This document shows positions 1-40,580 of a DNA stretch of 40,580 bases, piece by piece (position 1 is the stretch's first letter; every line of letters starts with the position of its first letter). Made by a program: the position numbers and the translations under genes. The stretch covers positions 1-40,580 of the forward strand of contig CAZVIT010000002.1 of assembly GCA_964626865.1 (NCBI GenBank), in the 5' to 3' direction. The DNA comes from an uncultured archaeon. Lineage in GTDB: Archaea; Thermoplasmatota; Poseidoniia; MGIII; CG-Epi1. Under the pieces are notes generated by a model, which did no database searches, was not told the origin of the DNA, and saw nothing but the letters and a program-made list of their open reading frames with translations.

Positions 1-142
1 AAACATCAAAGGAAACATAGGATTTTGCATGGCCGAGGTGCGTATCTGAATAAACCGTAGGGCCACAAATATACAATCCTAAATTTTTAGAATCGGAATT
101 AAAATCTTCTTTCTTTCCTGTAACTGTATTAAAGAATTTCAA
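1..142 (-). CDS. cysS: Cysteinyl-tRNA synthetase, N-terminal ~47 codons only (gene runs off the left edge)
   Basis: Not in the ORF track (partial and short). The reverse complement of 1-142 reads (TTG)[46 protein letters not shown]. The block CGPTVY-x3-HLGH-x3-Y-x2-FDV is the class-I HIGH region characteristic of CysRS. An in-frame TGA lies three codons upstream of the TTG at 142-140 and there is no ATG or GTG in between, so TTG is the only available start. Confidence 0.7.
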
Positions 143-990
143 CCTTTGTCACCTCCGCCTCTCGCACATATATTCCCTTCATCAGGCCAGTCTTCACCAT
201 AACACATTGACATACAATATGATTGTGCATTGTATCCCATGGAATCCAATAAACTAGTAACTCTAAAATTAGGCGCTGGAACAAAAATCTCAACACTGGA
301 ATTAGGAGGTATTGCTTGAACTGAAGCTTGTAATAGCCCCTGCCAATTTTTACAACCTGGTTCGACAATCCAAGGACCAATTTCGTACCAATTCTCTTCC
401 CCTTTTGCCATTATAAATCCCTTAACTGAACCATCTTCTCCTAAAGATACAAAAGAACATTGTGGAAGATAAGAAGTCAATTCTTTCAAAAGGTTGGATC
501 TATTTCCACCAAATTGACGCCTATCCATTGCTACAATTTCATCCCAATAATCTTCTGCTGAAACTATATTTTCATCTGAATCTATTACAAATGGTTGAAA
601 TGATTTCATATCTGCATCTAATCGGAAAACTGTTGACATCCCTTCCGGCATAAACCCTAAACTACTGTAAAATGACACTATATCCATCTTTGAATGCACT
701 CTAATTGATTTACATGATTCTAAACGCTTCATGGATTCCTTCAATAGTGCCTGACCTACTCCCTTACCTCTGCTATCTGAAGAAACCACAACATTACCAA
801 TCATTCCAAGTTTTCCATAATCAAAGGCGGTAGTTACTCCAAAAAGTTCTTTCCCATCATGAGCTATTAATGGAATGCTAATACGAAGAAGTCTTTGCCA
901 ATCCTCAATTGAATTACCCCACTCTTCTGCATCAGTCAGTGATTTAGCAAAATCAATATCTGATTCTTGCATATCTCTAACTTTAATCAT
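139..990 (-). CDS. GNAT-family N-acetyltransferase with a C-terminal YitH-like acetyltransferase domain
   Basis: 283-aa ORF. The N-terminal half carries the acetyl-CoA-binding motif A region ([25 protein letters not shown]). The two-domain length fits the GNAT plus GNAT_acetyltran-like architecture. Confidence 0.7.
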
Positions 991-1174
991 TCTTTAAACC
1001 CTCATCACAATCCTGTTGGCCAAACGTCAAAAATTTCTTTTTTTTTACCTGCAACTTAAGCCTACAACTACCATAACCAAAATCCTCTCCACCATACCAA
1101 TGTGGGCAGTCTTTACACTTAAGCATCAACTAATTACCTTGGGCAATATTAATGAAGATATCTATTGAAGAAAT

Positions 1175-1186
1175 TTTATAATATAA
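1175..1186 (+). promoter_or_regulatory. Candidate archaeal TATA box for the M14 peptidase / NSS transporter pair
   Basis: TTTTATAATATA lies 18-29 nt upstream of the ATG at 1204 in a 213-bp divergent intergenic region. The spacing fits a leaderless or near-leaderless transcript. Confidence 0.35.
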
Positions 1187-1203
1187 GGTTCTAATGATAG
1201 AAC

Positions 1204-3654
1204 ATGAATCGTATTTCATCACTAGTGATAGCGCTGATGCTGACCGTTACCACAATGGGTACTGGATCCTTAAAAGAGAATAACTCTGAAGAACAAATTT
1301 TTGGAACAAATACAGTTGCCTTAGATGGGGCAAATGACACTATTGACCGAACAAATACTTTCCCTTTTGATGTTCTCTTTAACGATTATCATGAATATCA
1401 TGAAGTGGTTTCTGAACTACAAATGTTTGCAGCAGATTATCCTGACATCGTTGAAATTTATACGCTTACTGATATGATTCCTGCAGGTGCAACTTGGCAA
1501 GGAAACGAAATTTACGGAGTGAAAATATCAGATAATGTAGCTAATGAACCTGATTACTATGATGATCCTGATGAAGAAACATTGTTCATTGTAGGAAACC
1601 ACCATGCCAGAGAATGGATGAGTGTGGTTACACCATTATATTTTGTTTATTACTTAACTCACTTCTATGGAATGGAGCCAACTGATAACGATGGAGATGG
1701 ATTAATCAATGAAGACATGATTGATGGAGTTGATAATGATGGAGATGGGGAACAAGGAGGGAGAGTTGATGAATTTGGTAGAGCACTATTCGATGGAATT
1801 GATAATGATGGTGATGGAATTATTGATGAAGGTATTGACGAGGATCCTAGTGAAGCTAGAGTTACTTACCTAGTTAATCACAGAGAAACATGGGTCGTAC
1901 CTATACTAAATCCTGATGGCTACATGTATGATAGAGAAGATCCGGATAGACTCTGGAGAAAAAATATGCGTGATAATAACGAAAATGATCGTTACGGTGA
2001 CGCGTGTGACGGAGTTGACATTAACAGAAATTATCCCTTTGAATGGTCACATAATACTCAACTTACTGCATTAATTGGTGATGATTTAGAACCTGAATTT
2101 ACTGTTGATGATGACAACCCCTGCTCAGACGTTTATCATGGTCCTAGAGATCAATATGATGATGACGGAGATTGTGATGATGATCCGGCAACAGCTATAC
2201 TATGTGATACTCCTATAACTGGTGGATTAGGGGACCAAAATACTCAAACTGGTGTAGATGAGGACCCACCTGATGCTCAGCACACAGATGATGATAATGA
2301 TGGAATGGTTGATGAAGATAGAGAGGGTGGCTTCTCAGAACCTGAAACTCAAGTAATAGAATATCTAACTTGGAGATTGGATATATACGAAGACTATCCA
2401 CAAGATAAATATTTAGAGGATTATCAAAAAGATATTAAAGATGGCGGATGTGCACCAAATTATGACGCCGCCTGTACTGCAACATTTAGACCCAATTGGC
2501 CTGATATGTTTGTAACAAATCTTGATGGAAAAGTCATAAGAAATTATAGAACTGAGGCGCATGATATGAAACATAATTTTATGAATTCTATATCATACCA
2601 TGCCTATTCTAACTTGTACATTTGGCCATGGGGTTACAAGGATCAGGATCCTCCACACGAATTATATATGGAAAATCAAGTTAAACCATTAATGAATGTT
2701 ACAGGATATGGAAATTGGAAGGATGATGGAGGTTACAAGGTATCTGGAGATATTAACGATTTCCTTTATGGAATGCAAGGTTCATTCTCCTACACTGTTG
2801 AATTAAATGCTGGCACTCAAGGTGGTCTACAAGGAGGCTTCCATGCTGACCCTCTTTTGATACGTCCTACTGTTAGAATGCATGTATTAACTAATATTCA
2901 TTTCTTAGATAAATCTCCCGAGGCAAGAATTGGTCAGATGTTTGGAAGTTATAACCAATTAGGTTCAGATGGAATACATTCACCTGAAGAAACAATGATG
3001 CCGAAATTGAGCATTTTATCTTCTAAAGGTGATGCTGTAAGTGTAGGATTTCAATCAGATACTGCATTTAGTTTTGATAAATATTACTCTAATGACAAAT
3101 TCCCTATACAAGTCTTAGTAGAAAATGCCCAATTTATGAAAAAAGATTCAATCTTCCTAAAATATCGAAATGAAAATATGAATGAAGATGAATGGGCTGA
3201 AGTTCCTATGGTTTGTGTACAAAATTGTGATCCAAAATCATATGACGGTTACAATGCATCTGCTGGATTCTCAATACCAAAACGTGATTCAATATACAAA
3301 GGATATATTCCTGAAACCGGAGAATCCATGAATGTGCAATTTTATGCTGTAGCTCAGGATTCAAGGTTAGCGGATCAAAATTTTGGAGGATATGTAACTA
3401 CTGGATATGGGCCTTATGAGCCAATAGAAATTTTTGTTGATGATATAATTGGTTTCGGAAATCCTATTGTTGATGCAATCGCAGTTATGTCCATGATGGG
3501 ACTAATGTATGGAGTTGTGTGGGGAGGATTATACAAAACAGTTGGAATCGCTACTGAAGCTGAAAGAAGAAAAAAGGAAGAGGATTTAGAAGAAGAATCT
3601 AAACCAAAAAGAGCAAATAAAAAATCTGTAGCTGCAATACCTAAGGTAAAATAA
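1204..3654 (+). CDS. Secreted, C-terminally membrane-anchored zinc carboxypeptidase (peptidase M14 family) with acidic Ca2+-binding-type insertions
   Basis: 816 aa. M14 signature residues appear in order: GNHHAREW (HxxE zinc ligands, His 1603-1605 and Glu 1612-1614), NPDGY, WRKN, INRNYPF, SYHAYS (third zinc His) and YTVELN (catalytic Glu). There is an N-terminal signal-like hydrophobic segment, a C-terminal TM helix (AIAVMSMMGLMYGVVWGGLY) and a Lys/Glu-rich tail. Confidence 0.85.
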   Translation: MNRISSLVIALMLTVTTMGTGSLKENNSEEQIFGTNTVALDGANDTIDRTNTFPFDVLFNDYHEYHEVVSELQMFAADYPDIVEIYTLTDMIPAGATWQGNEIYGVKISDNVANEPDYYDDPDEETLFIVGNHHAREWMSVVTPLYFVYYLTHFYGMEPTDNDGDGLINEDMIDGVDNDGDGEQGGRVDEFGRALFDGIDNDGDGIIDEGIDEDPSEARVTYLVNHRETWVVPILNPDGYMYDREDPDRLWRKNMRDNNENDRYGDACDGVDINRNYPFEWSHNTQLTALIGDDLEPEFTVDDDNPCSDVYHGPRDQYDDDGDCDDDPATAILCDTPITGGLGDQNTQTGVDEDPPDAQHTDDDNDGMVDEDREGGFSEPETQVIEYLTWRLDIYEDYPQDKYLEDYQKDIKDGGCAPNYDAACTATFRPNWPDMFVTNLDGKVIRNYRTEAHDMKHNFMNSISYHAYSNLYIWPWGYKDQDPPHELYMENQVKPLMNVTGYGNWKDDGGYKVSGDINDFLYGMQGSFSYTVELNAGTQGGLQGGFHADPLLIRPTVRMHVLTNIHFLDKSPEARIGQMFGSYNQLGSDGIHSPEETMMPKLSILSSKGDAVSVGFQSDTAFSFDKYYSNDKFPIQVLVENAQFMKKDSIFLKYRNENMNEDEWAEVPMVCVQNCDPKSYDGYNASAGFSIPKRDSIYKGYIPETGESMNVQFYAVAQDSRLADQNFGGYVTTGYGPYEPIEIFVDDIIGFGNPIVDAIAVMSMMGLMYGVVWGGLYKTVGIATEAERRKKEEDLEEESKPKRANKKSVAAIPKVK

Positions 3655-5201
3655 TGCCTGACGAACAAAATTCGGAGCAATTTTCTTCTAGATTAGGGCT
3701 TATTCTTACTACTATTGGAGCTGCCGTTGGTACTGGAAATATTTGGAGATTCCCTCGTGAAGCTGCAGCTAATGGAGGTGGTTCCTTCATGATAGGATGG
3801 CTACTTTTCCTATTTGCATGGTCTATTCCACTTTTAATGGCTGAATTTGCTATAGGTAAGAAAACAAGACTGGGTACTGTAGGGGCTATGAGAGACATGG
3901 CTGGAAGAAGATTTACTTGGTTAGGTGTCTGGATGATGTGGGTTGGAACTGCTGTAGGTTTTTACTATGCAGTAGTAATGGGATGGACAATTCGGTACTT
4001 TTGGATTGCAATTTCAGGTGAAATGAGTAGTGCGACTGATACTACTCAAACCCAAGCTCTTTGGGACAATTTCATTTCCTCACCCTCTGAGGTTATACTT
4101 TTCCAGCTGATTGCAGTTAGTTTTTCAGCATTTATTGTTTATAATGGAATAAGTGGAATTGAAAAAGCTAATATGATTCTCATTCCCTGCCTCGTAGCTT
4201 TCTTAGTTGTGGCTATGATCTATCCATTTATTCTGAACCCTTCCGGTGCCGCTATGGGGTTAAGATTTATGTTTATTCCACAATGGGAATATTTATTCAA
4301 AGGGGAAACCTGGATTAGGGCCTTAACTCAATCAGCATGGTCCACATCAGCAGGATTTGGAATGGCTATAACTTATGCTGTAGCAATGAGAAAGAAAGAG
4401 GATATTGGATTAAATGCATTTTTAACTGGATTAGGAAATAATTCCGTTTCATTGATTGCGGGAGTTGCTGTTCTAGGTACTGTTTTCGCACTATCAGATA
4501 GCACTGCTGATGGGCTAGAGGCAGTTGAATCTGGATCTTCGGGTCTAACATTCATACACTTAACTGCTTTATTTGCCACAATGGGAACTGCAGGTTGGAT
4601 TATAGGAAGCATATTTTTCCTAGCAATGTCCTTTGCAGCCTTAACATCAATGGTCTCTACTCTACAAGCTTGTGTAGTTAATTTCGTAGACATGGGTTGG
4701 GAAAGAAAAGAAGCAGTAAAATACATCTCTGTGGCCGTTGCATTGGCAGGTATTCCTTCAGCCATCAGCCTAGAATTCTTAGATAATCAAGATTTTGTTT
4801 GGGGAACTGGGCTTATTGTATCTGGATTAATGGTCGCTGTTGTTGTAATGAGATTTGGGGTAAGCGATTTTAGAAAGAATCTAATAAATACAAAATATGC
4901 CGATGTGCATATTGGAAAATGGTGGGAATATATAATAAAATATGTCTTCCCAATTGAATTTATAGCTGTTTTTGGATTTTTCATTTACGAAAAATTACAA
5001 GACGATAGACACTCTCCTATTGATGGAATGGGGTTAGGAGTTTTCACGATAATGACCATGATTATTCAATGGGTCATCGTTCTCTCAATATTCATATTTG
5101 TAGTTAATGATAAGGTAGCCGATGCCACAAAGAAAGGACCCGTTTCTGATGGCAACTTTATCGAGGATGATGATGACGTTGAATGGGCCGAATCTGTATA
5201 A
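3654..5201 (+). CDS. Sodium:neurotransmitter symporter (NSS/SNF) family amino-acid transporter
   Basis: 515 aa and polytopic. The N-terminal NSS signature is present (GAAVGTGNIWRFPREAAANGGGSF). The start ATG overlaps the peptidase stop codon (TAATG at 3652-3656). Confidence 0.85.
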   Translation: MPDEQNSEQFSSRLGLILTTIGAAVGTGNIWRFPREAAANGGGSFMIGWLLFLFAWSIPLLMAEFAIGKKTRLGTVGAMRDMAGRRFTWLGVWMMWVGTAVGFYYAVVMGWTIRYFWIAISGEMSSATDTTQTQALWDNFISSPSEVILFQLIAVSFSAFIVYNGISGIEKANMILIPCLVAFLVVAMIYPFILNPSGAAMGLRFMFIPQWEYLFKGETWIRALTQSAWSTSAGFGMAITYAVAMRKKEDIGLNAFLTGLGNNSVSLIAGVAVLGTVFALSDSTADGLEAVESGSSGLTFIHLTALFATMGTAGWIIGSIFFLAMSFAALTSMVSTLQACVVNFVDMGWERKEAVKYISVAVALAGIPSAISLEFLDNQDFVWGTGLIVSGLMVAVVVMRFGVSDFRKNLINTKYADVHIGKWWEYIIKYVFPIEFIAVFGFFIYEKLQDDRHSPIDGMGLGVFTIMTMIIQWVIVLSIFIFVVNDKVADATKKGPVSDGNFIEDDDDVEWAESV

Positions 5202-5203
5202 AA

Positions 5204-6025
5204 TTATTTAAGAATTTGAGATTTAGCTGCAGAAAATTCTGTGTCACTTAACATACCTTTATCCTTTAGCTCTCCAAGCTTTCGTAACTTCTGCAAAAGT
5301 ATCTCTCTCTTATCTTGTACTCCAGTAGTTTCTTTAAGATTACTACCCCAATCTTGTGCTCTATCTGATCTTTTCTGAAGTCGAGACCCGCACTTACCAC
5401 ATATCCTAAAATTGGCAGGAGCTCTAGCTTCACAATTTTTACATATTATATGGAAATCTTCAGATATTACTTCCTTTCTAGTGTATAAATTTGCTTTATC
5501 CTCTTCTCCAGGTGGAATTTCATTTTGAAAAATCATTTCATTCTCTTTATCATTTGGAAACCAATCTCGCCTAACTATTGTGAATGTATCTCCCTCAATC
5601 GTATGATAAAATATATCCATTCTTGATATAACTGATTCACTAGATGCAGTCTTAACTTCAAAATTGAGAGTTGTATCTGAATCTACTCCTAACTCATCAA
5701 CCATTGTTTTTCCTCTTGAGTCTAAATTGTCAAATGAAATGGTTATTGAACGTGCTATACCATTACCACTATTCTGTAAATATACTTCCATTTCACACCA
5801 AGAATCTTTCAAGGAGGAAGTCACCTGTGAAATTGATATTTCAAGGAATGGAAACTGAAATCCCTCTAGGTTAGGAATTACTTCGGCTTCAGAATTTTCA
5901 GTTAAAGGTTCTGTTGTTAACTCTTCTAATTTAACAGATGACTTAGGTGTTGGTGATCTCTTACGTTTAATTTTTCGAACTTTACGTTTGGTTCCAAAAT
6001 CGGTAAAAGAGACTTTATCCGCCAT
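5204..6025 (-). CDS. Hypothetical protein with a Lys-rich N-terminus, a beta-rich central domain, a zinc ribbon and a C-terminal SHOCT domain
   Basis: 273 aa. CKNCEARAPANFRICGKCGSRL is a CxxC-x10-CxxC zinc ribbon. The C-terminal LRKLGELKDKGMLSDTEFSAAKSQIL matches the SHOCT short C-terminal oligomerisation motif. No signal peptide or TM helix. Confidence 0.6.
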   Translation of the reverse strand: MADKVSFTDFGTKRKVRKIKRKRSPTPKSSVKLEELTTEPLTENSEAEVIPNLEGFQFPFLEISISQVTSSLKDSWCEMEVYLQNSGNGIARSITISFDNLDSRGKTMVDELGVDSDTTLNFEVKTASSESVISRMDIFYHTIEGDTFTIVRRDWFPNDKENEMIFQNEIPPGEEDKANLYTRKEVISEDFHIICKNCEARAPANFRICGKCGSRLQKRSDRAQDWGSNLKETTGVQDKREILLQKLRKLGELKDKGMLSDTEFSAAKSQILK

Positions 6026-6046
6026 AATTCCATAAAGAATAGGGGC

Positions 6047-6054
6047 TTTTATAC
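6047..6054 (-). promoter_or_regulatory. Candidate TATA box for the Zn-ribbon/SHOCT gene
   Basis: The minus strand reads GTATAAAA 22-29 nt upstream of the ATG at 6025, immediately after the dnaK stop codon. This suggests the gene has its own leaderless promoter. Confidence 0.35.
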
Positions 6055-6058
6055 TTGT

Positions 6059-7942
6059 CTACTTTTCTTCTTCGACCTTTTCGTCATCTACTTCTTCGTA
6101 ATCGACATCAACGACATTGTCATCATCATCATCTGAAGCTGGTTTTTCCTCTGTTGATTCATTCTTGGCCTGCTCTTCAGCTGCTTGTTGATAAGCCATT
6201 TCAGCTACAGCTTGTGAAGCTTGTTGAAATTCTTCAAATGCTTTTTGCATAGGCTCAAGATCGTCCTCTTTCATAGCTTCCTTCAATTTCTCTTTAGATT
6301 CCTCAACTGATGTTTTTGTCTTCTCATCAACTTTTTCCCCTAGATCCTTGATTGCCTTATCTGTAGCATAAATGAAAGATTCGGCTTGATTTCTAGTTTC
6401 TATGATCTCTCTAGCTTGTTTATCTTCATCTGCGTATTGTTCAGCTTCCTTGACTTTTTGTTCAATCTCATCATCACTTAAGTTTGATTTAGAAGTAATT
6501 TCAATCTTTTGCTCATTATCAGTGCCTAAATCCTTTGCTGTAACATTAATGACACCATTACGATCTATATCGAAACTAACTTCTATCTGTGGTACTCCTC
6601 TTGCAGCAGGCGGTATTCCTACAAGTTGAAAACGGCCCAATGTATCATTGTCTGCAGCCATTGTTCTTTCACCTTGCAATACATGAATCTCTACGCCTGG
6701 TTGATTATCTGCTGCCGTTGAGAAAATCTTTGATTTATTTGTTGGGATTGTAGTATTTCTATCAATCAAAGGAGTCATAACAGACCCTTCAGTTTCAATT
6801 CCCAATGTCAAAGGAGTTACGTCAAGAAGAACAACATCCTTGATATCTCCTGCTAGAACTCCTGCCTGAATAGCTGCGCCCATTGCAACACATTGCATTG
6901 GATCTACACCTCTTTCGGCCTTTCTTCCAACAAACTTTTCAAATGCTTTCTGAACTGTAGGCATACGTGTAGGTCCACCCACAAGAATAACCTTATCAAC
7001 ATCTCCAGGCTTCATTTTTGCATCTTTAAATGCTTGCTTTATCGGCTTTTCACACCTAGATATAACTGGTCCAACAATATCTTCTAACTTAGCTCTTGAC
7101 AAATCATGCTCAAGATGTTTAGGCCCACTAGAATCTGACCAAATATAAGGTAAATTTATGGTAGATTTTAAAGTATTACTTAATTCAATTTTTGCTTTCT
7201 CTCCAGCATCATGTAAACGTTGACGTGCAGCCTGATCATCTCTTAGGTCAATACCATTTTCTTCCTTGAATAAATCAGCTAGATAGTCAACTAAAGCATC
7301 ATCCATGTCTGTACCCCCTAGCTTATTATCACCTGAGGTAGAGATTACATCAAAAACACCATTATCCATCTCCATAATTGTAACATCAAATGTTCCTCCC
7401 CCTAAATCTAAAACTGCTACAGTGTATTCTCCTTCTTTATCTAAACCATATGCTAAAGCTGCCGCAGTTGGTTCGTTAATTATTCTTTCAACTTTCAGCC
7501 CTGCAATTTTTCCTGCATCAATTGTTGCTTGTCTCTGATTATCATTAAAATAAGCTGGAACCGTAATAACTGCCTTTTCAATGTCTACACCTAAATGTTC
7601 TTCTGCATCTGCTTTAATCTTTTGAAGAACCATTGCAGATATTTCTTCAGGAGAGTATTTTTTCTTCTTAATAGTTACTCTATGTTTTGTCCCCATCTTC
7701 CTCTTGATATGCATAATTGTATTTTTAGGATTCAATACTGCTTGCCTTTTTGCAGGGTCTCCTACAATTCTCTCACCATCTTTGGTAAATGCAACTACTG
7801 ATGGAAACATTTTACCTCCAAATGTAGAACCTTCTGCTGAAGGTATTATTACAGGTCTTCCACCCTCAAGATATGCTGCCTCTGAGTTTGTTGTACCTAG
7901 ATCTATGCCAATTATAACTTCTTTTGCCATTTTTTTACTCAC
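6059..7942 (-). CDS. dnaK: Molecular chaperone DnaK (Hsp70)
   Basis: 627 aa. Classic Hsp70 motifs are present: [30 protein letters not shown]. It ends in an acidic C-terminal tail. Confidence 0.97.
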
Positions 7943-8489
7943 CTTTCTCTTCTTCTTTTTGTTCGTCTTTTTCTTCTTTCTTGGAAACTACTACCTTTGC
8001 TGGTCTTAGTAATTCTCCTTCAAGTAAATATCCTGCTTGAATCACATCTACTATTGTATGTGGTTCAATATCTTCCTTAATTATTGTGGTCATTGCTTCA
8101 TGGAAACGAAAATCGAATGGTTCGCCAGCTGGATTAAATCGTTCTACTTTCATTGATTCCAAAAATGATTTTGTAAATTTATCAATGCCATTAATACCTT
8201 CTACCGCACTAGCTACATCTGGATAATCTGATTTAGAGGCCTTATCAATTATTTCTACAACTTCAAGAAAACTTAATACTGCCAAACCTTTGCTTTTGAG
8301 ATTTTGTTGTTCTCTATCTCTTTCAATCCTTTTCTTGTAGTTATCCAAATCAGCCATTGACCTAGCAAATTTATCATTCATATCTTCTAGTTCTTGCCTT
8401 AACAAGGATAACTCATCTACTGAATCATCTTCAGTGGAAGATGACTTATCTTCTTCATTGGCAACTTTAGATTTTTTATCTGAACTCAT
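7935..8489 (-). CDS. grpE: Nucleotide exchange factor GrpE
   Basis: 184 aa. An acidic N-terminus is followed by a coiled coil ([23 protein letters not shown]) and a C-terminal beta domain ([16 protein letters not shown]...[16 protein letters not shown]). It overlaps the dnaK start by 8 nt. Confidence 0.9.
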
Positions 8490-8554
8490 TAGTTATGAAC
8501 CTAAGGTTGTTAACCTCTAATTCGAGTAAAAAGTCTCTATATAAAATTTCTTAA

Positions 8555-8953
8555 TCACTTAAGGCCAAATTTCTTACGTGCTTCAGCTACTCTTTTCTTG
8601 TATTCTTTAGGAAGTTGGTAACGAGCTATCTGCTCTATTTCAGTCCAATTTCTTTGAAATTCTCTCTTAGAACTAGTAGAGATTATCTCCTCAAATCTAT
8701 CCATGTAATGCTTTGTTAACCACAGATAATATGTTGAAAAACCAAATATAATCAATCCAAATATAAATACAAAAATATCATAATCTCCAAGAGTATCTAA
8801 AATTAATTTAGGAGCTAAGGAAGAACTTGAATACCATTCTCCCATCATTCCCACATAAAGCATAAACCCACTTATTATTGTGAATACAGTACTTACTGCT
8901 AACATATGCTCTCGAAGAATGTTGTCAAAGCCCTTGCGCCATTCACTTGCCAT
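8555..8953 (-). CDS. Small membrane protein, function unknown (2-3 TM helices, basic C-terminal tail)
   Basis: 132-aa ORF with hydrophobic helices (LAVSTVFTIISGFMLYVGMM, IFVFIFGLIIFGFSTYYLWL). No motif recognised. Confidence 0.5.
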   Translation of the reverse strand: MASEWRKGFDNILREHMLAVSTVFTIISGFMLYVGMMGEWYSSSSLAPKLILDTLGDYDIFVFIFGLIIFGFSTYYLWLTKHYMDRFEEIISTSSKREFQRNWTEIEQIARYQLPKEYKKRVAEARKKFGLK

Positions 8954-9024
8954 AATCTATTCTATTAATCTATCTGTATAAAGATTACGCAAACAATAAA
9001 ACGACTAGGTTTATTCAAAGTTCA

Positions 9025-10227
9025 ATGAAAATTGCAAAAAGGATGGACCAGTTAGGAAGTGAAACTGCATTTGCTGTTTCTGCCGAAGCTGCCGCTTTGG
9101 CTGGGACTGGCAAGAAAATATTTCCATTCCATCTAGGCGACATTAACTTATCTACCCCTAAAAGCATAATTAATGCTGTAAACAAAGCTATTGAAGAAGG
9201 AAAAACAGGTTATTGTCCAGCACCAGGTATTCCTGAATTAAGAAAAGCTTTAGCTAAGGATGTGGGTGATGCAAGAGGAATAAAATACGATATGGATAAC
9301 GTATCTGTACAACCTGGTGGAAAACCAAGTATCGGGAAATATATTGCTACAATGATGGAAAAGGGAGATTCCGTTTTGTATCCTAATCCCGGATATCCTA
9401 TCTATGAATCCCAAATAGAATTTTACAAAGGAATCGCAATACCTTATGGATATATTAACACTCCAGAAGGATTGAAATTAGATTTTGACGCAATTGAAAA
9501 TGGAATTCAAAGAGGGGCAAAGCACATTTTTTATAATAATTACAACAATCCAACAGGTGCCTCTTCTCCTAATGAAGAAATAGAAAGATTAGCAAACTTA
9601 GTAATTGATCACAATATGTTTTTAATATCTGATGATGCTTATTTTGACACCTTATATGATGGAGAACCTAAATCAATAGCGAGTATTCCGGGGATGTATG
9701 AAAGAACTTTGACAATGTATACTTTTTCAAAAAAATTTGCTATGACTGGATGGAGACTTGGAGCTTCCATTGGTCCAAAGAGAATAATTGAGCAGATTAA
9801 TCGATTAAATGTTAACATGGAATCATGTACAACCCACTTTGTCCAATACGCTGGCTTAGCTGGCCTCAATGCTCCAAAAAAAGAAACTCAGGAGATTTTA
9901 GATATTCTTAAAATTAGAAGAGATTGTCTTGTTAAAATCTTAAATGAAATAGATGGAATAGAAGCACACATGCCTGAAGCAGGATTTTATGTATTCCCAA
10001 AGATAACTAAATTACTAAAAAATACTGGATTTAATAATGTTGAAAAATTTAGGAAGGCTGTACTTAATGAAACTGGAGTTAGCTTCTGTGGAAGACACCA
10101 TTTTGGTAGGCCCTTAGATGGAGAAAATGATTATTATATTAGATTAGCCTTTTCAGGAATAAATAAGGATGATTTGGAAGAAGGAATGGGCCTCTTCCGA
10201 GAATGGATAAATAATAACACAAAATAA
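9025..10227 (+). CDS. PLP-dependent aminotransferase, class I/II (aspartate-aminotransferase-like)
   Basis: 400 aa. The PLP-lysine motif is present (YTFSKKFAMTGWRLG), with NPTG and a DDAY-type Asp upstream. Confidence 0.85.
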   Translation: MKIAKRMDQLGSETAFAVSAEAAALAGTGKKIFPFHLGDINLSTPKSIINAVNKAIEEGKTGYCPAPGIPELRKALAKDVGDARGIKYDMDNVSVQPGGKPSIGKYIATMMEKGDSVLYPNPGYPIYESQIEFYKGIAIPYGYINTPEGLKLDFDAIENGIQRGAKHIFYNNYNNPTGASSPNEEIERLANLVIDHNMFLISDDAYFDTLYDGEPKSIASIPGMYERTLTMYTFSKKFAMTGWRLGASIGPKRIIEQINRLNVNMESCTTHFVQYAGLAGLNAPKKETQEILDILKIRRDCLVKILNEIDGIEAHMPEAGFYVFPKITKLLKNTGFNNVEKFRKAVLNETGVSFCGRHHFGRPLDGENDYYIRLAFSGINKDDLEEGMGLFREWINNNTK

Positions 10228-10682
10228 TGAAAAAAGCAATGTTTGGTGCAGGGTGCTTTTGGGGCGTAGAGTATAATTTTTCTAAAATAAAGGGCGTTAA
10301 TAATGTTATATCGGGATATAGTGGAGGAAAAACTAGCAATCCTACGTATGAGCAAGTATGCAGTAATACTACTGAGCATGCTGAAGTAGTTCTTGTCAAA
10401 TATAATGCAAAAGAAGTCACATATGATGAGCTTTTGAATGTATTTTGGAATAAGCATGATCCCACTACTTTGAACAGGCAGGGACCTGATGTAGGTTCAC
10501 AATATAGGTCTGCCATATTCTATTTTGATGAAGAACAAAAAATAGCTGCTGAAAAATCATTGAAAAATAGGCAAAATAAACTAAATAAAAAAATAGTAAC
10601 TGAAATTACTCAAGCAAAAGAATTTTGGAAAGCTGAAGAATATCATCAGAAATATTTTGAAAAACACGGCGCTAGTCACTAA
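10227..10682 (+). CDS. msrA: Peptide-methionine (S)-S-oxide reductase MsrA
   Basis: 151 aa. The active-site motif GAGCFWGVE is at the N-terminus, and HAEVV, DPTTLNRQG.D.G.QYRS and EYHQKY are also present. The start overlaps the aminotransferase stop (TAATG at 10225-10229). Confidence 0.93.
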   Translation: MKKAMFGAGCFWGVEYNFSKIKGVNNVISGYSGGKTSNPTYEQVCSNTTEHAEVVLVKYNAKEVTYDELLNVFWNKHDPTTLNRQGPDVGSQYRSAIFYFDEEQKIAAEKSLKNRQNKLNKKIVTEITQAKEFWKAEEYHQKYFEKHGASH

Positions 10683-10694
10683 TAATTAGTGTTA

Positions 10695-11828
10695 TTAACC
10701 CCAAAATAAAAATATATAAGAAATAATTAAAGCTGGAATCGCACTGTACAAAGTTGCGACTATAGCCATCCTAGGCGTTAATGCAATAGCAGGAAACAAG
10801 GCATCTCCATCATTTGAAATTGCATTTCCAATTAATGCCGCAAATGGAACGATTCCATTAATGTATAATGTTGTAACTAAAATTTGAGGGCCGCAACCTG
10901 GAACAAAACCCACTAAAATAGCTAATAAAGGAATAAAAATCCAGGCAGCTTCTGCTAAAACTTCCAAATCAAGACCAAAAAAAGAGTAAGCGTATTCATA
11001 TGCTAAATATGCTGCAATAACCCAAACTGTCACAAAAGAAGTCTCCTCACTCGTTCTAGTAAAAGGGTGATCTGTATTTGCGGTAACTGCATTAACTGGC
11101 GAAATTGCCCAAACTCCAACTGAAAGTGTAACTCCAGCTAAACCTATTGCAAAAACAACAATTCCTAAGTCATAAATATCAATCTGCATTAATTGCATTG
11201 ATCCTAAAATAAGTCCAGGAATTACTAAAAGCATGTATAATTTATCTCTATTGCGTAGTTTGCCAATAACCTTGTGCCCCAAAAATTTCACCTCCGAACT
11301 ATAAAGCTCTCCGCGATGAAATCTATCTACTAACCAACCACATATGATTGCTGCAAACATAGATATTCCTATTAATTTAATATAAGTTGTAGGCTCTTTG
11401 GCTAAAAGAAGAAAAGCTGCATCTCCCATTGTTGCAATCAATGCAGCAACCATTGCTCCTAAGGTAATATTTCCTCTTGCAAATGCAGTTATCACTACTA
11501 CTGCTCCACCACACCCTGGAAGAGCCCCTAAGCAACCTGCAGTAGGAACTTGCCATATTCCTCCTTTTTCCATTGTTTTACCAACATCAATTTTAAAGAA
11601 ATGTTCTAAGCTAAAGAATATGATTAAGGTAGTAGCAACAAATACTGAAACTTGTGTATAAGCATCAAAAACAGCAAAACGAGTTACTTCGCCTAAATCC
11701 CCCGGAAAAACGGAAAAAATAAGTAATGAAAGAAATACCAAAATACGCTGATAACGAAATTGTAACAAATCGCTTATGCTTTCTATTTCAAAATCTAGAG
11801 ATGTTTTTTTTGAAGTTATGGGACTCAT
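10695..11828 (-). CDS. Putative 10-TM heavy-metal / manganese transporter (ArsP_2-like family)
   Basis: 377 aa and polytopic. Paired Cys/Gly motifs (GALPGCGGAVVVITAF and FVPGCGPQILVT) and MGDAAFLLLA are typical of the family annotated as putative manganese transporter. It is translationally coupled (ATGA at 11825-11828) to a DtxR/MntR-family regulator. Confidence 0.6.
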   Translation of the reverse strand: MSPITSKKTSLDFEIESISDLLQFRYQRILVFLSLLIFSVFPGDLGEVTRFAVFDAYTQVSVFVATTLIIFFSLEHFFKIDVGKTMEKGGIWQVPTAGCLGALPGCGGAVVVITAFARGNITLGAMVAALIATMGDAAFLLLAKEPTTYIKLIGISMFAAIICGWLVDRFHRGELYSSEVKFLGHKVIGKLRNRDKLYMLLVIPGLILGSMQLMQIDIYDLGIVVFAIGLAGVTLSVGVWAISPVNAVTANTDHPFTRTSEETSFVTVWVIAAYLAYEYAYSFFGLDLEVLAEAAWIFIPLLAILVGFVPGCGPQILVTTLYINGIVPFAALIGNAISNDGDALFPAIALTPRMAIVATLYSAIPALIISYIFLFWG

Positions 11829-12481
11829 GCTTTATTTCCCTTAGAAACATATACCTGCTTTGCTACAGAAGGGGATATCTGGACTATATTCCCATCTAAA
11901 TCGATGGTAAATCCACCATCAAAAGAATCTTTAGAAATTAATTTCACATGAGTACCTGGAAATAAATTGTTTTTTTCCAACCAAGCTAACATCTCCGAAT
12001 TTCTATCGGGAACTTGCGTAATTATTACCTCTTGTTCCAAAGGACAATCACTTAGAAGTAATTCATCCTCTAATGGCATTTCCCCATTTGGACCGGGAAT
12101 TGGATGACCATGCGGATCTCTCTCAGGATTTCCAAGGTAATCTGCAATGGCTTTTTCAAGATCTTCTGAAAGGGCATGCTCAAGCCGCTCAGCTTCATCA
12201 TGAAGCTGCTCCCTTCCTAAATCAAGTGTCTGAGACAAAAATGTCTCTAAAAGACGATGTCTACGAACAACTGAAAGAGCTCTACGCTCACCTTTTGACG
12301 TCAAAGAGGCCCCCTTGTATGGAATGTGACGCACCAAACCTCTCTCTGTAAGACGTTGAATCATCTTCGTTGCTGAAGCTGGAGCTACATTCAAGCGTTG
12401 GGCAATATCTAAAGTCGCAACATCACTCGAACCTAGTTGCCAAATAGACTTCAAATAATTCTCTACAGCTATTGAATCCAC
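11825..12481 (-). CDS. DtxR/MntR-family metal-dependent transcriptional repressor with a C-terminal FeoA/SH3-like domain
   Basis: 218 aa with a GTG start. The N-terminal wHTH is present (VENYLKSIWQLG...IAQRLNVAPASATKMIQRLTERGLV), followed by a dimerisation/metal-binding region (RRHRLLETFL...HDEAERLEHALS) and a C-terminal FeoA-like region. Confidence 0.88.
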   Translation of the reverse strand: MDSIAVENYLKSIWQLGSSDVATLDIAQRLNVAPASATKMIQRLTERGLVRHIPYKGASLTSKGERRALSVVRRHRLLETFLSQTLDLGREQLHDEAERLEHALSEDLEKAIADYLGNPERDPHGHPIPGPNGEMPLEDELLLSDCPLEQEVIITQVPDRNSEMLAWLEKNNLFPGTHVKLISKDSFDGGFTIDLDGNIVQISPSVAKQVYVSKGNKA

Positions 12482-12496
12482 TAGGACTTAATTAGA

Positions 12497-12528
12497 TTAG
12501 GCTAATAAAAAGTTTAGCCTTGGCTAAA
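12497..12528. promoter_or_regulatory. Operator/promoter of the DtxR-family regulator and metal transporter operon: DtxR-box-like palindromes flanking a TATA box
   Basis: The plus strand reads TTAGGCTAA-TAAAAAG-TTTAGCCTTGGCTAAA. The 16-nt TTTAGCC-TT-GGCTAAA (12513-12528) is a perfect 7-2-7 palindrome, and TTAGGCTAA (12497-12505) is a 4-1-4 palindrome. Their half-sites resemble the classical DtxR/IdeR box (TTAGGTTAGCCTAACCTAA). Between them the minus strand reads CTTTTTATTAG, a TATA-like box centred about 26 nt upstream of the GTG start at 12481. Confidence 0.55.
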
Positions 12529-12529
12529 T

Positions 12530-13462
12530 TCATCTTTCTTTCATTGTTTCCGGCGGTTGCAGATTGACGAGCCTAACGCCAAAATATATTAAAACAAAAC
12601 AGACTAGGTGCACAATCCCTAACTCTTCACCAATCAAAAGCCAGCTTGATAATATACCAAATATAGGTACAACATTGATGAAACTAGCTGCCTTATTGGC
12701 ACCTATTGTTTCAACACCCATTCCAAAGAAAACATAACACAATGCTGTGGACAAAACCCCAAGATATGCTATCAAAAGCCATTCTTGACTGCTCCATTCC
12801 CGATCCCAGGGTGATTCATTAATTACAAATGGAACAAATAAAAAACAGCCTATTAATGAAGCCCAAGAAATTGAAGCTAGAGAACTTAGAGGATTATCTT
12901 TTACCAATAATACATATCTTCTCATTGCTACTACATATATTGCATAAGCAAAGGCTCCAAACATTATGTATGCATTGCCTACCAATCTATCTGAAAAATC
13001 AATATCTACATTAGGTGAAGCTAGGAAAATTAACACTACACCTGTAAAACTTAGAAATATACCTATCACGCCATTACGTGTCAGTCTGTGAGATAGAATT
13101 AAAACCGATAAAATTGATACCGAAACTGGATTGAAACCAATTATCAATGAAGCATCAGAAGCTGCTGTTTTTTGCATACCAAACATATACCCAAATTGGT
13201 AAAGAAATACAGAAGTAAATGCTAATAAAAATAAATAATTATAATCCCTTTTCAAAGGAACAACATTACCTTCCTTAAACCAGAGCCAACCAAACATGAC
13301 TGGAACCGCAAATAAATATCTAAAAAACATTACCGAATAAGGATAATCTAGTAAATCTGTTGCAAGTAGTCTTCCTACAGGCCATGCTAAGCCCCAAAAA
13401 AGTGAAACTAAAAACATCAAAACATAGATAAGTCTGGAATCGTAGGTACTTGCCTGAGACAT
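12530..13462 (-). CDS. EamA/DMT-superfamily transporter
   Basis: 310 aa with about 10 TM helices arranged as two EamA-like halves. No other motif was recognised. Confidence 0.7.
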   Translation of the reverse strand: MSQASTYDSRLIYVLMFLVSLFWGLAWPVGRLLATDLLDYPYSVMFFRYLFAVPVMFGWLWFKEGNVVPLKRDYNYLFLLAFTSVFLYQFGYMFGMQKTAASDASLIIGFNPVSVSILSVLILSHRLTRNGVIGIFLSFTGVVLIFLASPNVDIDFSDRLVGNAYIMFGAFAYAIYVVAMRRYVLLVKDNPLSSLASISWASLIGCFLFVPFVINESPWDREWSSQEWLLIAYLGVLSTALCYVFFGMGVETIGANKAASFINVVPIFGILSSWLLIGEELGIVHLVCFVLIYFGVRLVNLQPPETMKER

Positions 13463-13472
13463 TCGAAAAAAA

Positions 13473-14228
13473 TTAATCCTCTTTTGTACCTAAAAAATAT
13501 TCGTTAATATGAGGATCATTCAAAATATCCTCAGCATTACTAGTATGAACTACTTCCCCATTAGATATAATATATCCTCTATCAGACCTAGCTAAGGACA
13601 ATCTTGCATTCTGCTCTACAATCAAAACTGTAATGCCTACTTCTCTGAGTGCATCAATTCTTTCAATAATTTGTTGTTGATAAAGAGGACTTAATGCTGC
13701 AGTAGGTTCATCCAACAACAAAAAATCTGGTTTGTTAATCAAAGCTCTTCCAATAGCAAGCATTTGTCTCTCTCCTCCAGATAAAGAAGCTGCAAGATCA
13801 TGTGTTCTATCCTTCAAATCTGGAAACATGTCTAGTGCATGTCCTATTCTCTCGTTCAAAACACTTGTTGATAATGAATTGCCTCCCATCTGTAAATTTT
13901 CCTCAACAGAAAGTGAAGGAAACACGTTATCTACTTGAGGAACATAAGCAATACCTCGCTGAGCCAATTGATCTGTACGCCATCCTGAGACATCTGTACC
14001 TTTGTGCTTAACCGTTCCACTATAATGTGTAGCAAGTCCAAATATAATTTTTATTAATGTAGATTTACCACAACCATTCGGACCAATTATAGTCACAAAC
14101 TCACCTTCGTCTACATGAATGTCTATCCCATGTATTATTTGAACTGAACCGTAACCACCTTCTATATCTTTAACATCAAGCCATCTAGTCACTACTCTTC
14201 CTCCTGTGCTAACCTTTCCCATTCCCAA
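13473..14228 (-). CDS. livF: Branched-chain amino-acid ABC transporter, ATP-binding protein (LivF type)
   Basis: 251 aa. Walker A GPNGCGKST, signature LSGGERQML, Walker B LLLDEP, and the LivF-type C-terminus. The predicted N-terminus overlaps livG by 37 nt, so the true start may lie a few codons downstream. Confidence 0.88.
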   Translation of the reverse strand: MGMGKVSTGGRVVTRWLDVKDIEGGYGSVQIIHGIDIHVDEGEFVTIIGPNGCGKSTLIKIIFGLATHYSGTVKHKGTDVSGWRTDQLAQRGIAYVPQVDNVFPSLSVEENLQMGGNSLSTSVLNERIGHALDMFPDLKDRTHDLAASLSGGERQMLAIGRALINKPDFLLLDEPTAALSPLYQQQIIERIDALREVGITVLIVEQNARLSLARSDRGYIISNGEVVHTSNAEDILNDPHINEYFLGTKED

Positions 14229-14995
14229 TCCTCAGATGAACCAAGATATGCAGAAATTACCTCTTTGCTTCCTCTAACTTCGTCAGGACTACCGACCATC
14301 AAAATTTCTCCTTCATTCATAACTACTATCCTATCAACACCTTGTCGTAAAATAAAATCCATATTGTGCTCAATTATCAAAACTGATATTCCAGTGTCAT
14401 CTACAAGTTTTCTAAGGTTAGCAAAGATTTTCATTGCTAAAGGTCCAGCTACTCCAGCTACTGGTTCATCTAAAAGCAATAACTTAGGATCCCCCATCAT
14501 AGCCCTTCCAATATCCACAAGCTTACTCTGGCCTCCAGATAACTCACTTGCAAGATTATTAGCCATATGGGGAACTTCTAATTGCTCTAAAACTGAATAG
14601 GCTTTAGAAAGTCTATCAACCTCATAAGTATTCTTTCTTCCTTCCCATAATGATTTAAAAATATTTGGCTTAAATTGATCCCTTGGTGGAACCAATAGAT
14701 TCTCAATTACTGTCATCTCTCTCCACAAACGCGTATGTTGAAACGTCCTAGTCATACCTATTTTCTGAATCTCATCTGGTCGTAAATGTGAGACGTCATT
14801 ACCAAAGAATTCAACCTCTCCAGAGGTTTGTTCAAGGGAACCACTTATGCAGTTAAAAGTTGTAGATTTACCACAACCATTTGGTCCAATTAATCCTATG
14901 AACTCTCCCTCTTTAACTTCAAAACTAACATCCTTAACTGCAACAAGACCACCAAATTCCTTGCGAAGTTTGTCAACTGTCAAAACTTCATTCAT
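14192..14995 (-). CDS. livG: Branched-chain amino-acid ABC transporter, ATP-binding protein (LivG type)
   Basis: 267 aa. LRKEFGGLVAVKDVSFEVKEGEFIGLIGPNGCGKSTTFNCISG is the typical LivG N-terminus. The signature LSGGQSKLV and Walker B LLLDEP are present. Confidence 0.9.
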   Translation of the reverse strand: MNEVLTVDKLRKEFGGLVAVKDVSFEVKEGEFIGLIGPNGCGKSTTFNCISGSLEQTSGEVEFFGNDVSHLRPDEIQKIGMTRTFQHTRLWREMTVIENLLVPPRDQFKPNIFKSLWEGRKNTYEVDRLSKAYSVLEQLEVPHMANNLASELSGGQSKLVDIGRAMMGDPKLLLLDEPVAGVAGPLAMKIFANLRKLVDDTGISVLIIEHNMDFILRQGVDRIVVMNEGEILMVGSPDEVRGSKEVISAYLGSSEDWEWERLAQEEE

Positions 14996-17900
14996 CTTGA
15001 TTTACCTCCGCAGGAGGGGTTGGCCTATATGGAACTTCAGGAAGTAAACCCTTCGGATTATACTTTAATGATAATGTTATCAATAAACCTATCAGCATCA
15101 GTTTGACATAGGCCATTTGCACTTTTATGCCTCCAAGGACTTCTGGGAAAACTAAATCAAGTGAACGTTGATCAAATAATTGATCACATACAATAAACAC
15201 AAGTGAAAACCAGAAAAATGTTTCTGAACTACCATTAAATCTTAACAAAAACATAACTATTGATAAAAATAAAAATATGCCTGCAACTTCTAATGGTGAA
15301 GTAACAATCCAAATAAATTTATCATTAATCATAGAGGCTGTATCTGCCAATGGAAGTGTAGAACTACCTTGTGCTGCAACAAGTACATTAAAGAGAAATT
15401 CAGTTAGTGTAATTATCATGGCTCCAATAAGCATACCTCTATTGTTTCCTGCTCCTCCTATAATAAACGCAGCCCAAACCAAAAAAGTTGATTTTGCCGG
15501 AGACATAAAACTAGGCTGAAAACCTGTCAATTTCCATGCCCAAAAGGCTCCCGCAAATGCAGCAATTCCTGCTCCCAAAGCGAGAGCTCTTGCTTTGTGT
15601 TTAAGAATATCATGTCCGTGGTGTTGAGCAACTTCCTCATCTTCACGTATCGAACGTAGAATTCTACCCCACGGTGAGCTATATAGAATGCTAAGTAACT
15701 TCCAAACGAGGAGAGCGCTAGATATTGCAATTACAGACAAAAGCAACATGTATGGAGCTGCCTGATCCAAACCAATTAAATCACCGACAGTTCTAGCCAT
15801 ACTATCAATATTTGAATCCGCTGAACATGCTAACGGAGTAAGTTTAGTTCCGGATGACGACAAGGGAGGATTGGAACCACAAAACCACCATTCTTGCAAA
15901 GGTAAAGGATAGCGTTGAATGCCAATTGCTGAAGCATTACCTCCAGCTCTCAATAGTGGCTCTCCCATCAATAGAATTCGAACAATTTCACCTAAAGATA
16001 TGGTAATTATAGCAAAGTAATCTGTCCGTAGCCTTGCTGTTGGATAAGCGAGGAGCCAACCAAAAATAGACCCGACTAACACTGCCACAATTAATGCAGG
16101 AAATATGTCCCAATCATAACCATATAAATCACTAGGTGCAGTTAAAATTCCTACAATTATGGCTCCAATGGCTGCAAAAAAGATTACACCAAAATTTACG
16201 ATTCCCGTCATACCTGTATGGAGATTTAATGAATAAGCCAAAAGTAAAAAAATAGAAAGAGTCACTAAAAAATTAGAAATTTGCAAAACCTTACCAAAAA
16301 GACTGACTGAAGGGAGCCAATATACTACATAAAGCAAAAATAATAATAAAACAATAAATAAAGCATTGGAACCCCTCTCTGATTCTTTACCATAATCAGC
16401 CCCTACTTTCTCATAAAATATTGATGATATTTTGGCTAACTTTGTTAATAAAAGGGAATAATATTTGCTGAAAAATTCATTAATTCTATCTATATGCTTG
16501 TTTGTTTTTGGAATTGGATTGTAGTTTTCTGAGATTGATGTGGTTAAGCCTGAGATTTTTTCTGTATATCTATCAATTAAGTCAACCAATTCTGTTTTGG
16601 GACCACTAATCAAATCAACATATTTATTATTATAAATCAAATACGATTCGTATATCGCGAATAAATATATGAAAATAGGAACCCAAGGCCATAAAATATC
16701 TCCAAAGAAACCTAATACCTCAATAAATGCCTGTTCTTTTTGAACAAGCGCTACCCAATCTTTATGCATATCTGCACTTAATCCCTCTGGAGCACTTACA
16801 GAACCTTTACCAGCAAATGAATTATCTCTCACAAATGAAATTGATTTACCCAAAATAAATGAAAATAATGTCAGAACAAGCATAGATACTCCTCGTGAAC
16901 CTCGGCCCTGATGGAAATGATGTGCACCAGCCCATCCAAACAAAACTCCCCATATTGCTGACGTCTTATTATTAGGAACTTTTCGAGAAGCTGCTCTATT
17001 ACGAATTCTCTCAATATTCCATTTCTCATACGCCTTACCAATTCCCTCGGGCATTATTACCAAAATAGCTATAATTATTGCGTAAGGAGTAACTGCACTT
17101 AATGCAAAATAATTTGTTCTTTCCAATGGATTACCTATTCCTGAAAGAACCGGTTCCGAAATAGCTCGAACTAATCCAATAATTAATGAAGCAATAATAG
17201 CACCTGGAACTGAACCAATTGTCCCTAAAATGATTACAGCAAAAGCTGGTAATAGAAGTGTAAATGCAGTTTGTGGGCTAAATAATACAGTCAAACCAAA
17301 AATAGCTCCACCTAAACCTGAAATTCCTGCAGACAAAAAGGCACTAGTCATTTGAACTCTTTCTACATTAATCCCACTGCTTGCCGCAAGTTCAGGATTA
17401 TCTGCCACGGCCCTCATCCTGCGCCCCAATCGAGTATAATTGAGAAGTAATACTAAAAGAATTACGCTACTAAATACAATTATAGGTAAGAATGCATCAT
17501 TATATACAAAATTAATGGTACCACTTTCAATTGTAGGCCAATCTGAAACTCCTAGATTGAATTTAGCAGTGTATGATGGAAGTTCCCATTTTTGTTCATC
17601 TGACAGCCAATCTTTGTCAGGAACTAAACGTTTGGTATTAGAACCAAATCTTAGGTACACCAGTGACCTTAGAATCATTGCAACACCTAATGATGCAATC
17701 ATCATAACATCTGATGAAGATTTACTATCTCTAAATCCTTTAAACACTAATCTATCTATTATTACTCCTGCTAATCCTGTCAAAATAAATGCCCCAATTA
17801 ATACATAAATAAACAGTGACCATACTAATGTTCCATCTAATGGAGCATCACTTATTGGAAATAACCAATTTGTCCACATGAAGGCTATACCAACGTACAT

Positions 17901-18446
17901 ACCAAGCATGAAATATTCACTTTGGGCAAAATTACCATATCTCTGCACGCTATAAGTTAATGTACAACCTACAGCAATTGCAAGATAGGTAGAAGACCAA
18001 GTTAAAGTAGACAACAAGATTGAAATTAAATCAAAACTAATTGAAGCTACTAAATTTTGACCAACTAAAAGAACATGAAGTGAAAAAAGTACATGAATTA
18101 TCAATAAAAAAGGTGACATGCACATTAAAATTGTACGAACTCGGGAGGGGGACACATTATCAAATAATATTTTTACAAAAAAGAAACCAACACATATCAT
18201 TTGAAACGTTTGGAGAAGCCAAACAAAATCTGGAGGTAGGTTTCCAGCTAAGAATACATCAACTAAGTTTAGTAAACCCTTATTATGTAACAAACCTAAA
18301 CATGAATCAAATAAAAAAAGAAAACCTAAAATGGATCTTTTAACTCCTGCAGAGAATGTATTCCAGTGTACAAATAGTCTATTCCAGAGTATCTTAACTG
18401 CTGAAGTTAGTCTATCCCAATATAAATTAGAGTTAGCTTTTACCAT
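14988..18446 (-). CDS. Fused LivH-LivM branched-chain amino-acid ABC permease with an N-terminal TM extension and a central TM2-domain-like insert
   Basis: 1,152 aa. A LivH-like module (about 18050-17040) contains YLAIAVGCTLTYSVQRYGNFAQSEYFMLGMY. A LivM-like module (about 16380-14988) contains LLLAYSLNLHTGMTGIVNFGVIFFAAIGA. Between them is a ~217-aa insert containing WGVLFGWAGAHHFHQGRGSRGVSMLVLTLF, which resembles a TM2 domain. Confidence 0.8.
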   Translation of the reverse strand: MVKANSNLYWDRLTSAVKILWNRLFVHWNTFSAGVKRSILGFLFLFDSCLGLLHNKGLLNLVDVFLAGNLPPDFVWLLQTFQMICVGFFFVKILFDNVSPSRVRTILMCMSPFLLIIHVLFSLHVLLVGQNLVASISFDLISILLSTLTWSSTYLAIAVGCTLTYSVQRYGNFAQSEYFMLGMYVGIAFMWTNWLFPISDAPLDGTLVWSLFIYVLIGAFILTGLAGVIIDRLVFKGFRDSKSSSDVMMIASLGVAMILRSLVYLRFGSNTKRLVPDKDWLSDEQKWELPSYTAKFNLGVSDWPTIESGTINFVYNDAFLPIIVFSSVILLVLLLNYTRLGRRMRAVADNPELAASSGINVERVQMTSAFLSAGISGLGGAIFGLTVLFSPQTAFTLLLPAFAVIILGTIGSVPGAIIASLIIGLVRAISEPVLSGIGNPLERTNYFALSAVTPYAIIIAILVIMPEGIGKAYEKWNIERIRNRAASRKVPNNKTSAIWGVLFGWAGAHHFHQGRGSRGVSMLVLTLFSFILGKSISFVRDNSFAGKGSVSAPEGLSADMHKDWVALVQKEQAFIEVLGFFGDILWPWVPIFIYLFAIYESYLIYNNKYVDLISGPKTELVDLIDRYTEKISGLTTSISENYNPIPKTNKHIDRINEFFSKYYSLLLTKLAKISSIFYEKVGADYGKESERGSNALFIVLLLFLLYVVYWLPSVSLFGKVLQISNFLVTLSIFLLLAYSLNLHTGMTGIVNFGVIFFAAIGAIIVGILTAPSDLYGYDWDIFPALIVAVLVGSIFGWLLAYPTARLRTDYFAIITISLGEIVRILLMGEPLLRAGGNASAIGIQRYPLPLQEWWFCGSNPPLSSSGTKLTPLACSADSNIDSMARTVGDLIGLDQAAPYMLLLSVIAISSALLVWKLLSILYSSPWGRILRSIREDEEVAQHHGHDILKHKARALALGAGIAAFAGAFWAWKLTGFQPSFMSPAKSTFLVWAAFIIGGAGNNRGMLIGAMIITLTEFLFNVLVAAQGSSTLPLADTASMINDKFIWIVTSPLEVAGIFLFLSIVMFLLRFNGSSETFFWFSLVFIVCDQLFDQRSLDLVFPEVLGGIKVQMAYVKLMLIGLLITLSLKYNPKGLLPEVPYRPTPPAEVNQDE

Positions 18447-18490
18447 AGCTTAACCTAACTATATTCACCCCCATAAAAAGCTAGCTCAAC

Positions 18491-18553
18491 AAAAAAAAAT
18501 GAAGATCTAAGGGCAAAGTGTATGACACCGTAGTAGGCCAAAAGACCTACTAC
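18491..18553 (-). terminator. Intercistronic hairpin plus T-run between the binding-protein gene and the permease gene
   Basis: An 8-bp perfect inverted repeat GTAGTAGG (18530-18537) / CCTACTAC (18546-18553) has an 8-nt loop. On the transcribed (minus) strand it is followed about 30 nt later by a T9 run (plus-strand A9 at 18491-18499). Confidence 0.3.
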
Positions 18554-18590
18554 AGTGCTCTTACGTTTTCCAAACTAATTTGGACTTTGT

Positions 18591-19805
18591 CTAACTAGAC
18601 TGAACTCCGCCAGTAGCGGTCCAGTACTTACTACAGGTGTATGTTCCTGCTGCGTTATCTCCACCAAAGGTACAGATGTCGTATCCGTTACCACCAATAT
18701 CCCCGTTATCGAGGAAATCGATTATACCGGAAGCACCTTCGTAGTTAGTTCCTACAGATTCGATACCTTCTGATATTGTTCCAGTAGCCATAGCTGCTTT
18801 ACCAATGATCATAGTAGCATCGTAAGCTGTCAAAACATATACTTTGATACTGCCAACTTCTGCTGCGTTTGCATCATATCTAGCTTCGAAGTCTCCATAG
18901 CTTGTACCAGCACGAGGTGCTGAAACTGTGAATCCGTCAGCTGTTGCATTATCTGTTAATTTATCAAATAATCCAACTCCTGCAGGTCCATCACCACCGA
19001 ATACTTTTCCAGTGAAACCAGCTTCTGCTAATTCTTCTAGAATTAATGCACCATCAGTAATGTATGAAGATAGATAAACTGCTTCACAATCTGTGTTGTC
19101 CATTATTGCTTGAACTGCAGCAGAGAAATCTGTTGTAGTTTCTTCATAACCTTGCATACCTGCTCCACAGAGTGCACCATCTACTTCCCATGCTGCCTTG
19201 ATTGAATCTGCTAAACCAGATCCGTAATCATTAGTCATGTGTAGAATAGCTAAACTTTCGTTAGTTACTCCTGCATCTGTCATCATATCTGCTCCAGCTG
19301 GACCCTGAATAGCGTCACTTGGAACTACGCGATAGAAATGCGGATATGCTGAAGCGTCACTTAGACCTGGATTAGTACTTGCGTATGAGATCATTGGAAT
19401 TCCGGCTGCTGCCAAAACTGCATTAGCTCCCATAGAAGCTCCAGAACATGCTGCTCCAACTACAGCGACTACACCAGAATCTACTAATGTTTGTGCTGCA
19501 GGTCCTGCAACGTCACCGCTGCATCCAGAATCTAGTTCAACTATTTCAAATTGGACGTTATCGTCTGCGTACAGAGCGTTAAGGTCTTTGGCTGCTTCAT
19601 CAGCACCCCATTTGAACCCAGGTGCATCCGGTTCTAGAGGTCCTGTTATAGGATTCAAAAACCCGATTTTGTGAGTTGTTACGGTTGTTCCGTCATCTGT
19701 TGTCGTTGTCTCTTTTTTGTCATCATCATCCCCGACACAGCCAGTAAAAGCACCGACAACGAAGAGCATGGCAAAAACAAAAACTTGTAGTTTGTTTGTG
19801 TTCAT
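18591..19805 (-). CDS. ABC transporter substrate-binding protein, LivJ/LivK-like (periplasmic binding protein type 6), probable lipoprotein
   Basis: 404 aa. A signal peptide ends in the lipobox-like FTGC and is followed by an Asp/Thr-rich linker (DDDDKKETTTTDDGTTVTTH). The Ala/Gly-rich type-I PBP body contains GFLNPITGPL and VVGAACSGASM motifs. It is the first gene of the liv operon. Confidence 0.8.
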   Translation of the reverse strand: MNTNKLQVFVFAMLFVVGAFTGCVGDDDDKKETTTTDDGTTVTTHKIGFLNPITGPLEPDAPGFKWGADEAAKDLNALYADDNVQFEIVELDSGCSGDVAGPAAQTLVDSGVVAVVGAACSGASMGANAVLAAAGIPMISYASTNPGLSDASAYPHFYRVVPSDAIQGPAGADMMTDAGVTNESLAILHMTNDYGSGLADSIKAAWEVDGALCGAGMQGYEETTTDFSAAVQAIMDNTDCEAVYLSSYITDGALILEELAEAGFTGKVFGGDGPAGVGLFDKLTDNATADGFTVSAPRAGTSYGDFEARYDANAAEVGSIKVYVLTAYDATMIIGKAAMATGTISEGIESVGTNYEGASGIIDFLDNGDIGGNGYDICTFGGDNAAGTYTCSKYWTATGGVQSS

Positions 19806-19963
19806 GTCAAATTACACCTTCCCTTCTTAGGAAGAGTAGTATTAAAAGCTAATTGAGTGTTAAAAATTAAAAAAAAAACTACAACTTCTCGTCAGAAAAA
19901 CACATGAAATATCTATTAATATACAGTCGAATACTCATAATTTAGTAACTTGTATATCATGAG

Positions 19964-20659
19964 GTGCAAACAAAAATTATGAGACCAATATTACTTAAAA
20001 CTTTGAAAATTCTGGCTCTTCAAGGAGGGAATCGACATTCAATACATATCTCCTCTACCGAATTAGCTAAAAAATTAGGGATTAGTCAACAATCTGCTTC
20101 AAGACATATTATCAATCTTGAAAAAAAAGATTGCATCCAAAAGAAATATACTCAAGGCGGTCAGATTGTAAATATCAATGAAAAAGGCATTGCAATTCTG
20201 AGAAAAGAATTCACAGAATACGGATTAATATTTGGAACTGAAAGGAGTGTTAAAATGATAGGTGTCTTAGAAACTGGACTCGGTGAAGGTGGTTACTATA
20301 TTTCTAAAGAAGGATACATGAAGCAATTTAACAACAAATTAAATTGGGAACCTTACAAAGGAACCTTCAACCTTAGATTAGATGATGATGAAGTTCCAAA
20401 AATTGAAGCTATGAAAGCTGCTGAAGGGATATTAATTAAGGGATTTGAAGAAGAAGGACGAACCTTTGGCAAAGCATGGTTATTCAAATGCACTCTTGAA
20501 AACAAAAACAAAATTATAGAAAACTGTGCTATAATCTCACCTAAACGTACTCATTACAAAAGAGTTGTAGAAATTATATCTCCAGTATTCCTCAGAAAAG
20601 AACTAAACGTTAATGATGGAGCTGAATTTAAAATAAATGTAGATTTAGGAGATTCTTAA
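19964..20659 (+). CDS. ribK: wHTH-fused archaeal CTP-dependent riboflavin kinase (RbkR-like bifunctional regulator/kinase)
   Basis: 231 aa. The N-terminal wHTH is STELAKKLGISQQSASRHIINLEKKDCI. The C-terminal archaeal RibK domain has PYKGTFNLRLD and THYKRVVEIISP. The ORF-track start is a GTG at 19964. The ATG at 19979 (MRPILLK...) lies 20-27 nt downstream of the TATA-like GTATATCA and may be the real start. Confidence 0.8.
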   Translation: MQTKIMRPILLKTLKILALQGGNRHSIHISSTELAKKLGISQQSASRHIINLEKKDCIQKKYTQGGQIVNINEKGIAILRKEFTEYGLIFGTERSVKMIGVLETGLGEGGYYISKEGYMKQFNNKLNWEPYKGTFNLRLDDDEVPKIEAMKAAEGILIKGFEEEGRTFGKAWLFKCTLENKNKIIENCAIISPKRTHYKRVVEIISPVFLRKELNVNDGAEFKINVDLGDS

Positions 20660-20690
20660 ATAACAGTAGGAGCTTAGAAAATATAATACA

Positions 20691-22250
20691 ATGACACCCT
20701 TTCATGACTATTTTGGAATTAGCTGGTATGTTTATTTGCTCATTTGGTCCTTTATTGCAATTGGAGCTCACGTTTACCAAGTTGGATTCATTGTAAAATT
20801 AATTAGATTAGGGAAAAATGATGATAGATTCAATTCTTGGAAACAAAGAATGAAAGAATTCCTAACTGATTGGTTAGGTCAAAGAAAAGTTGTAGAGGAC
20901 AAAGTAGCTGGATATGCACACGCATTAATCTTCTGGGGATTCCTCATGCTTGTCACTGATGTTATAGATTTGGGAACTGGGGGATTGTTTGCTGAACTAC
21001 TAGGAATGTTATTCTTAGAAAATATTTGGAACTTAATTGTAGATATAGGATACCTAATGGCAGGCATAGGAATTCTTGCAGCATTATATCGTAGATTGAT
21101 TTTAAGACCTGAAAAATTAAAAAATACTAGTATGGAAGGTGTTCTAATACTATTTGCAATATTAGGTATCGTAATCACTGCTTTCATAGTTGAAGCTGGC
21201 TATATGCTTGGAGAAGAAAATCATTATAATTCTTGGGAACCTATTGGTGTTGTTTTTGCTAAACAAATGCAAAATATAGATTCTAACACATTACAGACTA
21301 TTATAGACTTAAGTTATTGGATACACATGATTTTGATTGGAGGATTTTTGATTGAGATACCTCAAACAAAACATTCACACTTAATTGGAACTATTCCAAA
21401 TGTCATGTTCCAGGATCATGAAAAGATGGGAACTATGCTTCCACTACAAGTAGATGAAAATGACATCGCAGTAAAAACTGATGATTTAGATTTTGAAAAT
21501 ATGACTTTAGGTGTTAATAAATTTGAGGATTTTACATGGAGGCAATTATCTGATGGATGGGCCTGTACCGCTTGTGCAAGATGTCAAGATGTTTGCCCTG
21601 CATACAATAGCGGAAAAGAATTGAATCCAATGCAAATTATAATGGATGTTAAGAATTATGGAAGAGAGCATGGAAATTTACTTTTAGCTGGTGAAACACC
21701 AGAAGAAACCATCGTTGATAGGTTCAGCCCAGAGGCCATTTGGGCATGTACTACTTGTTATGCATGTGTAAATGCTTGTCCTGTACATATTGAACATGTA
21801 CCGAAATTAACGGACACAAGACGACACTTGGTCATGGAAGCTTCAGAATTTCCTGAAGAATTACAAAATTTATTTAATAATCTGGAAAGGAATTCAAATC
21901 CATGGGGACTAGGGGCGCACACAAGAGCCGACTGGGCTGAAGGATTGGACTTGAAGATTGGTGAACCTGCTGAATACTTATTCTATGTAGGCTGTGCTGG
22001 ATCTTTTGATGAAAGAAATAAAAATGTTTCGAGATCTACAGCAAAATTATTGAAAGCAGCTGGAGTTGATTTTTCGATACTTGGAGAAATGGAGATGTGT
22101 AATGGTGATCCTGCAAGAAGAGCTGGAAATGAATTCCTTTTCCAAATGATGGCTGAAATGAATGTAGATAGTATGAATTCTTTAGGCACTCTAAAAGTAA
22201 TTACTGCGTGTCCACATTGTATCACCATTCCCAAATACTTAATGAATTAA
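20691..22250 (+). CDS. Membrane-bound (Fe-S) oxidoreductase, HdrD/DsrK/EtfD-like, N-terminal fragment (frameshifted gene)
   Basis: 519 aa. A NarI/HdrE-like polytopic N-terminus is followed by two ferredoxin motifs (CTACARCQDVCP and CTTCYACVNACP) and a first CCG-type Cys-rich domain (YVGCAGSF...CNGDP...ITACPHC). Reading then enters a wrong frame and stops 10 codons later. Confidence 0.8.
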   Translation: MTPFHDYFGISWYVYLLIWSFIAIGAHVYQVGFIVKLIRLGKNDDRFNSWKQRMKEFLTDWLGQRKVVEDKVAGYAHALIFWGFLMLVTDVIDLGTGGLFAELLGMLFLENIWNLIVDIGYLMAGIGILAALYRRLILRPEKLKNTSMEGVLILFAILGIVITAFIVEAGYMLGEENHYNSWEPIGVVFAKQMQNIDSNTLQTIIDLSYWIHMILIGGFLIEIPQTKHSHLIGTIPNVMFQDHEKMGTMLPLQVDENDIAVKTDDLDFENMTLGVNKFEDFTWRQLSDGWACTACARCQDVCPAYNSGKELNPMQIIMDVKNYGREHGNLLLAGETPEETIVDRFSPEAIWACTTCYACVNACPVHIEHVPKLTDTRRHLVMEASEFPEELQNLFNNLERNSNPWGLGAHTRADWAEGLDLKIGEPAEYLFYVGCAGSFDERNKNVSRSTAKLLKAAGVDFSILGEMEMCNGDPARRAGNEFLFQMMAEMNVDSMNSLGTLKVITACPHCITIPKYLMN

Positions 22251-22627
22251 GACAAAAAGAAAAAATAAAAATAAACAATTTTGAAAATAAAGTTACATTC
22301 CATGATCCCTGTTATCTAGGACGAATTGGGGGTGAAACTGAGGCTCCGAGAGAAGCTTTAGGTGGAGAACTAATTGAAATGGAAAGATCCAAAGAGAAAT
22401 CGTTCTGTTGTGGTGGTGGTGGCGCTAGAATTTGGATGGAAGAAGATGCCGATAAAAGAGTTAACGAAATAAGGGCAAAGGAAGCTGTAAATACCGGTGC
22501 AGACTGCATTGCAGTAGGCTGTCCCTTCTGTATGACTATGATGAGTGATGGCTTGAAAACATTAGGTGAAGAACAGAGAACTGTAAAAGACATATCTGAA
22601 ATAATGTTAGAAAATCTAGAGGCATAA
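22208..22627 (+). CDS. C-terminal fragment of the same (Fe-S) oxidoreductase (second CCG domain)
   Basis: 139-aa ORF in the next frame. YHHSQILNEL continues the expected CPxC-Y motif. A complete second CCG domain follows (FHDPCYLGR...FCCGGGG...GCPFC). The listed GTG start is probably an artefact of the frame break. Confidence 0.75.
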   Translation: MSTLYHHSQILNELRQKEKIKINNFENKVTFHDPCYLGRIGGETEAPREALGGELIEMERSKEKSFCCGGGGARIWMEEDADKRVNEIRAKEAVNTGADCIAVGCPFCMTMMSDGLKTLGEEQRTVKDISEIMLENLEA

Positions 22628-22628
22628 A

Positions 22629-23390
22629 ATGAACATAGCTGTATTAATCAAAATGGTACCTGATACCGAATCAAAGCTAGAAGTAAGTGCTGGAGAACTC
22701 AATGACCAGAATTTCAAATATATGGTAAATCCATACGATGAATTTGCTGTTGAACAGGCCGTTCAATTCAAAGAAGCTGAAGGAGGAAAAGTCACACTAT
22801 TAAGCTTATTCTCGGAAAACAACAGCATAGATACTGATTTGAGAAAAATGTTAGCAATAGGGGCCGATGAAATTATTGTGTTAAGACAAAATGACTACCG
22901 AGGAGATAGGCCTCTTGCAAACGCTAAAATTCTATCAGAAGCAATTAAAGAATTAGATGTTGATTTAATCCTATGTGGTATTCAAGGAATTGATTATTAC
23001 CAAGCTGCAACCGGAACTATGGTCGCTCAAATGCTAAATATGCCAAATATTTCAGGAGTTACTAGTTTAGAATTTAATTCTGGAACATTGAAAGCTAAAA
23101 GGCAAATAGAAGGTGGATTACAAGTAATTGAAACCTCAACTCCTGCAGTTATTACTTGTCAAAAAGATATGAATAAAGTAAGATTTCCGGCTCTAAAAGA
23201 CATTATGATGTCAAAAAGAAAACCATTTGAAAATAAAAATGTGGATTCTGTTGATAGCAATGATGTTGCTACAACTGAATCAAGTTTACCTCCTGCTAGA
23301 GATAGTGGAGAAATTATCGAAGGTGAAACTGCTGAAGAAAAAGTAGATAAATTAATTGAAAAATTAAAAATGGAGGCTAAGGTAATATGA
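22629..23390 (+). CDS. etfB: Electron transfer flavoprotein, beta subunit
   Basis: 253 aa. The typical EtfB N-terminus is present (MNIAVLIKMVPD...MVNPYDEFAVEQAVQFKE). The gene starts 2 nt after the oxidoreductase stop. Confidence 0.92.
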   Translation: MNIAVLIKMVPDTESKLEVSAGELNDQNFKYMVNPYDEFAVEQAVQFKEAEGGKVTLLSLFSENNSIDTDLRKMLAIGADEIIVLRQNDYRGDRPLANAKILSEAIKELDVDLILCGIQGIDYYQAATGTMVAQMLNMPNISGVTSLEFNSGTLKAKRQIEGGLQVIETSTPAVITCQKDMNKVRFPALKDIMMSKRKPFENKNVDSVDSNDVATTESSLPPARDSGEIIEGETAEEKVDKLIEKLKMEAKVI

Positions 23391-24301
23391 GCAACGTGTT
23401 GGTTATTGGAGAAATAGATGGATCTAATGTTAAAAATATTTCACAACAAGTTGCTGCAGTCGCTGCAGGTATGGGTGAAGTAACTGGGCTAGTCATAGGA
23501 AGTGAAATATCTGAGGCTGGAATGAAATTAGCTGCAGGTAAAATCATAATGGCTGATGATAAAAGCCTAGAAAACTACGACCCTATCAAATATGCTTCTA
23601 TCGCTAGTAATATAGTAAAGGAAAATAACATTCAAACTGTACTTTTAGGAGCTACATCAATGGGTAAAGACTTAGGTCCAAGATTAGCTGCTGAACTAAA
23701 TTGTGGATATCTTGGAGACTGTTTGGAGGCCAGTAGTGAAGGGTTTGTAAGGCCAAATTTTGCTGGAAAAGTACTTGCAAAATCAAAACCAAATGGGTCA
23801 ATTGTAGCCACAATAAGGAATAATGCTTATCCTGCTGGAGAAACCTGGTCTGGAAGTGTAGAAAATTATTCTGGAAATATAGCTGATTCTACTCTAAATA
23901 CAGTTAATGTAGAAAATGTAGGATCTGGAACTGTTGAACTGACTGAAGCTTCTATTGTAGTTAGTGGTGGAAGAGGCCTTGAAAATGCAGAAAATTATGA
24001 TTCAATGATTAGGCCTTTGGCTGAAAGTATGGGAGCTGCTGCAGGAGCTAGTAGAGCCATTGTAGATGCTGGATGGGTCACGCATTCACACCAAGTTGGA
24101 CAAACTGGAAAAACCGTTGCTCCTGAATTATATCTTGCCATAGGAATATCTGGAGCAATTCAACACTTAGGTGGAATGAGTGGCTCTAAATGCATAGCTG
24201 CTATAAACAAAGACCCAGATGCTCCAATTTTCAAAGTAGCTGATTATGGGATAGTTGGTGACTTATTCGAAATATTGCCCATATTAAAATCTAAAATTTA
24301 A
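23387..24301 (+). CDS. etfA: Electron transfer flavoprotein, alpha subunit
   Basis: 304 aa. The FAD-binding C-terminal signature is present (PELYLAIGISGAIQHLGGMSGSKCIAAINKDPDAPIFKVADYGIVGDLFEILP). The start forms an ATGA overlap with etfB. Confidence 0.93.
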   Translation: MSNVLVIGEIDGSNVKNISQQVAAVAAGMGEVTGLVIGSEISEAGMKLAAGKIIMADDKSLENYDPIKYASIASNIVKENNIQTVLLGATSMGKDLGPRLAAELNCGYLGDCLEASSEGFVRPNFAGKVLAKSKPNGSIVATIRNNAYPAGETWSGSVENYSGNIADSTLNTVNVENVGSGTVELTEASIVVSGGRGLENAENYDSMIRPLAESMGAAAGASRAIVDAGWVTHSHQVGQTGKTVAPELYLAIGISGAIQHLGGMSGSKCIAAINKDPDAPIFKVADYGIVGDLFEILPILKSKI

Positions 24302-24345
24302 TTTAAGATAGATAACGTTATAAGGTACTTTAGGATGGGTACAAT

Positions 24346-24534
24346 GTGTCAAAAGAAGCGGAAGAAATAAAAAAATTACAACAGACTATTAATGAACTTC
24401 AAACTGAACTTAAATTCTTACAAGAGACTGTTGGTGTATTAGTAGGAGCTATGATGGAAGATGGCGAATCTGAGGATTACTTTGGAAATGCTGAAGCCGG
24501 AAATCCTTCATTCAGACTTAACATGGGAATGTAG
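24346..24534 (+). CDS. Small hypothetical protein (62 aa): N-terminal coiled coil, acidic C-terminal half
   Basis: ORF with a GTG start. It has a heptad-like KEAEEIKKLQQTINELQTELKFLQETV segment. No recognisable family, so coding status is uncertain. Confidence 0.35.
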   Translation: MSKEAEEIKKLQQTINELQTELKFLQETVGVLVGAMMEDGESEDYFGNAEAGNPSFRLNMGM

Positions 24535-24581
24535 TCAGTTACCTTAAACTCTAAATAGAAACTGCTACGGTAGATTTTTGT

Positions 24582-24659
24582 GCTCGCGTGGTGTAGCCTG
24601 GCCTATCATCTCAGCCTGTCGAGCTGAGGACTCGGGTTCAAATCCCGGCGCGGGCGCCA
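24582..24659 (+). tRNA. tRNA-Asp (anticodon GTC), genomically encoded CCA
   Basis: Folded by hand. Acceptor stem GCTCGCG/CGCGGGC (one U-G pair). D-arm GTGT/TCAT with G10-U25 and a GG-containing loop. Anticodon stem TCAGC/GCTGA with loop CTGTCGA (anticodon GTC at 24618-24620). 4-nt variable region. T-arm TCGGG-TTCAAAT-CCCGG. Discriminator G at 24656, then CCA. The stems are GC-rich against an AT-rich background. Confidence 0.9.
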
Positions 24660-24713
24660 TTATTTTAGACGAAACAATTTAATGATGCCTATTTCTGCGG
24701 TTATAGGCTAATT

Positions 24714-27700
24714 ATGCGAGGACAAAAATATCAGGCATTGATTGTTGTTATTTTATTACTTACAGCTCTACCTTATTCTCCCTTCTTATCACGAGCTTCA
24801 AGTATAGAAAAAGACCCATTAGCTGAAAAAGATTTAGATGGTGATGGGATACCTGACCCACCCGTAAGAGATAGTGATGGAGATGGGCTATCTGATGATT
24901 ATGAAATCGCTTTAGGATTTGATCCCAATGATTTTGATATGGATGATGATGGAATCTCCGATTTGATGGAGCAGCAAATGTGGGATGACTTGAAGAATTT
25001 AGACGAAATACCTGACAGCATGGAGGATTTGTATGATTGTGAAGGTGATTTAGATGGAGATGGAATTACCAATTGTATGGATCCTGATGCCGATGGCGAT
25101 GGATTTTCTGATGCTGATGAGATGGCAGATTCAGATTTTGATGGAATCCCAGATATGTATGAAAATATGATAGATCACTTGGATCCAAATAATCCTGATA
25201 GTGATGGTGATGGAATCCCTGATATGGATGATCAAGATCCACCGTTACCTGAATGGGCTGAGGATATGGCAAATAAAAATGACTGGACACCTCAACCTGA
25301 TTCTAATGGAATGGGTGGATTGGAGGGCTTTTATCCTCTTGCCGTACTTGCTGCAGTTAAATTTACTGTAGTGTGTGATAATTGTGGGGAACCTACTTCA
25401 AATCCTCAATATTGGAGAACTGCTGCAAAAATAATTTATGATAATGGATATGATTCAAATACTGATAGTTACACTCGTAGCCAATGGTGCCCTGCTCCAG
25501 GATGCGAACAATATGATATAGAAACTGGAGTTGTTGAAAATCCTGGTTATTGGTCAACGGGTTCTAATCCATATGGCTATGATTACTTAGTTACACACCC
25601 AGATGTTACTAGCCAACAATATCAATACACTATGACTTGGATTATGCCGGTACAGGGATATCTGTCTACATCATTGCATACTAATAATGTTTTCATAAGT
25701 AATAGCGTTACTATGGACAGTTCTTTTAATTTGAAAGTTGACGGATATGCTCAGGCATATACTTTCACAATGACGGAATATAATATTCCTGAGAATGTAA
25801 AACAAGCTGCTAATGCTCCAGAAAATTTTCCTTCAGAATTTACTGAATTGCCACAATTCCCAGTGAGACCTGGACCCGATAATGATGTTTACGATTTAGC
25901 TGCTTCAATAACAGAAGGTAAAGATACTGATTATCAAAAAGCTGAAGCTATAATGTATTATCTAAGAAACAATTATTATTACAACATTAACGGAACCTTA
26001 ACTCCTGATGGTGAGGATTTTGTTGATTATTTCTTATTTGGAAATGGAGATACTGACGGAAAATGTACTAATTTTGCTTCTGCGTTTACAGTTTTATCAA
26101 GAATAAGTGGAATTCCTACAAGATATGTAGAAGGAAATGGTCCTGGAGAAGTAATTACTCCTGAAGGTTGGCAAAATAGTGGATATGGAGAGAGTACTGG
26201 TTACCAAATAGAAGAGGATACAAGAATCATTACAATGCTCAATGGGCATGCCTATGCCGAAGTGCTGTTTGATGAAATTGGTTGGATAACTTTTGAACCT
26301 ACTTCATCCACAACTTGTCCTACTTGTGATCCCAATGGCGCTACAACCACTGGAGATGATGATACTGTAGTTGGCAATGGAACTCAACCTGGAACTAACT
26401 ATGAAATAACTGATAGTGATGGCGATGGGCTGAGTGATGAATACGAAATAGGAATAGGTACAGACCCTAATAATCCAGACAGTGATTATGATACCTTACC
26501 TGATGGTGTGGAATCTAATTCCGGTGTTTTTGTAGATGTAGATACTGACACTGGAACAAGCCCCTTACTTGCCGACACTGATGGTGATGGACTGGAAGAT
26601 GATGATGAAATATTATGTAGATTATACTCACTTAGTGGTAAATTTTGTTCACATCCGCTAGACTCAGATACTGATAATGATGGATTGAGTGATGGAGATG
26701 AATACTACACTTATTCAACTAATCCTATCGATAATGACAGTGATGATGACAATCTTACTGATGGGTTAGAAATAGGAATTATTGGGAATATTTTTGAAGA
26801 GGATTATAATTCAAACTCCTGCTCTACAAGAAATGGTGAAAGTGTATATGTAAATTGCAAAGAAACCTGGCAGCCTGATGAAGATGGATCGTCTACAACT
26901 AACCCACTAAACCCAGATAGTGATAGTGATGGAATCGATGATGGTGATGAAGATAAAAATAATAATGGAAAGTTAGATGATGGAGAAACTGCCGCAGATT
27001 TATTTGATACTGACGGAGGAGGAAGAAGCGATTTTGAAGAATTGTTTACTGATTCAACTGATCCCAGAGATTCTGAAGATGATATTGGAGATACTGATGG
27101 TGATGGCCTTCTTGACCATCGAGAAGAAGAATTAGGAACTAATCCTACTTTAATGGATACTGATGGTGATGGGATAAATGATGGGGATGAAGTTACGCTA
27201 TACTTTACAAATCCTCTAGAAGAGGATAGTGATAGTGATGGGTTAACTGATTTTGAAGAAATTTATGCTTTAGGAAGTTGTGAATGGATTTCTCCAAAAA
27301 CATCTATTTCTTGCGATTACAATGAAGATGGTATAAGAGACGAGAATGACGGAACTGATCCTAATGATCCAGACACAGATGGAGGAGGAACTTATGATGG
27401 ATTTGAAGTTGATTTAGATGGAACTAATCCGCTTAACAACAATACCGATGATGTTCCTGCTGATGAAAGAGATACTGATGGTGACGGCTTAACCGATATG
27501 GAAGAAATTAACATTTACAATACAAATAAATTTAACAATGATACTGATGGAGATGGTCTCTTAGATGGTGACGAAGTAAATACTTATGACACAAAACCAG
27601 ATAAAAAAGATACTGATGGAGATGGATTAAGTGATTATGATGAAATATTTACTCACGAAACAAAACCTGATGAAAGTGATTCTGATGAGGATGGCATTGA

Positions 27701-30700
27701 AGATGGGGAAGAAATTAATGATCATGAAACGAACCCTAATTTGCCAGATACAGATGGTGATGGAATAGAGGATTATGACGAGATTTTTACCTATTTTACA
27801 AACGCTTCAAACTCAGATACAGATGGTGATGAACTAAGCGATGCAACCGAGATTAACATCTATTTTACAAATGCTACAAAATCAGATAGCGATGATGATG
27901 GACTAAGTGACGGGGAAGAAATTACTGGTACAGGTGGATATTTTACTAATGCTACAAGAAATGATACTGATGGAGACGGACTAGATGACGGACTAGAGAT
28001 TAATACCTATTTTACAAATCCTACAAGTAATGACACTGATTCTGATGGATTACTTGACAAATGGGAACTAACTGGAAACTTCCCTAGTTGTAGCTGGATA
28101 AATTCAGATACGGGAGTTACTTGTGATTTTAATGGGGATGGGGATCAAAATTGGCTTGATGGAACTAATCCAAATAATTGGGATACAGATGGGGGAGCTG
28201 TAGGCGATGGTGTGGAAATCTATGTGGACGAGAGCAATCCTAGGAATGGCTCAGATGATGATACTAATGATTTAGATCAAGACGGAGATGGGCTAACTGA
28301 TGGTCAAGAATTTGTACTTGGAACAGATAGATTGGATCCTGATACCGATGGAGATGGATTGAACGATGGGCATGAAGTAAATAATCTTACAAGTAATCCT
28401 CTAAATGCTGATACTGATGGAGATGGACTAGATGACGGGGATGAAATTAATATTTATTTTTCCAATCTCACATTAGAGGATACTGATGGAGATGGACTAA
28501 ATGATGGGGATGAAATCAACTACTATTATACCAACGCTACAAACAATGATACTGATGGAGATGGCCTAAATGATGGAGAGGAAGTTAATAATTATGATAC
28601 TAATCCTAATTTAGTAGATACTGATGGAGATGGTTTAAGCGATGGGGAGGAAGTTTTAGGTTCTAATGATGGATGGATATATTGTGCACAAGAAGATGAG
28701 GTTTGTGCCTTCAACGGGACTAAATATGTCCGATACGGAATAGATGGAACCTACAATGAAGGTTGGATTAACAATGGTGTTGACTGCTCAAATGATGTTT
28801 TTGGAGATCCGGTTCCTGGAGTTGAAAAAGAATGTTACTACATTTCTCCCGGATATACTTCTAATCCAAATTTAAAAGATACTGATGGAGACGGTTTAGA
28901 AGATGGAGAAGAAATTGATGATTATGGTTCAAATCCAAATCTTGAGGATAGTGATGGTGATGGACTAAATGATGGAGAAGAAGTTAACGATTATAACTCA
29001 AATCCAACATCACTTGATTCAGATGGAGATGGCCTTGGAGATGGCAGTGAAATAAACAATTATGACACGGAACCTGGAAATAATGACACTGATGGCGACG
29101 GACTAGATGACGGACTGGAGATTTTTACCTTTTTTACAGATCCAAACGATACGGATAGTGATGATGATACCTTAAATGATGGTGATGAAGCTCTTGTATA
29201 TGGTTCAGATCCTTTAGATAAAGACACAGATGGTGATGGTCTTGAAGATTACAACGAAACTGCGGTGCATCTTACAAATCCTACCAAGTCAGACACTGAT
29301 GATGATGAATTAAATGACTTTGTAGAAATCTTCACTACACTTACAAATGCTTCGAACTCAGATACTGATGGTGATGGTCTCTTAGATGGAGTTGAAACTA
29401 ACACAGGAACATATGTAGATAATGAGGACACCGGAACCGACCCAAATGATCCTGATAGTGATAATGATGGATTAAGTGATTCTTATGAAATAAGTGAAAA
29501 TCCTGCTTATACTGATCCATTGAATTGGGATACTGATGGAGGAGGAGTTAGTGATGGTGTTGAAATAATAACTGACGAAACTAATCCAAATAATTTGGCT
29601 GATGATAATGTAGCTGCAAGTGATACTGACGGAGATGGGCTAACGAATGGTGAAGAGGAAGTTTATGGAACTAACGTTACAAATCCAGATACAGATGGCG
29701 ATGGTCTCTTAGATGGATTTGAAGTAGATATGGTTGAATCTGACCCACTTCTTGAAGATACTGATGGAGACGGACTAGATGATGGTGTTGAATGGACTCT
29801 AACAGATACAGACCCCACTAATAGTGATAGTGATGGAGATCTATTGAGTGATGGAGATGAAAATATCACTTATGGAACAGATCCAAATAATTGGGACAGT
29901 GATGGAGATGGATTGAGGGATTATGCAGAAATATTTACTTATTTAACTAATCCACTAAACGTAGACACTGATGATGATGAATTAAATGATTGGTATGAAG
30001 TTAACTACCATCTTTCGGATCCTAATGACAATGATACTGATGATGATGGATTAAGTGATTATGAAGAAGCAGTTACCTATGAAACTAGCCTAAAAAAATC
30101 AGACACAGATGATGATGGAATAGAGGATTACGACGAAGTTTTTACCTATTTTACAAATCCCACAGTATCTGATACTGATGAAGATGGTTTAGGTGATGGT
30201 ACTGAAATCTTTTATTGGAATGATTACGTTACAGATCCTCTAGATGAAGATACTGATGGAGATGGATTAAATGATGGGCTCGAAATTGACCTTGGAATTA
30301 ACCCTTTAGATGTGGATAGCGATTCTGATGGACTTGATGATTATTGGGAATATATTAGAAGCTCTGAAGGTTATAACTATGACGCAGGAGATAATGACAC
30401 TGATGACGATGGAACCTTAGATGGTGATGAGGATTTAGACACTGATGGATTAACAAACCTTGAAGAAATAAATACTTATTTTACAGATCCTTTAGAGGTA
30501 GATTCAGATTCGGATAATCTTTGGGACGGGGACGAAATTAACCCTTGGACAATAAAAAAAGATGGAGTAAATAATCTATATAATTACCCTTCAGACCCGA
30601 CTCTTCCAGACTCTGATGGAGATGGATTAAATGACTATGATGAAGTCACTCCTTCAAATGATACTCTTGAATCTAGAACAAATCCCAAGGATAGCGATAC

Positions 30701-33700
30701 TGATAATGATGGTTTAACTGATTATTATGAAATAAGTTGGTATTGGAACATAACTGGTGACGATAACACGCCACGTCTTTACTACATGAATATACAAGGA
30801 TGGAATACATCTGATCCAAGAGAAGAAAATACTGATGGAGATATATGGGATGATGGTGATATAGATGAAGAAAATCCTGTTTACGGATATTTCGAAGATG
30901 AAGATGTGGGGTGGGGAAGTCCTCCAGCAAGAGCTGGAACTCCTACACTTCCTCCTGAGGAAGTCTATAAAGATCAAGAGTTCATATGGTCTTTTGGACC
31001 TTTACTTAATCAGTCCTCGGGGGAACCATATATAGGAGTAGTAATTGATGCATATCTTAACGAGACTGAGGATTCCGATAGCATTTCACACAAAATAGGA
31101 AGTGGAATAACCGATTCTGAGGGATTCATGGAAGTTGTATGTAATGGAAGTTATTTAAAATCACAAATAAAAGCTGGCAATTGGTTCTTACAATTATATC
31201 GCGAAGAACAGTTCATAGAACATGCAAATGTATCAAAAAGGATACTGGAAGAATGGAGAGATGCACCCCCTAGAGGCATTAACATAACTGGAAATACAAC
31301 AATAGACTCTACAATACCTACAACTGCTGCAAGTTTGAAAACAACGATAATAACTGGAACTTTATTTGAAGACGACGGAATTCCTATTCAGAATGATTTT
31401 GTATCTCTTGAATTTGATAATATAACTTATTACGATTTAACAAATGAAAATGGTATTTTCACAATTGAAATTAATACTCCAGATGTAGAAGATGCTTATT
31501 ATGATCTAAATCTAAAATATAATGGAACTGAACATTTAACTGAAAAAATTGAAAATACTTCTATTAGAATAATTAATGCATCCGTTGAATTAAGATTTGA
31601 TGAGTTAAATGATATAACCTTTAATTTAGAAGAAGAATATAACATAAAAGGCACCATATTTGGTGATGAAGGTGCACAACCTACTGGGACTATTGAACTA
31701 AGATATGGAGATAATTATATTGGAGAAGCGATTGTTGTTGGAAATCAGGCCTGGGATATTAGTTTCGCGGTACCACATAATGCTTCATGGGGAAATACCA
31801 TACTAACTGCAACTTATTCGGGTAATGAAATTTATCCTTCTGACATAGTTGTAGATGATATTATAATAAAAGGAGAAAGTAACTTAACATTAGAAAAAAT
31901 TACTTCATTAAGAACTAATTTAATAAAGATAAAAGGAAATTTAACAGACCATAATGGCCAAATTATTGAGGATAAATTAATTACTCTATTCTTTGACAAT
32001 AACCCACTTGGTTCAGTTAGAACTGGAAGTGATGGAAGCTATGTTTTCTCACAGAATTTATCAACTGAATCTGCAGGATTACATCAAATTAAAGCTGTTG
32101 TTTATGGTAGCACTACACTTTCATCTGCTGAAACAATAAATAATCTAACTTTATTAGCTACACCAAATTTAATATTTGACGATTCTGCAAAATGTAAAAA
32201 CACGGAAGAGTTTACAGAAAAAATTTGTAAAGCTGCTAGAGGAACCGAATATAACTTATCAGGAATACTTGTAGATGAATTAGGCAATATAATGCCTAAC
32301 ACAACTATTGACTTCTTCAGTGAAAATATAGGAATGGCACCTCTTTCTAAAACCGACTCCAATGGAGAATTTATTTACAATGAAGTTGTAAATGAAGGGC
32401 AAACTGATATTTTTACGATTGATATTACAATAGAAGAATCATACATATTAGAAACTGTATTTGAACTAGATATTATTCCACAAACAAGCGTAATTCTCAC
32501 CTTAAAAGTAGACAATGAAAACAAAAAGGCATACAGAGGTGAAAATGTCAATTTGTCAGGTTCTCTTGCTGATAATTCAGGTACGCCCCTCAATGATCAG
32601 GTTGTAGGAATTCTTATCAATTCTAATATTGTTTATACTTCTACAGACGAAATGGGCCTTTACACTCTTAATTATCCTTTAGTTTCTAATTATGAGTTAG
32701 GTGAAAGCAATGTTAGCATAATTTATAACGAAACAGATTGGTTTTTAGGTTCTACCGAACACAATGTCTTTATTGTTTCTGGAACTACTACATTTGAGGC
32801 TGTAAATGTTGAAGGTGATTGGTTCAATAATGAATTAAGGCGTGGAGGTGATATCAATGTTTATGGAATATTAGTAGACGACCTAGGAAATCGTGTGAAT
32901 GACAATATTTCAGTTAGCATTGGGAGCTCAGAACTAGCAACGGTATTTACGAATGAATCCACATTTATTTCAACAGGAACTATTCCCGAGGATTATAGAA
33001 ACAATCATACTTTGGAAATTGCCTTTATGGGAAGCTCCTACCTAGATGGAACTCAATACAAGAGTAAGCATTCTATATTAGTAGAAAGTGAAATACGATT
33101 TGATTTTGAACCCCAAAATGTTTTCCCAGGAGATATTGTCAACGTTTCCGTTTGGTTAGAAGAAGATGATGGCAGCCCTATTCCTGATTCAGAACTGGCA
33201 GTTATAGTAAATCTATTTTATGAGAAAAATATTGAAATGGACACATATCTTGAATATAATTTAACTACCGATCAGGATGGTTTTGCTAAATTTAATTTTG
33301 AATTCCCCGAAGATGCAAGTAGCGCAAGTATAGAAGCTGCATTCTCTGGAGGATATATTGATGCATATGATGATACTCCACAAGAAACTGAATTAACATC
33401 TACAAACGTTGCTATTAGTATTACAAAATCTCCTGAAGCAAAAGAGCCTTTTGATATTAATAAGTATTTACCCCTATTCATTGGAATCCCTGCTGCACTT
33501 TTGGTAACTGCTTACTACTTATACTGGACACAAAAACACAAATATGAAGTTCGAAATTTGATTAAGCAAATGCAGAAAGAATTGAATAAAGACGAGGATT
33601 ATAGACAAATTATAATTAAATCTTATCATCAATTATTAAATATTCTTGATAGATATGGATTCATTAAAACTAAGACTCAGACCGTCAGAGAATTTACAGA

Positions 33701-33959
33701 TGTTATGCGAACTGCGTTACCTATACCTAATCAAAGTGTTAAATTATTAACTTCATTGTTTGAAATTGCAAGATACAGTGGAATAAAACCCAAAGTTGTT
33801 GATGAATTTGGAATGGAAATGATTGATGGATCATACAATATCTGGTGTGTAGAAGCAATCAACAATCTCCATGAAGTTGAAATAGAGTTGAACAAAGGAC
33901 TCAAAGAAGGGAAAGTTTCTAGATTCACAAATATATTTGGAATGAGGTCTGCTAAATGA
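24714..33959 (+). CDS. Giant (3,081 aa) surface protein: signal peptide, transglutaminase-like core, a very large array of thrombospondin type-3 (TSP3_bac-like) Ca2+-binding repeats, Ig-like (CarboxypepD_reg-like) repeats, single TM helix, cytoplasmic DUF4129-like tail
   Basis: One uninterrupted ORF. The signal-like N-terminus is [19 protein letters not shown]. An N-terminal cluster of 7 DxDxDG loops lies at about 24831-25240. The transglutaminase-like core lies at about 25896-26303: [26 protein letters not shown] (Cys 26064-26066), NGHAYAEV (His 26247-26249) and GWITFEPT. The main repeat array is at 26410-30880. About 8 repeats of the type G.L.D..G.PI....V.......T.T...G.F lie at about 30981-33440. 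The TM helix [21 protein letters not shown] is at 33465-33527. The tail carries a DUF4129-like signature (TVREFTDVM...[12 protein letters not shown]). Confidence 0.9.
26410..30880 (+). repeat. In-frame tandem array of roughly 57 thrombospondin-type-3-like Ca2+-binding units (basic unit 23 aa / 69 nt, consensus DTDGDGLxDGxEhxxYxTNPxxx)
   Basis: Hand count of D-x-D-x-D-G-type loops in the translation. Perfectly phased 23-aa units occur, for example at 28400-28620 ([23 protein letters not shown] / [23 protein letters not shown] / [23 protein letters not shown]). Near-identical DNA segments recur, for example 27964-28020 versus 29091-29150. Confidence 0.85.
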
Positions 33960-35383
33960 GAAGAACATTCCGTGAAAGATATGGCTCAAAACTTTTTTCT
34001 CTTTTTATCATTCTTATGATGGTTACTGTCGTTTATCCTACCTTAATTACAAATGCTAAAAATCCTTCTCAACTCTCTGCATATGATGACGATTGGAATG
34101 ATATTTCAGATTTTGCTGCAGATATTGATGAAGATCAAAACGGTAAACATGTCATGAAAACTATTGTTTCAAGACCTGCAATCATTAACAAAATATCTGA
34201 AATTGAAAAAAATACAACAACTCAAACTATTAATGTTAATTCAACTGTACTCGTCATTATTGGAGTAGAAAGAAGCTATTCTGAATTTGATTCGAATGCA
34301 ATTTATAATTTTGTTAAATCTGGAGGAAAAGTTATCATTGCTGACGATTCAGGTTATGGAAATTCTGCATTTTATGGTGAAATGGGAACTTTAGAGATTG
34401 GTGTTAAACTAAGAACTAATATCGTTCAAGAAGGTTGCCAGCCAACCCAAGACTCGGGATTACTGGCTCAAGGTTTAGATTTTGCAGGATATGATGGAAG
34501 TAGTGGTAGTAGTCCAAAATGTAAACCTGCTCAATTATATGATTCAAACCATTGGGATGAACCTATACACCCCAAAAATAATTCAATTGCTATAATCGAT
34601 GCTGATGTGCCAAGAATGGGTTTTAGCGGTCAATTAATGATGAGCTCGCCTGGCGCCCTTACAATTCAAAGTGGAGGAGCTGCTGAAGGTTTAGTTTGGT
34701 CAAGCCAACAAGCATTTATCGATTATAACCAGGACCAAATAGGAGGAAAAGGAGAAGGAACATACAGAGATGACTCCACTAATGGTGTAGAAGTTGTTGC
34801 TGAAGCTAATATTGGAGATGGAAAGGTTATTTTTATCTCAGATACAAGCATATTTACAAACGAATATTATGATGATTTAGATAACCGAGACTTTATTTTG
34901 GCAATGGTAAACTACATTACAGAAGGTGAAAAACATACTCTAATTTTTGATGAAAGTCGCCATATACAATCTGACATACTCTCACTTGTTTATGTCCAAT
35001 TATTTGGAATATTAGGATATATTAGTAATAGCGAAACTTTAGGAATCATTTTTTTAGGTTCAATTATTTTAATTTTACAACTAGTCATGATGAGAGTAGA
35101 AAACCCAAAACCTTGGAGGCACCTTTTCAATATATATGAGGGGAGATTATCTCGATTTAGGGTTCCTCATGCACACTATACTCATCCAGATACGATTAAA
35201 GAAATATTTATCGAAAAAGTAAGAATTGAAAATGGATATACAAGAGAAGAGTTTGGGATGCTATCTCAAACAAAAATTGAGGAACTGCTGCATGATCCTC
35301 TATTAATTAAATTTATGATCAATGACGATCGAAGTATGACCTTAAACGAGGTTGAAGAAGCTATAAAAGGATGGAAAAAATAA
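33956..35383 (+). CDS. DUF4350-like (GldG/ABC-type uncharacterised transport system-like) bitopic membrane protein
   Basis: 475 aa. An N-terminal TM anchor ([19 protein letters not shown]) is followed by an extracytoplasmic domain with DUF4350-type motifs ([38 protein letters not shown] and [33 protein letters not shown]). A second TM helix ([18 protein letters not shown]) precedes a ~100-aa cytoplasmic tail. The start forms an ATGA overlap with the giant gene. Confidence 0.6.
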
Positions 35384-36450
35384 TGGGCCTATTTGGAAAA
35401 AAGAAAACAAAAGAAGAGCAAGAACCAACTCCTGAAGTTGAGACTGAAGAACAAAATGATGGTGTACAAACCTACATGATGGATCCTTCATTACAAGAAA
35501 CGCACGACATGATGCAAGCGGTTTTAGCTGAGGCTGAACAAGTTGTTATGGGTAAAAGACCTATACTTGACTTAACTGCCGTGGGAATACTTGCTGGTGG
35601 AAATATTCTCTTCGAAGATAATCCAGGATTGGCGAAAACTCTTTTAGCTAATACCTTCGCACAAGCATTAGGCATTAATTTTAAACGTGTCCAATTCACA
35701 CCTGACCTTTTACCTGCAGATATTACTGGAATTTATATATGGAACCAAAAAGACCAAAAATTTGAATTTAGAAAAGGGCCATTATTCTGTAACTTATTGC
35801 TTGCAGATGAAATAAATCGAGCCCCCCCAAAAACACAAGCTGCATTATTGGAAGCCATGCAAGAACATCAAGTTACTATTGAGGGTGAAACCCATATTTT
35901 ACCTGAACCTTTTGTTACACTAGCTACACAGAATCCTATTGAATCTGAAGGTACCTATCCATTACCTGATGCTCAATTAGATCGTTTTATGATGAAACTA
36001 TCTATGGGATATCCTGGAAGGCCTATTGAAAGAGCAATACTTGTAAAACGAAAACAACGTGGAAAAGATGACCATGAACTCCAGGCAATAACTACTCCTG
36101 AAAAGCTTAGAGAAATGCAATTAAGTCTTGAGAAAGTAAGAATAGATGATTCAATTATTGAATATATTGTTGAAATTATTTACCGAACGAGAGAGGATCC
36201 ACGTGTAAAAGTAGGGTCTTCACCGAGAGGTGCACAATCTCTATTCAAGCTATCTAGGGCTCTTGCTGTTTTGAGTGGAAGAGATTATGTAATACCTGAT
36301 GACATCAAAAGACTAAGTATCTATACACTAAGACACAGGATAATTCTAAAACCTGAACCAAGAATTAAAGGTGTTAAAACTGAAGAAATCGTTTCTGAGA
36401 TTCTTGAACAAGTAGAAGTACCAACTACACAAGGACAATTAGAAGACTAG
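35371..36450 (+). CDS. MoxR-family AAA+ ATPase
   Basis: 359 aa. Walker A FEDNPGLAKT, Walker B LLADEINRAPPKTQAALLEAMQE, then VTIEGETH, LATQNP and the C-terminal lid SPRGAQSL. An in-frame alternative start at 35383 (MGLFGKKK...) would give a TAATG overlap with the upstream stop, as at two other junctions in this window. Confidence 0.92.
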   Translation: MEKIMGLFGKKKTKEEQEPTPEVETEEQNDGVQTYMMDPSLQETHDMMQAVLAEAEQVVMGKRPILDLTAVGILAGGNILFEDNPGLAKTLLANTFAQALGINFKRVQFTPDLLPADITGIYIWNQKDQKFEFRKGPLFCNLLLADEINRAPPKTQAALLEAMQEHQVTIEGETHILPEPFVTLATQNPIESEGTYPLPDAQLDRFMMKLSMGYPGRPIERAILVKRKQRGKDDHELQAITTPEKLREMQLSLEKVRIDDSIIEYIVEIIYRTREDPRVKVGSSPRGAQSLFKLSRALAVLSGRDYVIPDDIKRLSIYTLRHRIILKPEPRIKGVKTEEIVSEILEQVEVPTTQGQLED

Positions 36451-37695
36451 ATGTGGAGTAAGAAAGCTGCAGCTGTCGCAGGAGGTGCTATCTTCTTGAC
36501 ACTCGCAGGATTGATTAGATTAAATTATCTTTTCATAAGTGCTGGACTAGTAATGCTAACCTTTGTTGTAATATCAAGTTTCTTAGATGTTTGGATGCCT
36601 AATGTTAAAATTAGGAGAGAAACAACATCTGATAATATTTTTGAAAATGGAACTATGTCTGTCAAATTTATAATTAAAAATACAGGATTAGGAATTGGAT
36701 TTGTAGAAATATATGATAGTCTGCCACCTCAGGCTAGAATAATTAAAGGATCAAATTACACTTTACTATACATGAAGCCTTGGCAAGAAGTTTCTTTTGA
36801 GTATTCACTGAAATTACCACTAAGAGGACATTATCATTTAGGCCCAGTTAAGATGCGTGTAAAGGACGCTTTTGATTTATTTTACAATGAAAGATCAGAA
36901 AAGTCTATACATAGCTTCTCTGTATTCCCTCAAATAGAAGTTCTGGAAGACCAAATTATTACTTCTCGATCTCCGAAATTACTTTCTGGGGCAATGCCTT
37001 TAAATGTAATTGGTACAGGAACTGAATTTTATTCATTAAGAGAATTTGTTCCTGGCGATTCACTTCGTTCAGTCAATTGGAAGGCTTTAGCTAAAAAAGG
37101 TAAGATGATGGTCAATGAAACGGTTAGAGAAGATGTAATGGATGTTATCTTACTATTAGATGCAAGGGAAATCTCTGCAGTAGGAGGAGGTAATGACACT
37201 CCTCTTGAAATGTCCTGTAGAGCTGCTGCAACGTATGCCAAACAACTACTTGATGAAAGAAATAATGTTGCTCTTATGGTTTATGGTGAAAGTATTGAAA
37301 GAGTTGATTTGGACCGAGGTGAACATCATCTTTTCAAAATTTTGACTGCATTATCAAGTGCTAAACCTCAGGGGAATCTAAAATTAGAAATTGTAATGAA
37401 GGATTTGCTACCACACCTTCCAAGTGGATCGCCAATTATTCTTTTTAGTTCACTCGATGATGATCATACTATTGCTGAAGCATTTACAAGCACAATTAGT
37501 AGAGGATTTACAATTACCACTATTTCACCATCTAGCTTAGACTTTGAGGAAAGAATGAAAAGAATTCCTATGGAACCTTTATTGATTGCTAAAATTGAAA
37601 GAGACAACATGATTTCTGAACTTAGAAGCTTTGGACTCCAAGTAGGCGACTGGAAATATGGTGATAATGTAAATACTGCTTTGCAGGAGATGTAA
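36451..37695 (+). CDS. DUF58-domain protein (vWA-like, usual partner of MoxR), N-terminally membrane-anchored
   Basis: 414 aa with two N-terminal TM helices. The DUF58 signature is GTEFYSLREFVPGDSLRSVNWKALAKKGKMMVNE, followed by a vWA-like beta-strand (DVILLLDAR). The start codon directly abuts the MoxR stop (TAG|ATG). Confidence 0.85.
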   Translation: MWSKKAAAVAGGAIFLTLAGLIRLNYLFISAGLVMLTFVVISSFLDVWMPNVKIRRETTSDNIFENGTMSVKFIIKNTGLGIGFVEIYDSLPPQARIIKGSNYTLLYMKPWQEVSFEYSLKLPLRGHYHLGPVKMRVKDAFDLFYNERSEKSIHSFSVFPQIEVLEDQIITSRSPKLLSGAMPLNVIGTGTEFYSLREFVPGDSLRSVNWKALAKKGKMMVNETVREDVMDVILLLDAREISAVGGGNDTPLEMSCRAAATYAKQLLDERNNVALMVYGESIERVDLDRGEHHLFKILTALSSAKPQGNLKLEIVMKDLLPHLPSGSPIILFSSLDDDHTIAEAFTSTISRGFTITTISPSSLDFEERMKRIPMEPLLIAKIERDNMISELRSFGLQVGDWKYGDNVNTALQEM

Positions 37696-38805
37696 ATGGA
37701 AGAAAGCCCTGTAGAAATAAAAGCATCAAGAATACCAAAAATCGATAAAATTATAAATTACAAAGATTTATTTGGAGAATACCCCATAATATTTGCAATT
37801 AAAATAATCTCTAGTTTATCTCTAATATATGTAATTAGTGAATTTTACATTTATCATAATCCGATGGATTCTCTTGTCACTAAATATCTTGGAGATTCTT
37901 TAAAAGGTTTTGACCCGCAACCGGATGTCTTTGTTCCGTGGGGCTTTGCAGCGGGTTTTCTTTTTTATATTTTTACTATCTTTAAAGGGAAATACAAATT
38001 CTTCTTATTCATATTAATTGCTGGAAGTCTAGGCCATTATATTGCTGATCCAGCTATAGATGTGCAACAAGGTGAATATCTTATTCCCTCCAAAGTTGAA
38101 ATTGAGAATAGCGAAGAAGATGCTACAGAATGGAAATGGAAACCTGTTAAATTAATATATGATGATGTCGAAGAAACAAATAATAGAATTGATGACATAT
38201 CAGTTAGACTTACAAATATTATTTTTGGATCAATGCCCTTCTTTGGGGCTTATGGAATATGGAAGAGAAAAGGCTGGGCAATTGCTGCATCTATTGGTTT
38301 AGCAATTATTATTGGATTTCTGTATACGCCTAATTTATGCCTTGAGAATTTTGAAGAAGATTTTTGTGGGTATGACACAAAGCAAGAGGAAAAAACTTGG
38401 AGTGAGTATTTGTCAAGCGGGATTTTTATTGGCCTAGGATTTGTAATTTATATTGAATTATCATATGCTGCGATAAAATATGAAAACTATGCCGAACAAT
38501 TCAAACCTGCTGGCCTAGATGTTGCTCTCTTAACTGATGCTCAAAGAAAGAGTGTTTCTAAAACTTTGAGAACACTATTTGTGAGTTATTTAGTTAACCT
38601 CGCTGTAATTCTATTTGCAACATTTATTATTGCAGAAGTGGTAATAAATATTAACGATTATCTATCCACAAGTGATGGACAAATACAGGATTCTATCGAA
38701 TTACAAGGCCCATATGGCATTGTCTTTACTTCACTCCTATTTTTCTTATTATTAGGTATCATTAGGATGTTCATAGGTCCAGATAACAAAATTGAAGAAA
38801 CTTAG
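37696..38805 (+). CDS. Polytopic membrane protein, no recognisable family (fifth gene of the MoxR operon)
   Basis: 369 aa with about 7-8 hydrophobic helices and two acidic loops (EIENSEEDATEWKW, ENFEEDFCGYDTKQEE). The start directly abuts the DUF58 stop (TAA|ATG). Confidence 0.55.
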   Translation: MEESPVEIKASRIPKIDKIINYKDLFGEYPIIFAIKIISSLSLIYVISEFYIYHNPMDSLVTKYLGDSLKGFDPQPDVFVPWGFAAGFLFYIFTIFKGKYKFFLFILIAGSLGHYIADPAIDVQQGEYLIPSKVEIENSEEDATEWKWKPVKLIYDDVEETNNRIDDISVRLTNIIFGSMPFFGAYGIWKRKGWAIAASIGLAIIIGFLYTPNLCLENFEEDFCGYDTKQEEKTWSEYLSSGIFIGLGFVIYIELSYAAIKYENYAEQFKPAGLDVALLTDAQRKSVSKTLRTLFVSYLVNLAVILFATFIIAEVVININDYLSTSDGQIQDSIELQGPYGIVFTSLLFFLLLGIIRMFIGPDNKIEET

Positions 38806-40040
38806 GATATTTCAATAACTTCATTTTCTTGAGGCAAAATAAGTTCATAATCTTTTAAATCTTCTTTGAAAGCTTCTCGATTATCGCCATGGTAAAGAAT
38901 AACTTTTTCTGGATTGCATGCCTCAATAAAATCAACAATTTGACTATGGCCTGCATGCCCACTAAGATCAAAGGACTTTAATTGACAATTAATATCCACA
39001 AGAGGAGATGAATCTCCTCTTTCCAGCCTAAGTTTACTTGTTTCCTTCAATAAATGTCCATTTGTACCTGGAACTTGGAAACCTGTCAAAAACACTGCTG
39101 AGGAAGGATTCTTACGTATTTCTGATAAGTAATGTAAAACAGGTCCTCCGTTTAGCATTCCCGAGGTAGTAACTATGACATCGCCCTTCATTGCTGCCTT
39201 TCTTTGGCGTGAGTATTTAACAAAATTAGTATTTCTAAATGCCTTGTTCATTCCTCCTACATCTCTTATTGCACCAGGATATTTTTGTAATATTCGAGCT
39301 ATATCTCTACCCATTCCGTCAAGCCAGACTTCACAACCTAACTTTTCAACGAGCATCAATAACTCTTGGGATCTTCCTAAACCGAATGAAGGAAGTACTA
39401 CTTGCCCTCCCATATTTACTACATCTTCTACAGAATCGACTAACTCTTTTTCTGTTTCAACTCTATCAGGATGCTCTCTTCCCCCATATGTTGATTCTAT
39501 TGCTAATGTTTTACATTGACGAGGCTTAGCTGCACGAGTAAGTTGAGTATTTACGGTATGGATATCTCCTGTGAATAAAAAATCTTCTTGTGGGAAATTA
39601 TACATTACGGCTCCAGGAATGTGGCCTGCATTGTAAACATTAAACTCGAAACCTCCTCTATATTCTACATTTCCTGGAAGAATTCCTCTATGATTTTGTA
39701 CCAAATCAGAAATTGCTGTTTTGTGAAAAGGCAATGGATAATTTTCTATTTCGGCAACTCTTAATGTGTCTTGAGCCATTCGTTCTGCAAGATCTCCAGT
39801 TACTGGTGTAGAAACTATAGGAGTTCCTCTGCTAGCAATTTTTGGAACTAGACCACAATGATCTAAATGTGCATGAGTAAGTAAAAGAGCATCTACCTCA
39901 GGGGCTGGTAAAGGGTATTTTGGAGGGTCATCTGGTTGTAAACCATAATCAAGTAACAAACGTCCATTATTGCCCTCTAAGATTGCACCTATTCTACCTA
40001 CTTCCGAGGCTCCGCCTAAGTATCTTAATGTTGCTGGCAT
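38802..40040 (-). CDS. MBL-fold beta-CASP ribonuclease, aCPSF2-like (no N-terminal KH domains)
   Basis: 412 aa. The metallo-beta-lactamase motif 2 is LLTHAHLDHCG. The later beta-CASP motifs are compatible (IESTYGG, SGHAGHSQI, ILYHGD). Confidence 0.75.
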   Translation of the reverse strand: MPATLRYLGGASEVGRIGAILEGNNGRLLLDYGLQPDDPPKYPLPAPEVDALLLTHAHLDHCGLVPKIASRGTPIVSTPVTGDLAERMAQDTLRVAEIENYPLPFHKTAISDLVQNHRGILPGNVEYRGGFEFNVYNAGHIPGAVMYNFPQEDFLFTGDIHTVNTQLTRAAKPRQCKTLAIESTYGGREHPDRVETEKELVDSVEDVVNMGGQVVLPSFGLGRSQELLMLVEKLGCEVWLDGMGRDIARILQKYPGAIRDVGGMNKAFRNTNFVKYSRQRKAAMKGDVIVTTSGMLNGGPVLHYLSEIRKNPSSAVFLTGFQVPGTNGHLLKETSKLRLERGDSSPLVDINCQLKSFDLSGHAGHSQIVDFIEACNPEKVILYHGDNREAFKEDLKDYELILPQENEVIEIS

Positions 40041-40049
40041 CGGGTTAGC

Positions 40050-40580
40050 CTAATCCCAATCATCCCAATCATCATCTGAAGAAGAAGCTGCAGTATTTGA
40101 TGATTCAAGACTTGGAGGACTATTAGGAGGTGATTCATATTCATCTTCATCGTCCCAATCTTCATCGTCTTGCTGATTATAGGAGATAGCTCCTACTACT
40201 ATTATCAAAGCAAAGAAAACAAAAATATACCACAAATCAGATATTGCTGTAGTCAATCTAGCTGTAAAGCCTTGTTCTACATCTATAACAAATGATTGTT
40301 TTTTATCTCCCTCATTAATTTCACTAAATACTGAGATTGTAATACTCTCCTGATCACCATCTCTAGCTTCGTCACTAACTACAATTTGTATTGGAACTGA
40401 GGTTGTGCGCCCAGCTTCCAACTCATATGCATTCTTTTCAATAAAAAGAACTCTCCATCCAGATGGAACTGACGTTGCTGAAAGTGTAAACTTATCAGCT
40501 GCATTTGCTTTATTTTCTATGACTAATTGAAACGTAAAACTGTCACCTGGAGCCAAAGTTTCTCTATACTGCAATGAAGA
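40050..40580 (-). CDS. Partial (C-terminal part) surface/membrane protein: NEW3/CARDB-like beta domain, TM helix, acidic Trp-containing cytoplasmic tail
   Basis: The reading frame is open to the window edge, and the listed start at 40574 is a TTG inside an open frame. LAPGDSFTFQLVIENKANAADKFTLSATSVPSGWRV is typical of COG1470/NEW3-type archaeal envelope domains. The TM helix is LWYIFVFFALIIVVGAISY, and the tail ends in SSSDDDWDDWD. Confidence 0.55.
   Translation of the reverse strand, partial: SSLQYRETLAPGDSFTFQLVIENKANAADKFTLSATSVPSGWRVLFIEKNAYELEAGRTTSVPIQIVVSDEARDGDQESITISVFSEINEGDKKQSFVIDVEQGFTARLTTAISDLWYIFVFFALIIVVGAISYNQQDDEDWDDEDEYESPPNSPPSLESSNTAASSSDDDWDDWD

Follow-up and report, generated by a model that had tools for sequence, protein, structure and literature searches.

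A Marine Group III archaeal gene cluster pairing a known MoxR–DUF58–transglutaminase envelope module with a giant surface protein, predicted to bind calcium, and with a membrane-protein family that has no name

Five consecutive genes of a Marine Group III (MGIII) archaeon constitute an unusual variant of a known envelope module, joined, as far as sequence can tell, to a surface protein of 3,081 residues with calcium-binding repeats and to an unnamed family of membrane proteins. The genes occupy positions 24714-38805 on the + strand of a 40,580-nucleotide stretch of DNA (the window), and reading the sequence directly shows that each abuts or overlaps its neighbor. The first, g1 (24714-33959), encodes the giant surface protein with its transglutaminase (TGase). 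It is followed by g2 (33956-35383; 475 residues), a protein with a DUF4350/GldG-like (GIFT, flavodoxin-like) ectodomain; g3 (35383-36450; 355 residues), a MoxR-family AAA+ ATPase; g4 (36451-37695; 414 residues), a DUF58 (vWA-like) protein; and g5 (37696-38805; 369 residues), a polytopic membrane protein. Modules of this kind are already known as the TgpA operon, the archaeal DUF4350/arCOG01314 neighborhood, and the actinobacterial Esr/PFNA clusters. As a kind, the module has thus been described before (PMC3507681, PMC3495828, PMC5898192, PMC13622651, PMC8430577). MoxR–DUF58–transglutaminase operons are nonetheless among the most widespread conserved clusters of bacteria and archaea still without a mechanism; TgpA of Pseudomonas is essential, and actinobacterial versions sense epibionts.

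The four junctions are ATGA (33956-33959), in which the start of g2 overlaps the stop of g1; TAATG (35381-35385); TAG followed directly by ATG (36448-36453); and TAA followed directly by ATG (37693-37698). All agree with an initial annotation of the window, which had described five same-strand genes without gaps. That annotation gave 35383 as a conditional MoxR start, and this start is favored over the alternative at 35371 (359 residues) because 355-residue calls dominate among public gene predictions. At the distal end, the stop of g5 overlaps a convergent beta-CASP gene by 4 nt. A candidate archaeal BRE/TATA element, AAACAATTTAAT, lies on the + strand at 24672..24683, some 31 nt upstream of the ATG that begins g1; in seven aligned MGIII loci its TTTAA core and flanking AAA are invariant, and the adjacent intergenic bases vary. 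The element is a candidate promoter, a call that leans on the archaeal TATA consensus, and its position would imply a near-leaderless operon mRNA starting downstream of tRNA-Asp. The prediction that the five genes form one operon and are co-transcribed is supported by this single TATA-like element, conserved ahead of g1, and by the conserved overlapping or abutting junctions.

The layout of g1 was derived from Pfam and NCBIfam matches, composition, motif counts, and alignment of the catalytic triad. From the N terminus, all on the + strand, the protein comprises a signal-like segment (residues 1-29; 24714-24800), a TSP3 block (residues 40-175), the transglutaminase core (residues 394-529; 25893-26300), a long TSP3 array (residues ~567-2010; 26412-30743), an Ig-like/MG4/CarboxypepD_reg region (residues ~2080-2905; 30951-33428), a transmembrane (TM) helix (residues 2918-2940; 33465-33533), and a cytoplasmic DUF4129 tail (residues 2941-3081; 33534-33956). 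The core belongs to the transglutaminase superfamily (Transglut_core, 77.4 bits, cut-off 23, E 1e-21). A TSP3_bac match (7e-71), 55 DxDxDGxxD-like motifs of the TSP3 Ca2+-binding type, and an Asp content of 15.4% fit the earlier prediction of a Ca2+-binding giant. Taken in isolation the tail is borderline for DUF4129 (24.1 bits, cut-off 24.8), and the domain is clear in relatives: five of five clade tails match (best 3e-10), with 35.6 bits in locus L027. Behind its TGase ectodomain g1 thus carries the TM helix and cytoplasmic DUF4129 region of TgpA-type proteins. Neither a vWA domain nor a lipoprotein signal was found in g1.

The nearest solved relative of g1, and the only one of its catalytic region, is TgpA (6g49; E 7e-4), in an alignment that covers the catalytic cysteine. 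Every clade member retains Cys451 and His512 (NGHAYAE). In place of the Cys-His-Asp triad of TgpA, however, g1 reads Cys-His-Glu: nine of nine aligned clade sequences, including relatives with 25-38% identity, have Glu528 (GWITFEPT) as the third residue. This triad may be active. In both proteins the TGase lies outside the cytoplasmic membrane, and a TM helix and a cytoplasmic C-terminal part come after it. TgpA, however, is a 668-residue protein that begins with six membrane helices (TgpA_N/DUF3488) and has its TGase close to the membrane, whereas g1 has 3081 residues, a signal peptide in place of those helices, and TSP3 and Ig-like modules totaling some 2,400 residues that separate the TGase from the TM helix. 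Pfam gave no match to TgpA_N in g1, whose N terminus shows a single signal-like segment by hydropathy; weak partial TgpA_N matches occur in the relatives L001 and L027. The twenty-fold expansion once claimed for the TGase partner holds against a catalytic core of ~110-150 residues but falls to ~4.6-fold against full-length TgpA. Fusion of a transglutaminase to a giant, putatively Ca2+-binding stalk, with a membrane-distal active site and a Cys-His-Glu triad, is new here.

The gene clusters can be compared in the same way. In Pseudomonas aeruginosa PA2875-PA2874-tgpA (MoxR, DUF58, and TgpA, the last being PA2873) are co-transcribed, and the periplasmic domain of TgpA has TGase activity in vitro, for which TgpA is the only reported case (PMC3507681). 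The same three families share one gene cluster here, but the TGase gene comes first and two genes, DUF4350 and g5, are additional. The ATPase is a typical member of its family: g3 matches AAA_3 (6e-64) and AAA_lid_2 (7e-23), both far over the cut-off, as well as the MoxR-like structure 2r44 (E 9e-80), retains intact Walker A (PGLAKT) and Walker B (LLADEINR) motifs in its translation, and is a cytoplasmic protein without TM segments.

In g4, a DUF58 match (51.9 bits, cut-off 23.4, E 8e-14) combines with an N-terminal two-helix membrane hairpin (residues ~6-45 by hydropathy) and a cytoplasmic globular part, as in DUF58/vWA-like adaptors. L021 has an identical hairpin (100%), and the signature EFYSLREFVPGD...NWKA is conserved. 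Where a canonical MIDAS would read DxSxS, g4 reads LLLDAREIS and the clade consensus of 77 sequences is lDsRd, a placement that is our reading of the alignment, with no structure behind it; a sequence search found no solved relative of g4. The degenerate MIDAS motif appears to be new, and g4 may not capture ligands through a metal in the way usual for vWA adaptors. A cytoplasmic position of MoxR and of the globular part of DUF58 agrees with the topology of the hairpin and with the positive-inside rule. The topologies first proposed are upheld by hydropathy and an AF2 model: one TM helix plus tail in g1, TM anchoring in g2, the hairpin in g4, and about 8 helices in g5.

The topology of this archaeal variant is unambiguous, with the catalytic domain extracellular and distant from the membrane and MoxR and DUF58 cytoplasmic, and this makes it informative about mechanism. 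MoxR–DUF58–TGase was described as a predicted system by Zhang & Aravind 2012, who modeled the strict MoxR–vWA–YebA/TGL operon as a membrane-proximal ATP-dependent protease in which vWA/DUF58 recruits, MoxR unfolds, and the TGase-like peptidase cleaves (PMC3495828). TGase-like domains are indeed papain-like in fold, and many are peptidases. In g1, however, the core follows a signal peptide and precedes the sole TM helix, with extracellular-type TSP3 repeats on its flanks, which puts it ~2,400 residues from the bilayer and on the membrane side opposite to MoxR; the TGase domain of TgpA is likewise reported to be periplasmic (PMC3507681). MoxR therefore cannot hand over unfolded substrates to it. 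The protease model is contradicted by this topology and is highly improbable for g1–g5. With direct substrate hand-over ruled out, the arrangement points instead to coupling through the DUF4129 and g2 tails and g5, which are concrete targets for interaction modeling and biochemistry.

The closest archaeal parallel is the arCOG01314 neighborhood, which Makarova, Galperin & Koonin 2015 predicted to encode a secretion or membrane remodeling complex, uniting DUF4350, MoxR, vWA, Ig/S-layer, and small polytopic membrane proteins in one predicted archaeal envelope complex (PMC5898192). The likeness extends to an anchored DUF4350/GldG-like ectodomain protein, MoxR, vWA/DUF58, large Ig-like-domain proteins, and small polytopic membrane proteins in one predicted operon. 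The accessible part of that description does not mention "transglutaminase" and includes no TSP3 giant. Its vWA protein was considered likely to be secreted, whereas the hairpin of g4 places it in the cytoplasm. Its 5-TM families arCOG07126 and arCOG11232 are, by description, candidate relatives of g5. The DUF4350 match of g2 (48.2 bits, cut-off 30.4, E 2e-12), its N-terminal hydrophobic segment (residues 13-31, a signal peptide or anchor by hydropathy), its single C-terminal TM helix (residues 356-379), and its MoxR/vWA neighborhood agree with arCOG01314. Between these segments lies the ectodomain (residues ~35-355); beyond them is a conserved cytoplasmic tail (residues 380-475) whose motif PWRH..FN..GR.SR.RVPHAHY is near-invariant despite 51% overall identity.

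The fifth protein belongs to no Pfam, NCBIfam, or PADLOC family, and a scan of 22 family members revealed no Pfam family in common. The initial annotation had called it an orphan, which it is not: the family is found downstream of DUF58, beside DUF58/DUF4350, across Poseidoniia and other Thermoplasmatota. All 85 homologues come from Poseidoniia/Thermoplasmatota MAGs, and a set of 1.84 billion proteins contains just 24 representatives. Profile comparison links g5 to the proteins that follow DUF58 in Marine Group II (MGII) (hhalign probability 95%, E 2.5e-8, 309 columns) and to proteins of L025 and L027 (94-97%). Invariant in the wider family are G184, W189 (the GIW turn), E254, E335 (the SIEL loop), and G341; E254 sits inside a TM helix (IELSY), and a Cys215/Cys224 pair falls in a predicted outside loop. 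The AF2 models are of low confidence (pLDDT 59 and 65), and Foldseek returned no PDB match below E 1. The family appears to be new.

Comparison of loci argues that the arrangement has been maintained. All 24 of the 24 MGIII-type loci (20 with all five genes and 4 cut by contig ends) keep the gene order and the abutting or overlapping junctions, with the same 4-nt overlaps, at identities down to 33-50%, so the arrangement is not due to chance. The linkage of the giant gene to MoxR/DUF58 asserted initially is thus upheld, as are the profile assignments: Transglut_core, DUF4350, AAA_3/MoxR, and DUF58 lie above cut-off, with DUF4129 just beneath it in g1 itself. The giant varies from about 2,000 to 3,140 residues. 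The initial annotation had suggested Thermoplasmatota/MGII MAGs for comparison, but the window is from MGIII; the five genes co-occur and the TGase varies in size in MGIII, but only DUF4350–DUF58–g5-like genes cluster in the 58 MGII loci. In those loci neither MoxR nor a transglutaminase is encoded within 10 kb, and a Cdc48-type ATPase is found upstream instead. The conserved core is therefore DUF4350–DUF58–g5 rather than all five genes; the ATPase and TGase are not obligatory neighbors and may not act on the core directly.

Two alternatives draw on this MGII trio. One is that g1 is an independent adhesin gene that merely sits upstream of a MoxR/DUF58 cluster, as the absence of nearby g1 or MoxR in MGII might suggest. 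We consider this very unlikely: the ATGA overlap of g1 and g2 is kept at 33-50% identity, the g1 tail is DUF4129, which TGase partners typically carry in clusters of this kind, and TGase–MoxR–DUF58 linkage is general across bacteria and archaea (PMC3495828, PMC3507681). That the genes co-vary in their presence from lineage to lineage speaks against it as well. The other is a dedicated export or assembly machine made of DUF4350, g5, and DUF58/MoxR, with the giant protein as cargo and other large surface proteins as cargo elsewhere. A general machine would persist without the TGase, as the trio does; g2 also matches the ABC_transp_aux and IFT52_GIFT profiles, though more weakly than DUF4350, and a novel secretion system was predicted for the arCOG01314 neighborhood from GldG similarity (PMC5898192). 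Against this, the Sec-type signal sequence of g1 is an ordinary one and its TM helix is of the stop-transfer kind, so that no special exporter is needed, and g5 resembles no known translocase or ABC-2 permease in fold or sequence. MoxR ATPases, moreover, are reportedly remodeling chaperones rather than translocation motors. Export is on balance quite unlikely.

Conservation is graded, cytoplasm over membrane over surface. Identities to L021, L001, and L023 are 90/75/67% for MoxR, the highest of the five genes, 88/60/53% for DUF58, and 88/49/49% for the g1 tail, but only 49/27/26% for the g1 Ig region, the fastest-evolving part. Strong constraint on cytoplasmic parts is expected if the tails contact a conserved ATPase and adaptor. 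Rapid change in the surface-exposed Ig region would, on the other hand, befit a conflict or recognition interface, and it is possible that the giant filament is an outside-in sensor of particles, viruses, or epibionts, signaling through its TM helix and DUF4129 tail to DUF58/MoxR and on to a cellular response, with the TGase only fixing or processing the filament. The model for this is Esr, in which a Sec-exported Ig-repeat filament, a TGase, MoxR, and vWA signal epibiont contact, and the TGase EsrD keeps filamentous EsrA on the cell surface (PMC13622651). Both Esr of Actinomycetales and PFNA of Bifidobacterium share with g1–g5 a Sec-exported Ig/FN3-repeat surface filament, a TGase-like protein, MoxR, and DUF58/vWA (PMC13622651, PMC8430577). 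In L025, the DUF4350–DUF58–g5 core lies near a 1601-residue FG-GAP (propeller)/Ig protein with TM segments, which hints at exchangeable large surface partners. In Esr/PFNA, however, filament and TGase are separate proteins, whereas g1 unites them in one polypeptide with its own TM anchor, and those clusters include Ser/Thr kinase, phosphatase, and FHA signaling genes. None of these, and no transcription factor or effector, was found among 25 window proteins (the five and 20 others). Pfam likewise gave no beta-propeller in g1, nor the propeller partner and effector domains of MoxR–vWA–beta-propeller ternary conflict systems; PADLOC gave 0 matches, and the bpMoxR match of g3 is marginal (27.5 vs 27 bits), beneath the much stronger AAA_3 match. 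We consider a sensor unlikely.

The reading that we prefer, with roughly even confidence, is that the locus is one operon for a TgpA-type membrane-spanning complex in the archaeal DUF4350 (arCOG01314) form, elaborated in MGIII, in which MoxR/DUF58 remodels a surface complex. The g1 protein would be exported by Sec and then held in the membrane by the TM helix near its C terminus. The ectodomain, of ~2,900 residues, would form a Ca2+-stiffened stalk, with Ig-like domains near the membrane and ~50 TSP3 repeats beyond, holding the Cys451-His512-Glu528 transglutaminase-like site at the distal end, where it could cross-link or trim cell-surface proteins or proteins of bound material. The GldG-like ectodomain protein g2 and g5, an 8-TM hub with an intramembrane Glu, would make up the membrane base. 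DUF58, held at the cytoplasmic face by its hairpin, would recruit a MoxR hexamer and bring it to the DUF4129 tail of g1, the g2 tail, and the loops of g5; such contacts among the five proteins are predicted from sequence features. ATP hydrolysis would then drive assembly, reset, or a state switch of the surface complex by chaperone-like remodeling and not by unfolding substrates into a protease site. The outcome may be a surface layer that is assembled, matured, or cross-linked in an energy-dependent manner.

A bolder extension, which we regard as a long shot, is a new trans-envelope machine of planktonic archaea in which the MoxR motor, a MIDAS-less DUF58 adaptor, and the 8-TM g5 hub, possibly ion-coupled through its invariant intramembrane Glu, switch or retract a ~3,000-residue Ca2+-stiffened filament whose distal Cys-His-Glu TGase captures proteins covalently; the MGII core would be driven by the upstream Cdc48-type ATPase. 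If true, the cell would have a "grappling hook" under energy control with which to attach to particulate protein or harvest it, or else a device that, like integrins, works inside-out and outside-in. The module is carried by abundant, heterotrophic marine archaea that have not been cultured, MGIII and, in a reduced form, MGII, and it bears on their surface structures and engagement with particulate organic matter.

The stalk also recalls bacterial TSP3-repeat adhesins such as Myxococcus CglD and MtsC/MtsD, which have long thrombospondin type-3 Ca2+-binding arrays. The NCBIfam CglD match of g1 (5.6e-102) is under the cut-off (342 vs 400 bits), and that to MtsD is 2e-37; both come from the repeats only, and the adhesins are without TGase and DUF4129 modules. 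The probable glycosylation of g1 proposed initially is supported by a modest enrichment of N-glycosylation sequons (53 observed against 38 +/- 5 expected). In the DNA of g1, the 23-residue TSP3 period appears as 69-nt repeats.

The five genes on the + strand at 24714-38805, which the initial annotation read as a translationally coupled envelope module, encode a giant transglutaminase (TGase) protein (g1, 24714-33959), a DUF4350 protein (g2, 33956-35383), a MoxR ATPase (g3, ending at 36450), a DUF58 protein (g4, 36451-37695) and a polytopic membrane protein (g5, 37696-38805). Direct reading of the sequence bears out all the junction and ORF details claimed for the set: g1 and g2 overlap in ATGA (33956-33959), g2 and g3 meet in TAATG (35381-35385), and the stop codon abuts the next start codon both at g3/g4 (TAG-ATG, 36448-36453) and at g4/g5 (TAA-ATG, 37693-37698). 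Of the two candidate starts for g3, 35371 and 35383, the second is favoured because it fits the 355-residue length found in most public gene calls for this ATPase. A β-CASP/metallo-β-lactamase RNase-like gene on the - strand (38802-40040) converges on g5 and overlaps its stop by 4 nt, an arrangement retained in L001-L005.

Relatives of the locus were collected by scanning species-representative genomes with a g2 alignment, which yielded 80 loci; ORFs were called in all 85 loci of the comparison set and searched with the five window proteins. The closest loci by g2 (88-91% identity) are Marine Group III (MGIII) MAGs of CG-Epi1, and the window is thus assigned to MGIII, class Poseidoniia, rather than to Marine Group II (MGII). 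All 24 MGIII-type loci, which span 33-91% identity in g2, share the same gene order; 20 contain all five genes and the remaining four are truncated by the end of a contig. As in the window, neighbouring genes overlap or abut, with 4-nt overlaps at three junctions in L001. This recurrence of order and junctions shows that the linkage is not accidental, against the rival explanation of adjacency by chance.

The co-occurrence of the five genes, which the initial annotation suggested surveying, holds in the MGIII-type loci. In 58 MGII loci clustering is limited to g2-g4-g5-like genes, and within 10 kb on either side neither a MoxR (phmmer) nor a TGase core or DUF4129 tail (clade HMMs) was detected. 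All returns of a MoxR homologue search were MGIII sequences 96-98% identical to the query. In 55 MGII loci (among L026 and L028-L085; for example L057:7237-9486) the gene directly upstream of the DUF4350-DUF58-g5-like trio, on the same strand, encodes a double-AAA ATPase of the Cdc48 type, with 749 residues, a CDC48_N domain and two AAA domains; this may be mere local synteny or may reflect a different ATPase partner. Two loci, L027 and L039, combine TGase, a DUF4129 giant, g2, g4 and a g5-like gene without MoxR. In L027, from one Thermoplasmata MAG, a TGase ORF (125-1954, 609 aa, partial TgpA_N match) and a giant ORF (1872-8045, 2,057 aa, TSP3/Ig/DUF4129) share 83 nt in different reading frames, which may be a genuine split or the result of a frameshift in the assembly. 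In L025 the trio lacks a TGase and is preceded by a gene (2153-6958) for a 1,601-residue FG-GAP (integrin-α-like propeller)/Ig protein with hydrophobic segments. This arrangement suggests that the trio may pair with differing large surface proteins.

The fifth gene, described initially as an orphan, is better regarded as a conserved, unnamed subunit, because its homologues follow DUF58 across Poseidoniia and other Thermoplasmatota loci. With about eight predicted helices, g5 matches no family in Pfam, NCBIfam or PADLOC. It has 85 homologues, every one from Poseidoniia/Thermoplasmatota MAGs. When 1.84 billion representative proteins were searched exhaustively with a profile, only 24 matched, all close relatives or fragments; with a mixed MGII/MGIII profile, MGIII sequences saturate the output and five MGII proteins are gained. 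In MGII loci a membrane protein of 380-430 aa always stands directly after DUF58, and profile-profile comparison relates it to g5 (probability 95%, E 2.5e-8, 309 columns). The two share the motifs E-S-[YF]-x-x-I-[KR]-Y and S-I-E-L...Y-G, and the post-DUF58 proteins of L025 and L027 match g5 with probabilities of 94-97%. The wider family shows no variation at G184, W189, E254 (within a TM helix), E335 or G341. AF2 models built from 15 and 21 sequences are of low confidence (pLDDT 59 and 65), and a Foldseek search with them against the PDB gave a best E of 1.6, so that no fold is assigned. Divergent SpoIIM/DUF95, RDD and GldF-like ABC-2 permease identities were considered and are unsupported, there being no Pfam match common to 22 family members.

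The giant protein is predicted to have a signal-like N-terminus, an ectodomain of about 2,900 residues, a single TM helix (2918-2940) and a cytoplasmic tail of 141 residues. Pfam places a Transglut_core domain at residues 394-529 (1e-21), TSP3_bac with 16 scored repeats (7e-71), and several Ig-like, MG4 and CarboxypepD_reg matches at about 2300-2880. Aspartate makes up 15.4% of residues, and there are 55 DxDxDGxxD-type motifs; N-x-S/T sequons in the ectodomain number 53, against 38 ± 5 expected. The DUF4129-like character attributed to the tail is weak in the window itself, where the tail on its own reaches 24.1 bits, just under the 24.8-bit cut-off, but the assignment holds because each of five clade tails has a match (best 3e-10). 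The only solved sequence relative of the TGase domain is Pseudomonas aeruginosa TgpA (6g49, E 7e-4). Cys451 and His512 are conserved in the clade, and the third triad position is Glu528 in every member instead of the canonical aspartate. The initial annotation proposed checking relatives for variation in the length of the TGase partner. It varies by branch: complete orthologues have 1,998-2,051 residues in deeper branches (L001, L023, L024) and 2,996-3,137 in the CG-Epi1-like branch, a difference that arises by gain or loss of TSP3/Ig modules. A literature search found no relevant MGIII-specific report on the giant protein.

The remaining partners are assigned by Pfam. For g2 the match is to DUF4350 (2e-12), and the GldG-type ABC_transp_aux and GIFT profiles match less strongly; the protein starts with a hydrophobic segment, followed by an ectodomain, a single TM helix and a 96-residue tail with a near-invariant motif. 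Homology between the g1 and g2 tails is ruled out (hhalign probability 0.2%). The ATPase is AAA_3 (6e-64) with AAA_lid_2, and the MoxR-like structure 2r44 matches it at 9e-80. DUF58 is found in g4 at 8e-14; its N-terminal hairpin is flanked on both sides by Lys/Arg, which puts the globular part alongside MoxR on the cytoplasmic side. The MIDAS position reads LLLDAREIS (clade consensus lDsRd) instead of DxSxS. Conservation declines from cytoplasm to surface: identities to L021, L001 and L023, respectively, are 90, 75 and 67% for MoxR, 88, 60 and 53% for DUF58 (its hairpin 100% in L021), 88, 49 and 49% for the g1 tail, and 49, 27 and 26% for the g1 Ig region.

Precedents place the locus in a known kind of neighbourhood. 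In P. aeruginosa, PA2875 (MoxR), PA2874 (DUF58) and tgpA are co-transcribed, tgpA is essential, and in vitro the periplasmic domain of TgpA acts as a TGase that does not depend on Ca2+ (PMC3507681). What distinguishes the window locus is the fusion of TGase and a giant TSP3/Ig stalk, which sets the catalytic domain distal to the membrane, the Cys-His-Glu triad, a DUF58 without the canonical MIDAS motif, and the inclusion of the g5 family. An ATP-dependent protease is a rival reading, akin to the membrane-proximal degradation system that Zhang and Aravind proposed for MoxR-vWA-TGL (PMC3495828); given the topology here, MoxR cannot pass unfolded substrates straight to the TGase domain, and a trans-membrane complex is favoured. 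An export machine is a second rival: Makarova et al. found MoxR, vWA, Ig/S-layer and small polytopic membrane proteins in the archaeal DUF4350 (arCOG01314) neighbourhood and predicted that these form a complex for secretion or remodelling (PMC5898192). A third is an Esr-like surface sensor, after a 2026 preprint on Actinomycetales, in which a MoxR/vWA cluster encodes the filamentous Ig-repeat sensor EsrA, EsrD (TGase) retains EsrA on the surface, and kinases and FHA proteins carry the signalling (PMC13622651); the Bifidobacterium PFNA cluster resembles it (PMC8430577). No kinase, FHA or effector gene was found among the 25 window proteins scanned, which is a further distinguishing feature of the locus. 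PADLOC likewise gave no match for a defence system.

Our preferred model is a trans-membrane complex: DUF58 would bring MoxR to g5 and to the conserved tails that g1 and g2 extend into the cytoplasm. The ATPase would remodel, assemble or switch a surface filament, whose distal active site may cross-link or trim extracellular or surface proteins. Support is good for the gene identities and their linkage; the contacts, the chemistry and the direction in which information flows are inferred. The five-gene observation is confirmed and its interpretation partly supported: domains and linkage stand, the orphan status of g5 does not, and a function in surface assembly or cross-linking is, as before, inferred. 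The locus is a variant within a known, mechanistically unsolved kind; its main value lies in constraining MoxR-DUF58-TGase models and in delineating, in abundant marine archaea, a conserved membrane subunit that is new.

The region 5' of g1 has features of its own. A tRNA-Asp(GTC) gene (24582-24659, +) lies 54 nt from g1, and an Rfam scan of the window for RNA elements gave nothing beyond tRNA. The same tRNA precedes the approximately 3,000-residue version of g1 in seven MGIII loci (L006, L011-L015 and L021) and is absent upstream of the approximately 2,000-residue versions (L001, L023, L024). Since g1 contains 474 Asp residues (392 GAT and 81 GAC codons), the tRNA could be a supply link for an aspartate-hungry gene, or the adjacency could be plain synteny. 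Between 30000 and 34000, G+C declines: it is about 0.38 over the TSP3 part of g1 and about 0.32-0.34 over the Ig-like 3' third and the downstream genes; the drop tracks amino-acid composition (Asp/Gly-rich repeats) rather than any obvious foreign insert. Ahead of the tRNA lies a conserved 62-residue ORF with a GTG start (24346-24534, +), coiled-coil-like and with an acidic C-terminal half; by tblastn it is 76-94% identical in seven MGIII loci, where it stands before the tRNA-Asp and the giant gene.

Follow-up and report, generated by a model that had tools for sequence, protein, structure and literature searches.

The window, that is, the whole stretch of 40,580 nucleotides that was analyzed, contains a giant open reading frame (ORF) encoding a protein of 3,081 amino acids (aa). 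The ORF holds the entire repeat region at positions 26410 to 30880 (aa 566 to 2056). The protein belongs to a Marine Group III (MGIII; Thermoplasmatota) archaeon and resembles the membrane proteins TgpA and Tgm; the array makes up its middle section. The features of the locus, with the evidence for each in parentheses, are as follows.

24714..33959, + strand: giant ORF, TgpA/Tgm-like surface protein (translation; Pfam Transglut_core, TSP3_bac, Ig-like families, and DUF4129; orthologues)
24729..24797, + strand: N-terminal hydrophobic segment, aa 6 to 28, signal peptide or membrane anchor (Kyte-Doolittle scan)
24831..25229, + strand: seven short DxDxDG loops near the N terminus, aa 40 to 172 (regular expression and HMM matches)
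25893..26300, + strand: transglutaminase-like core, aa 394 to 529, with C451, H512, and E527 (Pfam PF01841, E value of 1.2e-21)
26412..30734, + strand: central TSP3_bac array, aa 567 to 2007, 50 clear and about 5 degenerate units, modal length of 23 aa (Pfam, regular expression, HMM, shuffles, AF2)
26820..27083, + strand: module A, Cys loop 703/715 and DTDGGG unit at aa 765 (DTDGGG position kept in most orthologues)
27270..27458, + strand: module B, Cys loop 856/867 and DTDGGG unit at aa 887 (paralogous to module C; modelled with a pLDDT of 75 to 92)
28080..28268, + strand: module C, Cys loop 1126/1137 and DTDGGA unit at aa 1157 (position conserved)
28674..28856, + strand: Cys-rich module L, about 62 aa, within the linker of the unit at aa 1302 (orthologue comparison)
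29406..29621, + strand: module D, DTDGGG unit at aa 1606 and its lead-in, without a Cys pair (regular expression; orthologue comparison)
30891..33413, + strand: Ig-like/CarboxypepD_reg/MG4-like beta-sandwich region, about aa 2060 to 2900 (Pfam MG4, CarboxypepD_reg, Big_1, and Big_3_5)
33465..33524, + strand: C-terminal transmembrane (TM) helix, aa 2918 to 2937 (hydropathy scan)
33624..33785, + strand: DUF4129-like cytoplasmic tail, aa 2971 to 3024 (Pfam PF13559, 20.8 bits)
33956..35383, + strand: DUF4350 protein, whose start overlaps the stop of the giant gene (Pfam; also downstream in L021 and the remote homologue L022)
35371..36450, + strand: MoxR-type AAA+ ATPase, AAA_3 (Pfam PF07726, E value of 6e-64; syntenic in L021)
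36451..37695, + strand: DUF58 protein (Pfam PF01882; syntenic in L021 and L022)
37696..38805, + strand: 369-aa polytopic membrane protein with about six hydrophobic segments, the last gene of the cluster (hydropathy scan)

The domain order of the giant protein is an N-terminal hydrophobic segment, seven Ca-loops, a transglutaminase-like head with a Cys-His-Glu triad, about 55 TSP3_bac units, Ig-like domains spanning about 840 residues, a TM helix, and a DUF4129-like tail. The segments at aa 6 to 28 and 2918 to 2937 were the only hydrophobic ones found by the hydropathy scan. C451, H512, and E527 are kept in all 10 aligned orthologues; the third residue of the triad is Glu where the canonical residue is Asp, which makes the enzymatic activity of the head uncertain. 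The score of the tail is below the PF13559 gathering cut-off of 24.8 bits, and precomputed PF13559 matches are present in remote homologues sharing the same architecture. The giant gene belongs to a conserved DUF4350-MoxR-DUF58 operon. The 369-aa membrane protein matched no Pfam or NCBIfam family, and L021 has a gene of equal size. No experiment on any member of the giant protein's family was found in the literature.

The units of the array were counted in two ways. The regular expression D.D.D[GDENTL] has 59 matches, 7 at aa 40 to 172 and 52 in aa 567 to 2052, and an HMM trained on 23 canonical units identified 50 central units that begin at the first model position and about 5 more that are degenerate or partial, with the degenerate tail extending to about nucleotide (nt) 30869. 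The original prediction of about 57 plus 7 units was thus right to within a few units, and its estimate of Asp at roughly one residue in four is borne out by a content of 22.3% in aa 566 to 2056 (15.4% in the whole protein and 6.2% in the other ORFs of the window). In the unit consensus, DTDGDGLxDGxEIxxYxTNPxxx, the residues D1, D3, D5, D9, and E12 are invariant. Start-to-start spacing is 21 to 26 aa in 34 of 49 steps and exactly 23 aa (69 nt) in 26 of them. The array contains 39 copies of the strict motif DxDxDGxxDxx[DE], whereas composition-preserving shuffles average 0.12 copies and never exceed 2. At the DNA level, units are only about 60% identical, for which reason TRF finds just three short period-69 arrays.

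Sequence comparison supports the assignment of the units to TSP3-type DxDxDG Ca2+-loop repeats, as originally proposed. Pfam TSP3_bac matched the giant protein with an E value of 7.3e-71 (233.9 bits), the best stretch covering the full model (1 to 22 of 22), and the Ca-ligand positions D1, D3, D5, D9, and E12 of canonical units are invariant across 19 orthologues. The AF2 model of aa 838 to 1011 (pLDDT of 90.6) has one short helix in each unit, and its pTM of 0.70 means that the relative orientation of the units is only moderately defined. The 23-residue unit is predicted to consist of a DxDxDGxxDxxE loop, a 6- to 8-residue helix, and a TNP linker.

Variant DTDGG[GA] units lie at nt 27006, 27372, 28182, and 29529 (aa 765, 887, 1157, and 1606), where they had been noted before, and Gly at the fifth loop position of the DTDGGG landmark unit is invariant in 19 orthologues. 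Two Cys-pair modules had been described as paralogous and as signs of multiunit block duplication. Modules B and C are indeed paralogous (48% identity across 60 aa; E value of 9e-18), but duplication of a higher order did not hold beyond this pair, as a unit-offset permutation test on the array revealed no significant period (maximum z of 2.4 versus a threshold of 2.98). Two additional Cys pairs with the same spacing, 635/645 and 703/715, had been overlooked. Module L is not present in the 10 genome-derived orthologues and is found in 6 others at another array position.

The array has relatives in several known systems. TSP3_bac (PF18884) arrays occur in surface proteins of both bacteria and archaea. 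Such proteins, for instance Myxococcus CglD and MtsC/MtsD, share with the giant protein the 22- to 23-residue unit with DxDxDGLxDxxE and a ...TdP linker and, like it, are large, Asp-rich, and secreted or surface-located. Unlike in these proteins, the archaeal array is set in a transglutaminase/DUF4129 membrane protein and carries four conserved DTDGGx/Cys-loop landmarks. The giant protein is not an orthologue of CglD or MtsC/D because its scores against their NCBIfam models are far below the cut-offs (342 versus 400, 129 versus 800, and 21 versus 350). Among solved structures, the best match in both sequence and structure is the EF2/EF3 pair of the Staphylococcus aureus Bap B-domain (PDB 7C7R and 7C7U), which consists of two consecutive loop-helix units. 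Foldseek ranked 7c7u/7c7r at the top (root mean square deviation of 0.6 Å, 44 to 46 columns, 48 to 50% identity), and a profile search of the PDB retrieved Bap with an E value of 1.8e-8, aligned to 'DYDKDGLLDRYE...DTDGDGKNDGDEVVNYKTSP'. Bap loses its Ca2+ response when loop positions 1, 3, and 12 are mutated (PMC7785521). However, Bap has two motifs within a globular domain, and these motifs serve as a switch for amyloid-like aggregation, whereas the archaeal array strings about 55 units in tandem outside any globular context. Eukaryotic thrombospondin/COMP type 3 repeats (PDB 1UX6, 1YO8, and 3FBY) share DxDxDGxxDxxD Ca2+ loops and a long Ca2+-filled wire without a hydrophobic core, but disulfides staple every repeat and there is no helix, while each archaeal unit contains one helix and lacks Cys. 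The likeness is weak (E values of 0.013 for COMP and 0.37 for TSP-2 in the profile search; Foldseek probability of 0.01 to 0.03), and TSP_3 is absent from the Pfam matches of the protein. Bacterial OmpA-family TSP3 repeats (PDB 5WTL), the only PDB match to a single-sequence query and a weak one (E value of 0.0056), also have DxDxDG repeats in an envelope protein; their linkers contain Cys-Pro ('...CPxVxGxxxxNGCP' in the alignment), in contrast to the helix-TNP linker. Outside the array, Pseudomonas aeruginosa TgpA (PA2873) and Tgm of the Bifidobacterium PFNA cluster (fn3-MoxR ATPase-duf58-tgm) share with the giant protein an extracytoplasmic transglutaminase-like core on a membrane protein and the MoxR AAA+/DUF58 gene neighbours (PMC3507681; PMC8430577). 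Unlike the giant protein, both have a few hundred residues and neither a TSP3 array nor an Ig-like stalk; the giant protein has one N-terminal hydrophobic segment in place of the multi-TM TgpA_N domain, and Glu as the third triad residue.

The favored reading, with a probability of about 0.55, is that the array serves as a spacer or stalk, constitutively loaded with Ca2+ and possibly adhesive as well, in a TgpA/Tgm-like membrane protein. The Ca2+ concentration of seawater is about 10 mM, high and nearly constant, and every loop would therefore be occupied. As a permanent structural cofactor, Ca2+ would turn a highly acidic, otherwise disordered chain into a defined, protease-resistant spacer, probably a rigid rod. 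Should the N-terminal segment be a signal peptide that is cleaved off, the protein would be anchored by its C-terminal TM helix, and its transglutaminase/cysteine-protease-like head would be held well away from the cell by a long stalk made of the Ig-like domains and the array. A segment staying in the membrane would make the protein a doubly anchored loop instead. The MoxR-DUF58-DUF4350 partners may act from the membrane side in assembling or controlling the protein. Within the stalk, the four DTDGGx/Cys-loop modules may serve as fixed joints or accessory binding sites, as may the optional Cys-rich cassette.

The array had also been suspected of being a hotspot of recombinational length variation or of assembly collapse. 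Such a length-variable contingency region or partial artefact is now very improbable and largely refuted. Many database entries in the same clusters as complete copies are truncated and start inside the array, two of them at aa 1518 next to the sole 27-nt exact repeat, the longest in the array, which indicates that breaks in short-read assemblies do occur at this point. A few indels of unit size or larger are seen among distant orthologues (about 25 to 35 aa in L015/L016), and the L cassette, which accounts for a 58- to 64-aa insertion in L007/L010, occurs at two different sites. However, all 27 full-length MGIII orthologues are collinear with identical landmark order and near-identical unit counts between landmarks, and 4 to 7 loops precede the transglutaminase core (6 or 7 except in P0014, which has a shorter N terminus). 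Complete copies within species-level clusters (at least 90% identity) are equal in length (3,081 aa in two, 3,007 in eight, 2,996 in four, and 2,991 in seven). An independent assembly gives a gap-free protein of 3,081 aa with 99.7% identity, and single-cell genomes, long-read MAGs, and a pilon-polished 1.39-Mb contig agree (2,996 to 3,137 aa). In addition, adjacent units do not resemble each other in DNA more than distant ones do (62% versus 60%). TgpA_N and DUF4129 Pfam matches occur in remote homologues, and among 31 of these with TSP3_bac arrays, all but two have a precomputed Transglut_core match. Of the 19 in which the transglutaminase Cys was located, 17 have a readable loop order (4 to 8 before it and 16 to 40 after it), and the other two have every loop before it. 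The array is thus ancient, collinear, and length-stable through the lineage. Nor is it the extreme expansion it was taken for: it belongs to a very common repeat family, with 59,089 cluster representatives matching a two-unit profile and at least 20 unrelated proteins exceeding it in array size (the largest with about 117 loops).

The Bap match raises another idea, an improbable one, in which the array is a Ca2+-responsive switch whose folding and unfolding would toggle aggregation or, by way of the TM helix and the DUF4129 tail, signal to MoxR/DUF58. The Bap EF2/EF3 pair does act as a Ca2+ aggregation switch (PMC7785521), and the giant protein spans the membrane with a cytoplasmic tail and an adjoining AAA+ ATPase operon. 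Against this, Bap has two motifs, not fifty, and the host is an open-ocean planktonic archaeon; a sensor with about 55 sites would have no obvious signal because ambient Ca2+ hardly changes. A more serious competitor of the stalk, though a tentative one, is that the array itself is a polyvalent adhesive surface, in which dozens of Ca2+-loaded acidic loops and exposed aromatic/Asn linkers bind particles, polysaccharides, other cells, or mineral surfaces. The Cys-rich cassette might then be a lectin, with the whole protein tethering the planktonic archaeon to organic particles. Both the stalk and the binding surface had been suggested originally, and both are reasonable readings of the array. 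The best NCBIfam matches, via the repeats and below the cut-offs, are the Myxococcus adhesion/cohesion proteins CglD, MtsD, and MtsC, and thrombospondin-type genes of the sister group MGII have been interpreted as adhesion factors (PMC6461757). Since these TSP3-repeat proteins with known roles are adhesins (the Myxococcus ones by NCBIfam name), the array may be the business end of the protein. Module L has a weak match to the SUEL-lectin motif, resembling 'NDVFGDPCxGxxK' of rhamnose-binding lectins, and the array contains 26 N-glycosylation sequons. However, the ligand remains hypothetical, the surface-facing variable positions of the units are neither specially conserved nor patterned, and module L matched no Pfam family and was modelled by AF2 with a low pLDDT of 55. 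The strict unit number between landmarks suits a constraint on length or geometry better than simple avidity. The adhesive-surface and stalk readings overlap and are not mutually exclusive.

The region from 26410 to 30880 lies within a single open reading frame (24714-33959, forward strand, 3,081 amino acids), as seen in both the ORF list and the translation, and it is overlapped on neither strand by a further ORF of 100 amino acids or more. The encoded protein, named "transglutaminase domain-containing protein" in the database, is organized as follows, all on the forward strand:

aa 6-28: hydrophobic segment, the single N-terminal one (hydropathy)
aa 40-172: seven short Ca-loops (regex and HMM)
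aa 394-529: transglutaminase-like core (Transglut_core, E = 1.2e-21)
aa 567-2007: TSP3 array (Pfam and HMM)
about 840 residues: Ig-like, CarboxypepD_reg, and MG4-like domains (Pfam)
aa 2918-2937: transmembrane helix (hydropathy)
aa 2971-3024: DUF4129-like tail (Pfam, 20.8 bits, below the cut-off of 24.8)

The original prediction, which placed an array of TSP3-type repeats here from the sequence alone, was borne out by the unit counts. The regular expression D.D.D[GDENTL] has 59 matches, 7 near the N-terminus (aa 40-172) and the remaining 52 in the central block, and an HMM built from 23 canonical units finds 50 central units starting at model position 1, plus about 5 degenerate or partial ones. 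For the strict motif DxDxDGxxDxx[DE], the array yields 39 matches, whereas shuffling of the same residues gives 0.12 on average and never more than 2. Asp makes up 22.3% of aa 566-2056 and 6.2% of the other 26 ORFs of the window. Start-to-start spacing is 21 to 26 residues in 34 of 49 steps and exactly 23 residues in 26. The unit consensus is DTDGDGLxDGxEIxxYxTNPxxx, in which D1, D3, D5, D9, and E12 do not vary between the aligned units or, in the canonical units, across 19 orthologues; in these orthologues, position 5 of the DTDGGG landmark unit is an invariant Gly. TRF under-reports the array at the DNA level (three short rows) because the units are only about 60% identical in DNA. The four DTDGG[GA] units (aa 765, 887, 1157, and 1606) and two Cys-pair modules were found where they had been predicted; two further Cys pairs, 635/645 and 703/715, with the same spacing of 10 to 12 residues, had been overlooked. 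N-x-S/T sequons number 26 in the array (26412-30880) and 25 in the Ig-like region, with only 2 in the first 566 residues, and many of those in the array come from a linker TNP changed to TNAS, TNAT, or SNLT. This distribution would be compatible with N-glycosylation of a stalk.

The membership of the units in the Ca2+-binding DxDxDG loop family, as originally predicted, is well supported. Pfam TSP3_bac (PF18884) matches with 233.9 bits (cut-off 25; E = 7.3e-71) in 16 stretches, the best covering positions 1-22 of the 22-position model, so that a score above the gathering threshold goes together with a full-length model match and with tandem loops carrying conserved acidic ligands. For AlphaFold2, 19 orthologous segments were aligned over aa 838-1011, a stretch that spans one unit, Cys loop B, the DTDGGG unit, and four canonical units; the model has a mean pLDDT of 90.6 and a pTM of 0.70 and shows one short helix per loop and no other element. 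The top Foldseek match of this model in the PDB is the B domain of staphylococcal Bap (7C7U/7C7R; E = 1e-5, 44-46 columns, 48-50% identity, rmsd 0.6 Å), with thrombospondin-2 and a binary-toxin Ca-binding domain ranking far below. A two-unit profile searched against PDB sequences likewise recovered Bap (E = 1.8e-8), aligned to 'DYDKDGLLDRYE...DTDGDGKNDGDEVVNYKTSP', together with weak matches to COMP, OmpA (5WTL), C2 toxin, polcalcin, and calmodulin. The Bap motifs aligned to the MGIII units are EF2 and EF3, the mutagenised Ca2+-responsive pair, in which changes at loop positions 1, 3, and 12 abolish the calcium response (PMC7785521). The 0.6 Å superposition of the predicted structure on this pair indirectly suggests that the MGIII loops may also bind Ca2+.

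Two related repeat types were rejected. A eukaryotic thrombospondin type 3 repeat is contradicted by the absence of Pfam TSP_3 among matches at E <= 0.01, by the nonsignificant PDB profile matches to thrombospondin/COMP type 3 repeats (COMP, E = 0.013; TSP-2, E = 0.37), and by the lack of Cys, and so of per-repeat disulfides of the TSP_3 kind, in the canonical units; aa 567-2056 contain only 10 Cys, all within the four Cys loops and a Cys-rich cassette, the L module. A canonical EF-hand was set aside since PS00018 fits only 3 of about 55 loops, the modelled helix follows the loop only, and calmodulin and polcalcin match at E = 0.03-0.7.

The array is most aptly seen as an old repeat, now diverged, with fixed joints set into it at intervals. 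Four DTDGGx modules (A-D), three with a Cys loop ahead, are conserved landmarks across the orthologues. Duplication of multi-unit blocks had been proposed from the two noted Cys-pair modules, and these modules (B and C) are indeed paralogous (48% identity over 60 residues, E = 9e-18); beyond them, no regular super-repeat was detected. BLAST of fragments against the whole protein gave 45-58% identity at every in-register offset, and neither this comparison nor a unit-offset permutation test revealed a dominant higher-order period. In the permutation test of unit-to-unit similarity at variable positions, the best value (z = 2.4 at 10 units) remained below the multiple-testing threshold of 2.98, and BLAST of the whole protein against itself returned only the identity HSP.

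The L module (28674-28856, forward strand, aa 1321-1381) is a segment of about 62 residues with four Cys, following the pattern W.YC..ED..C.F.G...VRYG...C.N.VFGDP.PG..KECYY and interrupting the linker of a single TSP3 unit. The module is present in 7 of 27 orthologues at two array positions, 6 units past the third landmark unit in the window and after 4 units past the second in the six others, and is missing from the nearest relatives of the window; the unit counts are unchanged at both sites. Pfam at E <= 1 gave nothing useful for its family, and a word-index homologue search gave no candidate. An AlphaFold2 model from seven sequences reached a pLDDT of 55, and the best Foldseek hit of this low-confidence model had an E value of 0.14, which leaves a weak match to the SUEL/rhamnose-binding-lectin motif as the only lead; the module is therefore not classed as a lectin.

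The copy-number comparison among relatives that had been proposed as a check showed that unit counts and order are kept in 27 MGIII orthologues. Written as strings, all 27 have an identical order: seven loops, the transglutaminase core, about 7 units, a DTDGGx landmark (G), 3 units, (Cys loop), one unit, G, about 9 units, (Cys loop), one unit, G, about 15 units, G, and about 16 units. The lengths of ten full-length orthologues, taken from GTDB species representatives, range from 2,996 to 3,137 amino acids, and each has 45-50 central units by HMM and 54-59 matches to the pattern. The orthologue alignment is collinear, with an array identity of 54-73%, similar to that of the C-terminal Ig-like region, and the few indels of unit size or more are confined to more distant orthologues. 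Four clusters at >=90% identity contain complete members of uniform length (3081 x2, 3007 x8, 2996 x4, and 2991 x7), and the 2996-residue cluster also has two Tara gene calls of 2988 residues, eight shorter, that lie outside the alignment. The second 3,081-residue copy, from an independent ENA assembly, is 99.7% identical and gap-free.

At the DNA level, the canonical units share a mean identity of 59.7% (maximum, 81%), and neighbours are no more alike than distant units (62.2% versus 59.5%). Exact direct repeats in 26400-30900 reach at most 27 nt, a length found in a single pair, at 29291-29317 and 29963-29989; only five 25-mers recur. Assemblies often end within the giant gene, and two independent JGI assemblies of one species-level cluster start at aa 1518 (nt 29265), beside the 27-nt repeat, which suggests that this is a recurrent break point of short-read assembly. 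Fragmentation of the array in assemblies is real; collapse is not. The array had been expected to be a hotspot of length variation and of assembly collapse, and neither expectation survives the collinearity of 27 orthologues, the equal lengths of complete copies within clusters, the gap-free independent assembly, and the shortness of the longest exact repeat. On the same evidence, a contingency locus or an assembly artefact is very improbable, given also the conserved order of units and landmarks.

The array had also been called an extreme expansion. At least 20 unrelated proteins among the homologues fetched exceed it in loop number: one of 4,839 amino acids reaches about 117, the highest count, and several of about 5,000-5,400 amino acids have 100-107. 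Out of 1.84 billion cluster representatives, the two-unit profile matched 59,089 with E <= 1e-3 and 5,944 with E <= 1e-30, and some proteins had up to 74 matched stretches. The MGIII array therefore ranks in the upper tail, and no larger one was seen in its own TgpA-like family, but it is unexceptional among TSP3_bac proteins.

The transglutaminase-like core contains Cys451, His512, and Glu527 (nt 26292-26294, in 'TFEPT'), which are kept in all aligned orthologues. Glu527 replaces the Asp usual in the superfamily, and the Cys-His-Asp triad thus has Glu as its third member. With the transglutaminase region as the query, 17 loci with 73-89% identity were retrieved, all from Marine Group III euryarchaeota (CG-Epi1 and relatives, Poseidoniia/Thermoplasmatota) and including single-cell genomes and long-read MAGs. 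In one of the latter (LRMED-006; L006, 9461-11956), the orthologous ORF ends at 831 amino acids and the contig runs about 600 nt further; the probable cause is a frameshift or stop error of long-read assembly, or else the gene is a pseudogene. More remotely, 31 homologues with TSP3_bac arrays (2,000-2,680 amino acids, 20-47 loops) belong to Thermoplasmatota outside MGIII and to Firmicutes, among them [Eubacterium] cellulosolvens. All but two have a precomputed Transglut_core match, many have precomputed matches to PF13559 (DUF4129), and the third residue is Glu wherever the motif could be located (9 of 31), with FEPT or FEAT in several. Among 19 homologues with a located transglutaminase Cys, 17 have 4-8 loops before it and 16-40 after, as in MGIII, and the other two have every loop before it.

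The neighbourhood of the giant gene is that of TgpA-type proteins, with MoxR (AAA_3) and DUF58 genes adjacent. An archaeal CTP-dependent riboflavin kinase gene lies upstream; downstream follow DUF4350, which overlaps the stop codon of the giant gene, a MoxR AAA_3 ATPase, DUF58, and a 369-residue polytopic membrane protein. The downstream order is identical on a 1.39-Mb contig of a relative (L021), and DUF4350 and DUF58 are found downstream in a remote Thermoplasmatota locus (L022). The last gene of the cluster (37696-38805, forward strand) encodes about six hydrophobic segments, matches no Pfam or NCBIfam family, and has a counterpart of equal size at the same position in L021. Two such cases have been described: TgpA of P. 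aeruginosa, a transglutaminase held in the membrane with its transglutaminase domain in the periplasm (PMC3507681), and the PFNA cluster of Bifidobacterium, with fn3, MoxR ATPase, duf58, and tgm genes (PMC8430577). The multi-TM TgpA_N domain (PF11992), which is present in the remote homologues P0028-P0030 and others, has no Pfam match in the giant protein, where the single hydrophobic segment at aa 6-28 is found instead.

On the same strand as the giant gene and 54 nt ahead of its ATG is a tRNA-Asp(GTC) gene (24582-24659, forward strand). The arrangement recurs without exception among the MGIII loci compared, 12 in total (that of the window plus 11 orthologous ones in the range L001-L016 and L021), and is absent from the remote homologue locus L022. 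The giant gene contains 473 Asp codons, 44% of all those in the 40-kb window, with no enrichment of GAC (17% versus 18% elsewhere). In the spacer, the tRNA is followed by a T-run, and a BRE/TATA-like 'AAACAATTTAAT', conserved in all orthologues, stands about 30-36 nt ahead of the start codon; the tRNA and the giant gene are therefore probably separate transcription units, and co-transcription looks unnecessary. The adjacency may be mere synteny. A joint proposal, in which tRNA supply is coupled to demand by its largest single consumer and the array is a scaffold that gains binding modules by non-allelic conversion, seems unlikely.

Marine Group III archaea are uncultured, and to our knowledge little is known of their cell surface. 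The giant gene, about 9 kb in a genome whose longest contig seen is 1.39 Mb, is conserved across the group and therefore probably encodes a major surface structure. The favoured reading, to which a probability of about 55% is given, is a Ca2+-loaded stalk that holds a transglutaminase/cysteine-protease-like head, with partner proteins for assembly or control. The N-terminal signal would be cleaved and the C-terminal TM helix would anchor the protein; Ca2+, as a structural cofactor, would turn a polyanionic chain into a defined spacer, so that the Ig-like domains and the array could hold the head far from the membrane, and the MoxR-DUF58-DUF4350 proteins might serve in assembly or control. Seawater contains about 10 mM Ca2+, so the loops should be permanently filled. 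A Bap-like Ca2+ switch, to which the structural matches might point, is improbable in a habitat where Ca2+ is constant and high.

The main rival, that the array itself is an adhesive surface, is possible and is compatible with a stalk. It draws on the adhesion roles attached to TSP3 proteins of the CglD/MtsC/MtsD type and on a general remark linking thrombospondin genes in MGII to adhesion (PMC6461757); apart from this remark, the literature search found nothing specific on the giant protein in MGIII. Earlier work has described the repeat family and its Ca2+ chemistry, giant surface proteins rich in TSP3 from metagenomes, genes of thrombospondin type in planktonic Euryarchaeota, and the TgpA-MoxR-DUF58 module. 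What is new is an MGIII lineage with a strictly conserved TgpA-like protein of about 55 units and fixed landmarks.

On the stalk reading, the poorly understood TgpA/Tgm-MoxR-DUF58 module can bear a very long Ca2+-loop stalk, and the homologues form a natural series of 20 to about 57 loops for probing its function. The giant protein is a good target for metaproteomics, cryo-ET, and antibody-based cell sorting. In genome scanning, long Asp-rich TSP3_bac arrays should be read with caution, since they are common (tens of thousands of protein clusters), and, where their units have diverged in DNA, such arrays are neither unstable nor difficult to assemble. Elsewhere in the window, an M14 zinc carboxypeptidase ORF (1204-3654, forward strand, 816 amino acids) contains four DxDxDG loops, so that, besides the giant protein, at least one more protein of this genome with a predicted extracellular location uses the Ca-loop motif.
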